DNA from: a virus
IMG/VR virus record: IMGVR_UViG_3300014839_000007
Reading direction: 5' to 3' (one strand)
Length of the DNA stretch: 64,000 bases
In this document: one piece after another, positions 1-64,000 of the stretch
Layout: every line of letters starts with the position of its first letter
Position numbering within the stretch: the stretch's first letter is position 1
Program-made: the position numbers and the translations under genes
Notes under the pieces: model-generated
What the model was told of the DNA's origin: nothing
Database searches by the model: none
The model's input: only the letters and a program-made list of their open reading frames with translations

Positions 1-113
1 AATAGCAATTCCTAAACAAATAGCAATTCCTAAACAAATACCAATCCAAAAAATAGGATTATATATTATTCTTTCTTTCTTCTCTTTCAATTTCTTTGAG
101 GGGGATATATTTG

Positions 114-725
114 TCATTTTAATACCTCTTGAATTTCTTTTACTTCATTTATTACTGTTGTAAACCCAGCACGAGAATATTTTATTATTTTATAGTAGTC
201 TAAGATATTAAGCAAATGTGTAAACATCATATGGTCCGACCTTTTTGAAAATACTTTCAAATCCCAATTTCCACCAAAATACTCCTCACCTAAATTTCTT
301 GAAGGAATCCTATTATTATATTGGTCTTTCAGCTTATTTATACAAACTATCATTTTATTTACCTCTTCTTTTGTGTACTCATTTCTTTGGATATTCGGTT
401 TTTCATCTTTATCTCTCTTCCCTGCAAACTCTACACTAATTGTGTCCGGGGTAGCCCAAACTTTGATTCCCCCTTTTCCACGCCATGACTCAATTACTAT
501 CTTATCTTTCTTTTCATATTCTATTGCTTTCTTATAAAAGTGTTCTATTACCTGGGCTAATTCAAAATTATTATTATCTCTTGCTCTTTTCATCTGTTGG
601 AGCATATATCCTTTAAATGTTTTAGAACTTGACCTTTTTTTAAACAAAGACACATCTAAATTTGGATTTGGCTGTATCTTTTCTATGTCAATATTTTTAT
701 TTTTTATTTCTACCATTTTTAACAA
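114..725 (-). CDS. hypothetical protein (203 aa), lysine-rich
   Basis: Long minus-strand ORF in the same orientation as the rest of the block. No family recognised by eye. Confidence 0.4.
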   Translation of the reverse strand: MLKMVEIKNKNIDIEKIQPNPNLDVSLFKKRSSSKTFKGYMLQQMKRARDNNNFELAQVIEHFYKKAIEYEKKDKIVIESWRGKGGIKVWATPDTISVEFAGKRDKDEKPNIQRNEYTKEEVNKMIVCINKLKDQYNNRIPSRNLGEEYFGGNWDLKVFSKRSDHMMFTHLLNILDYYKIIKYSRAGFTTVINEVKEIQEVLK

Positions 726-1297
726 TTTAATCTTTTTAATTCTTCTAAATCATTTCTTAATTTATTAAGTGATATTTTAGACGCATCTGATAAAATCTCC
801 AAATTATTTATATGCGTTTTTATTTTCACGAGTCCTTCTTTTATTTCTTTTGCTACTTTTTTATTCATTTTAACTCCTCATTACAAACTTCACTGCTTTT
901 CATTTATACTCCTAAATAAACTATTAATTCCCCAACCAATTAAAAACCCAATAATAGCTCCCCAAATCATATAATTTATACTTATAGCATCATTTATGCA
1001 ATTCTTTAGACAAAATCCTTCTCTTATGGTATATCCTACCCCGCTTCCTAAAAATGCAAAAATCCAACTACCCCACATTTTAAATGGATTATAATTTTTC
1101 ATTCTTCTATTACCTTATATTTCCTTCTTTGCCTATACATTTTATGCTCAGACTGCTTTAAACATTTCTTACAAGTAACTTCCTCTCTATTCCAAGTAGC
1201 TCTTTCTTTGATAAACGTTTTTGGATTAAGTGTGCATATATAACAGTCACAACAACTGCTTCCTTCTATAAAAGGAGATACTCTTAAATGGATAATT

Positions 1298-1537
1298 TTA
1301 CGCTTCTTCATTTTCTTCCTTTGCCTCTTCTTCCAATTTGAATTCTTTTTTTATTTGCCAGAGTGCTCCACCTTCAACCACTGTTCTTGCTTCTTTAATA
1401 ACGTCCCCACTTTTAAGTAATTTATTTAAATTTGTAGAAATGCTTTTAGCACCAGTATTTAATATCTTTGCAATTTCTTTGGCAGTCATCCACTTATCTT
1501 CTGCTTTCAATAAATTATAAACATCATTCTGAGTCAT
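1298..1537 (-). CDS. winged-helix DNA-binding protein
   Basis: Shares the motif WMTAKEIAKILN..SIS.NLNKL..SGDV with ORF 1921..2118 (tandem paralogs). HTH-like pattern. Confidence 0.45.
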   Translation of the reverse strand: MTQNDVYNLLKAEDKWMTAKEIAKILNTGAKSISTNLNKLLKSGDVIKEARTVVEGGALWQIKKEFKLEEEAKEENEEA

Positions 1538-1920
1538 TTTATTTCACATACCTCTTTTCTTTCTGTTACATTCTCAGGGTAATATTTTTTGGTAATATTA
1601 TATAAATCAAGATTGTAACATGCCCTCATATAATCCTCATAACCCCAAGTTGGTTGCCTATCATACTCATTTGGAGTATTAATATCATACTCAGCCAATT
1701 TCATACAAAATTGAGTTTCATTTAAATAAATTGTTTCATTATAACAAGATTTGTGCGGAAGATTAAGTAATTGTTTATCAACAGTTGTTCCCCAATAGAT
1801 TATACATACAAATAGAACAAATATAAACACCATTGATAGTATTATAAATATTTGTAACCCCATACTTAAATTATTAAACTTAATCTCTTTCAATTTATCT
1901 GCTGTATTTTTATTGTTCAT
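1534..1920 (-). CDS. membrane-anchored protein (single N-terminal TM helix)
   Basis: Hydrophobic stretch LQIFIILSMVFIFVLFVCIIYW followed by a Cys/Tyr-rich ectodomain. Confidence 0.4.
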   Translation of the reverse strand: MNNKNTADKLKEIKFNNLSMGLQIFIILSMVFIFVLFVCIIYWGTTVDKQLLNLPHKSCYNETIYLNETQFCMKLAEYDINTPNEYDRQPTWGYEDYMRACYNLDLYNITKKYYPENVTERKEVCEIK

Positions 1921-2118
1921 TTAATCTTCCTTAGTCTTCCAAAGACTTCCTTGATGATAAATTTCATTCTTTTTTACAAGAATATCTCCAGAATCACTTA
2001 ATTTTTTCAAATTCTTGGATATACTCCCTTCCCCTTGGTTTAATACCTTAGCAACTTCTTTTGTAGTCATCCACTTTTTTTTCTTCTTTAGAATATTAAA
2101 TACATCCTGCTGGCTCAT
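1921..2118 (-). CDS. winged-helix DNA-binding protein (paralog of 1298..1537)
   Basis: Motif KKWMTTKEVAKVLNQGEGSISKNLKKLSDSGDI aligns with the neighbouring paralog. Confidence 0.45.
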   Translation of the reverse strand: MSQQDVFNILKKKKKWMTTKEVAKVLNQGEGSISKNLKKLSDSGDILVKKNEIYHQGSLWKTKED

Positions 2119-2429
2119 TTTTTCTTACCTTCTTCTGCCAAGACTACTTTTACTTTTCTGCCGATTAAAACTCTTGGAACAAAAATCACTCCCTTAGGAG
2201 ATTCGTTTTGACCATAGCAATACCCTTTAACTTCTCTAGTCTTCTTTAAAGCATCTCTTAAGCTTATGCAGTTTGCTCCATATTGAGGCATTATAGTCAT
2301 TCGCTTATAATAACAGCTATAGCAAAGAAACTCTCCTCTATAAATTCTTATATGCCTTGTTTTTTTCATACAGTCATCACATTCTTTCCACGCAAAACTT
2401 TTAGTACTTCCAACTGTTTTTTCTCTCAT
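2115..2429 (-). CDS. Zn-ribbon protein, paralog of 2426..2704
   Basis: Cys pairs CxxC...CxxC. C-terminal GY/WCYxxxxxPKxxxxVxRxLxGxKxK is shared with the next ORF. Confidence 0.4.
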   Translation of the reverse strand: MREKTVGSTKSFAWKECDDCMKKTRHIRIYRGEFLCYSCYYKRMTIMPQYGANCISLRDALKKTREVKGYCYGQNESPKGVIFVPRVLIGRKVKVVLAEEGKKK

Positions 2430-2704
2430 TTTATTATCTCAATTTTAAATTTATGCCCCACAAGTATTTTAGGAAAATAACACCAACCACTAAAGTTTTG
2501 TTTACGTTTGTGCTTTCTTCCTTTTACTTCATACACTCTTAAAACTGCATCTTCAAAACTTGTAGGCTTCCTATTTTTTCCAACACAAATCATAGTGTAC
2601 CCTTCTTTATAACATCCCCAGCAAACATATTTTCCTTCTATATCCTTCCTTGATTTTCTTACTTCTTTACCACACTTTTCACAATGTTCCTTTTTTCTAT
2701 TCAT
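2426..2704 (-). CDS. Zn-ribbon protein, paralog of 2115..2429
   Basis: CEKCGK...CWGC plus a shared C-terminal block. ATGA overlap with the upstream gene. Confidence 0.4.
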   Translation of the reverse strand: MNRKKEHCEKCGKEVRKSRKDIEGKYVCWGCYKEGYTMICVGKNRKPTSFEDAVLRVYEVKGRKHKRKQNFSGWCYFPKILVGHKFKIEIIK

Positions 2705-2852
2705 TTTTGTTGCTTTAACTCCTTAGATATAAATCTCCCATTTCTAGCTTTTATAAAACATTTTATACATAACTTCTGCCCCTTACCATGGGGAATAAAC
2801 CTTTTGTCACATTTAATACAATACCTTGCTATCTTTTTCTTTCCTTTAGTCA

Positions 2853-3584
2853 TCATCTTGCTTTAATAGTTCTATTTGATTTAATCTCTTTATGATATTG
2901 ACTATGCTTTTCCTTAGTAATAATAAATACAGGAATAACATCCATACATTTTTTCATTCTTTTATGTAGTATCTTATGCTCTTCATCTGTTTTTGGTTCT
3001 CCAAATAATCTTACTAATTTATCTCTCACTTCATAGTAATCAAATATGTGGTGCTTACTATCCCCTTCCACTTTTTCAATATATATTTGTATATCATTCT
3101 TTTTACTTTTTTCTACAATTTCTACTTCTATTTCTGCTTTTGGTGTTTCTAAAATCTTAAGCTTTTCTAATAATTCTTCTATTTTTTTATCTCTTTTCTT
3201 TATAGCTTGTGGAACCCAACTATGCTCTGGGTGAACCTTCTTATCACATTCTTTACAAATCCTTATTCTTAATTCTCTAAGTATCCTATTTTTGCAGCCT
3301 GCTCTTCTAGGAACCAGATGATGTGCAGTTGTCTTTCTTCTCTTTCCACAAACAAGACAGATATTCTTTTTAGAGTTATTTAAGTAAAATATATCCCCCA
3401 CCCTTTTATAATATAATATCTCTTCTTTTTTTCCATCAAAAATTATATTTGGAACAACCTTTGAAATTAAATTTAAAAGTCTTTCATTCTTTTGATTTTC
3501 CTTACTTACTTTCTGATATTTTTTATTAAGCTTTTCATTATGCTTATTAAATTCTGTACTTAAATTGTCTATCTTCTTTGTCAT
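2853..3584 (-). CDS. HNH endonuclease-like protein
   Basis: CLVCGKRRKTTAHHLVPRRAGCKNRILRELRIRICKECDKKVH matches the CxxC...HH...N...CxxC..H HNH architecture. Confidence 0.45.
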   Translation of the reverse strand: MTKKIDNLSTEFNKHNEKLNKKYQKVSKENQKNERLLNLISKVVPNIIFDGKKEEILYYKRVGDIFYLNNSKKNICLVCGKRRKTTAHHLVPRRAGCKNRILRELRIRICKECDKKVHPEHSWVPQAIKKRDKKIEELLEKLKILETPKAEIEVEIVEKSKKNDIQIYIEKVEGDSKHHIFDYYEVRDKLVRLFGEPKTDEEHKILHKRMKKCMDVIPVFIITKEKHSQYHKEIKSNRTIKAR

Positions 3585-3791
3585 TTTATTTCTCCTTGTA
3601 ATTTCTCATCATTCTTTTTTGTTCATTTTCCTTCCTCATCTTTCTTATTGCTCCTCTTACTCTCGCTTTCTCCATTTCTAACATCATTACTGCAATGCTA
3701 ATTTTTTTACTCCAAACTTTATAATCATTTTCTAATGTTGGAGGATTTGATTTTTGTAATAATTTTATAATTAAATCTGCATCTGATGTTT

Positions 3792-5819
3792 TCATTTTTC
3801 TACCAACTTATAAAATCCTCTTCTTGGCTCGTAAATTTTTATTTCTTTTTTTAATTCTTCCAAAAATATTTTTGTATCCCATTCACTTATACTTATTTTT
3901 TCTGCTTCCTCTACTATAGTTCCATACTTAGTTTCTTCTTCAATATTTCCCATTAAGGAATGCAATAATTCTAAAAACCTATCTAACTTTCCTCTCTTAC
4001 TCATTGGAATCCTTTCATTCATTCTAGAAAAGTCATACATTCCTGTTTCTTTATCTTTTACAAGTTGATTAACACAAAACATAAATATTTCTTTTGCTAC
4101 ATTTAAATCTAAAACCTCAACTTTATCACTTAACCTTAATTTAGCATGTGCTTCTGCTAATTTTACAACGGCTTCCATATTTCTTAAATTAACCGGAATA
4201 GTCTTCATATCAGGATTTCCCTTAGACTTTGCTCTAAGTTCAACATAAAATGATTGAACATCACTAACTAAACTATCATCAAGTATTGGCTTTAATTTTC
4301 TACAATAAGTAATGTATTTTTTAAAAAGAGATAATGGGACCTCTGGTTCCATCTTTTCTTTATATGACTTAAAAATATGCTCTACCGCTTTGGAATCAAA
4401 TTTTTCATTTGGTCTGTCTATTAAAATAAATATTAAATCAAATCTATTTAAAATTGGTGTAGGCAAATTAATCTGCTGCGCAAGGGATTGATTTAAATCG
4501 TAATTTCCCATTTTTGGATTTGCTGAAGCTAAAATGCTTGTACTTGCAGGAAGTGTTGCAGAAATGCCAGCCTTATTAATAGTGACTGTAGAACCAGACA
4601 TTGGTTCTAATAATTCTGAAAGATGCTCTGGATACATCTTATCTAATTCATCAAGACATAATGTTGAACCATTTGCAAGTACTAAAGCTCCTATTTCTAG
4701 CGACCATGTATTTGTTAATTCATCTTTAACCGCCATTGCCCCCAAACCTACTTTAGAAGTTTTTGTCCCAACAACCATTTTTGCTCTAGGTGTTCTTGCT
4801 GCTGTAGCTTTTAAAGAAACAGATTTTGCAATACCTACATCACCTGTAATTAAGATATGAATATCTTCTTGAGTATGCGAACCATCACTTCTTTCTTTTC
4901 CTACTCCTTTCACACACTGTAAACAAATTGCTTTTTTTACCATATCATTCCCATATACTTCTGGAACTAAACTTTGTGATAATTTTTCAAGAGGATTATC
5001 TGCTGCAATTTCTTTTATTGTTTGCATATCGTCTTCGGTTATTGTTAAATCGTCTTCAGAATCGCAGGGAATCACATTATTTGCATACATCATAAATTCA
5101 GATAAATTTGAATCCTCATCATTCACACTCATAAATGTAGGTAATTTCTTTATTATCCCAATAACTTCTACACGCCTTCCTGGTTGCAATCTTGAACACA
5201 ACGAACCGTCTGTTAATTCTTCCTCTAAATAAACTCTTAGCTGTTGAGGTTGCTTTCCGTCAAGATTGCCCTGTATCTCTTCTAAATTTAACTCTTGAAT
5301 ATTTTTAACTTCCTCCGATATTGCTGTAAATGTTCCACCTCTTAGTATACTTGCTCCACAAGAACATCTTTTTGGTCCTATTTTCTTTCGACCTTCCTGA
5401 TGAACATTTATCTCTATAGGGCAACTATTACATTTATATTTTATATTTATTGTTCGTGGAATTACCTTAGTTATTCTCTTAATAATTCCTTTTATATTAA
5501 AAATCTCATCAATATTATTTGCTCTTATATTATGAATATCTATATATCTATCATAATTCGTAAGTGCTATATGTGCATTCTTAGTCAGACCAGTATTATT
5601 GAGCGCTTGCTCCATTGCTCCTAATACCTTTTCAGGATTTAACAAAAATTCATCTGCAAGTTTATTAGAAAATTCTTTAACTTTTGTAAAATCAAGTGTC
5701 ATTACATTTGTTCTTTTACGCAAACAATCTCCTAAATCTTCTTTATTATAATTAAAAAAGTTTGCCGCTTCCATCAACAAATCCTCTTCTTCTTTTGGTG
5801 AAGGATTATTTTTTATCAT
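3792..5819 (-). CDS. mcm: MCM-family replicative helicase
   Basis: N-terminal C4 zinc finger (CNSCP...CSCG). Walker A ILITGDVGIAKS, Walker B CLDELDKM and arginine finger SILASANP match the MCM motifs GDPGxAKSQ, IDEFDKM and SVLAAANP. Confidence 0.85.
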   Translation of the reverse strand: MIKNNPSPKEEEDLLMEAANFFNYNKEDLGDCLRKRTNVMTLDFTKVKEFSNKLADEFLLNPEKVLGAMEQALNNTGLTKNAHIALTNYDRYIDIHNIRANNIDEIFNIKGIIKRITKVIPRTINIKYKCNSCPIEINVHQEGRKKIGPKRCSCGASILRGGTFTAISEEVKNIQELNLEEIQGNLDGKQPQQLRVYLEEELTDGSLCSRLQPGRRVEVIGIIKKLPTFMSVNDEDSNLSEFMMYANNVIPCDSEDDLTITEDDMQTIKEIAADNPLEKLSQSLVPEVYGNDMVKKAICLQCVKGVGKERSDGSHTQEDIHILITGDVGIAKSVSLKATAARTPRAKMVVGTKTSKVGLGAMAVKDELTNTWSLEIGALVLANGSTLCLDELDKMYPEHLSELLEPMSGSTVTINKAGISATLPASTSILASANPKMGNYDLNQSLAQQINLPTPILNRFDLIFILIDRPNEKFDSKAVEHIFKSYKEKMEPEVPLSLFKKYITYCRKLKPILDDSLVSDVQSFYVELRAKSKGNPDMKTIPVNLRNMEAVVKLAEAHAKLRLSDKVEVLDLNVAKEIFMFCVNQLVKDKETGMYDFSRMNERIPMSKRGKLDRFLELLHSLMGNIEEETKYGTIVEEAEKISISEWDTKIFLEELKKEIKIYEPRRGFYKLVEK

Positions 5820-6369
5820 TTCAGTTTAACCTCATTGTTGCTCCCCCTTATTTATGAAAGCACTTATAATTGTAGATGCTTCTATTTGAGTCAAATCCAT
5901 ATCTCCTTGATACTCATTTTTTTCAAGAAAGTTTCTTTGCCCCTGAGTCATCGGGTCATTTGGGTGCTTTAACACAAACTCTTTCTTTTGGTTATAATTT
6001 TGATTATATTTTCTCTCATTACCTATTTCTTTTTTTGGATTTTTTACCAATTCCAAAATCTCTTTCACATCTTTCTTTATTTCTTCCAAAGTTGAATTTT
6101 CTTTTTTGTCCATTATTTTTTACCTCCTGCTATTCTATTATATAATTCGTCTAATGTTTTATCATCATATTGTGCTTCCAATTGATTAATTATTTTATTT
6201 GTATCTGTACTTCCATCATCTAAAATTTCCAAATCTCCTTCAATTATTCGAACAGCTGTTTCTAATCCAAAAAGCTCTCCCATAAAAGAAGAATCATACG
6301 TTTCATCATCTTTTTTATTTAATACTCTCCAAGCAATGTACTTCTTTAATTTATCAATATTTCTATTTA

Positions 6370-7359
6370 TCATATTTTTACACTCCATATTTTTTCTGAA
6401 TTATTCCTTCCACCTTTATAAAATTCTAATAATCCAAATTTACATAAATCAGACAAAAATCCCATTGACTTATTTATCCCAATATCTAACTTCTGCTTTA
6501 AAACATTTGTTAGTTCTGTTTGATTTGTAGATGTTCCTTTAAAGTCCTCCAGTAGTATTTTCATTATTGCTTTATATAATATCTTCCTCTTTGGATTTTC
6601 TTCCCTATCATTAATGATTTTATCCATATACTCCTCTTTTAAAATTGTATTAGCCTCTTTGGCATTTACTGACTCTTTATGCATATACTGGTCTGTGAGA
6701 ACTTTTGAAGCACAAATTATATTTCTTGGTATGCCTCTTGAATATTTAAAAACTATTTTATAAACTTCCTCATCAAAAAAATTCTCTGTGTCTGCCATTT
6801 TCAATCTAGAACTTATTAACCAATTACTTTCTTCTTCATTCATACTATCTAATCTAACTCTAAGAAATTTATTTAATATTTCTGAAACATTCAAAGAGCG
6901 GTTATAATGGGAAATATTACAAGCAAAAATGAAACTAATATTATTTCCGTTTGGAGATTTCATTAAATTCCAACAGTAGTCTAAAAACTTTTTAAAATTT
7001 ATAGCATTAATTGTATCTGGAAAATCAACTAAGACATACATTGGTTTCTTTGATACTTCTGAAAGTTTGACATCTGCTTGATTATTAAAATCCTCTTCAT
7101 CTATAAACATCCTATCAAATAAAAAGACATTACACCCTGCCTCGCTTAACATATCATAAATATAATATAGTGAAGTTGATTTTCCAATTCCAGGAACACC
7201 TAATAATAATATTCTGTCTGCAAATCTAAAACTATCTCTTATTTGATTATTAATCATATTCTTTATTTGACTTATGCTCTTACTCTCTAAACAAGGAAAA
7301 TCTTTAAATTGCTGATAGTCCGTCATTCCGAATATATTGAAGGGATTAAATGAAAGCAT
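6370..7359 (-). CDS. P-loop AAA+ ATPase, Orc1/Cdc6-like (initiator candidate)
   Basis: Walker A LLLGVPGIGKST and Walker B-like YVLVDFPD. C-terminal winged-helix-like tail. Sits directly downstream of MCM. Confidence 0.45.
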   Translation of the reverse strand: MLSFNPFNIFGMTDYQQFKDFPCLESKSISQIKNMINNQIRDSFRFADRILLLGVPGIGKSTSLYYIYDMLSEAGCNVFLFDRMFIDEEDFNNQADVKLSEVSKKPMYVLVDFPDTINAINFKKFLDYCWNLMKSPNGNNISFIFACNISHYNRSLNVSEILNKFLRVRLDSMNEEESNWLISSRLKMADTENFFDEEVYKIVFKYSRGIPRNIICASKVLTDQYMHKESVNAKEANTILKEEYMDKIINDREENPKRKILYKAIMKILLEDFKGTSTNQTELTNVLKQKLDIGINKSMGFLSDLCKFGLLEFYKGGRNNSEKIWSVKI

Positions 7360-7608
7360 TTTTTACCTCTTTGTTATATTCCTTTTTATGAATAAACTTT
7401 TTCATTTCCTCTTTTGTTACCCTCTTATTTTCTAAAAGCCAATCCCCAAATAAACTAAACTCTCTCTGTTGCATTTTCTTTAGTCTATTTGATTTACCAA
7501 TTAAAGCACATGTTTTTCTTACTCTATTCAAATCTTTACTTATCTCAGAAACTTCATGCTTATACTTCTCTGCTTCTCTCCTTAATTTTATTTCTTCATC
7601 TGGTTTAT

Positions 7609-8085
7609 TCATATTTTTTCCTCCAACATTTCAAAGAACAATTTAAGATTATTTTCAAATTTTTCAGACAATACGTCTAATGTCTTTTTGTCTGGAGAAA
7701 ACTCTTCTCTACATTTATTGCTTGTCTTTATCCAAATATTTAATATTTCAGTATAAAAATTATTAATTAATTCTTTATCTAATTTAGAGATATTATCCTT
7801 ATGCAATAATTTATGCTTTACTTTTGGTACGCTAACAAGAACATCTGCAGTTTCAAAAACAAATGGATTTTGATAGTTTGTATTTAAGTAAGGACATTTA
7901 TTACATTTAAAAACGGTTCCTTCTACTTTTGTATCTTCTGATTTACATATGGGACATTTTATCTTAGTTTTTCCTATTTTATTAATTTCATTAATTTGCC
8001 AATCTGGATTTTGCTCAGCCAAATTCTTTGTTATTTGATTTAAGGCTTGACCAAGCTCTTTCTTTGTTATCTTTTTTGTTTTCAT
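7609..8085 (-). CDS. Zn-ribbon protein
   Basis: CPICKSEDTKVEGTVFKCNKCPY. Confidence 0.35.
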   Translation of the reverse strand: MKTKKITKKELGQALNQITKNLAEQNPDWQINEINKIGKTKIKCPICKSEDTKVEGTVFKCNKCPYLNTNYQNPFVFETADVLVSVPKVKHKLLHKDNISKLDKELINNFYTEILNIWIKTSNKCREEFSPDKKTLDVLSEKFENNLKLFFEMLEEKI

Positions 8086-8094
8086 TATTTCTCC

Positions 8095-8640
8095 TTATTC
8101 TAATAAAACTGCAACAGCAATTGTTGTTGTCCAAAGCCCACATTTATCCCCTTCACAGGATTGACATATTGACGTTGTCTTAAAAATTTGCCCAGATGCC
8201 TTGTAAACATCTTCCCTTTCTTCCCAGGCGGTATCAGGATTAAATTCAATTCCTAAAGTTGTTGCTAACATTGTCGCAGCTAAATCCTCAGCATAATCCC
8301 CTGCTTTTTTTGCTGTTTCTCCAAAAGTGTGGTGTTCTGACAAATAACCATACTGCTTATCATTTTCTTTTGGGACGGCTATACCAATTGCGGAAGCCAT
8401 TAATCTATTTGGTTCATTGGACTGTATCCTTGCCATTACACAAAAAGTAATCTGTCCTGGACTTAATTTTTTTAATCCTTCTTCCCTAGATATTATTTTA
8501 CAATTTGGAGGTAATATTGACGAAACATATACAAGATTGCACTTTTCAATTCCAGCATCTCTTAGTGCAAGTTCGAACGAACTTAATTTGTCTTTATGAA
8601 TTCCCACCCCTTTTGTTAAGAATAAATTAGTTGGTACCAT
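8095..8640 (-). CDS. pdaD: pyruvoyl-dependent arginine decarboxylase (PvlArgDC)
   Basis: Matches archaeal PdaD in length and the self-cleavage region (VYVSSILPP vs NLIRISSIMPP in M. jannaschii). Size is about 180 aa. Confidence 0.8.
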
Positions 8641-9343
8641 TTTATTATTTCAGTTTTTCTACCTTTTTAAATGTTTCTTATTTTTTGATTTTTGTTGACT
8701 TTTTTAAAGAATTTTAAAAGTTTTAACCTTTTTAACTTCTTTAATTTTTGATTAAAAACTGCTCATTTTTCTTCACTTTTGCGCAGGTTAATAATATAAA
8801 TAATAATATAGATTTTCCAATTTTTAAAAGTCTAAAACAAAAAGGGTGTCTCAGTCTTTTAACTTTTTGGGGTAGAAAAGGTGTTTTTGGCACTTTCAAG
8901 CCTTCAAGATACCCAAATTTGAGCTTTTAGAAAGTTAAAAGTGTTAACCTTTTTAAAGGTTTTCTACCAAATAGAAAAGGTGAAATATGCCTCTACAAGT
9001 CTTAATAAGTATAAATATAATACTTTACTATAATAATAATGTTCACCTTTTTAAAAAACTGGGGAGTACTGGTAGATACAACTGCTATAAAAAATGTAAA
9101 GTTAATACCCCTTACCGAATAACTATCATATAACACATATAAACAATATTGCTTCGAATATAATATATATTCAATTGAATATAATTTTAAATAATGGGAA
9201 AAATTTCCCAGAATATGAAATGGATATGATTTACAGTATATATTATATAAATGTAATTTTGAGAAATTTAATAATGTAATATAAAGTATGTAGTTTAATA
9301 TATAAATGGATGTAATAAAAATGACTAAAATTAGGTCAAAATT
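8641..9343. promoter_or_regulatory. ORF-free, extremely AT-rich region of about 700 bp with repeated AACCTTTTTAA/TTTTAAA elements; candidate origin or promoter region
   Basis: No ORF on either strand. Recurring aaccttttta(a) blocks at about 8724, 8945 and 9043. Lies between the replication module and repeat array A. Confidence 0.3.
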
Positions 9344-9522
9344 TATTCTTCTTCTGTCCAGTCATAAGCAATTATATTCTTGCCGTTCAAACAGCTATTC
9401 ATATGTTCTCCTTCTTCATTAAGGTCTAAAGGAGTTCCGTTTGCCATTGCTCTTTTACAAGCTGCCTTTAACTCTTCAAGCTCCTTCTTTGATAAATTTT
9501 CTAATTCATACATGTGCACCAT
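9344..9522 (-). CDS. small hypothetical protein (59 aa)
   Basis: Hand-translated as MVHMYELENLSKKELEELKAACKRAMANGTPLDLNEEGEH.... It falls below the 60-aa cutoff of the ORF track. Confidence 0.3.
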
Positions 9523-9530
9523 ATCTTCAC

Positions 9531-10245
9531 TTTATGAATATAAATTTCCTTACCACAACCAACTGGAGCCAACTTCATCGGACCTCAATAAAGCCCAACG
9601 AACTAGACTGCAACATAATGCACTGCAGGAATATGAATATAAAATCCTTACCTTAACTTGCTCCCTAAACTTTATCAAACTGGACCTAACAACGCCGTCC
9701 GAATGAATATGAAATCCACACCTTAACCTGAGCCCAATCTACCGTACTCCAATATACTAAACTGTGCTCCAAAAATATTAATATTTCCATACCTCAACAA
9801 AATGCACCGGGCTGGACCCTGCTTTACTGCATTATAACATACTTGAATATAATTCTGTACCTCAACTTACTCCTCCGAGCCTTATCAAACTGGACCTAAC
9901 AACGCCGTCCGAATAAATATAAAATTCCAAACCGTAACTGAGCATACTCTGCTGCACTGCACTTCATTCTACCACAAAGTGACAAACTCTACTCTATAAT
10001 TATAAATTTCCTTACCTTAACTGACCAAAGTATACTCAACAATGCCCAACAGCAAAATACAATACCTAATAAATATAAAAAATCCAAACCTTACCAGACA
10101 CTACCGAAACGGACAATAACAAACTTGAATTAACCACATGAATGTAAATCCTTACCTTACTCTACTGAAATATGCTCCATAATATCTCACTCAAGCATAC
10201 CGTATGAATATTAAACTCCTCAAAAATCAAAGGAGCAATTTTAAA
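9531..10245. repeat. array A: about 10 degenerate tandem units, period roughly 63-92 bp (mostly about 70), consensus TGAATATAAAATCCTTACCTTAAC plus G-depleted spacer
   Basis: Motif starts near 9541, 9633, 9705, 9775, 9845, 9913, 9997, 10067, 10140 and 10203. Spacers are A/C/T-rich with very few G on the plus strand. Stop codons in all frames. Confidence 0.8.
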
Positions 10246-10249
10246 AAAT

Positions 10250-11134
10250 TTATTTACTTGCCTTTGCCTTTATCGGAATTTCCCCCAAAATTAATTGAGG
10301 ATTAATTCCATCTTTTGTTAAGACAATCTTCGTGTTATTTTCCAAAGAAGCTTGAGTAACTTCTAATCTTTTCAATGTTATAGCATTGTCAACGAATGAT
10401 TTATTTATTAAATCAAATGCTTTAGCTTGTCCCTCTGCTGTTAAAATTCTTGCTAATTTATCTCCTTCTGCTCTTAAGATTTGTGCTTGTTTTTCTCCAT
10501 CAGCCTCTTTTATTGCAGCCCTTCTTTTACCATCAGCTTGTGTTTCATTAGCCGTAGCTAAATCCAATGCAGCATCCTTGGTATTTTGTGCCTTAATAAC
10601 ATTATTCATTGTTGCTTGAACATCTGCAGGAGGAATAATTTCTTTAAGTTCTACTTTAAGAACCCTAACACCCCAATCTTTAGTTTCTATAGATAATATG
10701 CTTTGAAGTTTATCATTGAGTATCTTTCTTTCACTATTTACTTCTTTGAAGAGCATAGTACCAATTACATTCCTTGCAGTTGTTCTTGCTAAAGTATCTA
10801 ACTGAGAATATACATCTTTAACTTCATACATTACATTATAAAGATTAGCTTTGTCCTTATCTATCTTAAAGTAAACAACTAAATCAACATTTGCATTAAG
10901 ATTATCTTTTGTAATAATCTCTTGTGGTTCTATATGTGTCATTTGTTCAGTAACATTAATTAATATTAATCTCTGAAATATAGGAAGCACATAATTAAGT
11001 CCTGGTTCTCTTATTCCAGAAAATTTTCCAAGAGTTTCTACAACTCCTCTGCTGTTTGGTCTAATTGTTCTTATTCCAGAAAGAAAATAAATCACCAAAA
11101 TAACTAAAATTGCATATAATATATATTCTATCAT
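10250..11134 (-). CDS. SPFH/band-7 (stomatin/prohibitin-like) membrane protein
   Basis: N-terminal TM helix, then a typical band-7 core (RGVVETLGKFSGIREPGLNYVLPIFQRL...DNLNANVDLVVYFKI) and an Ala/Gln-rich coiled-coil tail. Confidence 0.8.
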   Translation of the reverse strand: MIEYILYAILVILVIYFLSGIRTIRPNSRGVVETLGKFSGIREPGLNYVLPIFQRLILINVTEQMTHIEPQEIITKDNLNANVDLVVYFKIDKDKANLYNVMYEVKDVYSQLDTLARTTARNVIGTMLFKEVNSERKILNDKLQSILSIETKDWGVRVLKVELKEIIPPADVQATMNNVIKAQNTKDAALDLATANETQADGKRRAAIKEADGEKQAQILRAEGDKLARILTAEGQAKAFDLINKSFVDNAITLKRLEVTQASLENNTKIVLTKDGINPQLILGEIPIKAKASK

Positions 11135-11367
11135 TGTACAAGTTTACAACCACAATTTTCACAAATCTTATCTGCTAAATAAGCTTTTATTGTGGTTCCT
11201 TTTGGGATATCATAAGAGTATTCATCTTCACAATTCCCACATGCAATATTCATACTGTATGTTTCATCTTCGTCAGAATCTTCCTCTTCTTCTTCCTCTT
11301 CTTCGTCGTCTTCTTTCTCAGAACGTTTGTCTAAATCGTCTTTATCTTTTTTACCAAATAATCCCAT
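11131..11367 (-). CDS. acidic Zn-ribbon protein co-transcribed with the SPFH gene
   Basis: Poly-Glu/Asp tract, CGNCED...CENCGC. ATGA overlap with the SPFH gene. Confidence 0.45.
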   Translation of the reverse strand: MGLFGKKDKDDLDKRSEKEDDEEEEEEEEDSDEDETYSMNIACGNCEDEYSYDIPKGTTIKAYLADKICENCGCKLVQ

Positions 11368-11374
11368 TTTCTTT

Positions 11375-11746
11375 TTACCTCCTTATACCTCTATTTATCA
11401 ATTCTTGATTATCAATTTTTTCATTAGCTCTGCTTATTGCTCTATCCCAATTACATTTAATCCAATAATAAAAACCATAGATTATTGCTGCAAGAATAAA
11501 TAAGCAAATAAGTCCTACAATAGAATAGCCAATATAACTTTCAATAGATGTCATTGAACAAGTATAACAAAAAATATCATGTGGAGCACATGTCCTTTGG
11601 CAAGATAATTCAAAAGTTTTATCAATAAAAAACCCAGCATATGAAGACGCATAAAGACCGATTAATACTAATATAACTATCCCAATTTCTTTTGCTTTTT
11701 GTTTCCAAAAATATTTCCAAACTAAATTTTTCTTATCTTTTTCCAT
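11375..11746 (-). CDS. membrane protein (2-3 TM)
   Basis: Hydrophobic helices IGIVILVLIGLYASSYAGFFI and YSIVGLICLFILAAIIYGFYYWI. Confidence 0.4.
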   Translation of the reverse strand: MEKDKKNLVWKYFWKQKAKEIGIVILVLIGLYASSYAGFFIDKTFELSCQRTCAPHDIFCYTCSMTSIESYIGYSIVGLICLFILAAIIYGFYYWIKCNWDRAISRANEKIDNQELINRGIRR

Positions 11747-11799
11747 TTTAATTTAGTTTTATCACTCCAAAATTTTCAATATAAGGGTGTTTATGGTCT

Positions 11800-12093
11800 C
11801 TATAATTTAATGGTTTGATTATCATATTTCCATTTAATACAATCAAGTCCTAAATCTGTAGATAATTCCCCCGTGTCTATAAAATCTATATGTAATGAAT
11901 CGTCCCATAAATCACAAGCACTTAAACAAAAAGCATGGTTATTTAAATAATCCATCTCTCCTTGTATTTTTGATGTATCTACCAATGGTTTTGGTTGATA
12001 TAAGCAGATAGTTAATATACATCCAAGTAAGAGAGTAACTCCGACAATTATAACTATACTTTTAGCTTTCCTATCATCCTCTTTCTTTTCCAT
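11800..12093 (-). CDS. membrane-anchored protein
   Basis: N-terminal TM KSIVIIVGVTLLLGCILTICLY. Confidence 0.35.
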   Translation of the reverse strand: MEKKEDDRKAKSIVIIVGVTLLLGCILTICLYQPKPLVDTSKIQGEMDYLNNHAFCLSACDLWDDSLHIDFIDTGELSTDLGLDCIKWKYDNQTIKL

Positions 12094-12094
12094 T

Positions 12095-12529
12095 TTACCT
12101 CTTTATATACTCCCTATATTTTTTATTATCCTTTTCTTTTATCTTATAATTCTTGAGTTTTGTGTGGGCTCTCTTTCTCATTACCCTTCTCATTCTTGCA
12201 TTTTGTATCTCTCCCTTCCAATAGTCTCTATGATTTTTTCTCCACTTTGTTACATTTTTCTTAGCATTTGGATTCTTTTTTAACATAAGAGAAACATAAC
12301 AGGATTTACATATCCCTTTCGCATAAATTGCTCTTTTTCTATTACACCTCTGACACTTTTTTATTTTTATTATTCTTATTCTTTTAGTTGTTAAATTAAA
12401 TATTTCTATCTTACTTATATTTTCTTTACTTGTCCATAAGAGATTAATTTTTTGGTTTTCAGTCAAATTCCTGAATAGATACCCTACTCCATTTTTAAAA
12501 ATGTTTACATTAAATTTATATTTTTTCAT
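12095..12529 (-). CDS. basic Zn-binding protein (possible nucleic-acid binder)
   Basis: CQRCNRKRAIYAKGICKSCY followed by a lysine/arginine-rich tail. Confidence 0.4.
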   Translation of the reverse strand: MKKYKFNVNIFKNGVGYLFRNLTENQKINLLWTSKENISKIEIFNLTTKRIRIIKIKKCQRCNRKRAIYAKGICKSCYVSLMLKKNPNAKKNVTKWRKNHRDYWKGEIQNARMRRVMRKRAHTKLKNYKIKEKDNKKYREYIKR

Positions 12530-13158
12530 CTCTTTTTCTCTCTAATTCTTCAATACATCCTCTGTGAGTTTTCCAAATAATACACTGTTCGCAATAACCG
12601 CAAAGACAGTAAACATTTGTTTCTTTTCCACATAGTATACATATTTTTTTCAAAGAATTTCTCCTTATTTTATATTTTCTTTACACATATAATCTGCATA
12701 TTTAATATGCATCTCTTGATATTCTTCAAGTTCCGTCTTGGTTGGATTTCTTATTCTTTTAAAAGCTGTGCTATAATCTCTAAAGAGAGCTTTAATATCA
12801 TCTCTTTGATGGGTGTTCTGAATAGCATTTTCTAACTTTGCTTTCTCAATAGCTTCTTCCAACTTTGATTGATATCTTCTAAACATTTCATTTTACCTCT
12901 AATGCTAATATCTCAAGCTTTCCATTGCATTTTCTACAATTATTTAGGTGCTTTAAATCCTTGTGCCAAGTTATTGCTTCGTACCCACAATTGGTGCATT
13001 TTGTTTTAGTCATTTGTAATTTCATTTTTTCCTCTTATATAATCTTCTTTTTATATTTCCATCAATCCTGTGAACGACCAGTTCAAGATAGTCCATGTTT
13101 TTGTCAAACTCTTCTGTCTCTTCCCAGTCGTTCCAGTTAATACCAAACTTATCCATTT

Positions 13159-13923
13159 TTATATTTCCTTACAAGAGCAAACATTTTTAGTGTTAATTGT
13201 ACAAAGTACCTTTAAATCACTAAAGCTCTTCAATTTACTGTCTTTCATATAGCCACAGATAATGTCACTTCTTTTTTTGTAACTCAAATAATTTAAATAA
13301 TTCGGGGTTGTATTTACAGCAACTGCAGCAGTAACAGCCACAGGTTTATTTTCTAAAGTCTTTACTCTTCCTTCAATACTTGTTAGTCTTGAAAGTGTAT
13401 CTGTAATTGTCGTAACAACAGAGTTCTTCCATGCTTCTAATGTGGAAATTCTTTGGTCTTGTGCAGCTTGGTTTTGCTCTAATGCATTAACTTTTTGTTC
13501 TAATACATTAACTCTTTCAGTAAGCAATTCAATCTCACTTTTTGCAACAACCTTAGATAAGGTTAAATTAGCAAACATATTGTAACCATAACCACCCATT
13601 GCTTGAGTTACTTTATTAGTTTCGTATCCATTTCCATTATTTAATACTTGTACACTAATATTTACTCCAATAGCACAACCATTATTTAACAATTCACAAT
13701 CAAGCATATAAATATTGTTTGTGTGTGAATTTCCATTAGCTCCAATTACATCTGTTACTACATCACTCATTCCCACTGCAGGGTTCCACATTGTTATAAC
13801 ATAACCATTTGGGCTGGTTCCATCAGATGCATTATTTACAAATCCTACAACATAATGAGCTGCAGAAGCAAATGGCAAAATTGTCATTAATAATAGGCTT
13901 ATGTATAATATTTTATTTTTCAT
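13159..13923 (-). CDS. secreted protein with coiled-coil segment (possible virion or adhesin-like protein)
   Basis: Signal-peptide-like N-terminus MKNKILYISLLLMTILPFASAAH. Heptad region LEQKVNALEQNQAAQDQRISTLEAW. Gly/Asn-rich beta-like domain. Confidence 0.45.
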   Translation of the reverse strand: MKNKILYISLLLMTILPFASAAHYVVGFVNNASDGTSPNGYVITMWNPAVGMSDVVTDVIGANGNSHTNNIYMLDCELLNNGCAIGVNISVQVLNNGNGYETNKVTQAMGGYGYNMFANLTLSKVVAKSEIELLTERVNVLEQKVNALEQNQAAQDQRISTLEAWKNSVVTTITDTLSRLTSIEGRVKTLENKPVAVTAAVAVNTTPNYLNYLSYKKRSDIICGYMKDSKLKSFSDLKVLCTINTKNVCSCKEI

Positions 13924-14111
13924 TTCTTTTTACCTCCTTTTATTATTCTATAATATTTTGTTCTGTAGTTTTTATTAAGTTTATTCTTGCAGCAGCAACA
14001 TATCTAAAGTTACACTCATCACAACATTGTCCTTTTTCTCTTACTGGTCTTGGATTGTTTCCAAATCCTTGACAGTTCTTTCCACATATACAACATTTAA
14101 AGTTTTTCATT

Positions 14112-14486
14112 TTAAATCCTTTCCTGTTTACAACCTTTTTTTAAACATCTCCACCTTCCGTTTCCACAAAGGCTTCCTGACTCTCCAAATCCACATTTTA
14201 AGTGAAGCATTTCTTTTTTACATTTCTTGCATTCTAATATTTTATAAGTATCTTTATCAATTAATACTTTTAACTTATCTTTATTAATCAAATTTCCATT
14301 TTGTACAGGAAGTTTATCAATTTTCTTTATAATCTCATCCTGTTGAAGTTGAAGTGCTAATACACAAATACGGAACATATCAAATTCATCCCCTTTTTTT
14401 AATTTTGGGAGCATCTTTTTTGCTTCTTCATATATTTTTTCTTTATTATTCATTTTTCCTCTCCTTGTCTTTAAATTCATTTTCAA
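14112..14486 (-). CDS. Cys-rich Zn-binding protein
   Basis: CKKCKKEMLHLKCGFGESGSLCGNGRWRCLKKGC. Confidence 0.35.
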   Translation of the reverse strand: MKMNLKTRRGKMNNKEKIYEEAKKMLPKLKKGDEFDMFRICVLALQLQQDEIIKKIDKLPVQNGNLINKDKLKVLIDKDTYKILECKKCKKEMLHLKCGFGESGSLCGNGRWRCLKKGCKQERI

Positions 14487-14710
14487 TTTTACTAACTTCC
14501 TGCATCATTTTAGTTAAGTCATCTTGAGCGTCTTCATTAACTGTAGCATGGTTCATAAAAAATCTAATTATTATTCTGTGCTGAGCTTGTACTTTTGCTA
14601 ATGTTATTACGCTTTCTTCCAGATAGTCATATAACTCTTTTAAGTCTTTTATAGATTCCTCAAACTCCTTAGATATTTCGGTTAGTCTTTTTATATCTTC
14701 ATCATAATTT

Positions 14711-15475
14711 TTATTTTTTCCGAACATTTTTTATTCCTTTATCTTCATATAATTTTTTATATTTACTTAAACTTAAATCAGAATAATTAGCCATTATTCC
14801 ACCAGGATTTATTCTATATTTTACTAAAATATTCTTTATATTCTTTAATCTCTTTTTATAATAAATAAGAAGAAGATAAAAGGGATGGTCCGGATTACAT
14901 TGATATTTAATCTTCTCGTTTCTAAACATTATGCTTGAATGAATAAAGGAATTTGAAATACCCACTCTATATTTATAAATCCAAGAGGGTATCCATTGTC
15001 TCTTAATTATTCTTTCAAGTTCATTACCATATTTATCTATTACAACTGCTGAACTTCCAATCATAAATATTTTTGGGTGTTTTTCCAAGTAATCATATTG
15101 AACTTGTAGTCTATTTGGATAAGAGTAATCATCTGCATCTAATCTTGCAATATATCTGCCTTTTGCAATTTCTAAACCTTTATTTACAGTTTTAAATAAT
15201 AAATCAAATCCTAAATTAATTGGATTTTCTAAATAAACAATTCGTTTATCTTTCTTCATATATTCTCGGATAATCTCCTTCGTTTTATCCGTAGAACCAT
15301 CATTAACAATTATTAATTCAAAATCCTTAAACGTTTGATTTAAAATACTTTCAATAGCTTCTCTTATGAACATATCTGTATTATAAACAGTCATCAAAAC
15401 ACTTATCTTTGGAGTATTATCCATTAATTGAAAAGTATGGTAGTTTAATTGTTCTTTCTCTATCTTATTTCCCAT
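14711..15475 (-). CDS. family-2 glycosyltransferase (GT-A fold)
   Basis: ISVLMTVYNTDMFIREAIESILNQTFKDFELIIVNDGSTD plus the DAD motif (ARLDADD). Confidence 0.75.
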   Translation of the reverse strand: MGNKIEKEQLNYHTFQLMDNTPKISVLMTVYNTDMFIREAIESILNQTFKDFELIIVNDGSTDKTKEIIREYMKKDKRIVYLENPINLGFDLLFKTVNKGLEIAKGRYIARLDADDYSYPNRLQVQYDYLEKHPKIFMIGSSAVVIDKYGNELERIIKRQWIPSWIYKYRVGISNSFIHSSIMFRNEKIKYQCNPDHPFYLLLIYYKKRLKNIKNILVKYRINPGGIMANYSDLSLSKYKKLYEDKGIKNVRKK

Positions 15476-15896
15476 TAATTACCTCTAATTCATTTTCTTC
15501 AAAATAATAGACTTCATTATCTCTTAATTTCATTGCTCCAATTGGTAACAATCTTTCATCCCTATTTCTTTCTACAATAACAAATATATCCCCTTTTCTG
15601 TAAAGAGTATCAAAATCTGCTTTAGCTTTATATTTTCTATTATCTCTTTTATTCATATTTTCTACTTGTCCTCATTTTTCTTAATTTATTTAACATCTTT
15701 TTTAATTCTTGCTTTTTTCTTAATAATTCCTTTTCTCCTTTAATACTATTCTCTATAATCTTCTCTTGTCTTTTAAACTCTTGTTTTATTTCGGCATTGG
15801 TTGGTTCAGTAATCTTCACAAAACCTTTATTTCTAAATCCAGCTTTTACATAAATAACATGGTTTCTTCCCTTAATCTTTGCTATATACTGTCTAT

Positions 15897-16475
15897 TCAT
15901 TTTTTCTTCTCCTTTATTACAAATGATTTTTCTAACTCTATATAAAATTCTTCTAAATTCATTATATCAATGACTAAGATATTTTTATTTTGTTTAGCAA
16001 AGATTAATACATATCCCTTTACCTTTTTTACATAAAGGTTTGAACCCCTTAATCTGCTTAAAGAGAGTTTATCTTTTCTTAGTTTATTAAAAATATTATT
16101 GATTGGTTTCTGAATAGATTTAGTTAATTTATCAAATTTCTTAATAAAATCTTTATGCACAAAAACTTCTTTCATTTTCCCTTCCTCTAGGTATGGTCTT
16201 CCAGTTTCATATCCTAAACTGTTCAGCATCTTTTTCATTCTCTTTAGATAATTTATAGTTTCATCTAATTCTGTAAACCAAAATACTGCCTTATAATCAA
16301 AGTCTTTATATTTCTTTTTACATCCTATAATTTTACGTCTCATAACTGGTTCTTTTTCAATTGAAAATAATCCACCATCCCAAAGACAAATATCTTGGTT
16401 TTTCAAATCAAATGATGCAGCACCATTTTTGTGAATCCATTTTTCAGTTATTTCTTTCTTGTTTAATTTTTTCAT
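15897..16475 (-). CDS. hypothetical protein (192 aa)
   Basis: Minus-strand ORF joined to its neighbours by ATGA overlaps. Confidence 0.35.
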   Translation of the reverse strand: MKKLNKKEITEKWIHKNGAASFDLKNQDICLWDGGLFSIEKEPVMRRKIIGCKKKYKDFDYKAVFWFTELDETINYLKRMKKMLNSLGYETGRPYLEEGKMKEVFVHKDFIKKFDKLTKSIQKPINNIFNKLRKDKLSLSRLRGSNLYVKKVKGYVLIFAKQNKNILVIDIMNLEEFYIELEKSFVIKEKKK

Positions 16476-16498
16476 TCTTTTATTTCCTCTTTATTTAC

Positions 16499-16723
16499 TT
16501 ACTTTTTCTTCAATTTTGGTTTTTCCTTTGAACCACTCCACATACACATTGTAGCGAGTATATTCAATAGTAAAATTACAAGAGCTCCAAGACAAATTAG
16601 TAATACTTTTGTAGTAAGCCAATCCCAATGAATTAGTGTCATACAAAATATTATCAATGCAAGGAATTCACCTATAAAGATACCTGCTCCTGCCCAAAAT
16701 CTATGCTTATTCATTATTTTCAT
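16499..16723 (-). CDS. small two-TM membrane protein with charged C-terminus (holin-like topology)
   Basis: Two hydrophobic helices followed by KEKPKLKKK. Topology alone supports this call. Confidence 0.3.
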   Translation of the reverse strand: MKIMNKHRFWAGAGIFIGEFLALIIFCMTLIHWDWLTTKVLLICLGALVILLLNILATMCMWSGSKEKPKLKKK

Positions 16724-16736
16724 ACCTTACCTCCTT

Positions 16737-17000
16737 TCACTCTCTTTTCTCTTTTAATTGTTTAATTGTCCAGTATGGCATTTTCTTTTCTACATATCCT
16801 CTTTTATATAGTCTACATAAAACATAATATGCTTTAGCTGTATTTTTAGCATCATCTTTTCCATATATCTCTTTTGCAATCTCTTGAGTCTTAAATGCAT
16901 GAGTCTTATTTTTTAATAAGAAGTTTAAAAATAAAGCTTGCTTTTTTGTGCTTCTCTCTCGATAAAAAGCTTCATCATTAAATTGTTCTTTTGTAATCAT
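16737..17000 (-). CDS. winged-helix-like DNA-binding protein
   Basis: TQEIAKEIYG...YYVLCRLYKRGYV resembles the wHTH paralogs at 1298 and 1921. Confidence 0.35.
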   Translation of the reverse strand: MITKEQFNDEAFYRERSTKKQALFLNFLLKNKTHAFKTQEIAKEIYGKDDAKNTAKAYYVLCRLYKRGYVEKKMPYWTIKQLKEKRE

Positions 17001-17041
17001 AATATATATCCCAATCTATATCCATATTTAAATTATTTAAA

Positions 17042-17266
17042 CTATTTAAATGTATCGTTTTTTATATCCTCTTTCATATTCTTTTCCTGTAATTGTAAAA
17101 TATTATCAATTGCCTTTTCAAGCCTATGTAGTCTTGTTTCCATTTGAGATAATTTCCTTTTTGTGTTGCAATTATTGCAGGTTAATTTGTCATCTTCTTT
17201 AGTCAGTAGTTTTCCGCAATCAGTACATTTCTTTTCCCTTTTCATTTGTTTATAAAAATCGTTCAT
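17042..17266 (-). CDS. Zn-ribbon/coiled-coil protein
   Basis: CTDCGK...CNNCNTK. Confidence 0.35.
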   Translation of the reverse strand: MNDFYKQMKREKKCTDCGKLLTKEDDKLTCNNCNTKRKLSQMETRLHRLEKAIDNILQLQEKNMKEDIKNDTFK

Positions 17267-17646
17267 TAATCTTCTAAACCTCTATATTTGGTTTTTATTT
17301 TTTTATCTTTCTTTTGTCCTATCTTGTTTTTATTAATCCAGAATTCAATTACTTCTATTAAATCAAAAGAGTCTGGGTCGTACTGGTCACTGACACCTAT
17401 CACTTTTACTTTTTTTAGATACTCTTTAAAAGTATTAGCAATAAACATTTCTTGTGATAAATCCATAACATAAACTATGTCTGCCCATTTAAGTAATTTT
17501 TCGTTCAACCTTTCTGGATAACCATAATAAACTCCACAGCTTTTAACATTAAATTGCGGAAGGTTCTTCTTAAAATAATGCTCGAAGGAAGGACTTCTGT
17601 TTAGATTAGCGGCACATACAAATAAGAGCTTATTTTTCTTTATCAT
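17266..17646 (-). CDS. low-molecular-weight protein tyrosine phosphatase / ArsC-like (CX5R P-loop)
   Basis: LLFVCAANLNRSPSFEHYF matches the LMW-PTP signature VCxGNxCRSP. A DP motif is present near the C-terminus. Confidence 0.65.
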   Translation of the reverse strand: MIKKNKLLFVCAANLNRSPSFEHYFKKNLPQFNVKSCGVYYGYPERLNEKLLKWADIVYVMDLSQEMFIANTFKEYLKKVKVIGVSDQYDPDSFDLIEVIEFWINKNKIGQKKDKKIKTKYRGLED

Positions 17647-17960
17647 TTTATTTCCTCAATTTTCTTTAATGCTTTTGCTACAAGTTTATCGTCATAATAT
17701 TTTTCATAATCCCCATTATCTGCGCTTTCACTTCCATAATTATCTCCACAACTTCTTAACGCTTCTTCACAGATATTTATTACTTCAATTAATTCTTTTT
17801 TTGTTACCATTTATACAAAACTCATAGCTCCTTTAATAATCATACATATAATCATACATATTGCAATAATCATTGGAAAAAAATGTCCAAATCCTAGTAC
17901 AATTATTATAATCGCTGCCAGTATATCTAAAGCTCCCATTAATGCACTTATTGCTTCCAT

Positions 17961-18167
17961 TTAATTACCATTTCCTTTTTTAGCTCTACATTTTTTACAA
18001 TTATACCTAATTCCATATTTCCTTGATTTATCTTTTTGGAAATATCTTTTATATAAATATTTTTTACAATCTCCACATTTAAATTTATGTGCTTTAACTT
18101 TTTTTCTTTTACACTTATGTTTACTTTTATTTTCTACAAATTCCCCACAAAACTTACACCTTTTCAT
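17961..18167 (-). CDS. basic Zn-ribbon protein
   Basis: CKFCGE...HKCK...CGDCKK...CKKC. Confidence 0.35.
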   Translation of the reverse strand: MKRCKFCGEFVENKSKHKCKRKKVKAHKFKCGDCKKYLYKRYFQKDKSRKYGIRYNCKKCRAKKGNGN

Positions 18168-18703
18168 TTTGGTTCAAACCCCACAGTAACCATTGGAGAA
18201 GTATCTACATAATTTTCTCCGAATACAATATTTAAATTCATATCTAGCATTCTTTGTAATCTTGCTGGAACAGACAAATAATAATTAGATACTCCTTCAT
18301 ATCTTTGTCTAGGTTCTCTTAAAGAGAATGTAACTACGAATAGTTTACAGACTCTTATTTTATCTTTTAATTTAAGAATATTCTCTTTTTCTCCAGATAA
18401 AGTTCCGCAAAAATCTAAATAAATAACATCTGCTTTTAATTTACTGGATTTAAAGTTTGATATATTTCCCCTATTTAAGGATAGAATATTCTTAAATTTA
18501 GATTTATATTGTTTCATTCTTTTATAGACTGTATAATCCTTTTCATAGATTAAAAATTTAACATTAGGCAACATTTTAACTAATTCAAATTTTGGAGACT
18601 CTAATGCTAAAATCTTCTTTGGCTTATATTTCAAGATAAGGTCCGTTAGTCTTTGCCTAACCTTATCTTTATTTGGTCTATCTTCTTTATAATCAAATTC
18701 CAT
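18164..18703 (-). CDS. hypothetical protein; possibly a Rossmann/SAM-dependent methyltransferase
   Basis: DVIYLDFCGTLSG resembles SAM-binding motif I. Adjacent to a ParB-nuclease-domain gene. Weak call. Confidence 0.25.
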   Translation of the reverse strand: MEFDYKEDRPNKDKVRQRLTDLILKYKPKKILALESPKFELVKMLPNVKFLIYEKDYTVYKRMKQYKSKFKNILSLNRGNISNFKSSKLKADVIYLDFCGTLSGEKENILKLKDKIRVCKLFVVTFSLREPRQRYEGVSNYYLSVPARLQRMLDMNLNIVFGENYVDTSPMVTVGFEPK

Positions 18704-18706
18704 TTA

Positions 18707-19654
18707 TCACTTCCCCTTTTTTAAATAGTTAGATATCTTTATTACTGCATCTATCAATTCCTTCTTTTGAGATTTAGAAATTCCCTTTAAGTTCCATTGC
18801 TTTCTTATTCTGTTATAGAAAGTTTCTATATCAAAAAGATAAGTATCAAATTCAGAATGCGTATCTTCTATTTCATTTGACTTATTAAGTTCTTCGAATG
18901 TTTTTGCCTTTGCTATCGCTTTCTTTTGTTTATTAGTTTTAGTTTTATCAGCTTCAAGTTTCCTAAACATATGGGTCATCTTTCTTGGAAGTAATGCTCC
19001 TGGACTTTTTCCTGTCTTTTTATGATGCTCAACTACAGCTTCTTTCATACCACTCCTTATACTTTCATCTCTTGAAGCATGTTTTATCTCTGAAATAATG
19101 TATGGGCTTTTTCCTTCCATAGCCATCTTTTTCAATCCTTTATCTTTTTCAGTTACTATATCATTTGCCATATCAAAATATGCCGATGAATATCCAGTTA
19201 ACTGAGAAAGTCTTTTTACAATATTTCCTTTTTTTCCTTCTTTTTTCCAGGTCTTAGCATATCTCTCAATAGCCTTAGCCATTTCAGTTACACTTATATG
19301 TACTCTTTTTGAGCCTACCCTAAACTGAGTTTCATAAACATCCAATTCAGAAAGTTCAGGTCTAATTTCTGCATCTATTTTATCCCAGCCCAAAAAGTCT
19401 TTAGCAGCTAAGATTCTTCTATATCCATCTATTACAAACCATCTAGAATTTTTATTTTTGACTGCATCCTTTCCAATGACTAAAGAGCCATCTGGTTTTT
19501 TATAATGATACGTTAAAATAATTGGGACAATTTGTCCTGCTTCTTCCATATCATCAGCTAAATCCTGCATCTTGTCATGTTCAATAGTTTGCCTTGGTTG
19601 TGAAGTATCTAAATCAATATCTTTTATTAGCACCTCTTTTATTATTCTTTTCAT
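18707..19654 (-). CDS. ParB-like nuclease (ParB/Srx N-terminal) domain protein
   Basis: QIVPIILTY...FVIDGYRRILAAKDFL matches the ParB N-terminal GxxR box. Long basic C-terminal extension. Confidence 0.6.
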   Translation of the reverse strand: MKRIIKEVLIKDIDLDTSQPRQTIEHDKMQDLADDMEEAGQIVPIILTYHYKKPDGSLVIGKDAVKNKNSRWFVIDGYRRILAAKDFLGWDKIDAEIRPELSELDVYETQFRVGSKRVHISVTEMAKAIERYAKTWKKEGKKGNIVKRLSQLTGYSSAYFDMANDIVTEKDKGLKKMAMEGKSPYIISEIKHASRDESIRSGMKEAVVEHHKKTGKSPGALLPRKMTHMFRKLEADKTKTNKQKKAIAKAKTFEELNKSNEIEDTHSEFDTYLFDIETFYNRIRKQWNLKGISKSQKKELIDAVIKISNYLKKGK

Positions 19655-19659
19655 TTCAT

Positions 19660-19995
19660 TTACCTCCTTTTAGCTCTTTCATTAACTATTTTTAAATTAT
19701 CTTTTGCTTTACATTTATCTATAATTAATTTCTTTCTATTAATACCAATATTTTCCATTACTCCACATTCATTAAAAAAATCTCTCCATTCTAAAGCATT
19801 TTCCTGTTGTGCGAGAGATTTACCTTTTTCTTCTATTTGTAAAGGAGTTATTGCAGAAACTTTATAACCTTCATTTAATAAATCTCTTATAGAATAAACA
19901 TCTCCATCATCTAATATCCAACCCTCGTCATCCTTAACTCCATAAATCTTATTACCTTCAAAAAGATAATCTTCTACAAATATAACTCCTTTCAT
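19660..19995 (-). CDS. conserved hypothetical protein, paralog of 33894..34250
   Basis: YLFEGNKIYG(V/I)KDD(E/D)GW(I/V)LDDGD(V/I)YSI(R/K)DL(L/I)xEGYKVSAITPLQIEEKGK is nearly identical in the two copies. Confidence 0.45.
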   Translation of the reverse strand: MKGVIFVEDYLFEGNKIYGVKDDEGWILDDGDVYSIRDLLNEGYKVSAITPLQIEEKGKSLAQQENALEWRDFFNECGVMENIGINRKKLIIDKCKAKDNLKIVNERAKRR

Positions 19996-20214
19996 ATCTG
20001 CTTCTTTTTCTAATTTTTCAATTTCTTTATCTATCTTGTTTTATTTAATTTGTCAATAGACTTCCTTCTTGTTTTTGTATTTTTAAATTTTAAATCATAC
20101 GAAAGCTTATTTGACTTTTTAATATTCTCTTTGCTCCATAAATCGCTATCGCAATTTGGACAAACATCTAAATCGTCTCTTACAAGTTCAGCACAAACTG
20201 GGCATAAGTTCATT

Positions 20215-20808
20215 TCACCTAGTTTGATTTTTTATCTTATTCGCTATAATTCTAACATCTTTTCTTTTAAGATTATTTTTAAATGCATCTTGTAAAATCT
20301 TTAATCTCACCTCTTTTTTCAAACCCTTCGTTTCCGAAATAATTGTAGGGCTCAGAGTTTTAAGTTCATCAGGCAATTTTAATTCATTTCTGTCAAGTGC
20401 TTGTGTAACACTTTGGATACTAACTTTAAGCTTTTTAGCTATATCATTTACACCCATTCCTTCTTTTTTCATTTTAGCAATCTCTTCATCTCTATCATAA
20501 ATATAATTCTTACTTATTTTAATACTGTTGAAACCATTTTTTAAATTCAATTTTTTCTCCTGCAGTTCCGATTGAAGTTTTATTGAATTAAGGATAACAT
20601 TAGTATCTCTATTACCCTTAGACATCTCTGTCAAAACAAGCTTGGATAAATCCCTTTGAAGGGCAGAATATAAATCTTCTGAATCTTCAACCAAATCTTT
20701 TGATTTAAGGACTACCTCTTTTATATCAACATTTAAAATTTTTGCTATATCTTCTTTATTAAACCCCTTTACAAAAAGTTCTCTAACCTTTGATTTATCG
20801 ACACTCAT
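20215..20808 (-). CDS. DNA-binding protein with two HTH motifs (small-terminase-like or regulator)
   Basis: EDIAKILNVDIKEV and VNDIAKKLKVSIQSVTQAL. Confidence 0.35.
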   Translation of the reverse strand: MSVDKSKVRELFVKGFNKEDIAKILNVDIKEVVLKSKDLVEDSEDLYSALQRDLSKLVLTEMSKGNRDTNVILNSIKLQSELQEKKLNLKNGFNSIKISKNYIYDRDEEIAKMKKEGMGVNDIAKKLKVSIQSVTQALDRNELKLPDELKTLSPTIISETKGLKKEVRLKILQDAFKNNLKRKDVRIIANKIKNQTR

Positions 20809-22076
20809 TTTTTCCAGGCTCCATTATACTTGTAGATTATATCCCCATTTTTATCAACTCCGGAAGGAATTAAAGCCTTATCAAAATACTTGTAGGGAGA
20901 ATGTCCACAGTTTGGTTTATTCCACGCATTCCTCATATATTCATACATGCTAAAGTCTTGTTTCTTTAACCTATTGTGATTCCCACCAGTATTAAATCCA
21001 CTTGCCTTACACCATTTGAAACTTTTAAGCCATTTAAAATCTTCCGAGATATCACTAAATTTAACTTGCCCTTTTTTTCTAGCAATAACAATCGCATTAG
21101 TGAATTGACTTTTTTGATAATTTGATAATGTAGGGTGATTGTCAGGAAGTCCGCAGCAACTACCAGTGCAGGATAATTCTTTGTGATGAGCATCAGATAC
21201 ATGCAATCTTAAACCGTATTTTTCACAAGCTTCCTTGATTGGTTTTAAATATTTCATTTTTAAATTATAATTTAATCTTAGATAACCACTTCCCTTGCTT
21301 AATTTTTTGTAATATGCAATTATGTCGAATCCACACAATTGGCTAATTTTTTTAAACTTTTCTTTAGTTAATTTATTTGCTCTCATTTCAAGACAAAAAA
21401 ATTCAGCACTAACAGATTTTACACCTGCCTTCGCAGCGAGTTCAATTAATTTAACACAATCCAAGTTAGTTATCCCTATAATTATAGGTCGAAGTCTCAA
21501 AGTTGTTTCTACTCCAGCATCAGAAAGTTTTTTCAGGACCTCCAATCTTCTTTTTGGAGAAGGAGCCCCAGCTTCCAGAACTTTTGCTATTTTTTCATTG
21601 AGAGTAATTATAGAGCATTTGTAATGATAATTTTCTTTATTCCTCATAAAGGCATCCCAGTACTTTTTATTCCTAAGAAGCAAGTCCGATTTTGAACTAA
21701 AGCTAATTGGATATTTTATATCACTTAAAAAATTCAGCACCTTTAATCCAACACCCAATTCTTCTTCTATAGGACAGAAAGGGTCACTTAAACCACCCCA
21801 TTGCATAGGTTTCCTGTTTCTTGTTATGTAAGCAAATTGCCCCTTATATTTTTTGCTAAACAATTTTTTAAATTTTTCAAAATTAATTGCTTTTATTTGT
21901 TGTTTCTTCCAATAATCTTTTGAGCCAAGACCAATACCTCTTTGAAAGGTACTAAAACAATACAAGCACGAAAATCCACAGTTATTATACTGGTCGAAAG
22001 TCATGGGCATACTACAGTCTAAAATTTCTCCAGTTATTCTTGGTGATTGATATTCTTCTTTACTTAGTTCTACCAT
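20805..22076 (-). CDS. radical SAM domain protein (SplB/DNA-repair-photolyase-like CxxxCxxC)
   Basis: CGFSCLYCF near the N-terminus is the canonical CX3CX2C cluster. About 420 aa. Further Cys-rich region CTGSCCGLPDNHP. Confidence 0.55.
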   Translation of the reverse strand: MVELSKEEYQSPRITGEILDCSMPMTFDQYNNCGFSCLYCFSTFQRGIGLGSKDYWKKQQIKAINFEKFKKLFSKKYKGQFAYITRNRKPMQWGGLSDPFCPIEEELGVGLKVLNFLSDIKYPISFSSKSDLLLRNKKYWDAFMRNKENYHYKCSIITLNEKIAKVLEAGAPSPKRRLEVLKKLSDAGVETTLRLRPIIIGITNLDCVKLIELAAKAGVKSVSAEFFCLEMRANKLTKEKFKKISQLCGFDIIAYYKKLSKGSGYLRLNYNLKMKYLKPIKEACEKYGLRLHVSDAHHKELSCTGSCCGLPDNHPTLSNYQKSQFTNAIVIARKKGQVKFSDISEDFKWLKSFKWCKASGFNTGGNHNRLKKQDFSMYEYMRNAWNKPNCGHSPYKYFDKALIPSGVDKNGDIIYKYNGAWKK

Positions 22077-22722
22077 TTTTTGTAGCCAGCTTTACAGCTT
22101 TTTTGAATTTAAAAAATTCTTTATCATCCGAAGTAAGGGGGTTTAACAAATCACCATTAAATTTTATTTTATTTTTTTTTCCAGCAGCAGCAACATTTTT
22201 CAACTTTTTTATATCGTGGTTAGCAGTCCCGCCAAAGTATTGATGCAATGCAGTATACTCTTTTTTAGGAATATAAAATGATAGTGGAATTCTTTCTTCA
22301 CCAATCTTCCCCACAATCTCCTGTTTTTCATAGTCCCCTTTCCCAATTGAGAAATCTCCCATTGCTGTATACTCAGCTTGAGAGAAACCAGTATATTCTA
22401 AATTATCAAATGAACCAAGAATAGAACTTAGTTTTTCATAGTCCCATTCACCACTTATTCTATTTAGAGCCAAGTTTAATTTTTTCTCATTAACTTCGTC
22501 TAAGTCTACATACAAAACAGGGAGTTCTTTAAAGTCGAGTTCTTTCGCCGCCCGAACAGTTTGGTGCCCAGAAATTAACACCTTGTTTTTTTTATTAATA
22601 ATTAGTGGTCGAACACAACCATATTTTTTTAAACTCTTTTTTAAGTTTTCGAATTCTGCATTGTTCATCAACCTTGGATTATACTTTGCAGGATTAACTT
22701 CTGATATCTTAATAATCTCCAT
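22060..22722 (-). CDS. ParB-like nuclease domain protein
   Basis: KYNPRLMNNAEFENLKKSLKKYGCVRPLIIN...ISGHQTVRAAKEL matches ParB N-domain motifs (PR, GHHRxRAA). Confidence 0.55.
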   Translation of the reverse strand: MEIIKISEVNPAKYNPRLMNNAEFENLKKSLKKYGCVRPLIINKKNKVLISGHQTVRAAKELDFKELPVLYVDLDEVNEKKLNLALNRISGEWDYEKLSSILGSFDNLEYTGFSQAEYTAMGDFSIGKGDYEKQEIVGKIGEERIPLSFYIPKKEYTALHQYFGGTANHDIKKLKNVAAAGKKNKIKFNGDLLNPLTSDDKEFFKFKKAVKLATKNGRTK

Positions 22723-22762
22723 TATATATATGAGTCAAATGAATTTATAAATCTACCTATAT

Positions 22763-23029
22763 TCACTTTAGCCAAGTTTTAACTATCTTTTTCTTAAGAT
22801 ATTCTCCATATTTGCCTTCTTTATTATGATATTCCTTCATGGAAGCATCTAAACATTCCTTACACAATTTAAATCTTGGTTCAAGATATTCTCCCTTAAG
22901 ATGTATAACCAACGTGAAATAAGGATTTCCTTGAGCTATTACTTTATTACAATGATGGCACTTACAAACCTGTTTATGTGCGTAATTTACAGTCATATTA
23001 ATTATCTTATTTTTACTATTTTTTCCCAT
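22763..23029 (-). CDS. Zn-finger protein, tandem paralog of 23042..23296
   Basis: The block NxTVxxAHxxxCxCxHCxKxIxxGxPYF...Cxxc...KEGxYGEXLKxKI is shared by both. Confidence 0.4.
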   Translation of the reverse strand: MGKNSKNKIINMTVNYAHKQVCKCHHCNKVIAQGNPYFTLVIHLKGEYLEPRFKLCKECLDASMKEYHNKEGKYGEYLKKKIVKTWLK

Positions 23030-23041
23030 TTTATAATCCTA

Positions 23042-23296
23042 TTATAAATTTCTAGCTATTTTTCTTTTTAGCCATTCACCATAATTTCCTTCCTTTGTTT
23101 TATAATCATTAATAGATTTATCCATGCAGATATAACATATATTTCTTTTAGTCACAATCCCATAGCCATAAGTAGAAATTAAATTAAACATAAAATAAGG
23201 AGTTCCCTTTAATATTTCTTTTTTGCAATGAGAACAAAAACATTTTTTGTTATGAGCAAAAGTTACAGTTATCCTTGTTTTATTACGTTTTGCCAT
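23042..23296 (-). CDS. Zn-finger protein, tandem paralog of 22763..23029
   Basis: See the paralog alignment above. Confidence 0.4.
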   Translation of the reverse strand: MAKRNKTRITVTFAHNKKCFCSHCKKEILKGTPYFMFNLISTYGYGIVTKRNICYICMDKSINDYKTKEGNYGEWLKRKIARNL

Positions 23297-23662
23297 TTTA
23301 TTCTGTTAATTTCCAAAATTCTTTTAAAACTTCATACCTTTCTTTGGATAATTCAACCATTGGTAGAGGATGTTTTTTATTATCTAAGATAAGAAAGTAT
23401 TTCTCATCTCTCTTTACAATTTTAAATTTTCCTTTCATTATTTTATTCATTTTTAAAATTCCCAGAATCTAGCGCATCTAAGATTAGCTTTTTAACAACC
23501 GTGCCACTAAGTTCTAATTCTCCATTTACTTTAAGTTTTTGTTTCTCTGGAATAGATAATTTTAAATTAATTTCTATTGGAATCTCAGTTTCTTTTAATG
23601 TTTTAGGCAACTTTTTAACTGCCCTAAATTTCCCATTGTGATAGTTGAGAATAATAAATCCC

Positions 23663-24214
23663 TTAAATTCTTTGAAATTTGCCATTTATATCCCTACCTT
23701 TTTTAGTTATTTTTGCATGTTCACTTTGAGTTAGTTTTTGTAAATTTTCAAATCTGTCATCAGTTTTTATACCATTTATATGATGCAATCTATAAGGATA
23801 TTTTATTATCTCTCCAGTATTCTCAAACCAAACTAAATCTGCTCTTTTAATATATCCTACATTTTTTCCTTTATTATAAATATAATAATATCCTTCATGT
23901 AATATTTTTCCGCCTTTCCATCTTCCGCTTTTTTCACCAATAAATTTCCCTTTTCTTGATTTTCCAATATTTAATCTATGCTTTCTAGAAAATTTCTTTC
24001 CTTTATTGGGTCCTTGTAATTTTCCTTCTTTAAACAATTTTTCCTTCGTTTTGCTTATTTTTAGTTTAGTATTTTCAGAAACTAAATGTCCCTTTAGAGC
24101 TAAACTTATTTTTTTCCTAATTTTAGTTCTTTTAGCAGGATTTTTATTTCCACTCATTCTTAACCTTAATTTAACTAATTGTTCATCAGTTCTTTGATAA
24201 ATTCCTTTTGGCAT
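23663..24214 (-). CDS. HNH homing-type endonuclease with NUMOD-like repeats
   Basis: C-terminal YRLHHINGIKTDDRFENLQKLTQSEH (HNH). N-terminal repeated K-rich [KISxxxKG] modules. Confidence 0.7.
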   Translation of the reverse strand: MPKGIYQRTDEQLVKLRLRMSGNKNPAKRTKIRKKISLALKGHLVSENTKLKISKTKEKLFKEGKLQGPNKGKKFSRKHRLNIGKSRKGKFIGEKSGRWKGGKILHEGYYYIYNKGKNVGYIKRADLVWFENTGEIIKYPYRLHHINGIKTDDRFENLQKLTQSEHAKITKKGRDINGKFQRI

Positions 24215-24246
24215 TTTATAATTACTAAAATAGTATTACTTATCCT

Positions 24247-24459
24247 TTAAATATCTTTTTCCTCTTGATGTTTTTTGTAAATATCTTCTCTTGTTAATAC
24301 CATTCCAACAATCTTTCCTCCATCTGTTAAGTTAAATTCAACTTCGTATCCACTTTTTCTAAACTGCCATTTTAATGAGCAGGGATAACACCATTTACTG
24401 TGTTCCGCATTTGTATAATTTCCACAAGTTTCAAAATTAGAACATTTATACTTTTCCAT
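24247..24459 (-). CDS. small Cys-rich protein
   Basis: CSNFETCGN...CYPC. Confidence 0.3.
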   Translation of the reverse strand: MEKYKCSNFETCGNYTNAEHSKWCYPCSLKWQFRKSGYEVEFNLTDGGKIVGMVLTREDIYKKHQEEKDI

Positions 24460-25138
24460 CTTTTTCTGCTTTATACTTCATATATTCCTTAATAAATTCT
24501 TGCTCATCTTCTTTTCTTTTTTGAATGTCACTTTGATTTTCTACCTCAGGAAATTCTATCATTGGTTTTTTAATTAAGACATCATCAAGATAAGTATAAT
24601 CACATCCCAAATCATCTTTTCTATTTAAGACAGGAACTTCACTTTCTCTTTTTACATTATAAGGATTTTCATGCTTCCCTAAAGGTTCTTCTTCATGTAA
24701 TATATTTGGTGTTGGAAGAGTTCTATCAATTTTATTATCACAAGTGCAGGGCTTATTAAAACACCGACCACAATTCTCATCTAAAGATGAACTAAAAATA
24801 TTTCCTTTGCCTTCTATTTTATAAGATGGCTCTGTTTCAATATTAAACAAAAGCTGAATGTCTTTTGCCCAAATGTAGGGTATTTTTTTACCTTCTAAAC
24901 TTTCACATATTTTTTCTCTGTCATCACTCATAGAGGGATAACAATATCTTGCACAACCCCAATAGTCATATGCTTCTTTAAATCCACAAACCTGTATAGC
25001 ATTTATAGTATACCTTCCCGAGCCTGCAGGAGTAAATATATTACCAATTTCTTTTTTAACTAACTCTTCATCATATCCAAAGATAGTTACTTCTTGTGGA
25101 CTTTTTAACTCAAATTCAATTCTTATTAATTTTTTCAT
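24446..25138 (-). CDS. hypothetical protein (230 aa)
   Basis: Minus-strand ORF with several Cys. No family recognised. Confidence 0.35.
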   Translation of the reverse strand: MKKLIRIEFELKSPQEVTIFGYDEELVKKEIGNIFTPAGSGRYTINAIQVCGFKEAYDYWGCARYCYPSMSDDREKICESLEGKKIPYIWAKDIQLLFNIETEPSYKIEGKGNIFSSSLDENCGRCFNKPCTCDNKIDRTLPTPNILHEEEPLGKHENPYNVKRESEVPVLNRKDDLGCDYTYLDDVLIKKPMIEFPEVENQSDIQKRKEDEQEFIKEYMKYKAEKDGKV

Positions 25139-25234
25139 TTTAATTCTGCTATTTTATATCTAAGATACATCGCAGGGCTCATACCAACGGTCGTATCATA
25201 ACACACAGTTAAAAACAAACTTAACAAAATTATT

Positions 25235-25642
25235 TTAATTTCTTTTTTCATTTAACCTCTTTCTTAAACCTACCAGTGTTTCATCTGACTCTTCTTTCCA
25301 GTCATTTTCATCTAACAAATCTGCCCAACCAAATACACTCCAATTAACTTCATATTTAACTTCTTCAAAATTATATTTAGCAATTAAGCCTTCTTTAACC
25401 TCTTCAACCATGTATTGAAAAGATGGTTTTAAAGATATTTCATCCTTCTTTTCCTCTTCAATTAAATCTCTACAAATAGTAGCAATCATTTCTGTTATTT
25501 CTTCATTTGAAAATTTCTTCTTGTGGCTTAATTCAAAATATTCACTTTCTTCACAAGAATAATATCCAATCTTATAATTATACATTTTTACATTTCTCAC
25601 ATTTATATAAAGAAAAACCACCCAACCATTTATAGAGTTCAT
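25235..25642 (-). CDS. hypothetical acidic protein
   Basis: ORF lying downstream of a heptad motif. Confidence 0.35.
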   Translation of the reverse strand: MNSINGWVVFLYINVRNVKMYNYKIGYYSCEESEYFELSHKKKFSNEEITEMIATICRDLIEEEKKDEISLKPSFQYMVEEVKEGLIAKYNFEEVKYEVNWSVFGWADLLDENDWKEESDETLVGLRKRLNEKRN

Positions 25643-25757
25643 CCCAACAACAAAATATCATTTCTTCTGGTTCTTCTTTCTCTTTCAATGGTTTACCATA
25701 CTTTTGATACGCTTTAACTATTATGTAACCTGTTTTTCCTGTATCACTCATTTTATA

Positions 25758-25781
25758 ATTTTAGCCTTTAGCATTTAGCCA
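25758..25781 (-). promoter_or_regulatory. triple heptad KGCTAAA element (copy 1 of 5)
   Basis: Plus strand tttagcctttagcatttagccac; in gene orientation GTGGCTAAATGCTAAAGGCTAAA. Confidence 0.5.
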
Positions 25782-27362
25782 CACCATATCTTGCTGAAGT
25801 CCGCCTTAAAGTACCGGACAGGAATGGACTGCATTGTACCATCCTTAGTGAATATAATCTGGACCGAACCATCTTTACCGAAGTCCAACTTACGTGACCG
25901 GGCTTCAATGGACTACGCCACATGAATATAGTTATGGTGCGATTTATTAAATTAAGTTAACGTTAATTGGGGTAGGTGTAGTAAGGATTTCATAATAATT
26001 ATTTTACAATTTTCCTACCTTCAACCTTACCCTTCTTTTTTAATTCTTCATTTTGGTTTTTTATTCTACCAATACAATAAAAACAAACGTAACCAAATAA
26101 ACATTCGTATATAGTATAGCTGTCTGCATCAAACCATTTACCACAAATGCAGCATTGTTCTTTACAAAAAACATTATTCTTTAATCTGTATATTTTTAAA
26201 TTCATTTTCTACACCTTAGCATACTTCGCTCCGACTTACTTTAAGGCACTTCATTGCACCTCTCTAGACTTCTAACTATGAAAATAACTTTTTTGACCTA
26301 TCCGAATTTAAAAAATTTATTAATCCTCTTCTTCATCAATTATGATTTCATCTTCATCAACATCTACATCCATCATATCATCTATTTCTTCATCATCTTT
26401 TTCTTTTAATTTTTCTTTTTCCATTTTTCCTCCTTTCACTTTTCTTCTACTAAAAAATAATGCCAAACTAACCTTTCCTTTTTATCAGCGATTGATAGTT
26501 TAGATTTTACATCGTGTTTCCAAGTAGTAACTTCTTCAACCAATGTAGTCAAATAAATTGCTCCTTTTGGTATTTCCATTCCTGTTCCATACTTATATAC
26601 TTTTTTCATTTAATTCCTCCTTTATAAAATTTTCCTAACCATACCTTAACTTAATACACCCCACTGCACTCCACTTCTCTTTATCAAACTCCACTGAAAC
26701 ACATTACACTGAGCCTGACTTTATGAATATGAAAATCCTTGCCTTAACTCACAATACCTAAACCACATACCAACTCAACTTACTCAACCTTGAATATAAT
26801 TCCAAACCCCACCATAACAAACTCCAATTAAGTATACCTTACAAGACCCAATCAGACTAGAATGCAACACACTAGAACATTATTTTTTGAATATGAAAAT
26901 CCTTACTGCACCTTACCTTTCACCTTATCCCAATGTAACGTAGCTTACTGCTTCTTACCAAAATGGAGCATACCAAATCGGACTATACAGCACTCCGACA
27001 AATATGAATATAAATAAATTCCGCACCTTAACATAACCCATCACACAACATCACACTATACTCAACCCCAAACTACCCTTAACTATAAATATAAATCCTT
27101 ACCTTATCCCATATAAACTTGACCGGACATTACTCCGCCTTACTTAACCAAGCCTAAATAAATATAAATTCCGCACCATATCTTACAGCATTTTGCTTTA
27201 CTCTACCAGACTAAACTGGACTCCGTGAATATAAAATCCTTACCTCAACATTCCCTACTTACCTTACTGGGCTGGAACCCACTTTGAATATAATTCCAAA
27301 CCTCACTTAACCTTATCTTACCCTATTGCAACTCACAAAATAATACCATTCCTAAATATAAA
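25782..27362. repeat. array B: degenerate roughly 70-bp unit array interrupted by three tiny minus-strand ORFs
   Basis: Motif starts near 25845 and 25918, then 26724, 26791, 26888, 27005, 27083, 27155, 27226, 27286 and 27352. Same consensus and G-depleted spacers as array A. Confidence 0.75.
25999..26205 (-). CDS. small Zn-finger protein embedded in array B
   Basis: CCICGKW...CFYC. Confidence 0.35.
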   Translation of the reverse strand: MNLKIYRLKNNVFCKEQCCICGKWFDADSYTIYECLFGYVCFYCIGRIKNQNEELKKKGKVEGRKIVK

Positions 27363-27508
27363 TTTAAAAAAATAAAAATTAGTCTAAACTTTCTTTTGGA
27401 TAATTTAATTTGATTTCTTTTACTGCTTCTCGGTATTCTTTAGAATTTAATCCGAAAATTCTTTCGGCATCTTCTAAATCATTCCACAAATCAATTAAAT
27501 CAGCCATT

Positions 27509-28138
27509 TTACGCTGTAGCTACAGTGAACATTCCGTATTGACCTCCGTGTTGAGGTGTCCACGAACCAACTCCAATGTGAAATCCAGCTAGCTTTGCTA
27601 ACTCAATTATCTGTACTGGGGTTATTTGCTGTTCATTGTACCTAATTGTTAAGACACAACTCCATTCTTGAAACTCTGGTCTCCATATTTCTCTTGGGGC
27701 TCTATTTATACCACTATCCCTGCCCATAGCTTTGTTGGTTACTTGTTTCTTATATTTTATAGGTGCTAATTCCCCCAAAATAAAGAAAGAACCCTTAGCT
27801 TTCTTTTTATCCAGACCATCCAAATATGGTGCTGCTTCTACCATAGCTTTCTTAAATCCACTAGTTGGAAAACACACTTCACCCTTTGAGTTTTTGTGTA
27901 TCTTTTCCTTAACTTCGTTTTCTAAGTCTCTATTCTTGTTTTTCTCTTTTCCTTTACCTTCAACCATATTCTTAAGTTGTTCTCTAATTCTATCACTCAT
28001 TTTTTCTTGCAACAAAGATGTTTCTCCATTAACTTTTAATGACATCGTAGCAATTTTAATTGGAGTAATAGTTACCTGAACTTTCTTATTAGGTGTCTTT
28101 TCAACTTCAACTTTCTTCGCCTTATCTTCTTTTATCAT
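27509..28138 (-). CDS. conserved hypothetical protein (GSWTPQHGGQYG family), intact paralog
   Basis: 209 aa. C-terminal GFHIGVGSWTPQHGGQYG is shared with 28781..29382. A repeat unit lies immediately upstream. Confidence 0.5.
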   Translation of the reverse strand: MIKEDKAKKVEVEKTPNKKVQVTITPIKIATMSLKVNGETSLLQEKMSDRIREQLKNMVEGKGKEKNKNRDLENEVKEKIHKNSKGEVCFPTSGFKKAMVEAAPYLDGLDKKKAKGSFFILGELAPIKYKKQVTNKAMGRDSGINRAPREIWRPEFQEWSCVLTIRYNEQQITPVQIIELAKLAGFHIGVGSWTPQHGGQYGMFTVATA

Positions 28139-28214
28139 TTCTTTTTACCTCCTTTCATTTATATAAAATATTCCTTACCTTAACTGAACTCAATCCTGCT
28201 CAATCACACCTTAC

Positions 28215-28415
28215 TTAAGTCCGTCTCGGTTTGCGTACTTCTTCCCAATCATTATTCTCTTTCTTTTTAGTGAATTTTTGAAGTAAATCCTTGTGCCCAC
28301 AATTTTTACACACTAAAACTATCTTAAACAATTCTTCTTCTTTTATATTCGGATGTTGTTCTGCAAACTCTTTTAAAGTTATAACTTCCGGTTCTTCTTC
28401 TTTTATTTCTTCCAT
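28215..28415 (-). CDS. small hypothetical protein with CxxC
   Basis: ORF preceded by a repeat unit at about 28416-28500. Confidence 0.3.
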   Translation of the reverse strand: MEEIKEEEPEVITLKEFAEQHPNIKEEELFKIVLVCKNCGHKDLLQKFTKKKENNDWEEVRKPRRT

Positions 28416-28780
28416 TTAATATATGTCCGCACCAAACTGAATCACTATACCCTAATCCACCCTATAGCATCGTACCATAAATATTATTCTTTGTTAATTC
28501 TTTCAATTTCCTTTTTTACTGCTATTTGAATTAAAGTATCATCACTATAGCTCATACCATCTTTAGCCAAAAGCAATCTCCTAAAATCTTCAAGCAACTT
28601 TTTTGTTTTATCTTTCATTATTAATCCTCATCCAAATAATCCTCACTATGAAAATCTTTAATTGCTTGTTTTTTATCCTTTAAACTTATCATATCTGTTA
28701 ATACATCTAAACTATTTCCTCTAACCCACATTTCTGCAATTCTATAAAATTCATCTTCTATTTCTTCTTTTTTCATTTTA

Positions 28781-29382
28781 TTATTTAACTTTAAATTTAC
28801 CATATTGACCTCCGTGTTGAGGTGTCCACGAACCAACTCCAATGTGAAATCCAGCTAGATTTGCCAATTCAATTAAATCTTTTTCTGTTATTCTTTGAGA
28901 ATTATATTTAATTGTTAGAATACAATTCCAATTTTCAAATGAGGGGTATCGCATAAGCCTTTTTGTTTTTTCTCTGCCAAAATTGATGCCAAAAAATCTA
29001 ATTGTACTTTGTTTCTTATATTTAATAGGAACTAAGTCACCTATAATAAAGAAACCTCCCTTTGTGTCACCCTTACTTAAATGTGAATGATATGGACTTG
29101 CTTCTACCATAGCTTTCTTAAATCCACTAGTTGGAAAACACACTTCACCTTTAGCATTTCGATGTATCATTTCATCCACTCTTTTTTGTAATTCTTCTTC
29201 TTCATCATAATCCTTTAACGTTTTACTCTTCCCTTCAACCATATTCTTAAGTGTTCTCTAATCCTATCACTCATCTTTCCCATAATTAAAGGACTTGTTC
29301 CTTTAATATTTAATTTCATTGTAGCAATCTTAATCGGAGTAATAGTTACATTTACTCTTTTTTTTATGTTTTGAAAATTCAT
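28781..29382 (-). pseudogene. frameshifted paralog of 27509..28138 (1-nt deletion near 29250)
   Basis: Track ORF 28781..29242 aligns to residues about 60-209 of the intact copy. The N-terminal 47 aa (MNFQNIKKRVNVTITPIKIATMKLNIKGTSPLIMGKMSDRIREHL) are encoded in another frame at 29243..29382. The plus strand has aagtgttctc here versus aagttgttctc in copy 1. Confidence 0.5.
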
Positions 29383-29472
29383 TTTTTGTTTCCTTTTTAA
29401 TTAAATCTAAACCTTACCTTATCTCATTTCACCTCAATGGAACTTATCTAACTGCCCCATACTTAAGAATAT

Positions 29473-29856
29473 TTATATTTCTTCTGTAAACTCCATAATC
29501 CTTTCTGCAATTTCTCCCTCAAGGGAATAATATGTTTCTCCACAAATAACTGCTGGGTCTTCTATACCACTTTCTTCGGCTATTTTAGTATTCAGGTTTA
29601 TCTCCGGATGTTGTATTTCCACAACGTCACTAACCCTATCAATTATTTCATTCGCTAACTCTTCATATTTAGAAAACATTTCTTCATCTGTTTTATTTTC
29701 TAATCTTTTAATTATTTCCTTTCTTAAATCTTTTTTTCTTGTGTTCAAGAAAGTATTATTTGCTTTAACTTCAAATTCAATATTATCTATCCAAAAACTG
29801 TCTCCGACACAAAAATCTCCATCATTTACAGCTATTAAAAATTCTTCTCTTTTCAT
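29473..29856 (-). CDS. hypothetical acidic protein
   Basis: Minus-strand ORF. Confidence 0.35.
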   Translation of the reverse strand: MKREEFLIAVNDGDFCVGDSFWIDNIEFEVKANNTFLNTRKKDLRKEIIKRLENKTDEEMFSKYEELANEIIDRVSDVVEIQHPEINLNTKIAEESGIEDPAVICGETYYSLEGEIAERIMEFTEEI

Positions 29857-30326
29857 CTTTCTTTTAATTCCTTCTTTTTAATTATGATATTCGCTCCTAA
29901 TTTAGGAGAATAAACCATTACACTAATTTTAGTTATTTCCTGTAAAACTTCAACATTATCAACTAATCTTTCCCCTTCAAATTCTAAATCAATATGATAT
30001 TTTTTCATATTCTATTAAATGATTTTCCAATTTCCTTTTTTGGAACTTTTATTTTAAATCCAGTAGGATATTCTGTTAATTCTACTTCATCATTAAAATC
30101 TTTAGTACACTCATATTCTATTCCATTTAAATCCCTAAGCCATTCTTTTATTTTCATTATAATCCTTACCTTATCACACTCCAAAGCACCGAACTTAAGT
30201 CCGCAAGTACCTTACTTTATGAATATAAATCCACACCATAACGCTAACGAAGTGAGCCTTAATACACTTAATCTTGCTGTACTCCACTGTTACTAAATAA
30301 AACCCACTGCACTTAACCACATAATA

Positions 30327-30917
30327 TTAACTAAATTCTATAATCATCTTTCCTTTTTTAGGAACTCTTGAAAAGTAAAAGAATGCTTCCCATTCTTCAA
30401 TTTGTTTTACTAATTTTCCAAAACTTTTAATATAATATTCTTTTGGTTTAATATGAATCTTCGTTATAACTTTTTTGTAGTCTCCATATAATTTATAATC
30501 TAACTGGACATTCTTAAATTCATAAGGCAATTTCCATGTTCTTTCCTTAATATTTTTTACAATAACTACTTTTTTAGTCCCAAGATAACCATTAAAGATT
30601 TTTTGGTTCCATTTATCTATCCAATTATTATATTCTGGATAAAAAATTAATCCAATTAGATAATTAATAAACAGTAATCCAATAAAAGCATAATACCATA
30701 GATTATCTGTATGCCCTATAATTAGTTTTAATATAAAACTTAGTATAAAACACAATAAAGCTGCACTAATAAGGATTAACCCATTTATATTCGGGCCAAA
30801 TCTACTTTTCTTAAATCCACCTTTTTTTTGAGGATTAATTAGTTTAACTTTCTTTTTCTTAAAGTCAATTATTACCTCAGCTAAATCTCCTGAATCGCCT
30901 GCTTGATACGTTTTCAT
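30327..30917 (-). CDS. membrane protein (3 TM)
   Basis: Hydrophobic helices LILISAALLCFILSFILKLIIG and YYAFIGLLFINYLIGLIFY. Confidence 0.4.
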   Translation of the reverse strand: MKTYQAGDSGDLAEVIIDFKKKKVKLINPQKKGGFKKSRFGPNINGLILISAALLCFILSFILKLIIGHTDNLWYYAFIGLLFINYLIGLIFYPEYNNWIDKWNQKIFNGYLGTKKVVIVKNIKERTWKLPYEFKNVQLDYKLYGDYKKVITKIHIKPKEYYIKSFGKLVKQIEEWEAFFYFSRVPKKGKMIIEFS

Positions 30918-31045
30918 ATATTACTCCTAAAAGTCTACTTCACAGACTGGGTCTCCGAAGATTCTTCCTTTCTTAGGGGTTTCAACTTCTATGTCATCTT
31001 CTTCAACTTCTTCAACTACCTTTTTCTTTGCCATTTTACACCTCC

Positions 31046-31648
31046 TTATATTTTAGATAATAACACAATTTTATTAATAACACCTTGAAAATCTTTCTTT
31101 ATCTTTCTTCTTGGAATTTTTTTCATTTCAAAAAGATGTTTAATATATCCAATATATTCATTTGTAGCAAATTCATAAGACAATTCTTTGTTATAATTAC
31201 CAGGCTTTATATCGCCTCTTTCCCATATTTTAACATAAGAATAAAAGCTCTCTTTTTTTCTAAATATAAATTTATTTTTAAGAACTTCTGCATTTCCCTT
31301 ATCTTTATATCTCTCATCTGGAGAAGTATATTCTGAGCAAACAGCAATTATATGATTTATAGAATAACAATCATTATCTGTTTGGGGATTAAAATATCTT
31401 ATTTCAAAGTTAAATCTTTCCTTCTCTTTTGAAGAGTGTGATTCATAAGCATCGATTGTTAATATTAATGTATTACAATCATATACTGAAATTGTAAAAG
31501 TCGTATAATTTCTCCAAGCTTCATCTTTTATATCTGTTACCTTAAAATCAAAGTCTAAAAACTTATAGTCTTTTTTATTTAACCAAGCCTTACTTATAGT
31601 TAAAGATTTTAATTGACTTAGACGTCCCATTCTATTTCTTGCACTCAT
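31046..31648 (-). CDS. hypothetical protein (200 aa)
   Basis: ORF preceded by a motif copy (GGTATGGGATTTTATATTCA) about 20 nt upstream of an AGAGGA Shine-Dalgarno. Confidence 0.35.
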   Translation of the reverse strand: MSARNRMGRLSQLKSLTISKAWLNKKDYKFLDFDFKVTDIKDEAWRNYTTFTISVYDCNTLILTIDAYESHSSKEKERFNFEIRYFNPQTDNDCYSINHIIAVCSEYTSPDERYKDKGNAEVLKNKFIFRKKESFYSYVKIWERGDIKPGNYNKELSYEFATNEYIGYIKHLFEMKKIPRRKIKKDFQGVINKIVLLSKI

Positions 31649-31659
31649 ATTTTTTCCTC

Positions 31660-31985
31660 TTTTTGAATATAAAATCCCATACCATAACTGAATGGACCGT
31701 GCATCACCCTACCTGAGTAAATCGCACTGTATCATACACTACTCCATGAATATAATCCTTACCACAACAAATTAAACTCCACGCCATCGTACTCCACCCA
31801 ACTGCAATGGAACTCAACTATAATTAATGAATATGAAATCCTTACCTTAACCTTAACATAGCGGAAGTTACCACACTGGAATACACTCCAATATGACTAT
31901 GAATATAATCCATACCTTAACGGACCGGGGCTTACTCCGCCTGACTCAACGGCAACTTACTACACTATATTGCACCGGAATAAAT
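31660..31985. repeat. array C: 5 units of the same roughly 70-80-bp repeat
   Basis: Motif starts near 31664, 31747, 31828, 31899 and 31977. Confidence 0.7.
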
Positions 31986-32237
31986 ATAATCTGGTTTTGG
32001 ACTTTTATATTGTTCATAATCCAAAACTGTTTTTAATACACCATCACTTATTATTAAATACATTTCATTATACTTTAAAACAAAATTAAATTTATTTGTT
32101 TCTTCAATAAGTTCCCCATCTTTTAATGCTTTTTTCAATAAGATAATAGTTTGTTTTTTATCTTTTAATTCAAACCTTTGTCTTGCTCTCATTATAGCAT
32201 GACTGCTTATATCGGTTAATCCATTTCTTTTTATCAT
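31965..32237 (-). CDS. hypothetical protein
   Basis: The start codon is immediately preceded by GTTGAGGTAAAGATT, the Shine-Dalgarno-like half of the repeat motif. Confidence 0.3.
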   Translation of the reverse strand: MIKRNGLTDISSHAIMRARQRFELKDKKQTIILLKKALKDGELIEETNKFNFVLKYNEMYLIISDGVLKTVLDYEQYKSPKPDYIYSGAI

Positions 32238-33041
32238 AATCTTTACCTCAACTCACTAAACATACCATACTGGAATGGAACCCACTCCGCTTGACTCAAC
32301 TAGAGTATAATTATTGATTTGCTTTTAATTCTTCGGCATATTCAATTAATTCTTCATCTGTTGTAAAATTAATCTTATCTTCTGTTTGTGCACATTCTAA
32401 GTGCCACTTACCTTCACTAATTTCCCAACCATATTCTTCACATAATTCTAATGCTTCTTTAATATCCATTATTTTGCTTCCTGCCTAATACTATTAAGTA
32501 TTTTCACTCTTTCTTCTTCTGCTTTCTTTAAATCAATTCCAAAATATTCTCCTAATATTTTTTCTCTATCTAAATAAATGGTCACAAGTTGTTCTTCATC
32601 AAATTCATCAAACTTTTTGTATTCAGCAATATGGTATCCTTTCTCTCCTAACAGCCAATCTAAAAATTCTCCTATTGCTTGTGATTTTTCTCTAATCTTT
32701 CTTATCTTATCTAATTCTGGCGTTTCTATTTTTTCCATTTAAATTACCTTTAAAATTTTAAGTGCCTTTTGTATTGTATCTTCATATTGTTTTTCATTCA
32801 TTGTATTTGGATTATAATTAACAATTGGATTTAATTTCTTAATTCCAAAAAGGTGTCTTTTCTTTTGTTTGTAAATAATTACTTCTAATAAGTTTAAAAT
32901 AGTTGAGCATTCCATACCCAATTTATCATTGACAATTGTCAAATCCAAATTTTCAGTTTTACTAGTCTTTTCACTTAAAACAATTAATCTAGGATATCTT
33001 ACTACTTCGTATTCTTCTTTTTTCTTTTCCATATTTCCTCC

Positions 33042-33356
33042 TTATAAATTTTCTGCAATCTTTTCTTTAGCATATTCCCCAAATTCATATTCTTCAAATT
33101 CTATGCTTTCCTTTTCTTCTTTAATATGTTCCGTTATACAATCTTCACAAAAATAATCATCACATACAGGGCACGAACTCATCTCTTCAGTGCAATTCCC
33201 GCACTTGTCACAAATTATATTACTTTCTGTCTCTGGTTCTTCTATGCAATCATGTTCTGCCTTACAATCTTCACATAGAGGCTCATCACATACACCGCAA
33301 ACATAAATTGTGTCTTCTTTTTCAAATTCTTTATTACAATCAAAACATTCTACCAT
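33042..33356 (-). CDS. Cys-rich acidic multi-Zn-finger protein
   Basis: Six or more CxxC pairs (CFDC, CGVCDEPLCEDC, CDKCGNC, CPVCDDYFCEDC). Confidence 0.4.
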   Translation of the reverse strand: MVECFDCNKEFEKEDTIYVCGVCDEPLCEDCKAEHDCIEEPETESNIICDKCGNCTEEMSSCPVCDDYFCEDCITEHIKEEKESIEFEEYEFGEYAKEKIAENL

Positions 33357-33893
33357 TTAATCAGTATCAATCATAAATTCAATTTCTTTAACCATCTCTT
33401 TATACAATTTTGTTTTCTTGAATTTATCTAACCCCTTTCCATTTTTGTCTACAATCAAATAACCATAACAATATTCAAGTATTTCTCTTGCTGTGCCTTC
33501 TGTTTCCATTTTAACCTCCTTCATCCAATTCTTGAAAGCATAATCTAAAACTTTTATTACATTTTTTACTCCCAAATCTCATAACCACTATGGAAAGCAC
33601 TTTTACAAGGGTTAATAGAATAAACCATTTGATTTTTACAATAAGGACAAGTATAAGTCAAAAGATGATTTACCTCTAACTTTTTGTGAGAAACTTTATG
33701 TTTCTTTTCTGTTATTATTTCTCCATTACTAATAATCATTCCTACCATTTTTGTAACTCTCTTTCTATATCCTTTAATTCTGCATCTCTTGTATATTTCT
33801 CGTTTTCAGTAATCTGCAGAACATTCCAAACTTTTTCTTTCCTTTTTTTAATTAAATTCTTAAATTTTATTAGCGTAAACTTCTTTGGTTGTT

Positions 33894-34250
33894 TCATTTC
33901 TTCTCCTTAAAATTTGCTTTCAATTTATTCTTAAAATTCTCTTTCATTGTTTTAGGAAAATCAATCTCATTGCTCCATTCTTCAAAAAAGTTATCGGTAA
34001 TTTCTAAAACATTTTTAATGGCTTGCTGTTTTCCCTTTTCTTCTATTTGTAAAGGGGTTATTGCAGAAACTTTATAACCTTCATCTATTAAATCCTTTAT
34101 AGAATAAATGTCTCCATCATCTAATACCCAACCATCATCATCTTTAATTCCATATATTTTATTTCCTTCAAAAAGGTAATTTTCTATAATTATTATTCCT
34201 TTCATATCTGCTTCTTTTTCTAACTTTTCAATTTTATTTTCTTTAGTCAT
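33894..34250 (-). CDS. conserved hypothetical protein, paralog of 19660..19995
   Basis: See 19660..19995. N-terminal 15-aa extension. Confidence 0.45.
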   Translation of the reverse strand: MTKENKIEKLEKEADMKGIIIIENYLFEGNKIYGIKDDDGWVLDDGDIYSIKDLIDEGYKVSAITPLQIEEKGKQQAIKNVLEITDNFFEEWSNEIDFPKTMKENFKNKLKANFKEKK

Positions 34251-34500
34251 TTTTTCTCCTTTATTTTTATATATTCTTTTTTACTAATTCTTTTCCATTT
34301 ATTTAAAATTCTTCCTTCATTGAATTGGCAGTAACACATTCCTGCTCCTCCACTTCCACATTCATATAAGATATCACTTTCTATTGTGATACCTCCACAA
34401 TTTGGACACTTGTAATATTTTTCTTTAAATATTTTTCTTTAAATTTATTTCCTTCAAGAGCCTTTAATATCTCTTTCCTTAAATCTTTCTTGTGTTTCAT
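34247..34500 (-). pseudogene. RKEIxxLEG-module Zn-ribbon gene disrupted by a 14-bp tandem duplication (34417-34430 / 34431-34444)
   Basis: N-terminus MKHKKDLRKEILKALEGNKFKEKY ends in a stop. The Zn-ribbon part (KYYKCPNCGGITIESDILYECGSGGAGMCYCQF...) continues in another frame. The plus strand shows atttttctttaaat twice in tandem. Confidence 0.4.
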
Positions 34501-34720
34501 ATAAAATAATCCTCACCATACTGAAACTTACTATGACTTAGACATACCGAGCTCCACTCCGCCTAAATTAAATATTATTGATTGCTATCCCATTTATAAT
34601 ATAGTCTACAATTCCGTTTTTAATACAAACCTTCCTTGTAGAGCCATCACTATAAATTTCAATAGCAATCAATTTACCATCCTCTTTTCCATATTCCACT
34701 ACTTCTAAATTTGCCATCTT

Positions 34721-35260
34721 TTACCTCCTATTCCCTCTTTTCTTTCCTTTCTTAGGTTTAGCCTTTTTCAATATTTTCTTCTTAGTCTTTTTTATTGAAT
34801 TAAACACTAAAGAAAGTTCTTTGTATTGGATATATCTTTCTCTCCAATCATCTGCTTCTTCTATTGCTCCTACTAAAACCTGTTTTCTCAATTCCGGTTC
34901 TTCCATAGCTCTTTCTACGCTAATATATACCTTATTCAGTTTCTTTTGATTAGGAGTTTCATTTATACTAAACCAACTCTTAACGTCTTTCTTTTTATGG
35001 TCATACGTTATTTCTACAGTTATATGGTTAATCAAATTCCTCGCTTGCCATAATCTATATTTCTCTGCTGCTTTAGTATCGTCCCAATCAAAAAAACTAT
35101 GCAATGGATTATTTCTTTTTCTAGCCTCATTAACTACATCTATGGGGTCAATTGTCCTATTATTCCTTTCTTCAATCTTCTTAAGACATTCTCCATAAAT
35201 CTGTGCTTTCTTTTTATTAAAAGGTGCTCCATACGTTGCTCTATACTTTTTATTTGTCAT
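34721..35260 (-). CDS. hypothetical protein with basic C-terminal tail
   Basis: KKAKPKKGKKRGNRR tail. Confidence 0.35.
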   Translation of the reverse strand: MTNKKYRATYGAPFNKKKAQIYGECLKKIEERNNRTIDPIDVVNEARKRNNPLHSFFDWDDTKAAEKYRLWQARNLINHITVEITYDHKKKDVKSWFSINETPNQKKLNKVYISVERAMEEPELRKQVLVGAIEEADDWRERYIQYKELSLVFNSIKKTKKKILKKAKPKKGKKRGNRR

Positions 35261-35296
35261 CTTAAATTACCTCCTTTCAGTTTTATACAAATATTA

Positions 35297-35518
35297 TTAT
35301 GATTGGTCTTTAAGTTCCTCAACCCTTCTCCAACGATAAAACCTATTTTCAAATTCTTTTTTATCTACAAACTTTTTCAAACATTCTGCTCCACAAAATT
35401 GATAAGTAACTCCACCATCCATACTTTCAGTTAGTGTAAATCTCATTTGATTTTCAGAACATTCGCAACTTTCAATTTCTCCTTTACAATTATCACAAAA
35501 TATTTTATTTATTTCCAT
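35297..35518 (-). CDS. Zn-ribbon protein
   Basis: CDNCKGEIESCEC...CGAEC. Confidence 0.3.
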   Translation of the reverse strand: MEINKIFCDNCKGEIESCECSENQMRFTLTESMDGGVTYQFCGAECLKKFVDKKEFENRFYRWRRVEELKDQS

Positions 35519-36723
35519 TTGTTTCTCTCTTCATATAAATCATTCTTCCATAAATTACCCTTTATAAAATACCACCAAATAACCTTAACTCCAACAATTA
35601 CTATTAATATAAACATTACAAAAAACATTATTCCAAACATTATATCTAAAATAATCATTTCTTCTTGTTTTTCTCTTTATTTACTTCAACCCACCATTGT
35701 CCATTTTCATAAACTAAATTTAAATTAAGTTCCTTAGCCAATTCTGGAGTAAGCATAATCTTATAATATTTATCTTTTATATCATCCCAATTCTCAATTT
35801 CAAATTTATTTTTCATTTTTTAATTCCAAATCTACCACATTACTATAATTTTCTACCCAATTATAAAAGTCATCTAAATTTTCATCTGCTAAATCTCCTG
35901 TATCTGCTTCATAAAAACTAATGTATTTTTCTAATTCTTTTGGTATCTTCATTGTAATTCCTCATAAAGTCTTCTTCTATTCCATTCATCAGTCATACTA
36001 ATAAATATATTGATATCTTCATCTTTTAACTGGCAACGAAGATAAGCAGAAGCTAAACACTCAAATTCTTTATCTTTCCTTTCAAGTGTAAAAGCAGTAG
36101 AGCACATAATCTTCCTAAAGTGTTCTAATTGAGCAAAGAACAACTCCCTTGCCTGTCCATTTGTTTTATTATATATCTCTGTTAATTCTTCTTTGGTATA
36201 TTTCATTTTTCCTCATTCAATAAAGTAATGAAATTCTCCATTACTACCAATTCCATCAATAGAATCCTCATCATAATCAAATATTTCTACACCATCATCT
36301 TTTAATTCTTTTAATTCTTCCTTTAATCTTTTTCTACAAATCTTTCGATTACCTTTTATTAATACTTCATGCCTCCCACCATCATCGTTATTCACCATAA
36401 ATAATTTCATTTTTATCCTATTCTTTGTTTATCAACTTCTTCGTCATTATCAATATCAACCCCAAGGCTTTTAAATGCAGAAGTTAGTAAGGCTAATAAT
36501 GTTCTGGCATCTTCTTTTCCAAGTAAGGGATAAAGATATGCTTCACTAATAAATGGTTGTTCACAATCTTCATCTGTAACTATTTCACCATATTCTTTCT
36601 TAGGAAAAGATTTTTCTGGATAATTGATTTTACCAATTGCTTTTAAATCAACACCTTCTGGGGTCCAACTTAATAATTCAATAATTTCTTTAGTTAATTT
36701 TTTCTTTTTTATTTCTGTCATTT

Positions 36724-37200
36724 TTAATCTAATTTATGTTCTATTTTATTTACATACTGATAAATTCCACAAATACCTGTGTATTCTGTTTTATCATAAT
36801 CTACAATTTTATTCAAATTCTCCGTAGATAGATATTTCTTAAATCTCTCTTTATACACAAAGCTAACTCCTATGTAAATCCTATCATTAATTTTTTTAAG
36901 ATATTCATTAAGTCTTTTGAACCATTCTATAATACATCCTTCACGAACTCTCTCAAATCTTCTCTGAGATTGTCCACCCTGCCTTTGCTTATTAGGTATA
37001 GTAGAATGAATATCAAAAATCTTTTCTATTCCGCCATCAGTAAAAACATTCGCACAATAAGCTTCTTGTAAATCCAAGACCAATATTGTGTATTTTATTT
37101 TTCTGTCGGTATCTAACTTCAATAGTTCTTTTCCACAATGGTATTTCTTTTCTTTTCTCTCGTAGGGAACTATTGTTAAATCATCGTCATCCCAATACAT
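36724..37200 (-). CDS. stand-alone release-factor aRF1/eRF1 domain-2-like protein with GGQ motif
   Basis: IPNKQRQGGQSQRRFERVREGCIIEWFKRLNE aligns to the aRF1/eRF1 GGQ loop and helix (eRF1: [28 protein letters not shown]). Flanking ILVLDLQEAY matches eRF1 FIVIDGSGALF. Only about 158 aa, so no N or C domains. Confidence 0.6.
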   Translation of the reverse strand: MYWDDDDLTIVPYERKEKKYHCGKELLKLDTDRKIKYTILVLDLQEAYCANVFTDGGIEKIFDIHSTIPNKQRQGGQSQRRFERVREGCIIEWFKRLNEYLKKINDRIYIGVSFVYKERFKKYLSTENLNKIVDYDKTEYTGICGIYQYVNKIEHKLD

Positions 37201-37427
37201 AGAGATACCTGTTTCCTTGGTAGAACTAAAGATATTGCTGAATTTTATTCAAGCCTTCAAGTGTAGACCTACGAGTATTCTTATCTCTAATATTCTTTGC
37301 AGAGCTAATTTCCTCGTTAAGGTTAAAGCTACTACTATCTTTTGGTATATGTAATGTTATCATTTTTATTGCCTCGTTGAATATGCCCAAACACGAATAC
37401 TATATTCGTGCGTGGGAAAACGGATTA

Positions 37428-37562
37428 TTACTTATATGTTATCTCTGGACTTTTCTTCCAAGCTGGTTTTCCACACTTGTTACAATTTAGAGGATTAACT
37501 CCATACCATTCTTGTGGTATAGTTTCTGCTCCACAATGTGGACATTTATTTTTTCTTTCCAT
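37428..37562 (-). CDS. tiny Zn-ribbon protein (about 44 aa)
   Basis: Hand-translated as MERKNKCPHCGAETIPQEWYGVNPLNCNKCGKPAWKKSPEIT. Confidence 0.3.
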   Translation of the reverse strand: MERKNKCPHCGAETIPQEWYGVNPLNCNKCGKPAWKKSPEITYK

Positions 37563-38386
37563 TTTTTATTTACTATTATCCTCATCCTTGACATTCGGTA
37601 AATACAGAGTGTCAGAATTGTCTACTCCTGTCTCCTGTAACTGAGGATTATTAATTATTTCCATTTGTTATCCTTTTATATTTTTTATTAGCATTAATAG
37701 GAACGAAAAGCGACAACATTTCATCCTGTTAAGCCTTCCATAATAATATCCTTTTTTATCTTACTAACCTCTTCTTCACCAAGGAGTATTATAAACCTTA
37801 CCATACACCTACAACATATATTTACAGTATGGCTTTGCCTAAAACTAGCCTTAGCATCCCTAAAATATTTTTCCCCTTTATTTATCTTGCCGCCACAACA
37901 AACGCACATATATCTATTACCTTCGGCAGTGAATATTTTATCAAATTTATCTATCATAAAGTATTTGCAATCAATTGCTTACCGAATTTAGTCTTTATAT
38001 CCTCTAAAAACAATTCATATTTTTCTAAAATTTCTTTTTCATTTTTTAGATAATTTATCAAATGCAATTTAAGTTCTGGATAGACCTGTTCTATAAGGAA
38101 CTTATCAACCAGTTTTTGGTCTATCATATTAATACCAAAATTCCTTCTATATTCGTGAGAATCTGATGTATCCATATATAAATTGGCATGCCCCTGTTTT
38201 AAAATTATAGAATTTATATTAATACTCTTTTTACTCAATTCTTCATCTCCTACCCAATCTTCATCTTCATTATTTATGATATTTTCATTATACACTTTCC
38301 AGGGGGTAGTTAAAATTGCCCTATAATCTTCTTTAACATTAAGGGTTTTAACATTCTCTAAAAAATTAGAAAATGTTAATTTTTTC

Positions 38387-38767
38387 TTATCTTTTTCTAT
38401 AATCTCTAATAATTCTTTTTCTTTGTCTTTTAATTGTTTTAAAACTTTTATAATGGAATTCTGGAAGATAACCTATATCAGCAGTATTTTCTCCATAAGA
38501 GTCTGATTTAATAGAAATCCCTTTAACATTTAGATATACTTCCGTTCCTTCTTTTTTATCTTCTTCATCAGCATATGGACCACATATTTTAATTTTTGTT
38601 GGTTCTCTTTTTGAGTAAAAATTATCAAAAGCAATCCTGTAAATATTACTTATTTTCATTATATCACCAACCTTCTCAGAATAAGTATTTCTAATTTCTT
38701 TTGCAAGATTTTCAATCTCTTCAAATTTATATTTATTTTCTCTACATGCTTCTAGTATACTTGTCAT
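38387..38767 (-). CDS. hypothetical protein
   Basis: The start codon lies 2 nt downstream of a heptad element. Confidence 0.35.
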   Translation of the reverse strand: MTSILEACRENKYKFEEIENLAKEIRNTYSEKVGDIMKISNIYRIAFDNFYSKREPTKIKICGPYADEEDKKEGTEVYLNVKGISIKSDSYGENTADIGYLPEFHYKSFKTIKRQRKRIIRDYRKR

Positions 38768-38769
38768 TA

Positions 38770-38792
38770 TTTAGCCTTTAGCATTTAGCCAC
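38770..38792 (-). promoter_or_regulatory. triple heptad KGCTAAA element (copy 2)
   Basis: Plus strand tttagcctttagcatttagccac, identical to copy 1. It overlaps the stop of 38778..39083 (VAKC*). Confidence 0.5.
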
Positions 38793-39030
38793 TTCTTTTT
38801 TAATTTCCTTCAATAAGTTTGATATTAGATTAAAGTTATCATAAAACCCTTTCTTAATCGGTTTTCCTTCAGAAACAAATTTACCATATAACGCACTATT
38901 TATATCTTCCATATTCATTTTATTTTCTATAAATGTTTCAAATAAACCAAGCAACTCTAATTGAGAATAGTAATGGAAATGCGGTTCTAAATCCCAATAT
39001 CCTTTTCTTAATTCTTTAGCATAAGTCTTT

Positions 39031-39339
39031 TTATCCCACACAATCATTTTTCCATTCTTCCTCCTTATACCTTTTCTTCCCATCAGTATTTAATTCATTA
39101 TCATAATCAAAACGTATTTTAAAAGCATTCCCACATTTATGGCATTTAACAATTATTCCACCTTCAAGCTCCACACTATCATAATAGCCACTCTCAGCTT
39201 GGGCAAACCCATTAAATTCAACCACCTTGCTCATACATTTATTACAAACTATTGAAAACTTATCAAAATCCCACTTAGAAGATTTTTTATCCATATACTT
39301 CTCTTTAAACTCCTTTACACTCATTTTTGTTTCTTTCAT
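39031..39339 (-). CDS. Zn-ribbon protein
   Basis: CNKCMSK...CHKCGN. Confidence 0.3.
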   Translation of the reverse strand: MKETKMSVKEFKEKYMDKKSSKWDFDKFSIVCNKCMSKVVEFNGFAQAESGYYDSVELEGGIIVKCHKCGNAFKIRFDYDNELNTDGKKRYKEEEWKNDCVG

Positions 39340-39340
39340 T

Positions 39341-40057
39341 TTATTCCTTTAAAACATTAATCGTTACTGGATATCCAAATTTAATTTTGAATGCTTCCTT
39401 TAATTTTTTAGAATGAATTTCTATATCTTTTTCTGCATATTCTATTTCCCTTTTTAATTCTTCTTCTTGACTTGTTTCCCACTCTTTTAGAGTATCCTTA
39501 TTTAAGGAAATTTCCTTAATAGAAATATTTTTTGGATTGTAGAAATCTTCTAATAAGAAAGATTTAAGCCAATTAATCATTTTTTCTTTTACTTGTTCTA
39601 AGGGTAATTTTTCATTTTCATCAAATCCTTCACTACCACATCCACCAATAAAGCCATCATAATCTCCTTCATAAAATCCGTTTAAATGCTCAATAGGTTT
39701 TCTATCTCTAAGGTTAGTCTTCCAATCAGAAGAGTAATCGTGTTTGATAACAATTGTAACCTTTTTATCTTTTTGCTCTTTTTTCCTCTTCTTTTCTTCT
39801 TCTCTTAAATCTTTTACTTCTATCTTGTATTCTTTATCATATTTAGATTTAATCCGTTCAATTTCTTTCATAACTTCAACTTCATTTTTGCAAGTTATTT
39901 CATTTTTATCATCTCCATTGAATTCTATAGAATACTTCTCTTTTCTTCCTAAATGGATTGAAACTATCCCTTTTTTCCTTGAAGGTTTTCTAGCTTTAAT
40001 CTTTGGCTCAGATTTATCTTCTTTAAATAATTTTTCTTGCTTTATTTTTTCTTTCAA
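39341..40057 (-). CDS. lysine/glutamate-rich hypothetical protein
   Basis: Long charged low-complexity N-terminus plus a C-terminal globular part. Confidence 0.3.
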   Translation of the reverse strand: MKEKIKQEKLFKEDKSEPKIKARKPSRKKGIVSIHLGRKEKYSIEFNGDDKNEITCKNEVEVMKEIERIKSKYDKEYKIEVKDLREEEKKRKKEQKDKKVTIVIKHDYSSDWKTNLRDRKPIEHLNGFYEGDYDGFIGGCGSEGFDENEKLPLEQVKEKMINWLKSFLLEDFYNPKNISIKEISLNKDTLKEWETSQEEELKREIEYAEKDIEIHSKKLKEAFKIKFGYPVTINVLKE

Positions 40058-41384
40058 TTATATTTTTATATTCAGGAATATTTTTATATTTATCAAAGCA
40101 TTTAGAACAAACATATATCTTATTTTCAAATGTAAGGTCTCCACAACTTCTTGTTAATTCTGGATGTTCTTTGTCATAATTACCACACCCTATAGCTATA
40201 TGTTTTTTCTCTTTTTGACTTTTCATTTTTTCTCCAAAGCTTCATCAACATGCCTAATCGTGCTCATCAAGTCATCTTTCTTTAGATGTTTTGAATCAAA
40301 CAGATTTTCACTACCATACCTTCTATCAAACATGATACTTTGATTTAACTTTTTTAGTTCTGTAGTAGCTAATCTTTTTATGCTCAATAGCCTTTCTTTT
40401 GGCATAGTATTATAATTCTTTTTTGTCATTTTACTTTTATTTCTTTAATTGGATATCTTGTTTTAACAACCCTATCCACTAAATAACATTTACCTTCTTT
40501 CATATCAACAAGTAATAGGGGTTCTCCATCATCATAAGAATAATAAGAATCATACATCGTGCCTGCCCTATCTTTTAAGTCTTTCCCAGAATCATCAAAA
40601 AATTGAGAATAGAAACCATCAGTTAAATTATGGTGTTCAAGAACTACATACCTATTTGATTCGTTATTTATATCTTCTTCATGTTCAATATATTCTTCTT
40701 TACCATCAGTCAAATCTATATCTTTATTGCCAGTAATTTTTTTAACAGCTTTCTCTATCAAATGCCAAACTCTTTCAGTTCTTTTTCCTTCAAGAGACTC
40801 AACAATCATTTCTCTTTTTCCCATTTTACCCTATATAACTACATCGAGGCATATTTTTAGCCTTTTCTTCAATAAATTTATTCACCTCGCTTTCCATCAT
40901 CTTAACGATATCTGTTTGCGTTTTCTGCATTTTTCTCTCAACTCTCTTTTTCAATTTCATTGCTCCCTTTGGATTTTCCGCTTCAAATATCATCATCTTG
41001 AATTCGTTGATATCTGGTATTTTTTCTTCACCTTCTTCCATTTTTACCTCCTTGTTATTTAGTTTTTTCATTATACAGAATTTATAACATTATTTTTAAC
41101 ATATTCACCAAGATTTTCTCTAATATTCTTTTTTAATGCCTCTGCTGTTTTCTCTTGCTCCTTCAAAGACTCAGTAAAATTATCAATAAACTTATCTGAG
41201 CAATTTATACAAACTTTCATATAATGGACCCCTAAGCAATAGCATCCTTTCTTTATTTCTTTTCCACAAAGAGCACAAGTGCTATTCTGTCTTATTTTAA
41301 CAACACTCAACAAACCATCTTCCCACTTGAATAGTTCTGATTTTCCAAATTCTTTAGTCCTTCTCCTTCTCCAATTTATAGGCA

Positions 41385-42131
41385 TTATAAAGATGAAGCA
41401 ATCAAATACTTCCCCCCTTTAATTTTTAATATATCATTTATTTTATCCATTTGGATGTTCAATTCTTTTACATCCATTAAAGGTTTTTCAAGACCTTTAT
41501 CTAACTCTTCCTTTAATTTTAAGCAAATTGCTTGGGTATAAATTTCATTAGTAGATATCTCATCTTCCCTATCATCAAGTAGAGATATTTCTCCAGAAGA
41601 ATCTATAGATATCATGCACGCATTCGTGCGTTCCTCATCTGTAATAATTTCAACTGGCTTAAATTTAACACAAATTGTATCATACTCGTCACTTAATTTC
41701 CTATCAATTTTATCAACTAAATTTCTTAAGGAAAATATTTCTTTCAATAATTCTGCTTTCTCTTTTCCAATCTTAGCCTTAAAAATATCCCCATATTCAC
41801 TTCTAGAAAGCTCTTGAACAATATCCGGCAAATCTAAAGGGTCTGAGCCCCGATAATAATAAATTTTACCTTCTCTGAATGTTATTCTCTTACTAAAAAC
41901 TCCATGATATAATTGAGCAATTACCTTTTTCCCTTTTTCATTAAAATCATCTACCCTCTCTTTTAGCAAAGTTAGTTCTTTAGATATCAAGGGAGTATCA
42001 TAGCTCAATTCTTTTGACTCCTTGAGCCTATCCATTTTACCTTCTAACCTTTCTCTTTGTGACATAGATTTCACAACTATATCAGAACATTCAATATATT
42101 TATTTAAAATTTTATTAATCTCTTCGTTCAT
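41385..42131 (-). CDS. hypothetical protein, tandem paralog of 42128..42910
   Basis: Shared C-terminal KGGKYLIAS and central HGVF...YYRG/YFRRRYGPDL blocks. Confidence 0.4.
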   Translation of the reverse strand: MNEEINKILNKYIECSDIVVKSMSQRERLEGKMDRLKESKELSYDTPLISKELTLLKERVDDFNEKGKKVIAQLYHGVFSKRITFREGKIYYYRGSDPLDLPDIVQELSRSEYGDIFKAKIGKEKAELLKEIFSLRNLVDKIDRKLSDEYDTICVKFKPVEIITDEERTNACMISIDSSGEISLLDDREDEISTNEIYTQAICLKLKEELDKGLEKPLMDVKELNIQMDKINDILKIKGGKYLIASSL

Positions 42132-42910
42132 TGTAAAAAGTTTGAAGCAATCAAATACTTACCACCCTTTTCTTCTATTTCTTTATTAATCTGTTCTAGT
42201 TTAGAAATTGAAACATTTATCTTATTTAGATAATTCTCCCTCAATTCCAAGATATCTTTTTTAAATTCATTAAAGAAAAGATTAGAATATTCCCTATAAT
42301 TTGCATTGTCACCCTCAGTATTTATTAAACGCAATCCTCCACGACCAACTTCTAAAGATTTTATTTTGATAACATCACCACAAAATCCATCATTACCATT
42401 TTTATCCAAAAGGAATACTTTTATAGGATTATCAAATTCTAAATTTTCATCTTTTTCTTTTTTCCACATCTCCCTAATCTCTTCAACTTCAATTTGTTTT
42501 TCTATTATCAATTTTAATAAAAGTCTTTTGTCACGAGATAATTTACTTCTTATTTCAGGAGCATTTTTATCTTCCCTTATCTTCTCTAGAATAAAACCTA
42601 AATCTGGTCCATATCTCCTTCTGAAGTAAAAAGTCTTACCATTTCTATTGGTTAATTCTCCAGTAATGAATACACCATCGTGCATCTGTCCTATAATTGT
42701 TTTTGAATCTATTTCAAATTTACGTATCAACTCATTAACCTTTAAATTTGTATCTTCAATAATACCAAGCTCCTTAGAAACTTCATTACACCCTTCTACA
42801 TCTTTTTCATTAAACTTTCCATAAAACTTTTTAATCCTTTCAATCTCTTTTACAATAATATCAGAATGACTAAGATAGTCCCTAATTTCTTCATTTAATT
42901 TATTTTCCAT
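42128..42910 (-). CDS. hypothetical protein, tandem paralog of 41385..42131
   Basis: See above. ATGA overlap. Confidence 0.4.
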   Translation of the reverse strand: MENKLNEEIRDYLSHSDIIVKEIERIKKFYGKFNEKDVEGCNEVSKELGIIEDTNLKVNELIRKFEIDSKTIIGQMHDGVFITGELTNRNGKTFYFRRRYGPDLGFILEKIREDKNAPEIRSKLSRDKRLLLKLIIEKQIEVEEIREMWKKEKDENLEFDNPIKVFLLDKNGNDGFCGDVIKIKSLEVGRGGLRLINTEGDNANYREYSNLFFNEFKKDILELRENYLNKINVSISKLEQINKEIEEKGGKYLIASNFLQ

Positions 42911-43063
42911 TTTTATTAAATTTTAAACCTCAATATATCCTTTCCCATTACATTCTGGACATCTAATTTCTTCCCAGTCCATTTTTGGAAACTCTGTTCC
43001 TTCTGGAAAAATCTTCTTTGTTCCACCCTTACATTTTTCACAATATTCCTTCATTTTATTCCT

Positions 43064-43639
43064 CTAAAAAAATTCCACCCTTATTTCTTTTATCCTTCCT
43101 GTTTCCTTTTCTATTTTAGCAATAACAGGATAACAGCCATCTCCATATCCAGATTGTGTAACCACCCCAACTCCAGGATGTCCCATCTTATAATTCAATT
43201 GTCCACTATTCTTCATACTTGCCTTACAACAAGCATTATAAGAAAAATTGCTCTTTGCTTTTTCTTTTCCCATAGTATATTCTTCGTGTTCCCATTCACT
43301 ATCAATATAACAGGGGTCACATATGAGTATTTGTCCAGCGTCTACACCAACAACACCTATTTCTTTTTCTTCATAAGTTCCAATTACACCTTCTTCTCCA
43401 ACTAACTTCTTTTTAATTTTCGCTATTTCTTTTCTTTCCATTTTAACCTCCTTATGATAATTTCCAAACCAAACCTTAGTGAAGTATAGTATACTGTATA
43501 GCAGTAAATCCCACTCCACCTTAACTATAAATTTGTTTAAATTCAAGGCATCCGCAATAGACACCATCATTTTTGTGTCCACAACCAATTCTTTCATCAC
43601 CTTCCATTTTATGAATGTGCTCTTCTTTTGTATGTCCAC
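43064..43639 (-). CDS. hypothetical Cys-rich protein
   Basis: GVDAGQILICDPCY...GVVTQSGYGDGCYPV. Confidence 0.35.
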   Translation of the reverse strand: MDIQKKSTFIKWKVMKELVVDTKMMVSIADALNLNKFIVKVEWDLLLYSILYFTKVWFGNYHKEVKMERKEIAKIKKKLVGEEGVIGTYEEKEIGVVGVDAGQILICDPCYIDSEWEHEEYTMGKEKAKSNFSYNACCKASMKNSGQLNYKMGHPGVGVVTQSGYGDGCYPVIAKIEKETGRIKEIRVEFF

Positions 43640-43650
43640 AATTACAGATT

Positions 43651-44904
43651 TTATTCCCCATATTCTCCCTTTAGCCTTATAACTTTATTCCTATTTTTAT
43701 CTTTAATACAATCATCCCTTCCATTTTGTTGAATAACAAATATCTTTTTGAAATGGTAATCATCCAATTTTATATTTTCTAAATCAGAATATCCATCTGT
43801 TAAAAATATAGCTAATTTAGCATTCTTAACTTTATTCTGAATGTAATCCATAATATCCTTATGACTTGTTCCCCCACCACCATCTATCTTTAATTTTCTA
43901 ATCTTGTCAACATTTCCATTTTCAACAACATAATCATTATGAACAGTTACATCATGAGTTAAGAACCTTATAGTTATTCTATTTCTGAAAGCCTGTGCCA
44001 TACCAATTACTTCACTAGCAAAATCAGCATATTCCTTAAGACCAATACTTCCAGAAACATCAATTCCTACAACTACATTAATCATTTCTTTAGAAACATC
44101 AGGCATAAAATACCCAGTTGAAAAGCTTGATTTGAATGGTTTCGCATAAGAATAATCATAAGGCAATACATTCTGAACTTCTTTCAATAAGATGGTTCTC
44201 CAATTTACTTCACTTTTGTGAATTTTATCAATAAGCCTTTCTATACCTGCTGGAACCTTTCCTGCTTGTTGTGCTGTAACATAAGCATCAGTTAATCTTT
44301 CTTTCCACTCTTTTTCCAATTCTCTTTGCTCTTGTTCAGATAATTCTTCACCAGTTTCATAATTATGAAAATCAAATCCCCCCTTTCCATCTGGAGTTAC
44401 AAGAACACCTTTACCTTTACCCTTACCACCCTTCCCATTTCCAAATCCACCCTTTATCTTAAATTCATCATATATAATCTCAGGAGTTTTTTTATCAACA
44501 TTAGTTATTTTTTGTCCAAAAACTTCAATACAATGATTATAATCTGTTTCCAAGCAGCCATCTGGAAGTTTAAATCCATTTTGTTTAAGAATAAAATTTA
44601 CAACAATATCGCAGGCAATATTCCAGTATTCCATTTTTCTTTGCCCCAATCTAAGCAAATGAAGAAAACTCAAATGAAGTATCTCATGAACTATCACACC
44701 CCTTAATTCTTCATCAGTTATCTTATCCACAAATTCTTTTCTATAAACACAATCACCCCTTGAATTTACTCCCATACCTGCGTAGTCTGGAAGTTCATTT
44801 TTTCTTGCTTCGTGAAACTTCAAATAAAGTGATAAATAAGCAAAAAAAGGATTTTCTGCTTGTATCAATATTTTCGCTTTTCTAATTTTTTCTATTGCTT
44901 CCAT
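43651..44904 (-). CDS. VWA-domain protein with N-terminal HExxH metallopeptidase-like domain
   Basis: HEILH zinc-binding motif in the N-terminal half. MIDAS motif VVGIDVSGS in the C-terminal half. A Gly/Lys-rich linker (GNGKGGKGKGKG) joins them. Confidence 0.6.
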   Translation of the reverse strand: MEAIEKIRKAKILIQAENPFFAYLSLYLKFHEARKNELPDYAGMGVNSRGDCVYRKEFVDKITDEELRGVIVHEILHLSFLHLLRLGQRKMEYWNIACDIVVNFILKQNGFKLPDGCLETDYNHCIEVFGQKITNVDKKTPEIIYDEFKIKGGFGNGKGGKGKGKGVLVTPDGKGGFDFHNYETGEELSEQEQRELEKEWKERLTDAYVTAQQAGKVPAGIERLIDKIHKSEVNWRTILLKEVQNVLPYDYSYAKPFKSSFSTGYFMPDVSKEMINVVVGIDVSGSIGLKEYADFASEVIGMAQAFRNRITIRFLTHDVTVHNDYVVENGNVDKIRKLKIDGGGGTSHKDIMDYIQNKVKNAKLAIFLTDGYSDLENIKLDDYHFKKIFVIQQNGRDDCIKDKNRNKVIRLKGEYGE

Positions 44905-47765
44905 TTTATAGTTTTTCTACAATTTTTAATTTATTAATAAGTCCATTAAGGTTTTTTACTTCTTGATTATTCAATTTGAATAATTCTATACAACTATAAT
45001 CATTGGTAAATCTTCCAGTTTTAATATTCCTTAAAAGGATAAAATTATTTATTCTGCCGTTCCAACAAAACACTTCTGGTCCACGTTCTATAATCTTATA
45101 ATCTCTTTTGTAAATTTTAATCAATTTAGAGAGAACCCCACTTAAAGAATTCTCATTATCATATTTATCTCTTAGAATACCATAAACCTTACAGTGTTCT
45201 TTATTATTAGTAAATTCTTTATTAATTGGCTTAATATAAATCATATCTCCAACATTAACTTCACTATCTTTAGTTATTGCTTCCATTTTGGATTATTATT
45301 TATCTTTTCTCCCTTGTAATTTTTAATATTCTCTAATTCTTCTTTAAATTCATCATCATCCATATCGTCCCACCTATCTTTTAGATTTTCCCCCAATTCG
45401 TCAATATAATAACACAACCTCTCTTCAATACTTAATTTATCCAATTCATCTGATAATTTCATAATATTTTCTTCTTCCATTTTATTCATTATACCACAAT
45501 TTTTCTTCTTCTTTTGTTAGTTCACCTTCTATCATAGTTAAATCAACACCATCTGTATAAAAACAAACTCTCTTATTTTTCCAATCAACCCACAAAGCCC
45601 CTGCACTATAATCTCTATCAAGAGCTTCTTCAATTAACAAACTTCCATCTGGACGAACCCCAAAGTCTGTAATATATTCAAATCCAAAACTGGATAGCAT
45701 AGCATCTGCAATCTCGTCATCACTTTCACCTTCTAATTTTTTAATTATTTTTTCGTTCTTTTTCATTACACAAACTCCCTACAAGCATTTCTTTTTTCCA
45801 ATTCCCTTCTTCTTTTTCCATTTTTTCTTTACTTTGTTTTAATATACCTTCCATTTCCTTTAATTTATTAGAACTATTCTCAATCCATTCTTTAGCACAA
45901 TCACTGCATACCCTTATAATTACCAGAACATTTTTTAATCATATTTAATGCAATATTTCCTTTTCCTATTTTTCCTTCACAATAAATACACTTTTGGTAT
46001 CCATCATTCCTTGCTTTAGCAAATGCTATAAATTCATTAAATTTAATCGGTTTCATTCTAACTTAAACATCTCCTTTAGTTCTTCAATAGCATCTCTTTT
46101 TTCATCAATATTCCAGTCCCTCATCTGTTCCATCAAACTTCCTTCATCTTTCCAACTCCTTACATATTTCCAAAATTGGTCATCATCTAATTTTAGCATT
46201 ATCAAATCATCAAACTCCTTATCAATCTCATCATCACTTTTATTCTCTAATGCCTTGATTATTTCTTTTCTTTTATCCATTATTTTATCCCACCTGCATT
46301 CAATATTTTTCTTGGTAATGAATTAAATTTTTCAAAAGTTTCACAACTATTGGTGGGGGTATCACCCCAACTCATACCACCACTTAAAAATATAACTTCT
46401 CCTTTATGTTCAATTTCAGCAACATCTCTATATCCAATACTATCAAATGTTTCTTCTATAACATTCTTTAAAATCTTTTTTGAAGCTTCAATATAGTTTT
46501 TGTTATCCTCAGACTTTATTAAAGAAGATATTATCTTTTTCCTTAAATCCTTTTCATTATTTTTAATGTTTTCAGTTTCAGTTTTAATTTCTTCCTCAAA
46601 AGAATGGTCTTCCATATAACCTTCCATTTCATTTAAATCTTTAATATTTATTTTATCAACTGCCTTTAACATTTTATCTCTGGTTTCTTTCAACCCCTTT
46701 TCTGTTCTCTTTTCTTTTTTAATAGTAAACCAAGATACAATTAAATCTGCTCCCATTATTCCTCACTCCCAGAATTTCCCCAAATCACAACCTTTGATTT
46801 TTTATCTTTACTACCATCATCAAGATACTCGGCTTGAATATCAGAGAAGATAGCATTCAATTCTTCATCACAACTAACTAAAATTCGTGCTTCAGGATTA
46901 AACCCATTTAATTTTTTTATAAATTCTTTTACTTTCATTGTTTTTTCCTTAACTTAAATTTCTGGCAATTACAATCCTTACCAATTACTTCCATTTTATA
47001 ATTGAAATGGAGATTAGCATTTTTCCAACACCAACCAATTTTATCATTATGTATTTTCCTGTAATGTCCACATTCACAGATATCATAACCTCGCTTTAGT
47101 TCTAACTTTTCTTTTTTCTCTAATTCTGCCTTTTTCATTTTAATAATTCTATATCTTCATCTTCAATCAAAGCCTTTTGCTCTTTAAGATAATCAATATA
47201 ATTCAGAGTAATCGTATGAAATTCCTTTTCATCTTTTTCTTCTTCTATATCAATAAGTTTCTGAATAAGTTCACTCTTTTTCATTTTTCCATATCTTCTA
47301 TAATTTCTTTTAAAGTATCATAAGCATCAATAATCAATCCTCTTTTAAGACATGACATCGCTGCCAGAATCTTATGTTCATATTTTTTCTTGTCTTCACT
47401 CATTTTGCACCTCCAATAAATATAATGGGGTTTTTACAATTTTGGCTCTACCCTCAAACCATCGATTACCTCTATATGAGATTATAAATTACTAAGAATA
47501 ATTTCCTTTTTCTGTTGAATAATTAATTTATCAAGTTCTTTAGGAAGTCTTTGTAATTTTTCAAGATTATTTGAAAATTCATCTTTAATGCTTTTCACCT
47601 CTTCTGTAATCTTTAAGGGAAAACATTTATAGCAATAATAATGTTTAGTAATGTGACTACCCCCATAAGTTGAAATTTGAATTCCTCTTGGAGTTCCCTT
47701 TCCAATACGCTTTCCGCAATTGTTACACCCTGCTCTATCACTCGGACTAATTTCAATACCTTCAA

Positions 47766-47984
47766 TCATTTTAATTTATCAATTGCTTTTTTAGTTAATT
47801 TATACATCCTGCCATTTGAAGTCAACAAATATCCTCTTTCAGTCAAATAATCACAAGCACTCTCAAAAGCAGATAAACATTCATTATCTATTTCAGTCAT
47901 ATCTTCATTACCACAACTTTGAATTAATACATCCAAAAGTAATTCATCTATAGCCGAAGTATCTATTATCACCTTACTATTCAT
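47766..47984 (-). CDS. small hypothetical protein
   Basis: Preceded by heptad element plus Shine-Dalgarno GGAGAAAAA. Confidence 0.3.
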   Translation of the reverse strand: MNSKVIIDTSAIDELLLDVLIQSCGNEDMTEIDNECLSAFESACDYLTERGYLLTSNGRMYKLTKKAIDKLK

Positions 47985-47993
47985 TTTTTCTCC

Positions 47994-48014
47994 TTTAGCA
48001 TTTAGCCATTAGCC
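47994..48014 (-). promoter_or_regulatory. triple heptad KGCTAAA element (copy 3)
   Basis: Plus strand tttagcatttagccattagcc. Confidence 0.5.
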
Positions 48015-48296
48015 AATATTTTCAGTAATCCTTAATTTTCTTAATTCACCCAAGACAAATTCCCTTATTCTGGAATTTGTCAATTTCCCAAAACCCTCTT
48101 CTTTTTCTTTTTTAATCATAATATCTGTTTGTTTATAGCAATCCTTGCATATATTTATAGTTCCTACAATCTCCCCAAATACTTTAATCTGGATATTTTC
48201 AGAACAGCTTTTACACAAATCTTTACTACAGAATTCACAATCAAATTCTTTTACCTTATTTTTACAATCATCACATATTCTTATTGTAGTTTCCAT
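48009..48296 (-). CDS. B-box-like Cys-rich Zn-finger protein
   Basis: CDDCKNK...CEFCSKDLCKSC...CKDC. Confidence 0.35.
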   Translation of the reverse strand: METTIRICDDCKNKVKEFDCEFCSKDLCKSCSENIQIKVFGEIVGTINICKDCYKQTDIMIKKEKEEGFGKLTNSRIREFVLGELRKLRITENIG

Positions 48297-48499
48297 TTTT
48301 TAAAATCCTCAAGAGCAATCTCTATAAAAATAGCATCACCCTCTATATTTATAATTCTAAAATTAATACGATTTTCTGCCAGTCCTTCCAATTCTAATGA
48401 ATGAACCCATACCCTTTTCTTCTTTCCTTCAAGGGCTTTTACAATTTCTTTTCTTAAATCTTTCATTTTTATAAAAATTAAAAAAACAATAAATAAATT

Positions 48500-49645
48500 T
48501 TAACAAAGATATTTGCTATATTTAGTTATAAGTTCGTCATCCTGTTCTAACTTATCAACAAAATCTTTCTTAAAGCTCTTTGATAAACCGCTGCACATCT
48601 TCCACAAATAAGCAACCAATTCAACATCACCAATATCATCCATAACCCTGCTGAATTCTATAACCTTTTCAAACTTCACTTTCTTATCTTTATATTGTTC
48701 AGCCAAAGCAGTATTAATAAACCATTTTACGTTTATCTCTTTTATATCTTTTAACTTCTTTGGATTAGCAATTATATCTGGAAGTTTAATCTGTTCACTT
48801 ATCTTACAGAAAGACACAAACTCCTGTGCTACACCTTCACCAATCGCACTCTTTGCCATAGAATCTAGTTTCTTATATCCCTTCTCAATTGGATTATTCA
48901 TCATAAGGCAATTAATCCTCTCCCAACCTCTCGGGGTTGTGAATTTTTGGTTATCATTAAAATCTACCTTATGAAGAGATGCTGTTTTAAAGCTAAGAAA
49001 CCCTATAATCAAAGGACTAATTCCCTTTGGTATAGCAAAGTTATCAATCCATTTTTGTGTAGATGGTGTTCTCAATTTAACTTCACCAAATCTATCCCTT
49101 AAAGGTGGAGCCATATCGTAAACATAAGCTCTATCTTCATCAGTATTACCTGCCCCCATAATCAACCAGTCACCCCCAACTTTACTATCATTAACAATCC
49201 TATCGTGGATTATTTTATAGCACGAGCTTTGAATAAGCGGTGGAGCCAAGGTTATTTCATCAAAAAATAGAATACCATCAGCTTTTTGATTTTCCAATAA
49301 CTTCACAAAGAATGGAACTCTCCATACAAGCCATTCCTTAAACTTTTCCATAGCCTGTAATTCTGGCAAACCCTTAATATCACTAGCATCAAATTCACTA
49401 AGTCTTATATCAAGAAGAATAAAATACTTTTCAGGATTAGCAAACACTTTCATTTTATCCTCTAACAAAAGTTTATTCCAATTAACATATTCTTTCTCTT
49501 TTTCTTTTGCTATGCCCTTTGCCTGTTCTTCAACACTTTGAGATTTACCAATACCAAATGTTCCATAAACCATCAGTGGCAATTTACTATTGTAATAGCA
49601 CCTTATCAATTCACTAAGTTCTTCATGTTCTATTTCGTAAACCAT
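48500..49645 (-). CDS. AAA+ ATPase of the AAA_5/MoxR-like class
   Basis: Walker A GTFGIGKS, Walker B ILFFDEI, and sensor/arginine region LIMGAGN...PPLRDRF (MoxR/McrB/CbbQ-type LxDRF). Confidence 0.6.
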   Translation of the reverse strand: MVYEIEHEELSELIRCYYNSKLPLMVYGTFGIGKSQSVEEQAKGIAKEKEKEYVNWNKLLLEDKMKVFANPEKYFILLDIRLSEFDASDIKGLPELQAMEKFKEWLVWRVPFFVKLLENQKADGILFFDEITLAPPLIQSSCYKIIHDRIVNDSKVGGDWLIMGAGNTDEDRAYVYDMAPPLRDRFGEVKLRTPSTQKWIDNFAIPKGISPLIIGFLSFKTASLHKVDFNDNQKFTTPRGWERINCLMMNNPIEKGYKKLDSMAKSAIGEGVAQEFVSFCKISEQIKLPDIIANPKKLKDIKEINVKWFINTALAEQYKDKKVKFEKVIEFSRVMDDIGDVELVAYLWKMCSGLSKSFKKDFVDKLEQDDELITKYSKYLC

Positions 49646-50808
49646 AATTATTACCTCCTTTCACCTTTTTTAAACTTTTAATTATCATATTAAATCATCT
49701 CCCTAATTTCATCCCAATCTAAGTTTATCAATTTTTCAATATCTTTTTGTATTTCTTCTTTATCTTTATTTTTTTGCTCTGCAATTTCCTTAGAAAGTTC
49801 TGGATGAAAATATGACTCATTTTCAATATCTTCTTTAGTTTGTTTGTCTAATAATCTGTAAAAATCTTCATCTTCTTCTCCTTTTTCTAATCTAAATCTA
49901 AATCTTTTATACCACTTAATAAATTTGTCCTTGTCATTTATAACTTCTTTAATTTTTAATTTAGTTGTTTCTGATACTGAAGTATCTTTAATCATATCAA
50001 TAAAAATTTTTAAATAATATTTCCAATGTTTCCAATTTTCCATTTTTTCAATTTCCATATCCAATTTTTTATTCATATATTATATCTCCCAATTCGTTCC
50101 CTATTAAAACTGCTAGGAATAATACTGCAACTGCTAAAATTATATCAATTATTATTAAATCATTCATCTTCAATTTTCTCCTTCTTGATTTCTTTTTCTA
50201 TTTCTCCAATTTTATTGAAAATATTTTCCTTAAATTCTTCATCACTAAATGCCCCTGTCTCAATTAGTTGTAAAAGTAAACCTTGTGTTTCATCTGGTAA
50301 TTCTGCCATTTTTGCTAATATTCCCAATAGTTTTGGATTATCCGTATTACTAATAGCAAATCTTAATTTATCGTCCATCTTTTTTTGTCTCCATTTTTAA
50401 TTCTCCAGTTTCATCCATTTTTGTTTTTTAACAACACAAAGAAAGGAACGAAAAACGACAACATCCTATACTTTTAAGTTCAATCTTTTTCATCCTGTAA
50501 ATTACCTAAAATTAATATTTTTCCCCATTTTTTTATCATTTCTTTTTCTGGAATTTTATATACAGTATGAGTATCCCTAAATTCATCAGTAGGGACAAAT
50601 CTCATTTTCCATATATCTGGTTTTGAATTATCGTCTTTTCTTAGCCTTATTAAAAATTTAAATCCAAGGCTTTTTCTATTTCTAATAGTATCTACACTAT
50701 AAAATACCCTTCCAGTATAAATTAAGTTATATCTATTAGAATCAAATTCTTTTGCCTTATAACATAAAAAGTCCCCTTCTTTTATATTCTCAATTTTAAT
50801 TTTTTTCA

Positions 50809-51096
50809 TTACAAATTACCAATAATAATATATTTACCAACAGCATTATAAAATTCTCCCTCTGTCAATTTAAAAATTAATTCATCGCAATCATTAAGGT
50901 TCGAATGTAAAATAATAGACTCCTTGTCTATACACTTAAATTTGCCTTTTCTATCAAAATCTATCCAATTTCTGGAATGCAATATTCCATTATCATTTTC
51001 CCTAACAATAAAATAAGTGGAACCCCACTCTTCGGTTTCGGATGTAGCCTTGATATAATCTCCAACATTAACATCCTTTACTTTAATCTGTTCCAT
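50809..51096 (-). CDS. hypothetical protein, paralog of 53808..54101
   Basis: MEQIKVKDVNVGDYIK vs MEEVKLEDIRVGDYLK, and a shared C-terminal TEQEFYN.GK.II block. Confidence 0.35.
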   Translation of the reverse strand: MEQIKVKDVNVGDYIKATSETEEWGSTYFIVRENDNGILHSRNWIDFDRKGKFKCIDKESIILHSNLNDCDELIFKLTEGEFYNAVGKYIIIGNL

Positions 51097-52338
51097 TATA
51101 ATTTATTTAAAATTTTTAGTTTTACATTAAATTCTTCATTAATTTGTCCAATGATTGGCATATCTCCCATATAGAAATCAAATCCTTCATAGTTATAGTG
51201 CCCTGTATGCGATATTATATTTGGAATTAAATATCCAATCATTGTCTGATAATATTCCCTAATTTGCTCAAATGTCTTTGCACCTTTTAGTATCTTTTTA
51301 AAATGAAGTTCTATCTCTTTTTTTCTTTCCATTATCTAGTTATACCATCCAATAAAAGCCCCTTCTGAACTTCCTTTCTTATTTTATCCATAAGTTCAGG
51401 TAATTTCTTTTCAACAATCTTCCTTGTCTCTTTTTTCTCACTCTCTTTACCCAACATTTTTTCTACTAATCTTTTAGCAACTTCTTTTCTTTTTTCAATA
51501 AAAGGTTCAATCTCTTTTGTCATTATATTTCTTTTTTCTTCTTCTAAAGAACTAACCTCAATTTCCATTTTGGTTATACCTTCAGTCAATTCTTTGGTAT
51601 CCATTTTTTCTAAATCATCTTGAATTAATTTTTTTACTATTCCAATAAGGTCATCGTCAGATATATCTGAAACATATTTTACACCCAACCCCCTTTTAAT
51701 TCCCATCTTAACAGAAGATTTTATACCTTGAACAGCAAAAGTCAAATGATAATAAGCATCCCTATAATCTTTAATATATTTATCAGAAATCTCCCTTTTT
51801 ATTTTTCTCATTTCTTCTTCTTTTTTCCTAATATCACTTCGTAATGTTGATGATTTTCTATCTAATAAACTATATTCTGGTTTGGTCCAACACGCATTTC
51901 TTCTAGTCCTAATCTCATCATCAAGAGCACTCAACTCTGCTTTTATTTCTTCTTTAGTAACCATTTCCTTTTTCCAATGCCTCAACAATTTTAAGTTTTG
52001 CTTTATGTCTTTCCCTTATCTTTTCCATTTCTCCAAAACTAATTTTTCCTTTTTTTATTTGTTCTATAAACTCTTGTGTATTTGGGAATTTATAAGCAAC
52101 AGTATCTAAATCGTAGTTTGAATGTAATCCTGCTAAATCTTTGAATTCATTAGCAATAAGAGCTAAATCTCTATTCTCCAAAATAATAGTATCCTCATAC
52201 TTTTTTCTTATTTTAGCACCATTTTTAAATCTAAATATCCATAACCAGTTCCCAAATCCAATGGTATGCAATTTATCTCCTAACCAAGAATAGTGATGTT
52301 TATCTTTAAACTTGTCAATACCTCTTTTATGTAAATCT

Positions 52339-52572
52339 TTAGTAAGCATAAAATATCATTCCTCCACATTTTACACAATATGTGCTAATTTCACCATTAT
52401 CAATTATTCTTATTTGTTTTGGAGATTTTTTACATTCACAGGTTTCACCATACTGTTTTAATTCCTGTAATTCTTCTTTTATATTACTTTCTATTTCTAT
52501 ATAATCTGAATAAAGGATTTCTAAATTTGTCTTACCTTCTAATCGTTCTATGATTTCTTTTCTTTTATCCAT
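52339..52572 (-). CDS. RKEIIERLEG-module Zn-ribbon protein (tandem paralog)
   Basis: MDKRKEIIERLEGKTNLEI...CECK...CVKCGG. Confidence 0.4.
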   Translation of the reverse strand: MDKRKEIIERLEGKTNLEILYSDYIEIESNIKEELQELKQYGETCECKKSPKQIRIIDNGEISTYCVKCGGMIFYAY

Positions 52573-52574
52573 TT

Positions 52575-52832
52575 TTAGATATATCCATTATAGCTAAGAT
52601 AACCCCCACATTTTAAACAAAGTCTATGAATTTCATCAGTATCTTCGTGACTGCCTTCGTGTATTATTTTTACAGTCTCGGTATCTTCTTCACAGTTACA
52701 TTCATCTCCAAAATTCTTTAATTCATCAAATGAATCCCATAATTCCTTTTGTATTTTAGTATATTCTTCAGCAATAATCTCTGCATTTGTTTTTCCATCT
52801 AACCTTTCAACTATCTGTTTTCTTTTATCCAT
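52575..52832 (-). CDS. RKEIIERLEG-module Zn-ribbon protein (tandem paralog)
   Basis: MDKRKQIVERLDGKTNAEI...CNCEE...CLKCGG. Confidence 0.4.
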   Translation of the reverse strand: MDKRKQIVERLDGKTNAEIIAEEYTKIQKELWDSFDELKNFGDECNCEEDTETVKIIHEGSHEDTDEIHRLCLKCGGYLSYNGYI

Positions 52833-53807
52833 TTTAATGAATCTTTTTTTAAATCCTCTTTCAAAACATCCATATCATAAAGATAATCTTCTGGGTGGTC
52901 TAAATAATTGAATAAATCAGATATAGTATCGAACTCTTTAACGCTAGTCATTGTAGCTAAAATATATTCGTATCCCATTTCTTTATTATTTCCATCAAGA
53001 CTATCACATCCAGCACAACTTCCAAATCCATCTCTCCACAACCAAAATCTATCCTCACAGAAGATAATAGCATAAACATCCCCAGAATATCCCCCTGTGG
53101 TAGCTTCGGCAATTATTTCAGCATCAATCAAATAAAATCTTAAGGCACGTAATTGGTCTCCTGCATACCAGTTTCCATCATTGTCAACACCTTCTAATTT
53201 ATTTAATATTTTAACCTGAGTATTATATGCTAAATGTTTTTGAAAATCTTCAATCATCTTCTTTTCCCATCCTCAGTAAATTCCCATTCATTATTAACCA
53301 ACTCTTCACGAATATATTCATCAGAACCCATATAATTATATTCTTCTTCTAATCTTTTTAGAAATCCATCCAGAACACATTGTAAATAATCTGTTAATCT
53401 TTCATCTAAGTCTTCCCCAAACATTTCTTTGGTTCCAAGCTTTTCATCTTCTTCACCATAGTCTATAGAAATCTTTCCATCTTCATCTATATCCACAGAT
53501 TCAACATCAAAATCACTTTCTTGCAATTTAGCTATAATTAATTGTTTTTGAAATCCAGCTGATTTTAGAAATAATTTTACATCTGCAATATAAGGTTCAT
53601 CCATCTCAAAATTTCTTCCTCTATCTAATTCCCAATTAAAATTAGAACAATCTATACCAATCTCTTTTAATTTTTCGTGAAAATCTTCATGCATCCATTC
53701 CCACCATTCATAATCAGTGTAATTGCTTTCTCTAAAATCTTCTATAGCATTCTCTTTAGATTTTTCACTTAATTCTTCAAAATTATATAATTGAATTGTT
53801 TCAGTTC

Positions 53808-54101
53808 TCATAATTTTAATCCTTGAGTTATAATCTCTTTACCACATATGTTATAAAATTCTTGCTCAGTCAATCTATACACATACAAATCAGAATATTT
53901 TTCAGAACCATTTTTCTGGTGATAAACCTCTAAAATTTCATCTTTAGAATCAATCCAAAAATTACTTATAAGAGATTCTCCATCTATTTTTTCTACCTTA
54001 AAATAAGTAATTTCCCAACCATCGTCATCCCTCACCAACTCTTTTCTAACACCTTTAAGATAATCTCCAACTCTAATATCTTCAAGTTTAACTTCTTCCA
54101 T
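53808..54101 (-). CDS. hypothetical protein, paralog of 50809..51096
   Basis: See 50809..51096. Confidence 0.35.
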   Translation of the reverse strand: MEEVKLEDIRVGDYLKGVRKELVRDDDGWEITYFKVEKIDGESLISNFWIDSKDEILEVYHQKNGSEKYSDLYVYRLTEQEFYNICGKEIITQGLKL

Positions 54102-56854
54102 TTCCTTCTAAAGCATATAATATTTTTAATTTATTAGATTTGTCTATTAATTTTTTATAATCCTCTTCTTCAATAAGAATTTCATCGTAATTCCATTTAT
54201 CAATATTTGCCCTAACTCTTGTTTCTTCTTCTTTTATGCTTTTAAAATCATAAGTGCTAAAAGGTATAACAAAACAGCAAGAATATTTTTTATGATTTAC
54301 ATCTCCACTAAAAGAACTCTCTTCATATTTCAATTTTCCATCAGTAATCTCATTATGTCTTCCCATTATAAATTATTAACAATCATTTCCTTATAAGCAA
54401 TCTCAAAATTATCAATATTACTATAATCTTCTTTTAATTCATCATCTTGGCAAGTAACCCACCCATAATCTGGATGAATATCATTTATCCTAACAATCCT
54501 TCCAGTTAATTTATTTTTTAATAAATATCCTGCTTTTAATCCCATCTTTTCTACAATCTTTAAATTATTTTTAATCTTTTTTTGTATGCCTTTTAATTCA
54601 TTAACATTTTTCATATTTTTATATTCTTCAATTCTATCAGTTGCAAGTATAGTATCTTTTTCATAAATACAGCTTGCTACATAATTCTTATGTTTAGTAG
54701 TTGACATACTATACCCCTTCCTATTTAAAATATATTTAAATCCATAATCAGAAGTCAATCTAATAGCAATAGGAAAATGATACCCATATGAATAGATTAC
54801 ATTATCATCAATAAACATATGACTGCCATTCCCTTTAGTAGCTCCTTCAGCAAAATTTTCTGCTAACTCTCTATTTTTCATCTGCGTCTATTACTGGTTT
54901 ACCTATTAAATTATCCCAACCAAATCGGTCACTCCAGTTCCAACTCCATACATAAAATAAATTCTCATTCGTTTCATCAAACATCTTTTGATGCAATTTA
55001 TTAAACTCTCCAGCTGTTTTTACTTTTTTTATCTCTGCGAGAAAATCGTAAGTAGCAACTATAAAATTTTCATAAAACTCTAAAATTTCTTTCTTCTTAT
55101 CAAGAGCATACTTGTATTGTTCTTCCTCTATTAATATTTTTTTAACTTTCTTTTTCATTTTACCTCCTTTTATAAATTTTGAATAATCTTACATTTATCG
55201 CACAACTTTAATTTAGCATCTTCGTCTGTAAATCTTCTTGTATAATCATAAGTCATTTCATCTTCTTCATCACTAAAATTAAATTTTAAATCCCCATTAT
55301 CATGCAATTCCCAAATTGCTCTTATCACATTATTAATTATAAATTCTTTATCAGATTCATTTAACTCAGAACATCCAGTATCTATTTCAAAGTCAGCAGG
55401 GGCAATTCCAACACTTCTATCACCTACACTTTGCCCAATAACCTTAATTGTCCCGTGATATTCTCTATCTCCTCTTACCTCTGGAAAGGGTATTTTTCCT
55501 GACCGATGTTCTACATCATTTTTACAACCTGTTTTCTTTTTCATTTTAAACTATTAAATTGTAACCTTTAGGAACTTCTAATTTAATTATATCTCTTTCA
55601 GGATAACCCCTTTTCTCATTACTCTCAGCCTCTTCAGTATTATCATATTTTTCAAATGCTTGAAGAACTTGCTCTTTTGTATGTTTATTCTTATCAATTA
55701 TAAAGATTAAATGGCAAAAATATTCATTTCCATTTCCCCTTTCTAAGCTATGAACTATTTTCTCTCTTTTGTCATCAGTCAATTCTTGACCATTCTTAAA
55801 AAATCCCCTATAAACCTCTAAAGTATCATTTTCTTTATTATAAATATAAGCAAATTCACAGAACAAACCATCATATAAGAACTCCTTATCTTCTGCGGCT
55901 TTATTATCAGCTATTTCTAAAATTTCATTTCCTTTACCATCAAAGTATAACTCAACAGCATCCGTTCCTAAAGCAGTATAATAACTATCCCAATGATTAA
56001 ATCTACCTGTTAATAGTCCATCATTATTTCTTATTCCAACATAACCTCTTGTTCCCATTATTTCAACTCCACCAATTTTAATTTTACTATTTTTATTCCA
56101 CTAACTTTAGTTCTAACCATATCTTTGCTTGTGCTACCATTCTCAAAAGAATGTAACTCATAACCATTAAAACTTAAAAATGATTTAATGTCTTGCTCCC
56201 TCTTGAAAAGTCTTGCTTTATCTAAACCAGCCCATTCTAAATCTCCATAGTAAAGGTTGTCTTTTTTTCTTTTTATCGCTAATCTAATATTCATTTTAAT
56301 CTACTATCCATTCTTCTAAAGCCAAACAAGTTTTACTATGTTGTTTTAACAACTCTTCTTCAGCCTCTTCATCTTTATTTATTAAAGCAAATAATATTGC
56401 TTTTTGATTTTGTAATATCAATCTTTCTTCTCTATTCATTTTCCTTCCTTAAGAAATAATTTCTCAAATTCTTCGTCAGGCATTTCCCATAGTTTTTTAC
56501 AATCCATAGCAAATATTCCCTGTCCAGAATTATAAACTTCCAAATTATTTACTATAAATTTAGTAACTTTCATACCCATTGTTTCTTTATTCATTTTCCT
56601 TCCTCCTTACATTTATCACATTTATCTAAATCACCAATTGTTTCAAACTTATCTCCCTCTTCTAAAATTTTACCACAGAAATCACATTTTCTTTGTATAG
56701 ATGTTTCAAATTCAATTCCTAAACCACCCTGTTTTAATTCTTCAAGCATTTTAGTCATCTCAGCAACATCTTCTTTTGCACCTTCCAAATCTTGCCCCCA
56801 ATTTCTTGTCATTTTTATCTCTGCCTCTTTTTCATTCATTCTTTTTACCTCCTT

Positions 56855-57139
56855 TTAATAATCTGGAACACTAACAACCATCGCATTTCCACAATCTATG
56901 CATTTTAGTAATAATGCAGCATCGTGCACAAATCCTTTCATATATCCAGTATATTCACTCCCCATAGCCCCTTCTTCAGGTCTAAATGTTATTTGTATAT
57001 TCTTTGAATTACATTTTCCACAACATATAGGAAATCTCTCCCTATCATATTTATCTACAATATTATAATCGTTTTCGTTACAATATTCCTTAAATTCTTC
57101 TAAAGTCATTTTTACAATTTCTTTATCTTCATCATTCAT
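56855..57139 (-). CDS. Zn-ribbon protein
   Basis: CCGKCNSK...CIDCGN. A heptad element lies about 35 nt upstream. Confidence 0.35.
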   Translation of the reverse strand: MNDEDKEIVKMTLEEFKEYCNENDYNIVDKYDRERFPICCGKCNSKNIQITFRPEEGAMGSEYTGYMKGFVHDAALLLKCIDCGNAMVVSVPDY

Positions 57140-57175
57140 CTTAATTTACCCCCTTACATAAATAAATAAATAATA

Positions 57176-57196
57176 TTTAGCATTTAGCCGTTAGCA
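57176..57196 (-). promoter_or_regulatory. triple heptad KGCTAAA element (copy 4)
   Basis: Plus strand tttagcatttagccgttagca. Confidence 0.45.
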
Positions 57197-57631
57197 CTCA
57201 ATTACTAACAGGCATCACTTCAATTTCTTCTGGATTAATACCAACCCCTATTTTTTCTTCTGAAGTAATTCCTTCTTCAAAATAAGAATCATCACCAGTG
57301 TATAAATCTTCTGACTCAAATCCACACAACTCTTCTGCTCTTTCATCCAAAAGAGAATCAACCAAACCCCTTAAATTCTCCACGTCTTTTTTTATTTCTA
57401 CAATTTCTTTTTCAAATTCCATTTTCTTACCTCCTTTCAAGTTTTGTTATTATAATCCAATATTATTAAACAGCTAAAGTCAAAGAAAACCATTTTCCAA
57501 ATAATGTTCCATAAATAGAAAATTCTTTATCATATTCTAAATTGCCCATTATTTTTGTTATTTCTTTATCATTTTTACCTTCTTTTTTTAATATTTCATA
57601 GTTTTGTTTTGCTCTTCCGCAATGCCAAATT

Positions 57632-58069
57632 CTATTCTTTCTTATTTTTATCATTTTTACCTTCTTTTGCTTTACCAAATAACTTCATCGTTTCAAATAT
57701 CCAAAACTGGTCTTCTGTTAATACCCCTGTAGCAAGAGCAGTTGGTGTACCCATACTTACTTCAGTTATACCTTCGTCAATATAAAGATGGTGTGGAATT
57801 TGCCATTGTTTTAAGTATTCAGCAATTCCAAATAACTCTAAACTATTCTTACATTGTAAAACAATAACACACATTCCATTATCTCTCCATTTTTCTTTTA
57901 GTTCTTCAAAATATCTATTACCTCTATTTCCATTTCTGATATAAAGTCCCTCATTTTGTCTTTCAAGAGCCATAAATGTTGCGTGTGCTGTTTGACTTGC
58001 AATTTTTCCTGCTGACATCTTTGGCAGTTTAGGAACTATTACAAATTGTTTATACTTTATTTCTATCAT
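57632..58069 (-). CDS. pth2: peptidyl-tRNA hydrolase, PTH2 (archaeal/eukaryal type)
   Basis: VIVPKLPKMSAGKIASQTAHA, VIVLQCKNSLEL and YIDEGITEVSMGTPTALATGV align with PTH2 conserved blocks (VVRxDLxMxxGKxxAQxxHA; IxDAGxTQxxxGxxTxLAIGP). Confidence 0.7.
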   Translation of the reverse strand: MIEIKYKQFVIVPKLPKMSAGKIASQTAHATFMALERQNEGLYIRNGNRGNRYFEELKEKWRDNGMCVIVLQCKNSLELFGIAEYLKQWQIPHHLYIDEGITEVSMGTPTALATGVLTEDQFWIFETMKLFGKAKEGKNDKNKKE

Positions 58070-58070
58070 T

Positions 58071-59192
58071 TTATATATCTCCTCTATCTATATCAATACA
58101 TACTGGAAATCTTGGGATACCATCAGTTGAAAGTTCTTGATATCTAACTGTTGCTTTCTTTCCAATTAGGTTATTTTTATTTTTAAACAATTCTTTATAA
58201 TATTCTTCTCCCCCTCTAATCCCAGATGAAAATTCTCTTCCGTCTTTCATTTTAATTACTAAATTACCTGCCATACCTGCACGATTACCTATTCCTTCAA
58301 CTATATTAGTTATAGGAAATTCTTCATCAAAGAAATGTTTATACTTCAAAAGATTTTTACTTCTTTTATTCTCATATTTTGAACCTTTAATTCTAATCAT
58401 TAAACCTTCAAATCCCTGTTTAACAAAATCGTTATGATATTGCTCGATTTCTTTATGAGTATTAATAGGAAAAACATCCACAAAAGTTATATATTTACTT
58501 TTACCAACTATATTTGTTATTTCTTTCTTTATTGTTAAAAATCTATCTTCAAATCCTTCTTCTAAATTATCCGTTACTCCATCAAAGATATATATTTGTA
58601 TTATCTTTTCAGATTCCTCTAAATCTTCTTCAGTGGGTTTTGATTTTCTAACTATACTCATAATTTTCTGAAAAGGAATTTCGTGTGAATAGATTTCTCC
58701 ATCTATTTTCCAATTAGGATGCTTTTCAAAGAAGGGTCTAAATAATTTTTCAATATGTGGACAAGAAATATATTTCTTTCCGTTTCTTGTAAACAAACCA
58801 TTCTTTTGTATTATCATTCTTGAACCATCTATTTTAATTGAAACTAACACTGGAAATTTTATTTTATCCTTATAATCTAAATATTTATGTGCCAACATTG
58901 GTGCGAAGAATTTCTTAGATATATCTACATCCTCAACATTCTCTGAATAACCTGCTTCTACTTTCTTCTTATGTTTACTCTCTGCTTCTTTATAAGCTTG
59001 GTCTGGAGCTGTTGTTTCATTAGCCCTACCAATATTCTTACCTTTAACAATAGTAGGTTTTGATTGAGTTATCTTTCCATTAAGTATTCCTTCTTCAGTA
59101 TAAAATTTATCATAATCAACAATTATCTGCCATTCGTTTATACTATCATTAGTATTTCTTTTATACAATTTTGTAAAATATATTTTTGTCAT
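58071..59192 (-). CDS. lig: ATP-dependent DNA ligase (compact viral type)
   Basis: Motif I SIKIDGSR (KxDGxR), motif III DGEIY, motif IV EGLMIR, motif V LLKYK, and a C-terminal OB-fold ending GIPRFPV. Confidence 0.75.
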   Translation of the reverse strand: MTKIYFTKLYKRNTNDSINEWQIIVDYDKFYTEEGILNGKITQSKPTIVKGKNIGRANETTAPDQAYKEAESKHKKKVEAGYSENVEDVDISKKFFAPMLAHKYLDYKDKIKFPVLVSIKIDGSRMIIQKNGLFTRNGKKYISCPHIEKLFRPFFEKHPNWKIDGEIYSHEIPFQKIMSIVRKSKPTEEDLEESEKIIQIYIFDGVTDNLEEGFEDRFLTIKKEITNIVGKSKYITFVDVFPINTHKEIEQYHNDFVKQGFEGLMIRIKGSKYENKRSKNLLKYKHFFDEEFPITNIVEGIGNRAGMAGNLVIKMKDGREFSSGIRGGEEYYKELFKNKNNLIGKKATVRYQELSTDGIPRFPVCIDIDRGDI

Positions 59193-59467
59193 TGTGTAAC
59201 TTCAATTCCCATATTATTTAACATACTAACAAATTCAAGAAAACCATCATAATGTGGTGTAGAACAAGTATTAATCTTCTTATTTGCTAATTCATATTTA
59301 TACAAACTTTCTGCCTCTGCGTAGGTCAGAATGTCTTTCATTCTAACCCCCAAACCCAAGCATACAACCAAGTTAAAAAGATACTTACCGGAAGCACTAA
59401 GAATAAAAAATATTTTGATAATTCTTCCATTAAAAAGATAATAATAAATATAGATATTCCAGAACAC
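59189..59467 (-). CDS. small membrane protein
   Basis: Two hydrophobic helices. Confidence 0.3.
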   Translation of the reverse strand: MFWNIYIYYYLFNGRIIKIFFILSASGKYLFNLVVCLGLGVRMKDILTYAEAESLYKYELANKKINTCSTPHYDGFLEFVSMLNNMGIEVTQ

Positions 59468-62400
59468 AAAATAAACAAAATTGCTCTTAAAATTCCTTTC
59501 ATCATTTTAATTCCTTTGGTGGCTCGTCAGTCCTTGCAAGAGTTATGCCGTCCTCTTCTGAGCGCCCTTCAATATAAGGGGCAATACAATTTAAGAAGAT
59601 TAAAGTTTCATCATACCAATAAGATATAAGTTTTAAATTATTCCAAGTCTCAAAGGAGAAGTATGCTTTACCTTCCTCATTTACACATAGCATATTATTA
59701 TCTAATTCTTCGTTATAAAAATCAGTCTTTTTCCATTCTTCTAAAAAGAACTTTAAACCTTCCAAATCTGTTATCTCTATATCTTCAAAATCAAAACTTG
59801 AATACATCCCCATTTATTTTCTCTCCAATCTATCAAACATTTCTTTTATAATAACAGGATATTCTTTATCCAAAATTAAATCTTTAATAAACCATTTACC
59901 ATCTTTTTTAAAGTAATAATAAACCTCAACAGCTTTTTCTTCAACTCCATTTTTAAAAAATCCTTCTTTCTTAAAATCCTCTTCAAATCCAATCACATCT
60001 TTCTTGGTTTTAAAACTTCCCATCTGTCCGCCACCACCACTAAATACAATGTGATATGCCCCAATCCCTCCATAATGTTTTGATTTTCCATTTTCATTAT
60101 TTACAGAATAACCACACTTATCACAAAAGAAGTATTCTAATCCAGAAGTGGATATCTCCCAAAATCCGTGTAAGTTATCACATTCTGGACATTCTTTTTC
60201 ATCAATTACGCTTGACATTTTTTATATTTTTTATCTAAATACATTTATTAAATATGTCTCATAGACTTCTTTATCTTTTTTAATCTTCCATTTTGCTCCT
60301 ATATATCCAAACCCTACTTTTTGAATTTCCAAATCGTTATACTCAGCATTGTCAAATTTGTATAGTTTCTTTTCTACATCTTCTAAGTCTTTCTTTTTCA
60401 CTTTAATATCATTTTCCATACTTTTTTTAGCTTCTCTTAAGAGAGTAACTTTTTCTGGAACTTCTGACGTGTTATCTAAAATATCTTTTACTTTCATTTA
60501 AATTACCTCCTTATAATTATTCCATTCCCCATTTTATAGAGCTTTCAATAGTTTCTTCAAACATCAATCTTAAGTATATTTTATCTTTTTTATAATTCTC
60601 TAACCCTTTTGTTAAAGTTTGTAATGCTTCAGCATCTTCATTAGACATAGTTTTTATTGTTTTATCTTTGTCTCTTTTTATAATCTCTTTTGCTTTTTCT
60701 ATTTCCATTTCACCAACTTGAATTATAATAAAATTCTAACTCCTTATATTTCTCTTTATTATTCAATATTTTTTCTAACATCACTCTTGTATTTTCTAAG
60801 TCTTCAAAATAATATTCATCATATTCAGTATCACCAAAGAAAAATCCAGATGTAGTCGGCAACAATTCTTTTGCTAACTTCATTTTTGAACCATCAAGCC
60901 TGTTTAATATTTGTTTTCTTTTATCCTCTACCCCTAAAATTTTATTAATTATTTCTAATAAGCTCTCCAAAACTTCCAAATCAACATAATATTCTTGACA
61001 ATTGTCATTACCCTCTTGGACATGCTCTACGAACCAACTATGAATGGCATTTGATTTTCTCCAAGTAAATACATTAAATGTAACCCTTTCAACTGGTAAA
61101 TCTATATCAGGAAAAAGTTTACCTACCTTTTCAGCAATCTTCTTTTCTTTATCGTCATAACTAGATAAATAAAATTTAGCAGTTAGATATTGGTCGAGTC
61201 CCATTTTAACAAAATACTAATTTTCCTCCTTTATCAACTGCTTCTTTCAAAGCAATTCTCCATTCTTTCATTTTCTCCAAAAACCACAGAGCATCATTAT
61301 TAGTATTTTCTAATTTAAATATAATCATTTTTCTTTTATCCATTTTATCATCAAGATAGGAATTAAAATCTTTCAGAAGATTTTTACATTCATCCAGAGA
61401 TAATTCACCATCACAATCACTATGACTTAATAATTCTGAAAAAGGAGTATCTTTCTTCCATTTCTTTTTTCCACCAAAACCAAGCATATCATTCAAATCA
61501 AAACCTACCTCTTTTGCTAATATTTCTCTCCATTCACCAAATCCACTATAACTACCCGCCCTGAATGAATCTATGCTTTCGCCTAATTTGTCTAAAACAA
61601 CTATATCTAATCCCATTTTACTTTTTTACCTCTTTCCAAGTATCGCCCATCCAAGACAATCTTTTATTCATCTCTTCTTCATCTATCTCTTCATCAAAAG
61701 ACATAGAACAACCAACATCACTAACAAATGTTTTCATCTTTTTTAATTCCTCCTTTCAATTCTTTTTTTAATATCAAATAAAAATAAAAATAAAAAATAC
61801 TTTCTTTATATCTTATATTGAGAATATCTTAAAATTTTATCAATCTTAACTTTCTCAACAGATTTTATACAAACTAACCTAACACTATCTTTTATAAGAT
61901 TTGTTTTCTCGGATAATTCTTTTATAAAATCCTTTGCTTCTTGTTCAGAAGTGAAAAACTTACATGGGTCTCTGCTATGTTCATCCCATACAACTAAATG
62001 TGTTGGTGTTTTAAGTGCTACTGGATTACCCAACAATTCTATTCTATCAGAAGGACGAGCATACCTACACTTTCCTTTAAATCCATGTCCGTCACAATCG
62101 TGTAATTCGTGACTAGGAATAACATCATCAAATTGTATACCTATATCATCCCCATTCATATGAACAACAATACCAGTTTTTCCACGAAAATCAACTCCTG
62201 CTACATCAGCAAGTGTTTTAACTTTATCACCTTCTTTAAATATCATTTTTCTTTTTACCTCCTTTCATCATTTCTTTTGGATTATATTGTCCGTATAAAT
62301 TTATTAAATCTTTATTTGTAACAACAACCCAAGATTTTTTTGGTCTTTCTAAAATCCAGTTTGTAAAATTAACATTCTCAGAATAAATTGAACTATCAGC

Positions 62401-62533
62401 GTTATGCTCTTTAAATCTTCCAAATTCATAACTATAATAATCCCCTGTTTGATGCATATGATTTATATTCCAGGTCATTAACTTTCCTTTCTTCATCATC
62501 CTTAATGCTTCTATTATAGTGTATGTTTTTCTT

Positions 62534-62734
62534 TTATTTTTTATCATTTTTTATAAATTTCTTTAATTCTTCTATTTTATCTTCACTATTAAAAATAATA
62601 TAAAATGTATTATTAAGCCCAACTTTTATTCTCTTCTTAACAATAGCAAAAGATATCTGCTCTTTGCTTATTTTATCATAATATTTTGCTTTTTTAAAAT
62701 CCATTGTAATATAATTTTTATCATAATTTAGCAT
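62534..62734 (-). CDS. small hypothetical protein whose ATG lies inside a heptad element
   Basis: The start codon is the ATG of the TGCTAAA heptad (atgctaaattatg... = MLNYD). Confidence 0.3.
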   Translation of the reverse strand: MLNYDKNYITMDFKKAKYYDKISKEQISFAIVKKRIKVGLNNTFYIIFNSEDKIEELKKFIKNDKK

Positions 62735-62747
62735 TTAGCCTTTAGCC
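62727..62747 (-). promoter_or_regulatory. triple heptad KGCTAAA element (copy 5)
   Basis: Plus strand tttagcatttagcctttagcc. Confidence 0.45.
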
Positions 62748-63029
62748 CTAATCTTCAATAACAACTGTTTCTTGATATTTACCTTCAAGGTCACATTGAG
62801 ATTCTTCTTCCTCATCAACGCACAAATCTATAGAAAGTTGTTCTATTTCAGATTCGTATATATCAATGTCACTGCTAACTTCAAATTCAATCCTTTTTTC
62901 TATGTCAGAAGGCAAATTAAACTCATTTAAATGTTCTTTAAACTCAACAAGTTTATCTTTATCTTTCTTCAAACATACTAAGTCATCTTCAAATTGATTT
63001 ACTAATTTTTGTTCCATTTCTCCTCCTTT

Positions 63030-63299
63030 TTATTTTTTTAATTCTGTATAAGAAAATTTACCTACTTGAATTCCAATAAATATCCAAAATATATTATAAA
63101 GAGTAATATACCATTTATCTAAAACAATTGCTTCACTACCTAAAGTAGTAGAAATAATAGCAGTGCTAACAATCAGCAATACAATCAAAAAAGCAAAAAT
63201 TCCATAAAATACTTTTAAATTCCACTTTTCTATAAATCCTAAAATCCAACCACCACCAAAATATTCAGTAGCAGATAAGATTAACATTTCTATTGTCAT
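63030..63299 (-). CDS. small membrane protein (3 TM)
   Basis: Hydrophobic throughout. Confidence 0.35.
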   Translation of the reverse strand: MTIEMLILSATEYFGGGWILGFIEKWNLKVFYGIFAFLIVLLIVSTAIISTTLGSEAIVLDKWYITLYNIFWIFIGIQVGKFSYTELKK

Positions 63300-63899
63300 T
63301 TTTCCTCCTTTTTAAAAATAATAATTTACATTATTCTTTTCTAATATCTTTTCTGTTTGCTTTATATTTCCAGCAAAATAACCCTTAGAATACGAACCTT
63401 TACTCATATGAATCATCATGTTCCTTTGATTAACCAATACCTGATTTAAGATAGCCTCTTTATCAGAATAAAGTTCACTAAAAGCCTTGTTAAATTTCTT
63501 CATTTCTTCTTTTGTCAATTGTGGCATTTTATTTTCCTCCTTTTTTGTTTAATTTTTTCAATTCATTTAATATTCTATAAAGTAAAACATTTGTAACCTT
63601 ACTACCTTCAAATATCCAACCAGCACCAGTATCTTTATCCGTTCTAAATTCTTTTTCTATCTTTGTTACTTCATCATATAATTTTTCATTATTCGGTATA
63701 TCACTACTTCCCCCCATTCTGCTTTCCTCCTTTCTTTAATCCTCTTTTAAATTCATCCACTGCTCTTTGAGTAATCAAATTTATTTCTTTTAATAAAATA
63801 TACAACTCCCCTTCTGTAATCTTAATAGAACTCATAGTATCTGGAAAATCTGTCATTAAAATATGACTATCCGTATCTAAGAATATTTTCATAATAAGC

Positions 63900-64000
63900 C
63901 CCCTATAAATGTTATAAAGCCAGTCAAAGAACCACTCTCATTACCGAAAGTTAAAAAACTCCAAGTCATCCAAGAACATACAAACACAACACCAAGAAAA
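63900..64000. repeat. start of a further G-depleted repeat-unit region (truncated by the window edge)
   Basis: A/C-rich, G-poor composition identical in character to the array spacers. No ORF. Confidence 0.35.

Follow-up and report, generated by a model that had tools for sequence, protein, structure and literature searches.

The window analysed here is a 64,000-nt stretch of DNA that forms part of the 116,319-bp ENA contig ERZ27248448:k141_2156509. At 8095..8640 on its minus strand lies an ORF with an ATG start that encodes a 181-aa protein, the proenzyme of a pyruvoyl-dependent arginine decarboxylase (gene pdaD). Genes for a Zn-finger protein, an ATPase and an MCM helicase lie downstream of pdaD, and 702 bp of non-coding DNA with 22.9% GC lie upstream of it, in agreement with the initial annotation, which had placed the gene between a replication module and an AT-rich non-coding region. 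The features of the locus and of its surroundings are as follows.

3792..5819, minus strand: MCM replicative helicase, 675 aa (PF00493 with 237 bits, together with MCM_OB and lid domains)
6370..7359, minus strand: P-loop (AAA+/STAND-like) ATPase of the replication module, 329 aa, with weak nSTAND and weak RuvB-like matches
7609..8085, minus strand: Zn-ribbon (Zn-finger) protein, 158 aa, whose ATG lies 9 nt past the pdaD stop and is preceded by AAGGAG
8095..8640, minus strand: pdaD, assigned by PF01862, NF009064, TIGR00286, a fold match and dN/dS
8640-8521 (nt), minus strand: predicted beta chain, residues 1-40, ending at the predicted cleavage between Ser40 and Ser41
8518..8523, minus strand: codons TCG TCA of Ser40-Ser41, the predicted serinolysis (self-cleavage) site, from the alignment to Ser52-Ser53
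Residues 41-181, minus strand: predicted alpha chain, beginning with a pyruvoyl group formed from Ser41
8641..9342, no strand: AT-rich non-coding region upstream of pdaD, 702 bp, with no credible ORF
8660..8671, minus strand: TATA-like box TTTAAAAAGGTA, read from the sequence, with its 3' end 23 nt upstream of the pdaD ATG
9343-9522: ORF of 59 aa, putatively driven by the last copy of the promoter-like motif AAGGTAAGGAWTTTATATTCAT
9523..10249, minus strand: array of ~10 copies of the promoter-like motif AAGGTAAGGAWTTTATATTCAT, strand-specific, with 70-85 nt spacing and no ORFs between the copies

Identity of the pdaD product

The pdaD product matched Pfam PF01862 (PvlArgDC) over positions 1-160 of the 161 positions of the profile, with an E-value of 7e-61 and 205.2 bits against a cut-off of 22.7 bits. 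Both NCBIfam models were also reached, TIGR00286 with 133.4 bits (cut-off 106.95) and NF009064 with 207 bits, a score right on its threshold of 207. A sequence search of the PDB returned the M. jannaschii enzyme (1n2m, 2qqd) as the sole match, weak at 35 bits; the pdaD product is only ~23% identical to this enzyme. With an alignment of 20 homologues as input, AlphaFold gave a model with a pLDDT of 89.4 and a pTM of 0.85, and Foldseek superposed this model over its full length on the 1n2m/2qqd proenzyme (E 4e-20; TM 0.77 by query and 0.90 by target; 179 columns). Given the ORF, the full-length profile match and the fold of the M. jannaschii enzyme, the PdaD-type arginine decarboxylase first proposed for these positions is confirmed, and the PvlArgDC profile search that had been suggested as a check gave a clear positive result.

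The segment VYVSSILPP, named in the initial annotation as the self-processing Ser-Ser site, comprises residues 37-45 of the pdaD product and was aligned to ISSIMPP of the M. jannaschii PvlArgDC. In this alignment Ser40-Ser41 correspond to Ser52-Ser53, Asn35 corresponds to Asn47, and Glu102 to Glu109. Among 20 diverse homologues, with identity down to 40%, N35 is invariant and S40, S41, P44, P45 and E102 are nearly invariant, which supports the site as first assigned. The PDB mutant entries of the M. jannaschii enzyme (S53A, N47A and E109Q) concern the equivalents of Ser41, Asn35 and Glu102 of the pdaD product, and the carboxylate of Glu109 aids cleavage in the PvlArgDC family (PMC2720952). Thus, judged by its sequence and its structural model, the pdaD product is a PvlArgDC member in all features open to in-silico tests, with its catalytic and processing residues intact. 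To our knowledge, no member of the DPANN/bacterial PvlArgDC subfamily has been assayed.

Carrier element and putative replication operon

The window contains 170 non-overlapping minus-strand ORFs (2.7 genes per kb, mean length ~114 aa) at a coding density of 91%, with a GC content of 29.1% and a GC skew that is negative throughout. The unidirectional gene array to which they belong spans >98 kb of the contig (from ~15.4 kb to at least 113.4 kb), and the coding strand and the GC skew both switch at ~15.4 kb. The position of pdaD is ~32 kb inside this array, with element genes flanking it on both sides for tens of kb. No ribosomal gene was found in the array, no housekeeping gene near pdaD, and no tRNA gene in any readable part of the element, window and flanks included.

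Recognisable genes of the window encode the MCM helicase, an ATP-dependent ligase, ParB-type nucleases, a radical-SAM protein (phrog_13321), a DUF2201/VWA protein and a MoxR-like ATPase (phrog_1314 and phrog_1297), HNH endonucleases, a Band-7 protein, a glycosyltransferase, PTH2 and a stand-alone eRF1-domain-2 (GGQ) protein, and ~10 phage protein families (PHROG) without assigned function were also matched. Outside the window, the array adds a second ATP-dependent ligase, UDG, dCTP deaminase, a LAGLIDADG endonuclease, Fic and ORFans. About 90% of the element genes have no recognisable function. The short arm beyond the strand switch, read from the JGI contig L121 (100% identical over 11.9 kb), encodes ORFans, a di-adenylate cyclase, RusA and a 619-aa P-loop protein that carries an intein inside its Walker A motif. 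This P-loop protein matched phrog_2666 (terminase large subunit) weakly, with 22 bits and an E-value of 8e-4 that became 1e-4 after in-silico removal of the intein, and searches of the PDB and of GenBank phage records with the intein-free protein gave nothing. The ~111.6 kb read of the 116.3-kb contig contained no recognisable capsid, portal or tail gene, and searches of IMG/VR with PdaD, MCM, the phrog_1297 ATPase and an alignment of the 329-aa ATPase as queries yielded no close relative of the element.

The MCM helicase also matched phrog_10371 (E 6e-136) and shares 24-30% identity with those of archaeal tailed viruses. From the Zn-finger gene through MCM the genes abut or overlap, and the Zn-ribbon gene, by its distance from the pdaD stop, is probably co-transcribed with pdaD, so that pdaD looks like the first cistron of a replication operon. 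The 36 nt preceding the pdaD start read CATTTAAAAAGGTAGAAAAACTGAAATAATAAA-ATG, with no Shine-Dalgarno sequence between the TATA-like box and the ATG, and we read this box as a putative archaeal promoter that would give rise to a leaderless or short-leader mRNA. A scan for bacterial promoters and terminators was uninformative here, the element being archaeal.

The AT-rich region at 8641..9342 is a candidate regulatory or origin region, and an Rfam search of it matched no known RNA. Four copies of ACCTTTTTAA-like boxes occur in 8660-9054; as a motif across the whole element, ACCTTTTTAA was rejected, with 12 matches against 10.7 expected and thus no enrichment. The motif array at 9523..10249 is likewise non-coding over ~730 bp, and has a GC content of 36%, so it is not AT-rich.

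Cellular origin of pdaD and its maintenance on the element

From 5.8 billion proteins searched, 8000 homologues of the pdaD product were retrieved, the best 120 of which are 78-87% identical to it. The named sources among these best 120 of 8000 are nearly all Nanoarchaeota/Pacearchaeota (DPANN) MAGs, together with a few contigs binned as bacterial. The three closest homologues with usable context (85-87%), as well as P0015 (84%), lie in ordinary cellular neighbourhoods with genes on both strands. For instance, the gene of P0031, on a 231-kb Pacearchaeota contig, adjoins the gene for diphthine synthase (TP_methylase) and lies near those for KsgA and an MMPL transporter; SAM synthetase, ABCE1 and ArgRS surround P0003, diphthine synthase lies by P0002, and NUDIX, thymidylate synthase and Sua5 by P0015. 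Among the GTDB representative genomes, the top matches came from Nanoarchaeota, Pacearchaeota and Woesearchaeota (up to 87%), and none of 80 GTDB loci had other genes of the element beside pdaD.

In neighbour-joining trees the pdaD product is nested inside the DPANN set. Its median identity to this set is 82%, equal to the all-against-all median, and its terminal branch is moderately long (0.060 against a median of 0.035). Since the bootstrap in this shallow, highly conserved clade is modest (36-65%), we describe the gene as nested in the DPANN clade and claim no specific donor. The horizontal acquisition that a phylogeny against host homologues had been proposed to reveal is thus supported, with pdaD nested among cellular DPANN genes. 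The same proposal held that a cellular placement would speak against an element gene; the placement was indeed found, and this consequence does not follow from it, given the element context and the retention of pdaD in a relative of the element described below.

Given that the closest relatives (up to 87%) are Pacearchaeota, Nanoarchaeota and Woesearchaeota MAGs, the likely host is a Pacearchaeota/Nanoarchaeota-type DPANN archaeon. The GC content of the host-like loci is 27-32% and that of the element 29%. The initial annotation had called the enzyme family typical of methanogenic and other archaea and had seen in this a support for its host inference, but the family is not specific to methanogens: homologues from Methanoregula, Nitrospirota and Spirochaetota in GTDB are only 71-73% identical to the pdaD product, against up to 87% for DPANN, and a methanogen host was rejected on these values. 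For an element that offers no CRISPR or tRNA clue, pdaD hence provides a link to a Pacearchaeota/Nanoarchaeota host.

The nearest tree neighbour of the pdaD product (P0007) is encoded on a 3.2-kb contig, L037, from run SRR25490532. L037 is a diverged relative of the element with pdaD at the same position, and its order reads homologous non-coding region, pdaD, two unrelated small ORFs, Zn-finger gene and ATPase gene. Amino-acid identity between the element and L037 is 87% for pdaD, 72% for the Zn-finger protein and 79% for the 329-aa ATPase, and the upstream non-coding region, aligned together with pdaD, shows ~74% nucleotide identity. Between the two, pdaD has a dN of 0.083, a dS of 0.95 and a dN/dS of 0.087. 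The dN/dS of the 329-aa ATPase is 0.13, looser than that of pdaD, and pairs of cellular pdaD orthologues give 0.06-0.12, a range that contains the value of the element. Thus, pdaD is under purifying selection in the element lineage, which lends indirect support to the predicted autoprocessing and arginine decarboxylase activity.

The GC content of pdaD, 36%, is the highest among window genes of at least 100 aa, a consequence of its constrained amino-acid composition, and its GC3 of 23% matches the element mean of 20 +/- 4.5%. The exact pdaD protein was found in five assemblies, among all of which the DNA is 100% identical. The same joins in the ENA, JGI and Logan assemblies argue against a chimera; being 100% identical, the five assemblies do not represent independent populations, and L037 is the sole independent witness.

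Proposed role of the enzyme and alternative readings

Cellular PdaD/PvlArgDC enzymes (EC 4.1.1.19), such as M. jannaschii MJ0316, T. kodakarensis TK0149, H. volcanii HVO_1958 and the Pacearchaeota/Nanoarchaeota orthologues, have the family, the fold, the Ser-Ser site and the Asn and Glu residues in common with the pdaD product, and the chromosomal DPANN orthologues, at 85-87% identity, are under purifying selection of equal strength. However, the cellular genes lie in cellular neighbourhoods, whereas pdaD heads a putative replication operon in a mobile, virus-like element. The initial annotation called polyamine genes unusual cargo for a virus; this does not hold for viruses generally, in which such genes are known (PMC9992855). 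Arginine decarboxylases of other folds feed polyamine synthesis for viruses of bacteria and eukaryotes (PMC9992855), and those surveyed comprise only an ODC-derived PLP enzyme (chlorovirus PBCV-1) and AdoMetDC/SpeD-derived pyruvoyl ADCs (pelagiphages) (Li et al. 2023, PMC9992855). Like the predicted pdaD enzyme, these convert arginine to agmatine, are cell-derived and are thought to lift the polyamine supply in infection, and the pelagiphage ADCs are also pyruvoyl-dependent. In contrast, they have the alanine-racemase or the SpeD fold while pdaD belongs to the non-homologous PF01862, and the likely host of the element is archaeal (DPANN), with no downstream pathway genes on the element. What is new compared with the known viral polyamine enzymes is therefore the enzyme family and the archaeal setting, both of which the element adds to the viral carriage of polyamine genes.

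A tblastn search of 50,697 GenBank phage and archaeal-virus records gave no PvlArgDC match, and neither a PdaD-type gene nor an archaeal-virus polyamine gene was found in the searchable literature on archaeal and DPANN viruses, which does not comprise Wu et al. 2024 (Nat Microbiol). By contrast with the GenBank records, PvlArgDC genes are present on 15 IMG/VR contigs (UViGs, e.g. 3300028840_004475 and 3300037484_000731), several of which have phage neighbours. On two of them the gene adjoins a peptidoglycan endolysin and a 5'-3' exonuclease, and on others endonuclease VII, scaffold or tail genes are nearby. Endolysins beside PvlArgDC in at least two contigs (L027 and L030) point to bacterial hosts, and hence viral capture of the gene needs no archaea-specific reason. 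The products of these 15 contigs are 41-66% identical to that of pdaD, the contigs have a GC content of 30-57% and they share no other gene with the element. Ten of the sequences, included in a neighbour-joining tree, formed one group with 86% bootstrap, apart from the cellular and element sequences. This separate grouping and the lack of any other common gene indicate a capture separate from that of the element.

In archaea agmatine is essential (PMC5178350), being the precursor of agmatidine in tRNA-Ile2 and probably also needed to modify aIF5A, and some archaea have it as their main polyamine (PMC5178350). On the readable element, none of the agmatine-using enzymes looked for was present (agmatinase, agmatine deiminase, aminopropyltransferase, TiaS, deoxyhypusine synthase or antiporter), and the usual partners of polyamine clusters (agmatinase, AIH+NCPAH, aminopropyltransferase) had no Pfam or PHROG match in the window or its flanks. 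The product must thus feed host processes, and its downstream use rests on the host.

Considering these results, we propose that a mobile element of >110 kb, probably a virus, captured pdaD from a Pacearchaeota/Nanoarchaeota-type chromosome, and that purifying selection has since retained the gene in the element lineage. It would head a transcription unit that runs into the replication genes (Zn-finger, ATPase, MCM), and as the first gene of a unit with replication genes its product would be made when the element DNA replicates. A working, self-processing arginine decarboxylase would then provide the infected cell, whose own metabolism is poor, with more agmatine. While the large AT-rich genome is replicated and condensed, this agmatine may serve it either directly as a polycation or through polyamines that the host makes from it, and a secondary job may be to sustain the agmatine-dependent steps of archaeal translation. 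We put the probability of this whole explanation, including the activity of the enzyme, its capture and its role, at roughly 0.6. A role in DNA packaging has no demonstrated capsid behind it, given that no capsid or portal gene was found and that the terminase hint amounts to 22 bits.

As for the carrier, the tiny-gene density of 2.7 per kb (virus-typical), the HNH and LAGLIDADG homing endonucleases, the many phage-family matches, RusA and the intein-bearing P-loop protein with its weak terminase match suggest that this mobile element of an archaeon is probably a large virus, and the DUF2201 and MoxR-like pair is common in phages. The description as a virus-like element in the initial annotation therefore stands as far as the mobile element is concerned (array, MCM and phage families), while its viral nature is no more than probable, with no capsid or portal gene found and a weak terminase match. 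A serious alternative, though we consider it the less probable one, is that the carrier is an extrachromosomal element of a DPANN archaeon, either a large plasmid or Borg-like; pdaD would then be cargo that benefits or addicts the host cell as a second copy of an essential gene. Long unidirectional arrays with a strand and GC-skew switch resemble Borg replichores, and the ParB-like genes, the missing capsid, portal and tail genes in ~111.6 of 116.3 kb and the lack of an IMG/VR relative point the same way. However, structural proteins of new archaeal viruses are often missed by profile searches, and the contig may be incomplete. It is extremely improbable, by comparison, that pdaD is a host chromosomal gene and not element cargo, with the contig being a chimeric assembly or a chromosomal island. 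The 85-87% identity to chromosomal DPANN genes and the GC content shared by the element and host-like contigs would fit such an origin, but pdaD lies far within the unidirectional array between element genes and away from any housekeeping gene, the joins are identical in all three assembly sources, and L037 repeats the order of pdaD, Zn-finger and ATPase genes together with the homologous upstream region.

Archaea read AUA codons by means of agmatidine (agm2C34), and 46% of the Ile codons in the window genes are AUA, as are 4.0% of codons overall. The agmatine might therefore mainly keep the host TiaS modifying tRNA-Ile2 to agmatidine, and, since deoxyhypusination of aIF5A may need agmatine too, pdaD could form a kit with PTH2 and the eRF1-domain-2 (GGQ) protein of the same element. 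Agmatine is essential via agmatidine, with the PdaD-type gene essential in T. kodakarensis and H. volcanii (PMC5178350), and a role that is essential and not optional agrees with how strongly pdaD is conserved among gene-poor DPANN genomes. On the other hand, the readable element has no tRNA gene, hence no tRNA-Ile(CAU), and no TiaS; the host tRNA is modified already at the onset of infection, and only catalytic amounts of agmatine are required; pdaD heads a replication module rather than a translation module; and PvlArgDC is found in bacterial-phage contigs too, although bacteria do not use agmatidine. We thus regard a mainly agmatidine-centred function as unlikely, and favour a general rise of agmatine timed with replication. 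More doubtful still is the fuller version, in which a giant virus (>110 kb) of genome-reduced DPANN hosts would carry pdaD in a translation-maintenance kit that keeps tRNA-Ile2, and perhaps aIF5A, modified, so that a genome with 4% AUA stays translatable after host expression collapses, while PTH2 and the GGQ domain rescue stalled ribosomes. If true, it would be the first case in which a virus provides the precursor for an essential modification of a tRNA anticodon. There is very little to recommend an arginine:agmatine exchange for acid resistance or energy, or a lost or changed activity (a decoy or a neofunctionalised decarboxylase). Precedents exist for both: chlamydial AaxB, of the AaxABC system, is a PvlArgDC-family enzyme of arginine:agmatine exchange that self-cleaves at a Ser to form a pyruvoyl group (PMC2720952), as predicted for the pdaD product, and a change of substrate is known in pyruvoyl decarboxylases of another fold (PMC10407285). 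AaxB, however, works with an antiporter and a porin encoded beside it, whereas no antiporter, porin or other transporter gene was found near pdaD, elsewhere in the window or in the rest of the readable element. Against an altered activity, the processing and catalytic residues are all intact, the dN/dS of 0.087 falls among the values of the cellular orthologues, and the product is typical of the cellular clade in its median identity.

The likely host has almost no biosynthetic capacity. If pdaD is active, agmatine supply would limit these cells enough to be worth ~550 bp of the element genome, and the small, easily expressed protein would provide an experimental handle on an otherwise opaque element. 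The carrier is arguably stranger than the pdaD gene itself. Complete DPANN viral genomes described are ~41 kb (PMC11310336), and the element is far larger than the DPANN viruses described so far, with >110 kb, roughly 300 tiny unidirectional genes and arrays of promoter-like repeats.

Arginine decarboxylases on viral contigs and across domains

Homologues of the 181-aa pyruvoyl-dependent arginine decarboxylase (PvlArgDC) of the window were found to be encoded by 15 IMG/VR viral contigs (L022–L036; 14–269 kb, 30–57% GC), with 41–66% identity to the window's protein. An endolysin and a 5'-3' exonuclease are encoded beside the PvlArgDC gene in both L027 and L030; an endonuclease VII and a scaffold protein are encoded near it in L035, a PAPS reductase in L033, and a tail protein in L029. 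Given its presence on 15 viral contigs, some with phage neighbours, the PdaD-type arginine decarboxylase seems, from these sequences, to recur as an auxiliary gene of phages, a role for which no description was found in the searchable literature.

Among the GTDB loci (L042, L052, L053, L063, L069 and others), PvlArgDC proteins of the NF009064 type showed 71–87% identity common to Methanoregula, Nitrospirota, Spirochaetota and DPANN archaea, an unusual degree of cross-domain conservation. Several DPANN-like copies come from contigs whose bins are labelled Pirellulales, Kuenenbacteria or Omnitrophota, a pattern suggestive of mis-binning or else of recent transfer between domains.

Size, layout and short arm of the element

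The element carrying the window's gene is at least 110 kb long, based on the whole contig (the window, the stretches L012, L014, L015 and L019 outside it, and JGI contig L121, identical over 11.9 kb), whereas the complete DPANN viral genomes of a groundwater survey are about 41 kb (PMC11310336). No relative of the element was found in IMG/VR. About 98 kb has a single transcription direction and contains about 270 genes, most encoding fewer than 120 aa, while a short arm of about 9 kb lies on the opposite strand; this strand change coincides with a switch in GC skew roughly 15.4 kb into the contig. Genes outside the window include:

L019 19017–19607, minus strand (L121 9414–10004, plus strand): di-adenylate cyclase, DAC domain (PF02457, E = 5e-18)
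L121 5910–7769, plus strand (about 7.8–9.6 kb of k141_2156509): P-loop protein, 619 aa

The di-adenylate cyclase gene is located on the short arm, and its domain match points to possible c-di-AMP synthesis by an archaeal mobile element. An intein about 170 aa long splits the Walker A motif of the P-loop protein (...HIGVTAM/C...LCGN/TGKGKG..., slashes marking the intein's ends), and the protein gave weak intein matches to PDB 6zgq and to several PHROG families that bear inteins. With the intein removed, the protein weakly matched a terminase large subunit (phrog_2666, 22 bits, E = 1e-4), and it is the sole candidate packaging gene among the element parts read. A RusA resolvase gene lies 600 bp downstream.

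A strand-specific promoter-like motif

For the strand-specific motif AAGGTAAGGAWTTTATATTCAT, all 20 PWM hits lie on the minus strand, with 0 on the plus strand. The motif also forms three arrays:

Window 9523–10249, minus strand: motif array
Window 26650–27330, minus strand: motif array
Window 31685–31918, minus strand: motif array

Each array holds 4–10 copies at 70–85 nt spacing without intervening ORFs. The spacers are G+T-rich, two of them sharing 79% identity over 80 nt, and Rfam gave no match within window 8400–10400, the region of the first array. Possible readings of these arrays are sets of short RNAs driven by promoters, sinks for transcription factors, or iterons of an origin. Lone copies stand directly upstream of ORFs 9343–9522, 27509–28138 and 31046–31648, and this placement before protein genes makes them look like an archaeal BRE/TATA promoter. 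One of these ORFs has a paralogue nearby, both matching phrog_4652 (function unknown; E = 5e-30):

Window 27509–28138, minus strand: phrog_4652 protein, 209 aa
Window 28781–29242, minus strand: phrog_4652 protein, 153 aa

Since the gene for the 209-aa protein has both a motif copy directly upstream and a site just downstream of the second array, its placement suggests that it is strongly expressed.

Putative ribosome-rescue genes

Two further genes were recognized within the window:

Window 36724–37200, minus strand: stand-alone eRF1-domain-2-like protein with a GGQ motif, 158 aa (PF03464, E = 4.5e-10)
Window 57632–58069, minus strand: PTH2 peptidyl-tRNA hydrolase, 145 aa

Taken together, these proteins would provide two predicted ribosome-rescue or peptidyl-tRNA recycling functions on a mobile element. 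The eRF1-domain-2-like protein also weakly matched the VLRF1 release-factor family.

What the first reader, a model, noticed from the sequence alone, without database searches (positions are those of the whole stretch)
9531..10245. Degenerate tandem arrays with a period of about 70 bp (promoter-like motif plus G-depleted spacer), in at least three arrays and many single copies
About 10 units at 9.53-10.25 kb, about 11 at 25.78-27.36 kb and 5 at 31.66-31.99 kb. Single units occur at about 28141-28215, 28416-28500, 29400-29472, 30157-30326, 32238-32300, 34500-34570 and 63900 onward. All share a conserved roughly 24-bp motif (plus strand TGAATATAAAATCCTTACCTTAAC) followed by a roughly 45-bp spacer that is A/C/T-rich and almost G-free on the plus strand. 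In the orientation of the genes the motif reads GTTAAGGTAAGGATTTTATATTCA, which looks like a TATA or -10 box preceded by a Shine-Dalgarno-like AAGGTAAGGA. Where a single unit precedes a gene the order is TATA-like box, then about 48 nt of C-poor leader, then GTTGAGGTAAAGATT, then ATG (for example gene 31965..32237, and GATAAGGTAAGGATTATAATG before the small ORF at 30004..30156). The arrays therefore look like head-to-tail concatenated gene leaders (promoter, 5'UTR and ribosome-binding site) with no ORFs, or an array of very short RNA genes. The repeats are too degenerate and the spacers too compositionally uniform for CRISPR, and the units are too unstructured for tRNA. I do not recognise this as a described element.
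Basis: seen in the sequence. Interest (0 to 1): 0.85.

Follow-up and report, generated by a model that had tools for sequence, protein, structure and literature searches.

The report
Viral VIPR guide-RNA gene arrays
The ~70-bp repeats are head-to-tail genes for the guide RNAs (vrRNAs) of a VIPR system, a CRISPR-like, virus-encoded RNA-guided DNA-silencing system first described in 2026, carried here by a large archaeal virus-like element; several guides appear to be written against the catalytic motifs of restriction-modification enzymes.

Summary
The repeats are real, occur only on the gene (minus) strand, and are far beyond chance. They are not promoter/leader cassettes. Each unit is a tract of 9-20 pentamers (median 12) of the form Y-N-N-R-G, followed by a 10-16 nt A/U-rich tail, A(W)TTT(Y)ATATTCA. 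Position 1 is T in 85% of pentamers and positions 2-3 are near maximal entropy. This is the anatomy of VIPR vrRNAs (bioRxiv 10.64898/2026.04.26.720920). The partner protein is present. Window 27509-28138(-) encodes a 209-aa protein whose family profile hits the solved SUSP1 Vipr protein (E=3.7e-12). Its AlphaFold model matches Cas7/Csm3 RAMPs. A frameshifted paralog lies at 28787-29361. Five related metagenomic elements carry the same arrays. Reading the NN dinucleotides with the published 1-nt-skip rule gives codon strings for textbook restriction-modification motifs: (I/M)(F/L)GGFPCQAFTIAG, DPACGTGGFLV, (F/L)(I/M)G(F/L)TGTP and (D/N/S)PP(Y/F). These appear only in the correct register and in 0 of 2000 NN shuffles. 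No natural target locus was found. Verdict: a new member of a very recently described kind. The possibly new twist is guides aimed at conserved protein motifs of DNA methyltransferases and restriction helicases.

The parts
9535..10215 (-). vrRNA array A1 (the finding): an orphan tail at 10205-10215, then 9 head-to-tail vrRNA units of 11-16 YNNRG pentamers each plus an A/U tail. Units 9913-9844 and 9703-9634 are a duplicated guide.
   Evidence: duplicate seen as family D10
26619..27355 (-). vrRNA array A2, immediately downstream of vipr-1: 9 units of 5-20 parsed pentamers. It follows an oligo-T stretch and a first TATA-like tail at about 27352-27363.
25849..25950 (-). Two further degenerate vrRNA-like units, followed by a (GCTAAWG)x3 motif and a gene start.
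31900..31979 (-). vrRNA in array A3 ('type X'), 14 pentamers. NN decoded antisense gives (I/M)(F/L)GGFPCQAFTIAG, which is C5-cytosine DNA methyltransferase motif IV. Orthologous units occur in L420, L426 and L427.
31828..31899 (-). vrRNA in array A3. NN decoded antisense gives (F/L)(I/M)G(F/L)TGTP, which is helicase motif III of HsdR/SNF2-type restriction subunits.
31747..31827 (-). vrRNA in array A3 ('type Y'), 13 pentamers. NN decoded sense gives (D/E)PACGTGGFLV(K/N), the SAM-binding motif of N6-adenine methyltransferases of the HsdM/type IIG kind. Orthologs occur in L426 and L427.
31664..31746 (-). Last vrRNA of array A3, 14 pentamers; the decoded string was not recognised. It is followed by the 200-aa gene 31046-31648.
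27509..28138 (-). vipr-1: a 209-aa Vipr (ancestral RAMP) protein with G-loop GVGSWTPQ. Orthologs are 81-84% identical in L426 and L427.
   Evidence: phrog_4652; PDB 36pp SUSP1 Vipr, E=3.7e-12; Cas7/Csm3 fold
28787..29361 (-). vipr-2: a paralog about 60% identical to vipr-1, split by a frameshift near 29218-29251. It is part of a ~1266-bp tandem duplication.
   Evidence: (D4-D6, D17)
28139..28214 (-). Single vrRNA-like unit directly upstream of vipr-1; its tail is TATTTTATATAAA.
28413..28500 (-). Single degenerate unit between vipr-2 and the 66-aa gene.
29383..29472 (-). Single degenerate unit upstream of vipr-2.
30155..30326 (-). Two units. The second has 11 pentamers, and its tail ATTATAATG overlaps a small-ORF start.
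32235..32301 (-). Single unit whose last pentamers (TGAGG) lie at SD distance from the ATG of gene 31965-32237.
34498..34566 (-). Single vrRNA ('type Z' start TTAGGCGGAGTGG), 11 pentamers. The antisense decode ends in ...PPY, the amino-methyltransferase catalytic motif.

Best explanation
The arrays are genes for VIPR guide RNAs (vrRNAs), carried by a >=116-kb archaeal virus-like element that encodes MCM.

Each ~60-115-nt unit is a tract of 9-20 pentamers, Y-N-N-R-G, followed by a short invariant A/U-rich tail, A(W)UUU(Y)AUAUUCA.

The following mechanism is taken from the published VIPR work, not shown here. One Vipr protomer (gene at 27509-28138) binds each pentamer and sequesters the G-G-Y bases. 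The two variable N bases are presented, and the filament reads double-stranded DNA with one base skipped after every two ((xNN)n). Transcription of the target is silenced.

The arrays are probably transcribed as multi-unit precursors that start after the upstream terminators, and are then cut or measured into single guides (inferred).

Decoding the guides suggests that some are directed at genes encoding conserved catalytic motifs of C5 and N6/N4 DNA methyltransferases and of restriction helicases. The likely purpose is to disarm host restriction-modification or the protective methylases of competing mobile elements (inferred; targets not found).
For: 1. Partner protein.
- The 209-aa protein hits phrog_4652 and PDB 36pp 'SUSP1 Vipr protein' (E=5.9e-5 as a single sequence).
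- A 39-sequence family profile hits the same chain at E=3.7e-12, over profile positions 21-194 and chain residues 4-186.
- The AlphaFold model (pLDDT 84) hits Csm3/Cas7/Cmr RAMPs first (E about 4e-6, probability 1.0).

2. RNA anatomy.
- There is strong 5-nt periodicity (GT z=9.0/10.3/8.3/6.2 at lags 5/10/15/20; GG z=14 in L052).
- Parsed pentamers have T at position 1 in 85%, entropy of 1.88 and 1.97 bits at positions 2-3, R at position 4 in 91% and G at position 5 in 69%.
- Units hold 9-20 repeats, median 12, followed by a 10-16 nt conserved tail.
- The published definition is 9-16 YNNGG repeats plus an invariant 3' tail, with NNNGG, YNNNG and NNNNG variants (10.64898/2026.04.26.720920).

3. 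Locus. Units flank both vipr genes, singly and in arrays, as described for VIPR loci.

4. Lineage conservation.
- The same arrays occur in L001, L420, L052, L426 and L427.
- vipr follows an array in L426 and L427.
- Relatives whose fetched fragments have no arrays (L418, L419, L428) also show no vipr there.

5. Decoding.
- The 1-nt-skip reading gives 14-, 12- and 8-codon strings that match textbook restriction-modification motifs.
- 11 of 39 guides carry such a motif, against 0-1 of 2000 NN-order shuffles per motif class.
- All four wrong pentamer registers give zero.
- Four orthologous 'type X' guides each spell a different valid variant of the C5 motif IV.

6. Negative checks. The units are unstructured (mean MFE z=0.02), are not tRNA, match no Rfam family and are non-coding.
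Against: - There is no expression or processing data for these units.
- No natural target scored above the shuffled-guide null in 8.7 Mb (both strands) of held DNA.
- Three exact-pattern scans of IMG/VR gave 0, 0 and 1 hit, and the single hit looks like chance.
- The pentamer consensus is looser (R at position 4) than canonical GGY, and several tracts need 1-2-nt phase slips.
- The tail is short and shows no conserved structure, unlike the pseudoknotted SUSP1 tail.
- Arrays A1 and A3 lie about 17 kb and 3.5 kb from vipr.
- My pentamer parser scores positions 1, 4 and 5, so their frequencies are inflated by construction. The autocorrelation and the NN entropy are independent of the parser.
- The motif list for the enrichment test was chosen after seeing the decodes, and orthologous guides are not independent.
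Confidence: 0.9

Rival explanations
1. ORF-less promoter + 5'UTR + RBS cassettes. Each unit would be an archaeal BRE/TATA promoter followed by an unstructured leader that ends in a Shine-Dalgarno sequence. The arrays would be banks of tandem strong (early) promoters.
For: - The tail contains TTTATATT, which resembles the methanogen TATA consensus TWTATATA (PMC2602779).
- Arrays start right after oligo-T or hairpin terminators.
- The last pentamers of gene-proximal units lie at this genome's SD distance.
- All units are co-oriented with the genes.
Against: - The pentamer tract, including decodable guide information, begins directly after the preceding tail. That TATA therefore cannot start the unit's RNA 19-24 bp downstream.
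- There is no initiator signal at +19 to +24.
- About a third of the tails read TTTCATATT rather than a TATA box.
- The model does not explain the 5-nt periodicity, the hypervariable positions 2-3, the adjacent Vipr gene or the codon-like decodes.
Confidence: 0.05
2. A degenerate CRISPR or mini-CRISPR array, or solitary repeat units acting as RNA anti-CRISPRs.
For: The period of about 70 bp and the repeat-plus-variable-segment layout resemble CRISPR. The partner protein is a Cas7-like RAMP.
Against: - The conserved part is only 10-24 nt and is degenerate.
- The 'spacers' have internal pentamer structure, and some are conserved between genomes.
- No cas genes other than the single small RAMP were seen among the proteins scanned.
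- The guides read as gapped codon strings rather than contiguous protospacers.
Confidence: 0.01
3. A decoy or sponge RNA for a ring-shaped RNA-binding protein, by analogy with TRAP binding 11 (G/U)AG triplets at 5-nt spacing or CsrB titrating CsrA. Alternatively a ribosome-recruiting leader rich in SD-like AGGU.
For: There is 5-nt periodicity of RGU over about 50 nt per unit, the RNA is unstructured, and the units overlap translation-initiation regions in single units.
Against: - A dedicated pentamer-binding protein family with a solved homolog (Vipr) is encoded in the locus.
- A sponge would not need hypervariable positions 2-3 that decode into protein motifs only in one register.
Confidence: 0.02
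4. DNA-level protein-binding arrays, such as iterons or a partition centromere for the ParB-like proteins, or origin elements for MCM loading.
For: - Two ParB_N proteins and a KorB-like HTH protein are encoded at 18.7-22.7 kb.
- Array A1 lies about 200 bp from a likely origin region at 8641-9342.
Against: - Unit spacing is variable (57-117 bp) with no helical phasing.
- The units are strictly strand-specific and contain no palindromes.
- A better origin candidate lies next door.
- This model leaves the pentamer code and Vipr unexplained.
Confidence: 0.02

Closest known systems
VIPR (Viral Interference Programmable Repeat) systems, e.g. type II of Escherichia phage SUSP1 (bioRxiv 10.64898/2026.04.26.720920 and 10.64898/2026.04.26.720927)
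   Same: - A small (~20 kDa) Vipr RAMP protein.
- Guide RNAs built from 9-16 pentamer repeats in which three positions are conserved and two are hypervariable, followed by an invariant 3' tail.
- Guide genes lie singly and in arrays in the intergenic DNA around vipr.
- The system is virus-borne.
- Guides read as (xNN)n, with the skipped base on the codon wobble position.
   Different: - The carrier is an archaeal element whose MCM is closest to metagenomic and DPANN MCMs, not a coliphage.
- The pentamer consensus is Y-N-N-R-G rather than Y-N-N-G-G. In the G-loop, GVGSWT replaces SUSP1 GVGDWR, and D177 contacts G1 in SUSP1.
- The tail is 10-16 nt, A/U-rich and unstructured, rather than a pseudoknot.
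- Arrays hold up to 9 units packed head to tail, and some lie 3.5-17 kb from vipr.
- There are two vipr copies, one of them frameshifted.
- No vap gene was identified.
- The decoded targets are restriction-modification enzyme motifs rather than satellite or prophage regulators.
- The VIPR type (I-VII) was not determined.
Class 1 CRISPR-Cas backbone (Cas7/Csm3 filament on crRNA)
   Same: A RAMP protein oligomerises along a guide RNA with a fixed nucleotide period and flips out bases at each period. The arrays have a conserved handle plus a variable guide. The predicted fold of the 209-aa protein matches Csm3/Cas7.
   Different: The period is 5 nt with 2 read bases, against 6 nt with 5 read bases. 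There is no Cas1/Cas2 adaptation module, no long palindromic repeat and no other cas genes. The guides are not contiguous copies of targets.
Type III toxin-antitoxin RNA arrays (ToxI repeats of ToxIN) and phage pseudo-ToxI
   Same: Tandem non-coding RNA repeats that are (or may be) cut into units which bind a protein encoded next to them. They are also carried by viruses.
   Different: By my recollection, not checked here, ToxI repeats are near-identical 34-36-nt units that inhibit a toxin. Here the units are 60-115 nt, individually different and pentamer-structured, and the partner is a RAMP rather than an endoribonuclease toxin.
TRAP-trp leader recognition in Bacillus
   Same: A protein oligomer reads a short conserved triplet repeated every ~5 nt on unstructured RNA.
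   Different: This is a geometric analogy only. There is no TRAP homolog, and the variable bases here carry information.

Membership tests
VIPR system | A Vipr protein: a small RAMP homolog (RRM core, G-loop, thumb) of about 20 kDa | tested here: met
   The 209-aa protein at 27509-28138. Its family profile hits PDB 36pp SUSP1 Vipr at E=3.7e-12 over nearly the full length, including the G-loop GVG(S/D)W. The AF2 model (pLDDT 84) has Csm3/Cas7/Cmr4-6 as top Foldseek hits.
VIPR system | vrRNA made of 9-16 tandem pentamers with conserved GGY alternating with hypervariable NN (accepted variants NNNGG, YNNNG, NNNNG) | tested here: met
   5-nt autocorrelation gives z up to 10. The parse gives Y 94% at position 1, entropy 1.88/1.97 bits at positions 2-3, R 91% at position 4 and G 69% at position 5, with 9-20 repeats and a median of 12. 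The consensus here is YNNRG; relative L052 is clean YNNGG.
VIPR system | An invariant 3' tail after the repeat tract | tested here: met
   A(W)TTT(Y)ATATTCA, 10-16 nt, follows nearly every tract. It is conserved in all six elements.
VIPR system | [quoted passage not shown] | tested here: not met
   The tail is too short and A/U-rich to fold. Whole units have a mean MFE z of 0.02. The papers describe this structure for one clade, so it is a clade feature rather than a family-defining one.
VIPR system | vrRNA genes lie in the intergenic DNA flanking vipr, singly or in arrays | tested here: met
   Array A2 starts about 150 bp downstream of vipr-1, and single units flank vipr-1 and vipr-2. In L426 and L427 an array directly precedes vipr. 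A1 and A3 are distal.
VIPR system | An accessory vap gene next to vipr | tested here: inconclusive
   The neighbours are small proteins without family hits. ParB_N and KorB-like DNA-binding proteins lie 5-9 kb downstream. There was no means here to compare them with vap1-6.
VIPR system | Units are expressed as RNAs of about 100 nt or less that co-purify with Vipr | not testable with these tools
   This needs small-RNA sequencing or pull-down.
VIPR system | NN dinucleotides specify a dsDNA target with a 1-nt skip, typically in coding DNA with the skip on the wobble base, and natural targets match at >=80% of NN positions | tested here: inconclusive
   No locus scored above the shuffled-guide null in 8.7 Mb of held DNA (both strands). 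Exact scans of IMG/VR were empty or at chance level. However, decoding as codons gives long restriction-modification motifs only in the NN register, as expected for wobble-phased targets.
VIPR system | No self-targeting by the element's own guides | tested here: met
   No window site was the best hit of any of the window's own guides, and no guide scored above its shuffled-guide null. No GGFPCQ, DPACG or DPPY-type ORFs occur in the window.
CRISPR array | Near-identical direct repeats of about 24-48 nt separating unique contiguous spacers, with cas adaptation and effector genes | tested here: not met
   The repeats are degenerate, so TRF finds nothing. The 'spacers' are pentamer tracts and some are conserved across genomes. 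The only cas-like gene found among the proteins scanned is the single RAMP.
Archaeal BRE/TATA promoter (tandem promoter bank) | A TATA box 19-24 bp upstream of an initiator or transcript start, with a purine-rich BRE just upstream | tested here: inconclusive
   A TATA-like TTTATATT is present in many tails, but there is no initiator signal. Guide information starts at +1 after the tail. The first tail after each terminator could still be the array promoter. 5'-end mapping is needed.

The most novel reading that the evidence does not exclude
This archaeal-virus VIPR locus may be an anti-restriction (or anti-competitor) device that targets protein families rather than individual genes.

Because the guide skips the wobble base, a guide can be written against an amino-acid motif. 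Here guides spell the C5-methyltransferase PCQ motif IV, the DPACGTGGFL SAM-binding motif, the (D/N/S)PPY catalytic motif, the Dam EPFVGGGA motif and the HsdR/SNF2 TGTP/TATP helicase motif.

One virus could then silence many different restriction-modification, BREX-like or orphan-methylase genes in hosts or rival elements.

The main text of the VIPR paper reports targets in satellites, prophage regulators and other VIPRs. It does not mention methyltransferases or restriction systems.
Probability: 0.5. Interest if true: 0.8.

Novelty: new member of a known kind. Interest (0 to 1): 0.7.

Why it matters
VIPR was described only in 2026, as a minimal RNA-guided DNA-recognition system proposed to predate CRISPR. 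This window adds three things.

1. It is an unusually rich natural example: about 30 guide units in three arrays plus singles, with two vipr copies, on a large archaeal element that has its own MCM replication module.

2. It gives independent support, from sequence alone, for the 1-nt-skip, wobble-phased code in a distant archaeal-type clade. The guides decode into 8-14-codon protein motifs only in the predicted register.

3. If the restriction-modification reading holds, viruses would be using programmable silencing to disarm defence or protective-methylation genes at the level of conserved protein motifs. That would be a counter-defence principle distinct from protein anti-restriction factors, and a design idea for family-wide gene repression tools.

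Tried and rejected
**Known RNA classes.** ARAGORN found no tRNA or tmRNA genes and Rfam gave no match at gathering thresholds. TRF found no ~70-bp array.

**RNA structure.**
- Per-unit MFE z-scores average 0.02 for the sense strand and 0.13 for the antisense strand.
- RNAalifold on the conserved unit types X and Y gave weak energies (-3.4 and -7.5 kcal/mol) and almost no covariation in 3-4 sequences.

**Promoter model.** There is no initiator signal downstream of the tails.

**Pattern scans of public collections.**
- The loose two-motif pattern gave mostly chance hits; only L052 was real.
- The triple-TATA pattern returned coding repeats and other unrelated arrays.
- The conserved 15-mer TTGAGTCAGGCGGAG gave only chance hits in IMG/VR.

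**Relatives.** MCM-based retrieval of 80 metagenome loci mostly returned cellular DPANN MCM neighbourhoods without arrays.

**Similarity to phages.** blastn of window 9000-12000 (array A1 and its flanks) found no DNA similarity in the phage collection.

**Target search.** The (NNx)n code found nothing above the null in held DNA. Exact IMG/VR scans for guides X and Y gave 0 hits each. A 9-dinucleotide core gave a single hit that reads ILGGLPWQA in a 52% GC contig, which is not a methylase.

**Ideas considered and dropped.**
- Integron attC sites: the units have no inverted repeats.
- Telomere-like repeats.
- R-loop or origin elements: a better origin candidate lies at 8641-9342.
- C/D-box sRNAs.
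- Mini-ORFs: (GGTAA)n places stops in all frames.
- Archaeal histone positioning: the period is 5, not 10.
Full report
**1. What is in the sequence.**
The window is 29% G+C and almost all genes lie on the minus strand. All features below are read on that strand.
With up to 3 mismatches it gives 4 hits against 0 in shuffles.
- A two-motif pattern gives 6 hits against 0.
- An nhmmer profile of the motif gives 27 minus-strand hits at E<=1. All but one (a weak hit at 43457-43478) lie in the arrays or single units, and there is only one weak plus-strand hit.
- The arrays are 9535-10215, 26619-27355 and 31664-31979. A pair lies at 25849-25950, and singles lie at about 28.2, 28.45, 29.4, 30.2 (two), 32.27 and 34.53 kb.
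- TRF misses them because the copies are too divergent.

- The 25.78-27.36 kb stretch is interrupted by small ORFs.
- The spacers are not specially C-poor on the gene strand. They have 7-12% C against 8.9% for the whole strand, and are instead A-poor and G/T-rich.

**2. The element.**
Pfam finds the following genes:
- a complete MCM helicase (3792-5819);
- an ATP-dependent DNA ligase;
- a pyruvoyl arginine decarboxylase;
- an SPFH protein;
- a radical-SAM protein;
- two ParB_N proteins;
- a DUF2201 metallopeptidase/VWA protein.

The closest MCMs are unnamed metagenomic proteins at 45-73% identity. Next come Nanoarchaeota and Woesearchaeota proteins at 35-40%. tblastn hits in annotated records are archaeal viruses and plasmids only. 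The window is 100% identical to part of a 116-kb ENA contig. I treat it as a large archaeal, possibly DPANN-associated, virus or plasmid. The host is not established.

**3.
Relative L052 (IMG/VR) has a much cleaner array, in which the 'spacers' are visibly runs of GGTNN.
- Autocorrelation in L052 gives GG z=14, 10, 9 and 10 at lags 5, 10, 15 and 20.
- The window arrays give GT z=9.0, 10.3, 8.3 and 6.2, and AG z=9.9, 6.3 and 9.1.
- Parsing backwards from each tail shows that the pentamer tract fills the whole space between tails. It starts immediately after the preceding ...ATATTCA.
- The pentamer consensus is Y-N-N-R-G: position 1 is T in 85%; positions 2 and 3 have entropy 1.88 and 1.97 bits; position 4 is G in 55% and A in 36%; position 5 is G in 69%.
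- There are 9-20 pentamers per unit, median 12.
- The parser scores positions 1, 4 and 5, so those frequencies are inflated. The autocorrelation and the entropy of positions 2-3 are independent of it.
- The units are unstructured (mean MFE z 0.02). They are not tRNAs and match no Rfam family.

**4. Conservation.**
The same arrays occur in five other, clearly different elements:
- L001, syntenic, downstream of the SPFH gene and a 131-aa gene, with MCM 61% identical;
- L420, MCM 62%;
- L052, DUF2201 40%;
- L426 and L427, DUF2201 63-66%.

Some individual units are conserved between genomes even though the proteins are only about 60-65% identical. One example is a 16-nt block, GTTGAGTCAGGCGGAG, that is identical in four genomes. 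This pointed to sequence-specific function rather than filler.

**5. The partner protein and the identification.**
- In L426 and L427 the arrays sit directly upstream of a 207-209-aa gene that is 81-84% identical to window 27509-28138. That protein is much better conserved than MCM or DUF2201.
- It hits phrog_4652 and one solved structure, PDB 36pp 'SUSP1 Vipr protein'.
- A 39-sequence family profile raises this hit to E=3.7e-12 over almost the full length, including the G-loop GVG(S/D)W.
- The AlphaFold model (pLDDT 84) finds Csm3, Cas7 and Cmr RAMPs as top PDB matches (E about 4e-6, probability 1.0).
- A paralog at 28787-29361 is split by a frameshift.

The literature search for Vipr led to two 2026 preprints. 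They describe VIPR systems as follows:
- a ~20-kDa ancestral RAMP plus vrRNAs of 9-16 YNNGG pentamers, with GGY conserved and NN hypervariable, and an invariant 3' tail;
- guide genes encoded singly or in arrays in the intergenic DNA around vipr;
- occurrence mostly in phages and archaeal viruses;
- one Vipr protomer bound per repeat;
- the NN bases reading dsDNA with one base skipped, usually the codon wobble base;
- the outcome being transcriptional silencing of competing mobile elements.

Every feature I could test is met. The variants are a looser position 4, a short unstructured tail and some arrays distant from vipr.

**6. Why the promoter/leader reading fails.**
- The tail does contain a TATA-like TTTATATT, and arrays do begin after terminators. 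The first tail of an array may therefore act as its promoter.
- However, decodable guide information begins at the first pentamer after each internal tail.
- Archaeal transcription starts 19-24 bp after the TATA box (PMC2602779), which would be too far downstream to include those pentamers.
- No initiator signal is present, and about a third of the tails read TTTCATATT.
- The 'SD-like' AAGGTAAGGA is two pentamers. In single units that abut a gene it does lie at this genome's SD distance, so a secondary RBS role is possible there.

**7. What the guides say.**
I applied the published rule: take positions 2-3 of each pentamer and insert one skipped base. I read the result as codon families on both strands.

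In array A3 of the window:
- 31979-31900 reads (antisense) (I/M)(F/L)GGFPCQAFTIAG, which is C5-cytosine methyltransferase motif IV;
- 31899-31828 reads (antisense) (F/L)(I/M)G(F/L)TGTP, which is helicase motif III of HsdR/SNF2-type enzymes;
- 31827-31747 reads (sense) (D/E)PACGTGGFLV(K/N), the SAM-binding motif of HsdM/type IIG N6-adenine methyltransferases. DPACGSG is listed as such in PMC3384240.

The orthologs of the first guide in L420, L426 and L427 read TGFPCQ...FTIAG, IDIIIGGFPCQGY...TIA and IIIGGSPCQ...FSIAG. These are different valid versions of the same motif.

Other guides read as follows:
- five guides contain PP(Y/F), four of them with the full (D/N/S)PP(Y/F) (window 34566-34498, L426, L052 and two in L420);
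- EPFVGGGA, the Dam-type motif I (L001);
- GLTATP (L427).

Controls:
- ORFs in held loci carrying these motifs are PF00145, a type I HsdR and PF01555.
- Shuffling the order of NN within each guide gives these motifs in 0-1 of 2000 trials per class, against 11 of 39 guides observed.
- Taking any other pentamer register gives none at all.

Caveats: the motif list was written after I had seen the decodes, orthologous guides are not independent, and the four-residue PPY matches are weak one at a time. The 8-14-codon strings are not plausibly chance. The guides of array A1, the finding's own coordinates, and of A2 decode to strings I do not recognise.

**8. What is not shown.**
- No natural target was found. 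The best (NNx)n matches in 8.7 Mb (both strands) of held DNA equal the shuffled-guide null. The only convergent hit, at 74-75%, is a C5 methylase in an unrelated IMG/VR contig.
- Exact scans of IMG/VR gave 0, 0 and one chance hit.
- Expression, processing, Vipr binding, the host and the VIPR type are all untested.
- Whether the targets are host restriction-modification genes (anti-defence) or the protective methylases of rival elements (inter-viral conflict, as the paper proposes in general) cannot be decided here.

**9. Verdict.**
The interpretation 'array of very short RNA genes' is right and 'concatenated leaders' is wrong. The thing is a VIPR vrRNA array set, a member of a kind first described months ago. 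Confidence is about 0.9. The decoded restriction-modification motifs are the part that may go beyond what is published. The main text of the discovery paper does not mention methyltransferase or restriction targets. I give that reading about 0.5.

Noticed in passing
window minus strand, starting at 62746, 57188, 48013, 38789 and 25779; also L426 (3 sites), L427 (5) and L428 (5): A second leader motif occurs: three tandem heptamers GCTAA(A/T)(G/T), e.g. GCTAAAGGCTAAATGCTAAA. Most copies lie 0-30 nt upstream of a gene's ATG, always in gene orientation, spaced every ~5-13 kb. In L427 one copy is fused directly to a vrRNA tail. It may be an operator, promoter or RNA-protein site marking operon starts. 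TRF reports four of the window copies as period-7 TTTAGCC.
   Followed up: partly
window 8641-9342: A 702-nt AT-rich non-coding region carries several copies of TTAAAAAGGT(T/G)AA-like repeats. It lies just upstream of the operon that contains a lineage-specific 329-aa protein and MCM. L001 has an analogous region (8615-9036) with TTTTCCGGAAAACTG repeats. This is a likely replication origin.
   Followed up: no
window 27534-28090 vs 28800-29364: A ~1266-bp tandem duplication (75-82% identity) created the two vipr copies. The upstream copy is interrupted by a frameshift near 29218-29251.
   Followed up: partly
window 19819-20045 vs 34029-34255: A 227-nt direct repeat at 85% identity, 14.2 kb apart. 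It overlaps the 3' end of gene 33894-34250 and the region around genes 19660-19995 and 20031-20213. Its meaning is unknown.
   Followed up: no
window 9913-9844 vs 9703-9634: Two vrRNA units in array A1 share most of their tract (TTCGGACGGCGTTGTTAGGTCCAGTTTGATAA...). The array has therefore grown by duplication of a ~210-bp, three-unit block.
   Followed up: partly
L052 5240-5350 and ~5710-5790: A pentamer (GGTNN) patch without any tail motif lies about 750 bp downstream of the main array. A tRNA-like sequence lies on the opposite strand nearby, possibly an integration junction of a provirus.
   Followed up: no
window about 26320-26424 (-); L420 9016-9137: Very acidic small ORFs (MEKEKLKEKDDEEIDDMMDVDVDEDEIIIDEEED; MGRNKK...DDFDDE) sit next to or inside vrRNA arrays in two different elements.
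   Followed up: no
window 27509-28138 (protein residues ~185-196): The G-loop reads GVGSWTPQ where SUSP1 Vipr has GVGDWRPR. In the SUSP1 structure D177 hydrogen-bonds the first G of GGY. The D-to-S change coincides with the relaxed R (G or A) at that pentamer position in this clade.
   Followed up: no
It may continue beyond the window edge.
   Followed up: no

What the first reader, a model, noticed from the sequence alone, without database searches (positions are those of the whole stretch)
36724..37200. Stand-alone release-factor (aRF1/eRF1) domain-2 GGQ protein
This 158-aa protein matches the central peptidyl-tRNA-hydrolysis domain of class-I release factors of archaea and eukaryotes. Its GGQ loop reads QGGQSQRRFERVRE and the flanking beta-strand and helix blocks align. 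It lacks the N domain for stop-codon recognition and the C domain for eRF3/aRF3 binding. A mobile element carrying a truncated GGQ factor could hydrolyse peptidyl-tRNA on stalled ribosomes or interfere with host termination or ribosome rescue. A ribosome-rescue factor of this type could help a virus. It lies next to a roughly 500-bp ORF-poor gap at 37201-37700.
Basis: partly seen in the sequence, partly recalled or inferred. Interest (0 to 1): 0.75.

Follow-up and report, generated by a model that had tools for sequence, protein, structure and literature searches.

The report
Frameshift-made mini release factor in virus
The "stand-alone" GGQ protein is really the second half of a split gene: a short upstream reading frame supplies the stop-codon-reading part, and a +1 ribosomal slip on CUU-UAG, the same trick bacteria use for release factor 2, would join them into a half-size archaeal-type release factor carried by an uncultivated, probably archaeal, virus.

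Summary
The 158-aa ORF (36724-37200, minus strand) is real and is a genuine aRF1/eRF1 M-domain homologue with an intact GGQ (Pfam eRF1_2, 44 bits against a cutoff of 27). It is not stand-alone. The 45-aa ORF immediately upstream (37226-37363) encodes the core of the aRF1 N domain, including E...A-K-N-I-R-D, the NIKS equivalent. It ends at TAT CTT TAG T, and the GGQ ORF continues in the +1 frame. The first 30 residues of that ORF carry the last N-domain strands and the YxCxxxF equivalent (YHCGKEL). The fused 212-aa product aligns end to end with single-ORF relatives, folds at pLDDT 94.5, and superposes on N+M of ribosome-bound eRF1. Twelve distinct relatives keep the same +1 break: 11 at TAG, one at TAA, nine with CTT in the P site. 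Four others carry an in-frame stop, whereas 0 of 80 cellular aRF1 genes are interrupted. Both ORFs are under purifying selection. The product lacks helix α1, the GTS loop and the whole C domain. The closest precedents are bacterial prfB and Mimivirus R726, but this factor is nearer to cellular aRF1 and shifts at a different position, so the arrangement looks convergent. The gene structure is strongly supported. Release activity, autoregulation and the host are inferred.

The parts
37226..37363 (-). ORF1 (45 codons plus TAG): MITLHIPKDSSSFNLNEEISSAKNIRDKNTRRSTLEGLNKIQQYL*. It encodes the first strand and helices of the aRF1 N-domain core and starts exactly where the GTS loop of aRF1/eRF1 ends.
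   Evidence: A profile built only from the N-termini of uninterrupted relatives hits this fragment alone among 926 six-frame fragments of the window (E=3e-17), and the alignment ends at the TAG. phmmer aligns fused residues 2-151 to aRF1 4af1 residues 35-207. dN/dS is 0.16-0.44.
37286..37294 (-). N-I-R codons (fused residues N24, I25, R26), the equivalent of N61-I62-K63 of the eRF1 NIKS stop-codon-recognition motif. E18 upstream corresponds to E55.
   Evidence: Coordinates verified. Relatives read NIK[DSN].
37225..37234 (-). Proposed +1 frameshift site TAT CTT TAG T: E-site codon TAT (37234-37232), P-site codon CTT (37231-37229), zero-frame stop TAG (37228-37226), and T at 37225.
   Evidence: Sequence read. 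The same site occurs in 11 further distinct relatives. TATCTTTAG occurs only once on the coding strand of the 64-kb window. It is the same heptamer type as E. coli prfB TAT CTT TGA C (own knowledge) and Mimivirus CUU UAG C (PMC3521657).
36724..37227 (-). The +1-frame part (167 codons plus TAA): SSTKETGISMYWDDDDL...GGQ...KIEHKLD*. It contains a 9-residue bridge, the last N-domain strands and the whole M domain.
   Evidence: The bridge is conserved at protein level upstream of the ATG, and the ATG position reads M/L/F/I/V in relatives. L004 and L008 have no start codon there.
37123..37143 (-). YHCGKEL (fused Y74-L80), the equivalent of the eRF1 YxCxxxF motif (Y125, C127, F131) that reads the stop-codon purines.
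   Evidence: Coordinates verified. Y74, C76 and G77 are at least 90% conserved in a 32-sequence alignment. The motif aligns with 'YHCDSAF' of aRF1 4af1.
36970..36978 (-). GGQ codons (fused G129, G130, Q131), the catalytic motif for peptidyl-tRNA hydrolysis.
   Evidence: Coordinates verified. G-G-Q-S..R....R is invariant across 32 family members.
37386..37416 (.). Inverted repeat (14-nt arms, 3-nt spacer, 86% complementary) between the zinc-ribbon ORF and the ORF1 start. It may be a terminator or an operator. Whether it belongs to the gene's regulation is unknown.
   Evidence: sequence.

Best explanation
The locus is one gene in two reading frames. Ribosomes start at ATG 37363 and translate 45 codons to CUU (37231-37229), where a UAG in a weak context (UAG-U) enters the A site. 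Termination there yields a 45-residue peptide. Alternatively, peptidyl-tRNA-Leu slips one base forward from CUU to UUU and translation continues in the +1 frame to 36724. That gives a 212-residue 'mini-aRF1': the N-domain core with the E/NIK(R) and YxCxxxL stop-codon-reading elements, plus the complete GGQ M domain. It lacks helix α1, the GTS loop and the entire C domain that binds aEF1α/eRF3 and ABCE1. I infer three things. The product is a GTPase-independent class-I release factor acting on stop codons on the host's (most likely archaeal) ribosomes during infection. Its synthesis is set by termination efficiency at the shift-site stop, a negative feedback like bacterial RF2. It belongs to a virus- or mobile-element-borne family in which such recoding (a +1 shift or an in-frame stop) is the rule. 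Shown here: the gene structure, homology, fold, conservation of the shift site, and purifying selection. Inferred: that the slip occurs, the release activity, the autoregulation, the host domain, and the benefit to the virus.
For: 1) Collinearity. ORF1 plus the +1 frame aligns end to end with single-ORF relatives such as P0009, P0018 and P0025 and with aRF1 4af1 residues 35-207.
2) Independent test. A profile built only from uninterrupted relatives' N-termini finds ORF1 alone in the window, at E=3e-17.
3) Conservation. Twelve distinct sequences, ranging from 33% to 69% identity with the window's product where measured, have ORF2 in +1 at the same protein position. Eleven use TAG and one TAA; the P-site codon is CTT in 9, ATT in 1 and GCC in 1 of the 11 listed site types, with L024 contributing two CTT copies; the following base is always C or T.
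4) ORF2 has no conserved start codon, and the protein is conserved upstream of the window's ATG.
5) dN/dS is 0.16-0.44 for ORF1, 0.08-0.37 for the bridge, and 0.07-0.33 for the M domain.
6) The fused product folds with pLDDT 94.5 and no disordered segment. ORF2 alone gives 77.4, with residues 1-30 below 50, although the two alignments differ in depth.
7) Foldseek aligns about 240 columns (N+M) to aRF1 4af1 (E=1e-11) and fits best to ribosome-bound accommodated eRF1 (3jag TMq 0.76).
8) Recoding is specific to this family. Four other members have an in-frame TAG or TGA. By contrast, 79 of 80 cellular aRF1 loci are uninterrupted and the remaining one is cut by a contig end.
9) There is no genome-wide stop reassignment: coding coverage is 0.85 under the standard code and 0.86 with TAG as sense. 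TAG is the rarest terminator in the window (12 of 163) and TAG-C is never used, whereas the same genes end in TAA-A or TAA-T.
10) Precedents. Mimivirus and Megavirus eRF1-type genes use CUU UAG C and CUU UAA C, with experimental support (PMC3521657), and these sites were recovered here as L023 and L022. eRF1 without its C domain keeps RF activity in vitro (PMC2909394).
11) Host. MCM relatives in the phage collection are only archaeal viruses, the factor is closest to cellular aRF1, and gene organisation is SD-led with overlapping genes.
Against: There is no experimental evidence that the shift occurs, or how often. No stimulatory element was found: there is no upstream SD-like sequence as in prfB and no conserved downstream structure. 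In the window, L002 and L003 the +1 frame has an ATG preceded by purine-rich or SD-like sequence (GGAGGT in L003), so some independent initiation of the 158-aa form cannot be excluded. One close relative (L001) has no N part at all. The GTS loop is absent. In human eRF1 that loop contacts the third base of UAG/UAA, and a form lacking residues 1-33 is weak and UGA-biased (PMC11277123). A UAG sensor in a GTS-less factor is therefore not what the eRF1 model predicts, and the shift may respond to host aRF1 activity or may simply be constitutive. One relative (L029) has a non-slippery GCC TAG. The host is unidentified. L029 carries a class II PolyA_pol/CCA-type enzyme, which is usual in bacteria and eukaryotes.
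Confidence: 0.65

Rival explanations
1. Two independent genes. The 158-aa ORF would be translated from its own ATG as a stand-alone GGQ/M-domain protein that hydrolyses peptidyl-tRNA on stalled ribosomes without reading a stop codon, like ArfB or Vms1. The 45-aa ORF would be a separate small protein.
For: An ATG at 37200 is preceded by AAGGAAACAGG, and L002 and L003 have AAGGAG or GGAGGT 7-8 nt before their ATG. L001/P0006 (60% identical) has only the M domain, with an unrelated upstream gene. There is a weak sub-threshold match to the stand-alone acVLRF1 family (25 bits against a cutoff of 27.1).
Against: ORF1 is the missing N-domain core by an independent profile test (E=3e-17). The first 30 residues of the 158-aa ORF are N-domain strands that are disordered without ORF1 (pLDDT below 50). 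The ATG is not conserved (M/L/F/I/V), and L004 and L008 have no start codon there. The break is always +1 at NNT-TAG. The stop-reading motifs are conserved.
Confidence: 0.12
2. The frameshifted 212-aa protein is made, but it is not a canonical terminator. It would be a viral tool that binds the A site to manipulate host translation, for example by competing with host aRF1 or aPelota, blocking or rescuing ribosomes stalled by host defence nucleases, or shutting off host translation. The shift-site stop would simply give a fixed low expression ratio, not feedback.
For: It lacks helix α1, the GTS loop and the C domain, features whose loss weakens release and uncouples the GTPase in human eRF1 (PMC11277123). 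A relative's neighbours include an RNA ligase and a CCA-adding-type enzyme, which are tRNA repair genes (L029). Bacterial aeRF1 homologues such as Balon act as hibernation factors and appear among the fold hits. No stimulator for regulated shifting was found.
Against: GGQS..R....R is invariant and the NIK and YxC motifs are nearly so, which argues for catalysis at stop codons. Recoding stops recur in several independent layouts within the family (+1 shifts, and in-frame TAG or TGA at three different positions). That pattern is hard to explain unless the product's own activity is being sensed.
Confidence: 0.15
3. A decaying pseudogene or an assembly or sequencing error created the frame break.
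For: A single-base frame break is the commonest assembly error. The family is known only from metagenomes.
Against: The same break occurs in 12 distinct sequences from different samples and assemblers, always at a stop codon after NNT, with dN/dS well below 1 on both sides. There is no homopolymer longer than TTT at the site. L024 carries two tandem copies, both frameshifted.
Confidence: 0.02
4. The element infects a bacterium, and the protein is a member of the bacterial aeRF1-like (baeRF) families acting on 70S ribosomes.
For: Weak matches to baeRF_family10 and acVLRF1. Strong SD usage. The DUF2201/MoxR-ATPase pair and the ATPase's relatives are in bacteriophages. L029 has a class II nucleotidyltransferase.
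Against: The best matches by far are cellular archaeal aRF1 (TIGR03676 E=9e-19; 62 bits to cellular aRF1), and the baeRF and acVLRF1 scores are below threshold. The MCM helicase matches only archaeal viruses in the phage collection. The window also has a pyruvoyl arginine decarboxylase, and L028 has an archaeal-type SAM synthetase. Many archaea also use SD sequences (own knowledge).
Confidence: 0.06

Closest known systems
Mimivirus R726 / Megavirus mg280 class-I release factor (Jeudy et al. 2012, PMC3521657)
   Same: It is an eRF1/aRF1-type factor encoded by a virus, with its N domain interrupted by a stop that must be passed by a +1 shift on CUU UAG C or CUU UAA C. The recoding stop is a rare tetranucleotide and the genuine stop is a common one. 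It has been interpreted as RF2-like autoregulation. Both published sites were recovered here (L023, L022).
   Different: R726 is a full three-domain factor of a eukaryote-infecting giant virus and also needs a UGA readthrough. The window's factor has two domains and 212 aa, and sits in a prokaryote-style genome with SD-led, overlapping genes. It is closer to cellular aRF1 (62 bits) than to the Megavirus-type protein (30 bits). It also shifts about 30 residues earlier in the N domain, so the arrangement is probably an independent invention.
Bacterial RF2 gene prfB (+1 frameshift at UAU CUU UGA C; own knowledge, and as summarised in PMC3521657)
   Same: A short ORF0 ends in CUU plus a stop, preceded by UAU in the E site. 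The +1 slip of tRNA-Leu onto UUU produces the release factor. The logic is negative feedback through termination efficiency. Not every homologue carries the shift.
   Different: RF2 is structurally unrelated apart from GGQ. prfB needs an SD-like stimulator 3 nt upstream, which is absent here. The stop is UGA, the RF2-specific codon, whereas here it is UAG in 11 of 12 cases.
Cellular archaeal aRF1 (TIGR03676; PDB 4af1, 3agk)
   Same: It is the best sequence and fold match. The E/NIK, YxCxxx[FL] and GGQ elements are conserved, and the N-M arrangement superposes.
   Different: aRF1 is about 410-420 aa with helix α1, the GTS loop and a C domain for aEF1α. It is never interrupted: 0 of 80 cellular aRF1 loci examined here, with one further locus cut by a contig end. 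The window protein scores 67.5 bits against the equivalog cutoff of 234.7.
Engineered or natural eRF1 truncations: C-domain-deleted eRF1 and human eRF1 isoform 2 (PMC2909394, PMC11277123)
   Same: The viral protein combines both truncations. It starts at the residue equivalent to Met34 of human eRF1 (MISLIIP versus MITLHIP) and ends after the M domain. The C-less form keeps RF activity in vitro, and the N-truncated form still binds pre-termination complexes.
   Different: Those are laboratory constructs or a minor isoform with reduced activity and UGA bias. The viral form is a naturally selected, conserved family.
Stand-alone aeRF1 M-domain families (acVLRF1, baeRF families, Vms1/VLRF1; Burroughs & Aravind 2019, PMC6514570)
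   Same: They share the same catalytic fold and exist as short proteins outside the canonical termination system.
   Different: Those lack the stop-reading N domain, which this protein has. All scores to those models are below threshold. That paper's text mentions neither frameshifting nor virus-encoded versions.

Membership tests
aRF1/eRF1 class-I release factor | M domain (eRF1_2) with the GGQ loop | tested here: met
   Pfam PF03464 scores 44.4 bits against a cutoff of 27.1 and covers profile positions 1-131 of 133. Foldseek hits aRF1 and the eRF1 M domain. GGQ is invariant in the family.
aRF1/eRF1 class-I release factor | N domain with NIKS-type and YxCxxxF-type stop-codon-recognition motifs | tested here: met
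   This is met only if the +1 fusion is accepted. The fused residues E18...A22-K-N-I-R-D27 and Y74-H-C-G-K-E-L80 align to 'EASNIKS' and 'YHCDSAF' of 4af1. The N+M fold match spans about 240 columns. The Pfam eRF1_1 model itself was not matched at E<0.01.
aRF1/eRF1 class-I release factor | Helix α1 and the GTS loop at the N-terminus | tested here: not met
   The protein begins at the residue after the GTS position (MITLHIP against G-T-S-MISLIIP in human eRF1 and xTxLVTIYIP-type sequences in aRF1). All family members start there.
aRF1/eRF1 class-I release factor | C domain (eRF1_3) binding aEF1α/eRF3 and ABCE1 | tested here: not met
   The product ends 84 residues after GGQ, against about 239 in cellular aRF1. 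There is no eRF1_3 match.
aRF1/eRF1 class-I release factor | Score at or above the NCBIfam equivalog cutoff (TIGR03676, 234.7 bits) | tested here: not met
   It scores 67.5 bits as a partial match to model positions 102-263.
aRF1/eRF1 class-I release factor | Stop-codon-dependent peptidyl-tRNA hydrolysis on the ribosome | not testable with these tools
   This requires an in vitro release assay.
Release-factor genes expressed by programmed +1 frameshifting (prfB type, Mimivirus R726 type) | A short zero-frame ORF ending in a stop directly after a slippery codon (CUU U), with the rest of the factor in the +1 frame | tested here: met
   The site reads TAT CTT TAG T at 37225-37234, and the +1 frame is open from there to 36724.
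Release-factor genes expressed by programmed +1 frameshifting (prfB type, Mimivirus R726 type) | The shift site and frame arrangement are conserved among diverged homologues, with purifying selection on both parts | tested here: met
   Twelve distinct sequences share the arrangement, with dN/dS of 0.07-0.44. Zero of 80 cellular aRF1 genes are interrupted.
Release-factor genes expressed by programmed +1 frameshifting (prfB type, Mimivirus R726 type) | An upstream Shine-Dalgarno-like stimulator (prfB only) | tested here: not met
   No G-rich element lies within 20 nt upstream of the site in any of the 12 sequences.
Release-factor genes expressed by programmed +1 frameshifting (prfB type, Mimivirus R726 type) | The recoding stop sits in a rare or weak context, and the genuine stop in a common or strong context | tested here: met
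   Recoding stops are TAG-C in 6, TAG-T in 5 and TAA-C in 1. Genuine stops are TAA-A in 6, TAA-T in 4, and one each of TAG-A and TAA-G. In the window TAG accounts for 12 of 163 stops and TAG-C for none.
Release-factor genes expressed by programmed +1 frameshifting (prfB type, Mimivirus R726 type) | The frameshift demonstrably occurs and responds to release-factor level | not testable with these tools
   This requires reporter assays or mass spectrometry.
Stand-alone M-domain rescue factors (acVLRF1 / baeRF / Vms1-like) | Match above threshold to the family models, and absence of a stop-reading N domain | tested here: not met
   PF18859 scores 25.0 against 27.1, PF18854 scores 12.8 against 27.1, and NF041024 scores 13.8 against 125. 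An N-domain core is present.
Pelota/Dom34 | aeRF1-like fold without GGQ, with an Sm-like N domain | tested here: not met
   TIGR00111 scores 17.5 against a cutoff of 177.65. GGQ is present. Pelota structures rank below eRF1/aRF1 in both fold searches.

The most novel reading that the evidence does not exclude
These viruses may carry a naturally minimised, GTPase-independent class-I release factor of narrowed stop-codon specificity, UAG or UAR as suggested by 14 of 16 recoding stops being UAG. It would be a functional analogue of bacterial RF1 built on the archaeal fold. The virus would use it to impose or restore termination at a codon that its host terminates poorly or reads as sense (for example in pyrrolysine-using or otherwise UAG-ambiguous archaea). 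It would be self-limited by a convergently evolved RF2-style +1 frameshift. That would be the first regulatory +1 frameshift and the first virus-encoded termination factor described for the archaeal translation system.
Probability: 0.15. Interest if true: 0.9.

Novelty: new variant of a known kind. Interest (0 to 1): 0.74.

Why it matters
Standard gene callers split this gene, so the family sits in databases as anonymous 45-aa and roughly 150-aa ORFs.

Read correctly, it shows that the 'stop codon after CUU' feedback device of bacterial RF2 has been reinvented on the unrelated archaeal/eukaryotic release-factor fold. It now appears in at least two virus groups, giant viruses and these prokaryote-type viruses, at different positions in the gene. 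That makes a strong case for convergent evolution of a translational control circuit.

It also points to viruses of archaea tampering with translation termination. A 2021 review of archaeal recoding (PMC8211752) lists no release-factor frameshift, and my searches of the held literature found no report of one.

Finally, the gene offers a natural 212-residue N+M release factor, about half the size of aRF1. Such a protein would be useful for working out what helix α1, the GTS loop and the C domain contribute, and possibly for cell-free translation or genetic-code engineering.

Tried and rejected
- Direct searches with the 158-aa ORF found nothing in the GenBank phage collection by tblastn or in IMG/VR by single-protein search.
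- The word-indexed protein search found only 6 close relatives. The exhaustive profile search was needed to see the family.
- The metagenome scan with the 32-sequence alignment failed because no stretch was conserved enough. It worked with a tighter 12-sequence alignment.
- A first DNA pattern for the junction had the wrong spacing and gave no hits. With a variable gap it returned 45 loci, but apart from the already-known L008 none encodes a family member by HMM, so they are chance matches. The window's own contig is not in IMG/VR.
- The genome scan returned only cellular aRF1. That gave no host clue, but it served as a control.
- There are no tRNA or tmRNA genes and no Rfam family in the window, so no suppressor tRNA accompanies the gene.
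- Genome-wide TAG or TGA reassignment was tested and rejected for the window and for L007. The result for L031 is equivocal.
- A conserved RNA structure or SD-like stimulator near the shift site was sought and not found.
- An alternative slip on AAA-A six codons upstream was considered and rejected. Uninterrupted relatives follow the ORF1 frame through '...IQQY[LI]'.
- The giant-virus origin suggested by L008's 'GVMAG' label was rejected for the window, because of SD enrichment and 4-nt and 1-nt gene overlaps.
- No second RF-like gene exists in the window.
Full report
**Observation.** (codons verified). Its similarity to the M domain of archaeal and eukaryotic class-I release factors is statistically solid. 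Pfam eRF1_2 gives E=2.6e-11 and 44.4 bits against a cutoff of 27.1, over almost the whole profile. TIGR03676 aRF1 gives E=9e-19 as a partial match, and solved aRF1 3agk gives E=1e-5. An AlphaFold model's best Foldseek hits are aRF1 4af1 and the human eRF1 M domain. Models for stand-alone M-domain families (acVLRF1, baeRF) and for Pelota score below their thresholds.

An exhaustive profile search of 1.8 billion representative proteins found 354 relatives (51 at E<1e-10). The best are short proteins, and full-length aRF1 appears only from about E=1e-11. Several of the short relatives carry an extra N-terminal segment of about 55 residues, 'M(K)ITLHIPK...AKNIKD...GL..I..'. That segment is almost identical to the small ORF directly upstream of the GGQ ORF in the window: 37226..37363, MITLHIPKDSSSFNLNEEISSAKNIRDKNTRRSTLEGLNKIQQYL*.

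The two ORFs are 25 nt apart, and the second is in the +1 frame relative to the first. The junction reads CAG CAA TAT CTT TAG TTC. The +1 frame is open from six codons upstream of CTT and continues AGT TCT ACC AAG GAA ACA GGT ATC TCT ATG TAT TGG.... A slip of one base at CTT_T gives a 212-residue protein...NKIQQYL|SSTKETGISMYWDDDDL.... This product aligns without gaps of note to the single-ORF relatives (...IIQQYISKNRNHTGLSFYWNDEKL... in P0009) and to residues 35-207 of Halobacterium-type aRF1 4af1. In that alignment VTIYIPPD matches ITLHIPKD, EASNIKSKQTR matches SSAKNIRDKNTR, and YHCDSAF matches YHCGKEL.

**Tests of the split-gene reading.**
- *Independent profile.* A profile built only from the N-termini of 15 relatives whose gene is uninterrupted was run against all 926 six-frame fragments of the window. 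It hit one fragment, the upstream ORF, at E=3e-17, and the alignment ran to the last codon before the TAG.
- *Relatives' DNA.* I fetched DNA for relatives from protein look-ups, IMG/VR and metagenomes. Twelve distinct sequences, ranging from 33% to 69% identity with the window's product where measured, have the same arrangement at the same protein position:
  - CAA/CAG TAT CTT TAG T/C in the window, L002, L003, L004, L008, L024a and L025
  - TAT CTT TAA C in L024b
  - TAC CTT TAG C in L026
  - TCT CTT TAG C in L027
  - TAT ATT TAG T in L028
  - TGG GCC TAG T in L029
- *No conserved start for the second ORF.* The window's Met is M, L, F, I or V in relatives. L004 and L008 have TTA there, yet the protein is conserved upstream of it.
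- *Selection.* dN/dS is 0.16-0.44 for ORF1, 0.08-0.37 for the bridge and the remaining N-domain part, and 0.07-0.33 for the M domain. This rules out a pseudogene.
- *Structure.* The fused sequence gives pLDDT 94.5 and pTM 0.71 with no disordered segment. The 158-aa ORF alone gave 77.4, with its first 30 residues below 50. The two alignments differ in depth, so this is supportive but not decisive. Foldseek aligns about 240 columns spanning the N and M domains to aRF1 4af1 (E=1e-11). The fit is best to ribosome-bound, accommodated eRF1 (3jag TMq 0.76, 8ip8 0.75, 6xa1 0.73) and poorer to free or eRF3-bound eRF1 (0.48-0.55).
- *Controls.* Seventy-nine of 80 cellular aRF1 loci from species-representative archaeal genomes are uninterrupted, and the remaining one is cut by a contig end. 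The same holds for cellular-type loci in the metagenome scan.
- *Alternative slip site.* An AAA-A six codons upstream could in principle slip too. It is excluded because uninterrupted relatives follow the ORF1 frame through IQQY[LI].

**Recoding is a family trait.** Besides the +1 layout, four relatives carry an in-frame stop inside an otherwise continuous gene. L007 has TAG at the conserved Glu of LxxEPY. L032 and L033, two diverged sequences, have TAG at the same position. L031 has TGA in the M domain. Other relatives are uninterrupted (L006, L034 and 11 cluster representatives). Among the 26 representatives called as 'ORF2 only', at least seven begin with the tell-tale +1-frame reading [I/V/T/F]-F-S of NTT TAG.

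Stop reassignment does not explain these stops. Coding coverage of the window is 0.85 under the standard code and 0.86 with TAG read as sense, and for L007 the figures are 0.82 and 0.84. In the window TAG is the rarest terminator (12 of 163; TAA 101, TGA 50) and TAG-C is never used. Within the family the recoding stops are TAG-C (6), TAG-T (5) and TAA-C (1), whereas the genuine stops of the same genes are TAA-A (6), TAA-T (4), TAG-A and TAA-G. I found no upstream SD-like element and no conserved downstream structure. The signal appears to be the heptamer and its context.

**What the product is.** It starts exactly where the GTS loop of aRF1/eRF1 ends, so helix α1 and GTS are missing. It keeps the E...NIK(R) helix-loop, the YxCxxx[FL] strand and the whole M domain with GGQ. 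It stops 84 residues after GGQ, where cellular aRF1 goes on for about 239 residues, so there is no C domain.

From the literature, eRF1 deprived of its C domain retains RF activity in a simplified in vitro assay (PMC2909394). Human eRF1 isoform 2, which lacks residues 1-33 (α1 plus GTS), still binds pre-termination complexes but releases poorly and favours UGA, because T32 of the GTS loop contacts the third purine of UAG and UAA (PMC11277123). The viral protein combines both truncations.

I therefore infer a GTPase-independent, stop-codon-dependent release factor. Its codon specificity cannot be predicted from the eRF1 model. The predominance of UAG at the recoding sites sits uneasily with that model if the factor senses itself, and I list this as evidence against simple self-feedback.

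**Mechanism proposed.** This step follows established knowledge of prfB. With UAG-U in the A site terminating slowly, peptidyl-tRNA-Leu(GAG) on CUU re-pairs with UUU one base downstream (G·U, A-U, G·U), and decoding resumes at AGU. High termination activity gives the 45-residue peptide, and low activity gives the factor.

The ATT variant can re-pair at two of three positions. The GCC variant would need a mechanism that does not depend on P-site slippage: out-of-frame binding of the incoming tRNA, as in Ty3, or occlusion of the first A-site base, as proposed for antizyme.

**Context and host.** All predicted genes in the 64 kb lie on one strand. GC content is 29% and coding density is about 90%, and most ORFs have no family match. 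Recognisable genes include:
- a full MCM helicase, whose only relatives in the phage collection are archaeal viruses of methanogens, Altiarchaeum and haloarchaea
- an ATP-dependent DNA ligase
- two ParB-like proteins
- a radical SAM enzyme
- a DUF2201 metallopeptidase with a MoxR-like ATPase
- a GT2 glycosyltransferase
- an SPFH protein
- a pyruvoyl-dependent arginine decarboxylase

GGAGG is 14-fold enriched upstream of start codons, and 29 of 133 neighbouring gene pairs overlap by 4 or 1 nt. The genome is therefore prokaryote-type and not that of a giant virus, despite L008's 'GVMAG' label. Relatives sit beside a large terminase and portal (L007), an archaeal-type SAM synthetase (L028), and an RNA ligase plus a CCA-adding-type enzyme (L029). 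No family member was found in 185,579 species genomes. I take the element to be a virus or virus-like element of an archaeon, at about 0.8, but the host is not identified.

**Comparison with what is known.** Programmed +1 frameshifting at CUU-stop is the classic autoregulation of bacterial RF2. In 2012 Jeudy et al. showed that Mimivirus R726 and Megavirus mg280, both eRF1-type factors, need a UGA readthrough and a +1 shift on CUU UAG C or CUU UAA C (PMC3521657). I recovered both sites in giant-virus contigs L023 and L022. I also found a further lineage, L015, with TAT CTT TGA C, which is letter-for-letter the E. coli site.

The window's family differs in several ways. It has two domains instead of three. 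It sits in prokaryote-type viral genomes. It is closer to cellular aRF1 (up to 62 bits) than to the Megavirus-type protein (30 bits). Its shift lies about 7 residues before the 'NGL' strand, whereas L015 shifts about 8 residues after that strand and the Mimivirus type about 22 residues after. That pattern favours independent origin.

A 2021 review of recoding in Archaea lists no release-factor frameshift and only a handful of frameshifts in archaea and their viruses (PMC8211752). The survey of release-factor evolution that defined the stand-alone aeRF1 families mentions neither frameshifting nor viral versions (PMC6514570). Three further literature searches found no description of this family, within the limits of the held library.

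**Verdict.** The gene structure, a two-frame gene joined at TAT CTT TAG, is strongly supported by comparative evidence (about 0.9). That the product is an autoregulated, stop-dependent release factor is a reasoned inference (about 0.6-0.65 for the whole statement). I rate it a new variant of a known kind, with interest 0.74. The precedent in giant viruses tempers the surprise. The convergence, the extreme miniaturisation and the link to archaeal-type translation make it well worth an experiment.

Noticed in passing
window 8095-8640 (-): This is a pyruvoyl-dependent arginine decarboxylase (PF01862, E=7e-61), which makes agmatine. From my own knowledge, archaea need agmatine for the agmatidine modification of tRNA-Ile2 that decodes AUA, and for polyamine and hypusine synthesis. 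ATA makes up 46% of Ile codons in the window's genes (701 of 1527). This may be a second translation-supporting gene in the same virus.
   Followed up: partly
L024 (SDBS01154291.1), GGQ at nt 303 and nt 1681: There are two tandem copies of the frameshifted mini-aRF1 gene, with very similar products. One has CTT TAG C at the shift site and the other CTT TAA C. They may be paralogues tuned to different stop codons.
   Followed up: partly
L007 nt 10193; L032 nt 4259; L033 nt 317; L031 nt 3030: These members of the same family carry an in-frame stop (TAG-C three times, TGA-C once) in place of a frameshift, at three different positions. L032 and L033 share the position although their sequences have diverged. 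For L007 there is no sign of genome-wide reassignment. What is inserted at these stops is unknown.
   Followed up: partly
L015 (IMGVR_UViG_3300027769_001643) nt 4199-4214: A different aRF1/eRF1-like lineage, which keeps a 'PTS' GTS-like loop and a longer C-terminal part, is split by CAG TAT CTT TGA C. This is identical to the E. coli prfB shift site and lies at yet another position in the N domain.
   Followed up: partly
L001 (Ga0172381_10152278) nt 205-615: A 60%-identical relative (P0006) has only the M domain, with a TTG start, no YxC strand and an unrelated upstream gene. It is a true stand-alone form or a decaying copy.
   Followed up: partly
L006, L008, L034; P0042, P0049, P0075, P0076: These are even shorter family members (about 150-165 aa) that end 31-39 residues after GGQ. 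They consist of the N-domain core plus only the first half of the M domain.
   Followed up: no
L009, L010, L011, L019 (IMG/VR contigs of 68-156 kb): Uninterrupted aRF1-like genes of about 325-340 aa sit in large predicted viral contigs. They have variant NIKS regions, for example 'VQNIKSR' and 'VDNIKSR'. So virus-encoded aRF1-type factors are not limited to the mini family or to giant viruses.
   Followed up: no
L029 nt 7252-7950 and 10317-11360 (-): An RNA ligase (PF09414) and a PolyA_pol/CCA-adding-type nucleotidyltransferase with an HD domain lie within 1-4 kb of a frameshifted mini-aRF1. This hints at a translation and tRNA repair module in that virus.
   Followed up: no
window 37386-37416 and 37428-37562 (-): An inverted repeat (arms CCCAAACACGAATA / TATTCGTGCGTGGG, 3-nt spacer) lies 23 nt upstream of the ORF1 start. 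Just upstream of it is a 44-aa zinc-ribbon ORF (CPHCG...CNKCG).
   Followed up: partly
window 43064-44904 and 48500-49645 (-): A DUF4241 protein, a DUF2201 metallopeptidase/VWA protein and a MoxR-like AAA ATPase lie here. The ATPase's relatives are in many bacteriophages (772 records), unlike the MCM helicase, whose relatives are only in archaeal viruses. The gene content is of mixed ancestry.
   Followed up: no
window 18707-19654 and 22060-22722 (-), 20805-22076 (-): Two ParB N-terminal-domain proteins flank a radical SAM enzyme and an HTH protein (20215-20808).
   Followed up: no

Follow-up and report, generated by a model that had tools for sequence, protein, structure and literature searches.

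The omega repressor of inc18 plasmids such as pSM19035 recognizes the heptad (A/T)ATCAC(A/T), which is present in 7-10 units per operator, in direct and inverted orientation, and overlaps bacterial promoters. In Bacillus, the trimeric face of HutP reads three short UAG motifs with a four-base spacing, corresponding to a period of 7, in the antiterminator leader of one operon, and TRAP blocks translation via repeated triplets near start codons. In phage T4, a single protein, RegA, acts on the mRNA of numerous dispersed early cistrons, repressing each by binding across its start codon. Borg repeats and the STRR heptamers of cyanobacteria consist of locus-specific units with variable copy number, pointing to slippage.

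The nearest precedent for the element described here is a set of intergenic-only short repeats in a tailed archaeal virus, HF2. These comprise a 58-bp class I and a 29-bp class II, the latter composed of three AT motifs separated by C residues; both a canonical TATA box and a start site are present in them, and reporter assays showed promoter activity (Russ, Pfeiffer and Dyall-Smith, 2021; PMC8707807). Long primary transcripts with likely processing have also been documented in haloarchaeal tailed viruses (PMC8707807). The HF2 repeats resemble the present element in that they are conserved in sequence and position among related viruses, confined to a region and proposed as docking sites for viral regulators, and the three AT-rich motifs of class II, set between few G/C bases, are formally similar to GC-TAAA repeated three times. 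The present element belongs with such virus-specific intergenic regulatory repeats, but differs from those of HF2 in its strict 7-nt tandem arrangement, its frequent location inside operons and directly against ATG codons, its switch of core sequence and the lack of a TATA at a fixed distance.

The window analyzed is a stretch of 64,000 nt from the IMG/VR record IMGVR_UViG_3300014839_000007 and belongs to a 116,319-bp ENA contig. It has 29% GC and is approximately 91% coding, with approximately 170 ORFs, most of them small and nearly all on the minus strand. The Pfam scan covered 173 ORFs of the window (64 of the 116 kb), with the best 25 of 39 families considered for the 100 longer ORFs, and identified an MCM helicase (237 bits), an ATP-dependent ligase, ParB_N proteins, a DUF2201 protein and a Band 7 protein. 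The MCM shared 50-73% identity with unnamed metagenomic proteins and 35-40% with MCMs from Nanoarchaeota and Woesearchaeota. For the AAA-type ATPase encoded beside it, 451 homologues were found, the largest contig among those carrying them reaching 116 kb; two of these homologues sit in MAGs labelled 'archaeon' and 'Candidatus Woesearchaeota'. No match to 14 kb was detected among GenBank phage records (megablast), and searches with the MCM and with an ATPase alignment detected no relatives in IMG/VR. No tRNAs were found in the window, and Rfam gave no match, whether gathering thresholds were applied to the whole window or E < 1 to 25.6-32.4 kb. We infer that the window represents a large virus- or plasmid-like, DPANN-associated element from a family whose members measure roughly 100 kb, 'virus' being a presumptive designation, with structural genes not seen. 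Related genomes, designated here by L numbers, were obtained as the flanks of ATPase homologues, and the contig of the window itself was extended to 83 kb.

The window further encoded a stand-alone eRF1 domain 2/VLRF1-like protein (36724-37200, minus strand; Pfam E = 2.6e-11), kept in L262, and a PTH2 peptidyl-tRNA hydrolase (57632-58069, minus strand), which together represent translation-termination or ribosome-rescue functions. An AT-rich non-coding region of 700 nt with AAAAGGT(G/T)AAC-like repeats (8641-9342) is located upstream of the PvlArgDC arginine decarboxylase gene (8095-8640). In addition, an 18-nt tandem repeat (AATAGCAATTCCTAAACA, 3.3 copies) was present at positions 1-56, inside or beside ORF 114-725.

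A search for three consecutive KGCTAAA heptads with up to 3 mismatches located five places in the window, all on the minus strand (25760-25780, 38770-38790, 47994-48014, 57176-57196 and 62727-62747), in agreement with the original prediction. Six overlapping matches were counted against 0.04 expected from 100 dinucleotide shuffles, and the window contained no period-7 repeats besides these five. The 14-mer GGCTAAATGCTAAA was invariant, being exact in all five copies. The order GGCTAAA TGCTAAA GGCTAAA, which had been ascribed to every copy, was found in two, and these also share the 23-nt identity noted earlier (GTGGCTAAATGCTAAAGGCTAAA); the other three are permutations or near-variants of that order.

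In the copy at 38770-38790 (GGCTAAA TGCTAAA GGCTAAA), the upstream gene (38778-39083) terminates at the TAA of heptad 2. The element is followed, after 2 nt, by the ATG of the downstream cistron (38387-38767, minus strand; M-T-S-I-L-E...), with neither a Shine-Dalgarno (SD) site nor a TATA box. Alignment showed that the orthologues of this cistron in L284, L285 and L286 start at the aligned methionine, and the homologue in L284 likewise bears a triple heptad. The copy at 47994-48014 (GGCTAAT GGCTAAA TGCTAAA) is extended by a fourth, degenerate heptad, GGAGAAA (47987-47993; together 47987-48014), which supplies a GGAG SD sequence to the ATG at 47984. The upstream Zn-finger gene (48009-48296) ends at the TAA of heptad 1, and in L287/L288 a triple heptad is also located 3' of the homologous Zn-finger gene. 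An overlap with an upstream stop, predicted for one copy, is therefore real but supplied by two (38.8 and 48.0 kb). A conserved non-coding sequence, GGTTTGAGGGTAGAGCC(C)AAAAT..TAAAAACCCCA, was observed upstream of a small gene in the window (47404-47481) and in L287 (approximately 4005-4070); in L287 this stretch directly follows a heptad copy, and in the window two extra genes lie between.

In the 57.2- and 62.7-kb copies, the upstream stop ends 0-1 nt ahead of the element. The copy at 57176-57196 (TGCTAAC GGCTAAA TGCTAAA) is preceded by a TGA ending 1 nt before it, and is followed by a 36-nt spacer containing a T/A-rich run and the SD-like AAGGGGGT, with the ATG at 57139. For the copy at 62727-62747 (GGCTAAA GGCTAAA TGCTAAA), the TAG of the upstream gene ends directly before the element at 62748, and a 66-aa ORF is called from the ATG within heptads 2-3 (62734); this start inside the element, part of the original prediction, was also picked by an independent gene caller.

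The copy at 25760-25780 (GGCTAAA TGCTAAA GGCTAAA), flanked by GGTGTGG and the TATA-like ATTATAAAA, is located at the end of the last of a series of G/T-rich non-coding units, and the next sizeable ORF (25235-25642) begins approximately 117 nt downstream. These units, approximately 21 in number and 60-120 nt long, form tandem arrays on the minus strand (25800-32000 and 9500-10250). Their interiors are variable, with recurring AGT/GGT and no Rfam match, and each ends in a conserved box, GTTAAGGTAAGGAtTTTATATTCA, which resembles the BRE/TATA of the canonical promoters of the family; the 25.8-kb heptad copy falls inside the last box of this type. The G/T-rich arrays may be tiny transcription units or small RNAs.

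A sixth copy was found on the same 116-kb contig, approximately 6.5 kb past the upper end of the window, in the contig extended to 83 kb. The six copies of this genome thus lie within approximately 48 kb, spaced 5-13 kb apart, in the half with small ORFs. Downstream of 25.7 kb, a stretch of 35 kb that holds the MCM and ParB genes contained no triple heptad. Such restriction to a single section of the genome would suit a regulon or temporal class. Other assemblies of the same genome were 99.9-100% identical and therefore uninformative on variation in heptad number.

The position of the copies relative to genes must be read with the stop codons of the heptad in mind. Read in sense, each heptad carries TAA, and read in antisense it carries TAG (TTTAGC), both recurring every 7 nt. 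Because 7 equals 1 modulo 3, three heptads stop all three sense and all three antisense frames, so that a triple GCTAAA heptad is never found inside an ORF, and in a 91%-coding genome it is forced to lie beside a stop and a start. The consistent position within the window is therefore no evidence by itself; any repeat with stops in six frames will always appear consistently upstream of genes, which is a methodological warning for similar analyses.

In eight related genomes, 27 non-redundant GCTAA-type copies were identified, all on the gene strand and all with exactly three heptads; isolated doublets were not found. The element was present in every sampled close relative (ATPase identity 75-83%), and also in L186, L262 and L289. 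Bases outside the core were uniform inside one genome and different among genomes, with variants such as GCTAATGGCTAAA[TC]GCTAA in L286, GGCTGAGGGCTAAGGGCTAA in L285 and GGCTAAACGCTAATGGCTAAA in L289, and with two heptad subtypes in L287; such genome-specific bases are the pattern expected of a co-evolving reader encoded by the element's own genome. For 13 of the 27 copies, only 0-3 nt separate the last GCTAA from the ATG. When orthologues, among them those of DUF2201, were aligned at their N-termini, the abutting ATG was shown to be the true start, and these genes have no SD site. In 17 of 27 copies, the end of the upstream ORF falls within the element or no more than 2 nt away, which places most copies at internal operon junctions. 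Elsewhere the spacer measures 5-120 nt and in some cases includes an SD site; 8-9 copies stand 36-120 nt from the ATG. Across copies, the offset of the ATG from the start of the motif ranged from -6 to about +140.

A variant core was found in L295, a 109.7-kb JGI contig whose ATPase is 55% identical. Its heptads read (GGCGA[AC]n)x3, e.g., CTGGCGAACGGCGAATGGCGA, six of the copies following the gene strand and three running in reverse. One T-to-G substitution separates GGCGAAT from GGCTAAT and leaves no stop codon, so that the L295 heptads could sit anywhere in coding sequence. Nevertheless, a called start was located at -6 to +24 of the element in four of the six plus-strand copies (binomial P = 2e-4), which removes the caveat that the position is forced by stops. 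Some starts arise within GCGAATGGCG, and some copies fill codons 2-8 of operon-internal genes with ATGA overlaps; the ATG takes varying places within the element or lies 5-6 nt upstream. Of the reverse copies, one overlaps a called minus-strand ORF start, and the other two have only tiny candidate ORFs. At the level of the genomes compared, L295 shows that heptad orientation is tied to gene direction and that heptad specificity changed between lineages (GCTAA vs GGCGA). The bias toward gene starts in the original prediction thus persists in the stop-free copies of L295, although its consistency within the window is largely forced by stops. The three reverse GGCGA triplets of L295, together with several copies of GCTGACCTATCCG/CTCACCTATCGG, are located in a non-coding hub beside a phage-integrase gene (2000-3500), which may be an attachment, origin or control region.

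The exact 7-nt period, sense orientation and three motifs were common to all copies (36/36). Judged by this comparative pattern, the triple heptad is functional, and its interpretation as a dedicated recognition element is borne out by conservation in eight genomes, location on the gene strand, the constant three heptads and the clustering at starts in L295; the proposed type of recognition is considered below with the promoter signals.

More distant relatives (L290, L296, L297, L298 and L121) had no triple heptad in the 16-22 kb sampled. A scan of IMG/VR with the 14-mer core gave single chance matches only, and a scan of IMG/VR and metagenomes with a 20-mer pattern gave mostly unrelated simple tandem repeats, the true relatives being only L186 and L262. 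Unrelated viral contigs of high GC content (58-62%) contained many dispersed intergenic arrays of 3-6 GGCT[AG]A[AG] heptads (L057, L062, L087 and L127, IMGVR_UViG_3300011438_000025 and _000400; L126, L142 and L155, IMGVR_UViG_3300044800_000405; L085). These arrays occur in both orientations, often as inverted pairs able to form long hairpins, and some lie 2-18 nt ahead of ORF starts; they appear to be a separate phenomenon sharing the heptad.

Promoter signals in the window's virus family were well defined. Among 146 genes with an upstream spacer of at least 30 nt, TATA-like 8-mers peaked sharply with starts at -31 to -29 from the ATG, which is the classical archaeal leaderless geometry (TATA at -27); examples are the window ParB_N gene at 22722 and the repeated AACCGAAAGATTTAAATAC...ATG in L121. 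Strong SD sequences (GAAAGGAGGTAA) were also found, with a perfect GGAGG before 29 of 177 genes compared with 1% of random positions. Most heptad copies that abut an ATG lack a TATA at -27, scoring 3-5 of 8 there. Upstream of the element, a TATA at a fixed distance was weak (16 of 36 sites, 44%, vs 29% background), and only 3 of 36 sites reached 7 of 8 TATA matches. Downstream of several long-spacer copies, a canonical and well-placed TATA followed after 0-15 nt, namely at ParB_N (L284, L286) and DUF7557 (L286) genes, and the window 57.2-kb copy is, more loosely, also upstream of a canonical TATA. A TATA-like run directly after the element was seen in a few copies (window 25.8 and 57.2 kb; L285:16004). 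GCTAAA would also fit RNWAAW, the loose consensus of the purine-rich BRE that directly precedes a TATA box. SD mimicry by AAAGG at heptad junctions was rejected, since several variants lack AAAGG. A further promoter-like motif with a period of 9 nt, (TTTAAATnn)x2-3, was observed directly upstream of ATGs, with the first TTTAAAT at the canonical TATA position for a leaderless start (window 17001-17041; L293 approximately 18540-18585, on the same contig outside the window; L121 1516, 12305 and 14230).

We tentatively favor the reading, which we regard as possible rather than established, that the triple heptad serves as an operator near gene starts, bound by a virus-encoded multimeric factor whose target is probably the mRNA. 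The operator would consist of three 7-nt subsites near the start codon with the consensus nGC[T/G]Ann, here (G/T)GCTAAA. Its putative reader would be a sequence-specific nucleic-acid-binding factor encoded by the lineage, contacting one heptad per subunit in the sense orientation. The ligand would most likely be mRNA, in which case the operator would lie at the 5' end of long polycistronic transcripts or between their cistrons, where ribosomes begin the downstream cistron or next to that point. Binding would switch a dispersed gene set on or off jointly, in this genome at six junctions; in a less likely version, the transcript would be cleaved at the element. Protein binding, the choice of RNA over DNA and the sign of regulation are each presumptive.

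The sense orientation in all 36 copies, the fixed number of three, the position at start codons, those of operon-internal cistrons included, and the lack of a local promoter are most simply explained if the element acts in the transcript. A reader of this kind would resemble HutP and TRAP, since three sense-strand repeats with a period of 7 are involved; RNA binding of the heptad element is presumed, and the host domain is archaeal. No HutP/TRAP homologue was matched in the bulk Pfam lists shown for the window ORFs. As with RegA, the mRNA operator would form a translational regulon over start codons, which may belong to internal cistrons of polycistronic transcripts; unlike the tandem heptads, RegA sites are single, AU-rich and only loosely conserved, and no RegA homologue was found. 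Several observations weigh against an mRNA operator. The search for a binding protein yielded no candidate, only generic winged-helix, HTH and Zn-ribbon matches, and the copies 36-120 nt from the ATG are too distant to keep ribosomes off by simple occlusion. In several cases a well-placed canonical TATA follows the copy after 9-15 nt (ParB_N in L284/L286, DUF7557 in L286); such a copy would be absent from the mRNA of that promoter, unless read-through transcripts from upstream matter. Further, the L295 reverse copies in the integrase-side hub look more like a DNA control region. In predicted RNA structures, the element was no more unpaired than its flanks. An antisense-RNA partner was rejected, as no sense-strand TTTAG[CT] period-7 repeats occurred in 83 kb.

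Rather unlikely, in our assessment, is a class-specific promoter, in which the triple heptad would be the core site of a virus-specific initiation factor or polymerase and transcription would begin in or just after it, yielding leaderless or short-leader mRNAs of a temporal class. The strict sense orientation, the closeness to start codons and the short SD-bearing spacers after some copies are in line with this, as are the restriction to one genome region and the genome-specific variants, which resemble polymerase-promoter pairs. Copies ahead of canonical promoters could then be tandem promoters of two classes. The HF2 intergenic repeats, which carry promoters, provide a precedent (PMC8707807). 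Against it, TATA/BRE are not at the canonical distance, and if heptad 1 served as the TATA, transcription would initiate approximately 9 nt inside abutting ORFs whose N-termini are conserved from that ATG. Tandem-repeat core promoters are also unusual, and the variable ATG position in L295 is awkward for a fixed start site. Moreover, no RNAP, TFB/TFIIB, TBP or sigma-like family was among the Pfam families shown for the 173 window ORFs (best 25 of 39 families for the longer 100). The TFB/sigma-type or promoter site suggested in the original prediction was thus not borne out, given the lack of a fixed-distance TATA, the many copies inside operons and the lack of a cognate family among those shown.

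We are likewise doubtful of a DNA operator for a virus-encoded transcription regulator, e.g., a ribbon-helix-helix (RHH) protein with one dimer per heptad, which would repress by roadblock or occlusion over gene starts and activate or repress from sites just upstream of BRE/TATA. Archaeal transcription regulators usually bind just upstream of the canonical TATA, and at several genes the copies are indeed 0-15 nt upstream of one. The L295 non-coding hub, with its three copies and other repeats, and the many small Zn-ribbon and winged-helix proteins encoded in the window are also compatible with such an operator. Direct 7-bp repeats are the format of omega-type operators, which similarly provide one protein unit per heptad and are dispersed before several operons as a regulon. 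Unlike omega operators, in which heptads are variable and larger in number, the present element always has three, always in sense, and most copies are at operon-internal junctions with no local promoter; a simple operator would need no fixed orientation. No match to RHH_1, Omega_Repress, Arc or MetJ was obtained for 73 small window ORFs at E < 0.01, a threshold at which divergent RHH proteins can escape Pfam. Regulators of this kind are a common mode of regulation in archaeal viruses (PMC8707807).

A more specific proposal, a heptad code of DPANN viruses in which a trimeric virus-encoded reader recognizes three nGC[T/G]Ann subsites at the 5' ends of selected cistrons, underwent the GCTAA-to-GGCGA switch and serves either a translational operator or a TATA-independent promoter class, seems quite improbable as a whole.

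Still less probable is that the 21-mer acts as a microhomology at which gene blocks are shuffled, its stops and ATG keeping the joints functional. Gene order is heavily shuffled among the relatives, every element is located at a synteny break with the window or at the edge of a variable block, blocks in L287 are flanked by copies and a two-gene indel lies beside the 48.0-kb copy; the copies within a genome are also homogenized. Synteny breaks are, however, about equally frequent away from the element, the variants between genomes would hinder inter-genome exchange, and the L295 form carries no stops and is located inside coding sequence at gene starts.

A pure translational insulator, in which one TAA per frame halts every ribosome before the next gene, would account for three heptads as the minimum covering three frames, for the retained stop (TGA) in the GGCTGAG form of L285 and for the heptad TAA serving as the upstream ORF stop in at least 9 of 27 sites, but it does not explain the conserved GC and spacer bases and is essentially refuted by L295, where GGCGAAn is stop-free in any frame while the triple-heptad form and gene-start position are retained, leaving it with hardly any probability. 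Replication-origin iterons were rejected, the copies being dispersed 5-13 kb apart over approximately 48 kb with none near the MCM gene, as was a slippage microsatellite or Borg-type repeat; Borg and STRR repeats are similar as short intergenic tandem repeats, in large archaeal extrachromosomal elements or genomes with one-strand gene arrays, but the heptad element has the same unit at many loci and across genomes, with the number fixed at three.

Literature on the heptad and on DPANN viruses with MCM yielded no description of the element, which appears to be undescribed so far. To our knowledge, very little has been learned about how the viruses or plasmids of DPANN archaea control their genes, and we know of no archaeal virus for which virus-specified transcription initiation has been described. 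The triple heptad provides a short, exactly definable mark of a co-regulated gene set in a widespread uncultured family, which aids the annotation of gene starts and regulons in related genomes and allows testing of operon-internal, start-codon-proximal control in archaeal viruses. With at least two specificity variants, the cognate factor may be findable by co-variation. If the element proves to be a TATA-independent promoter class, this would imply virus-specified transcription initiation; if it proves to be a programmable translational operator system, it would represent a mode of control so far unknown in archaeal viruses.
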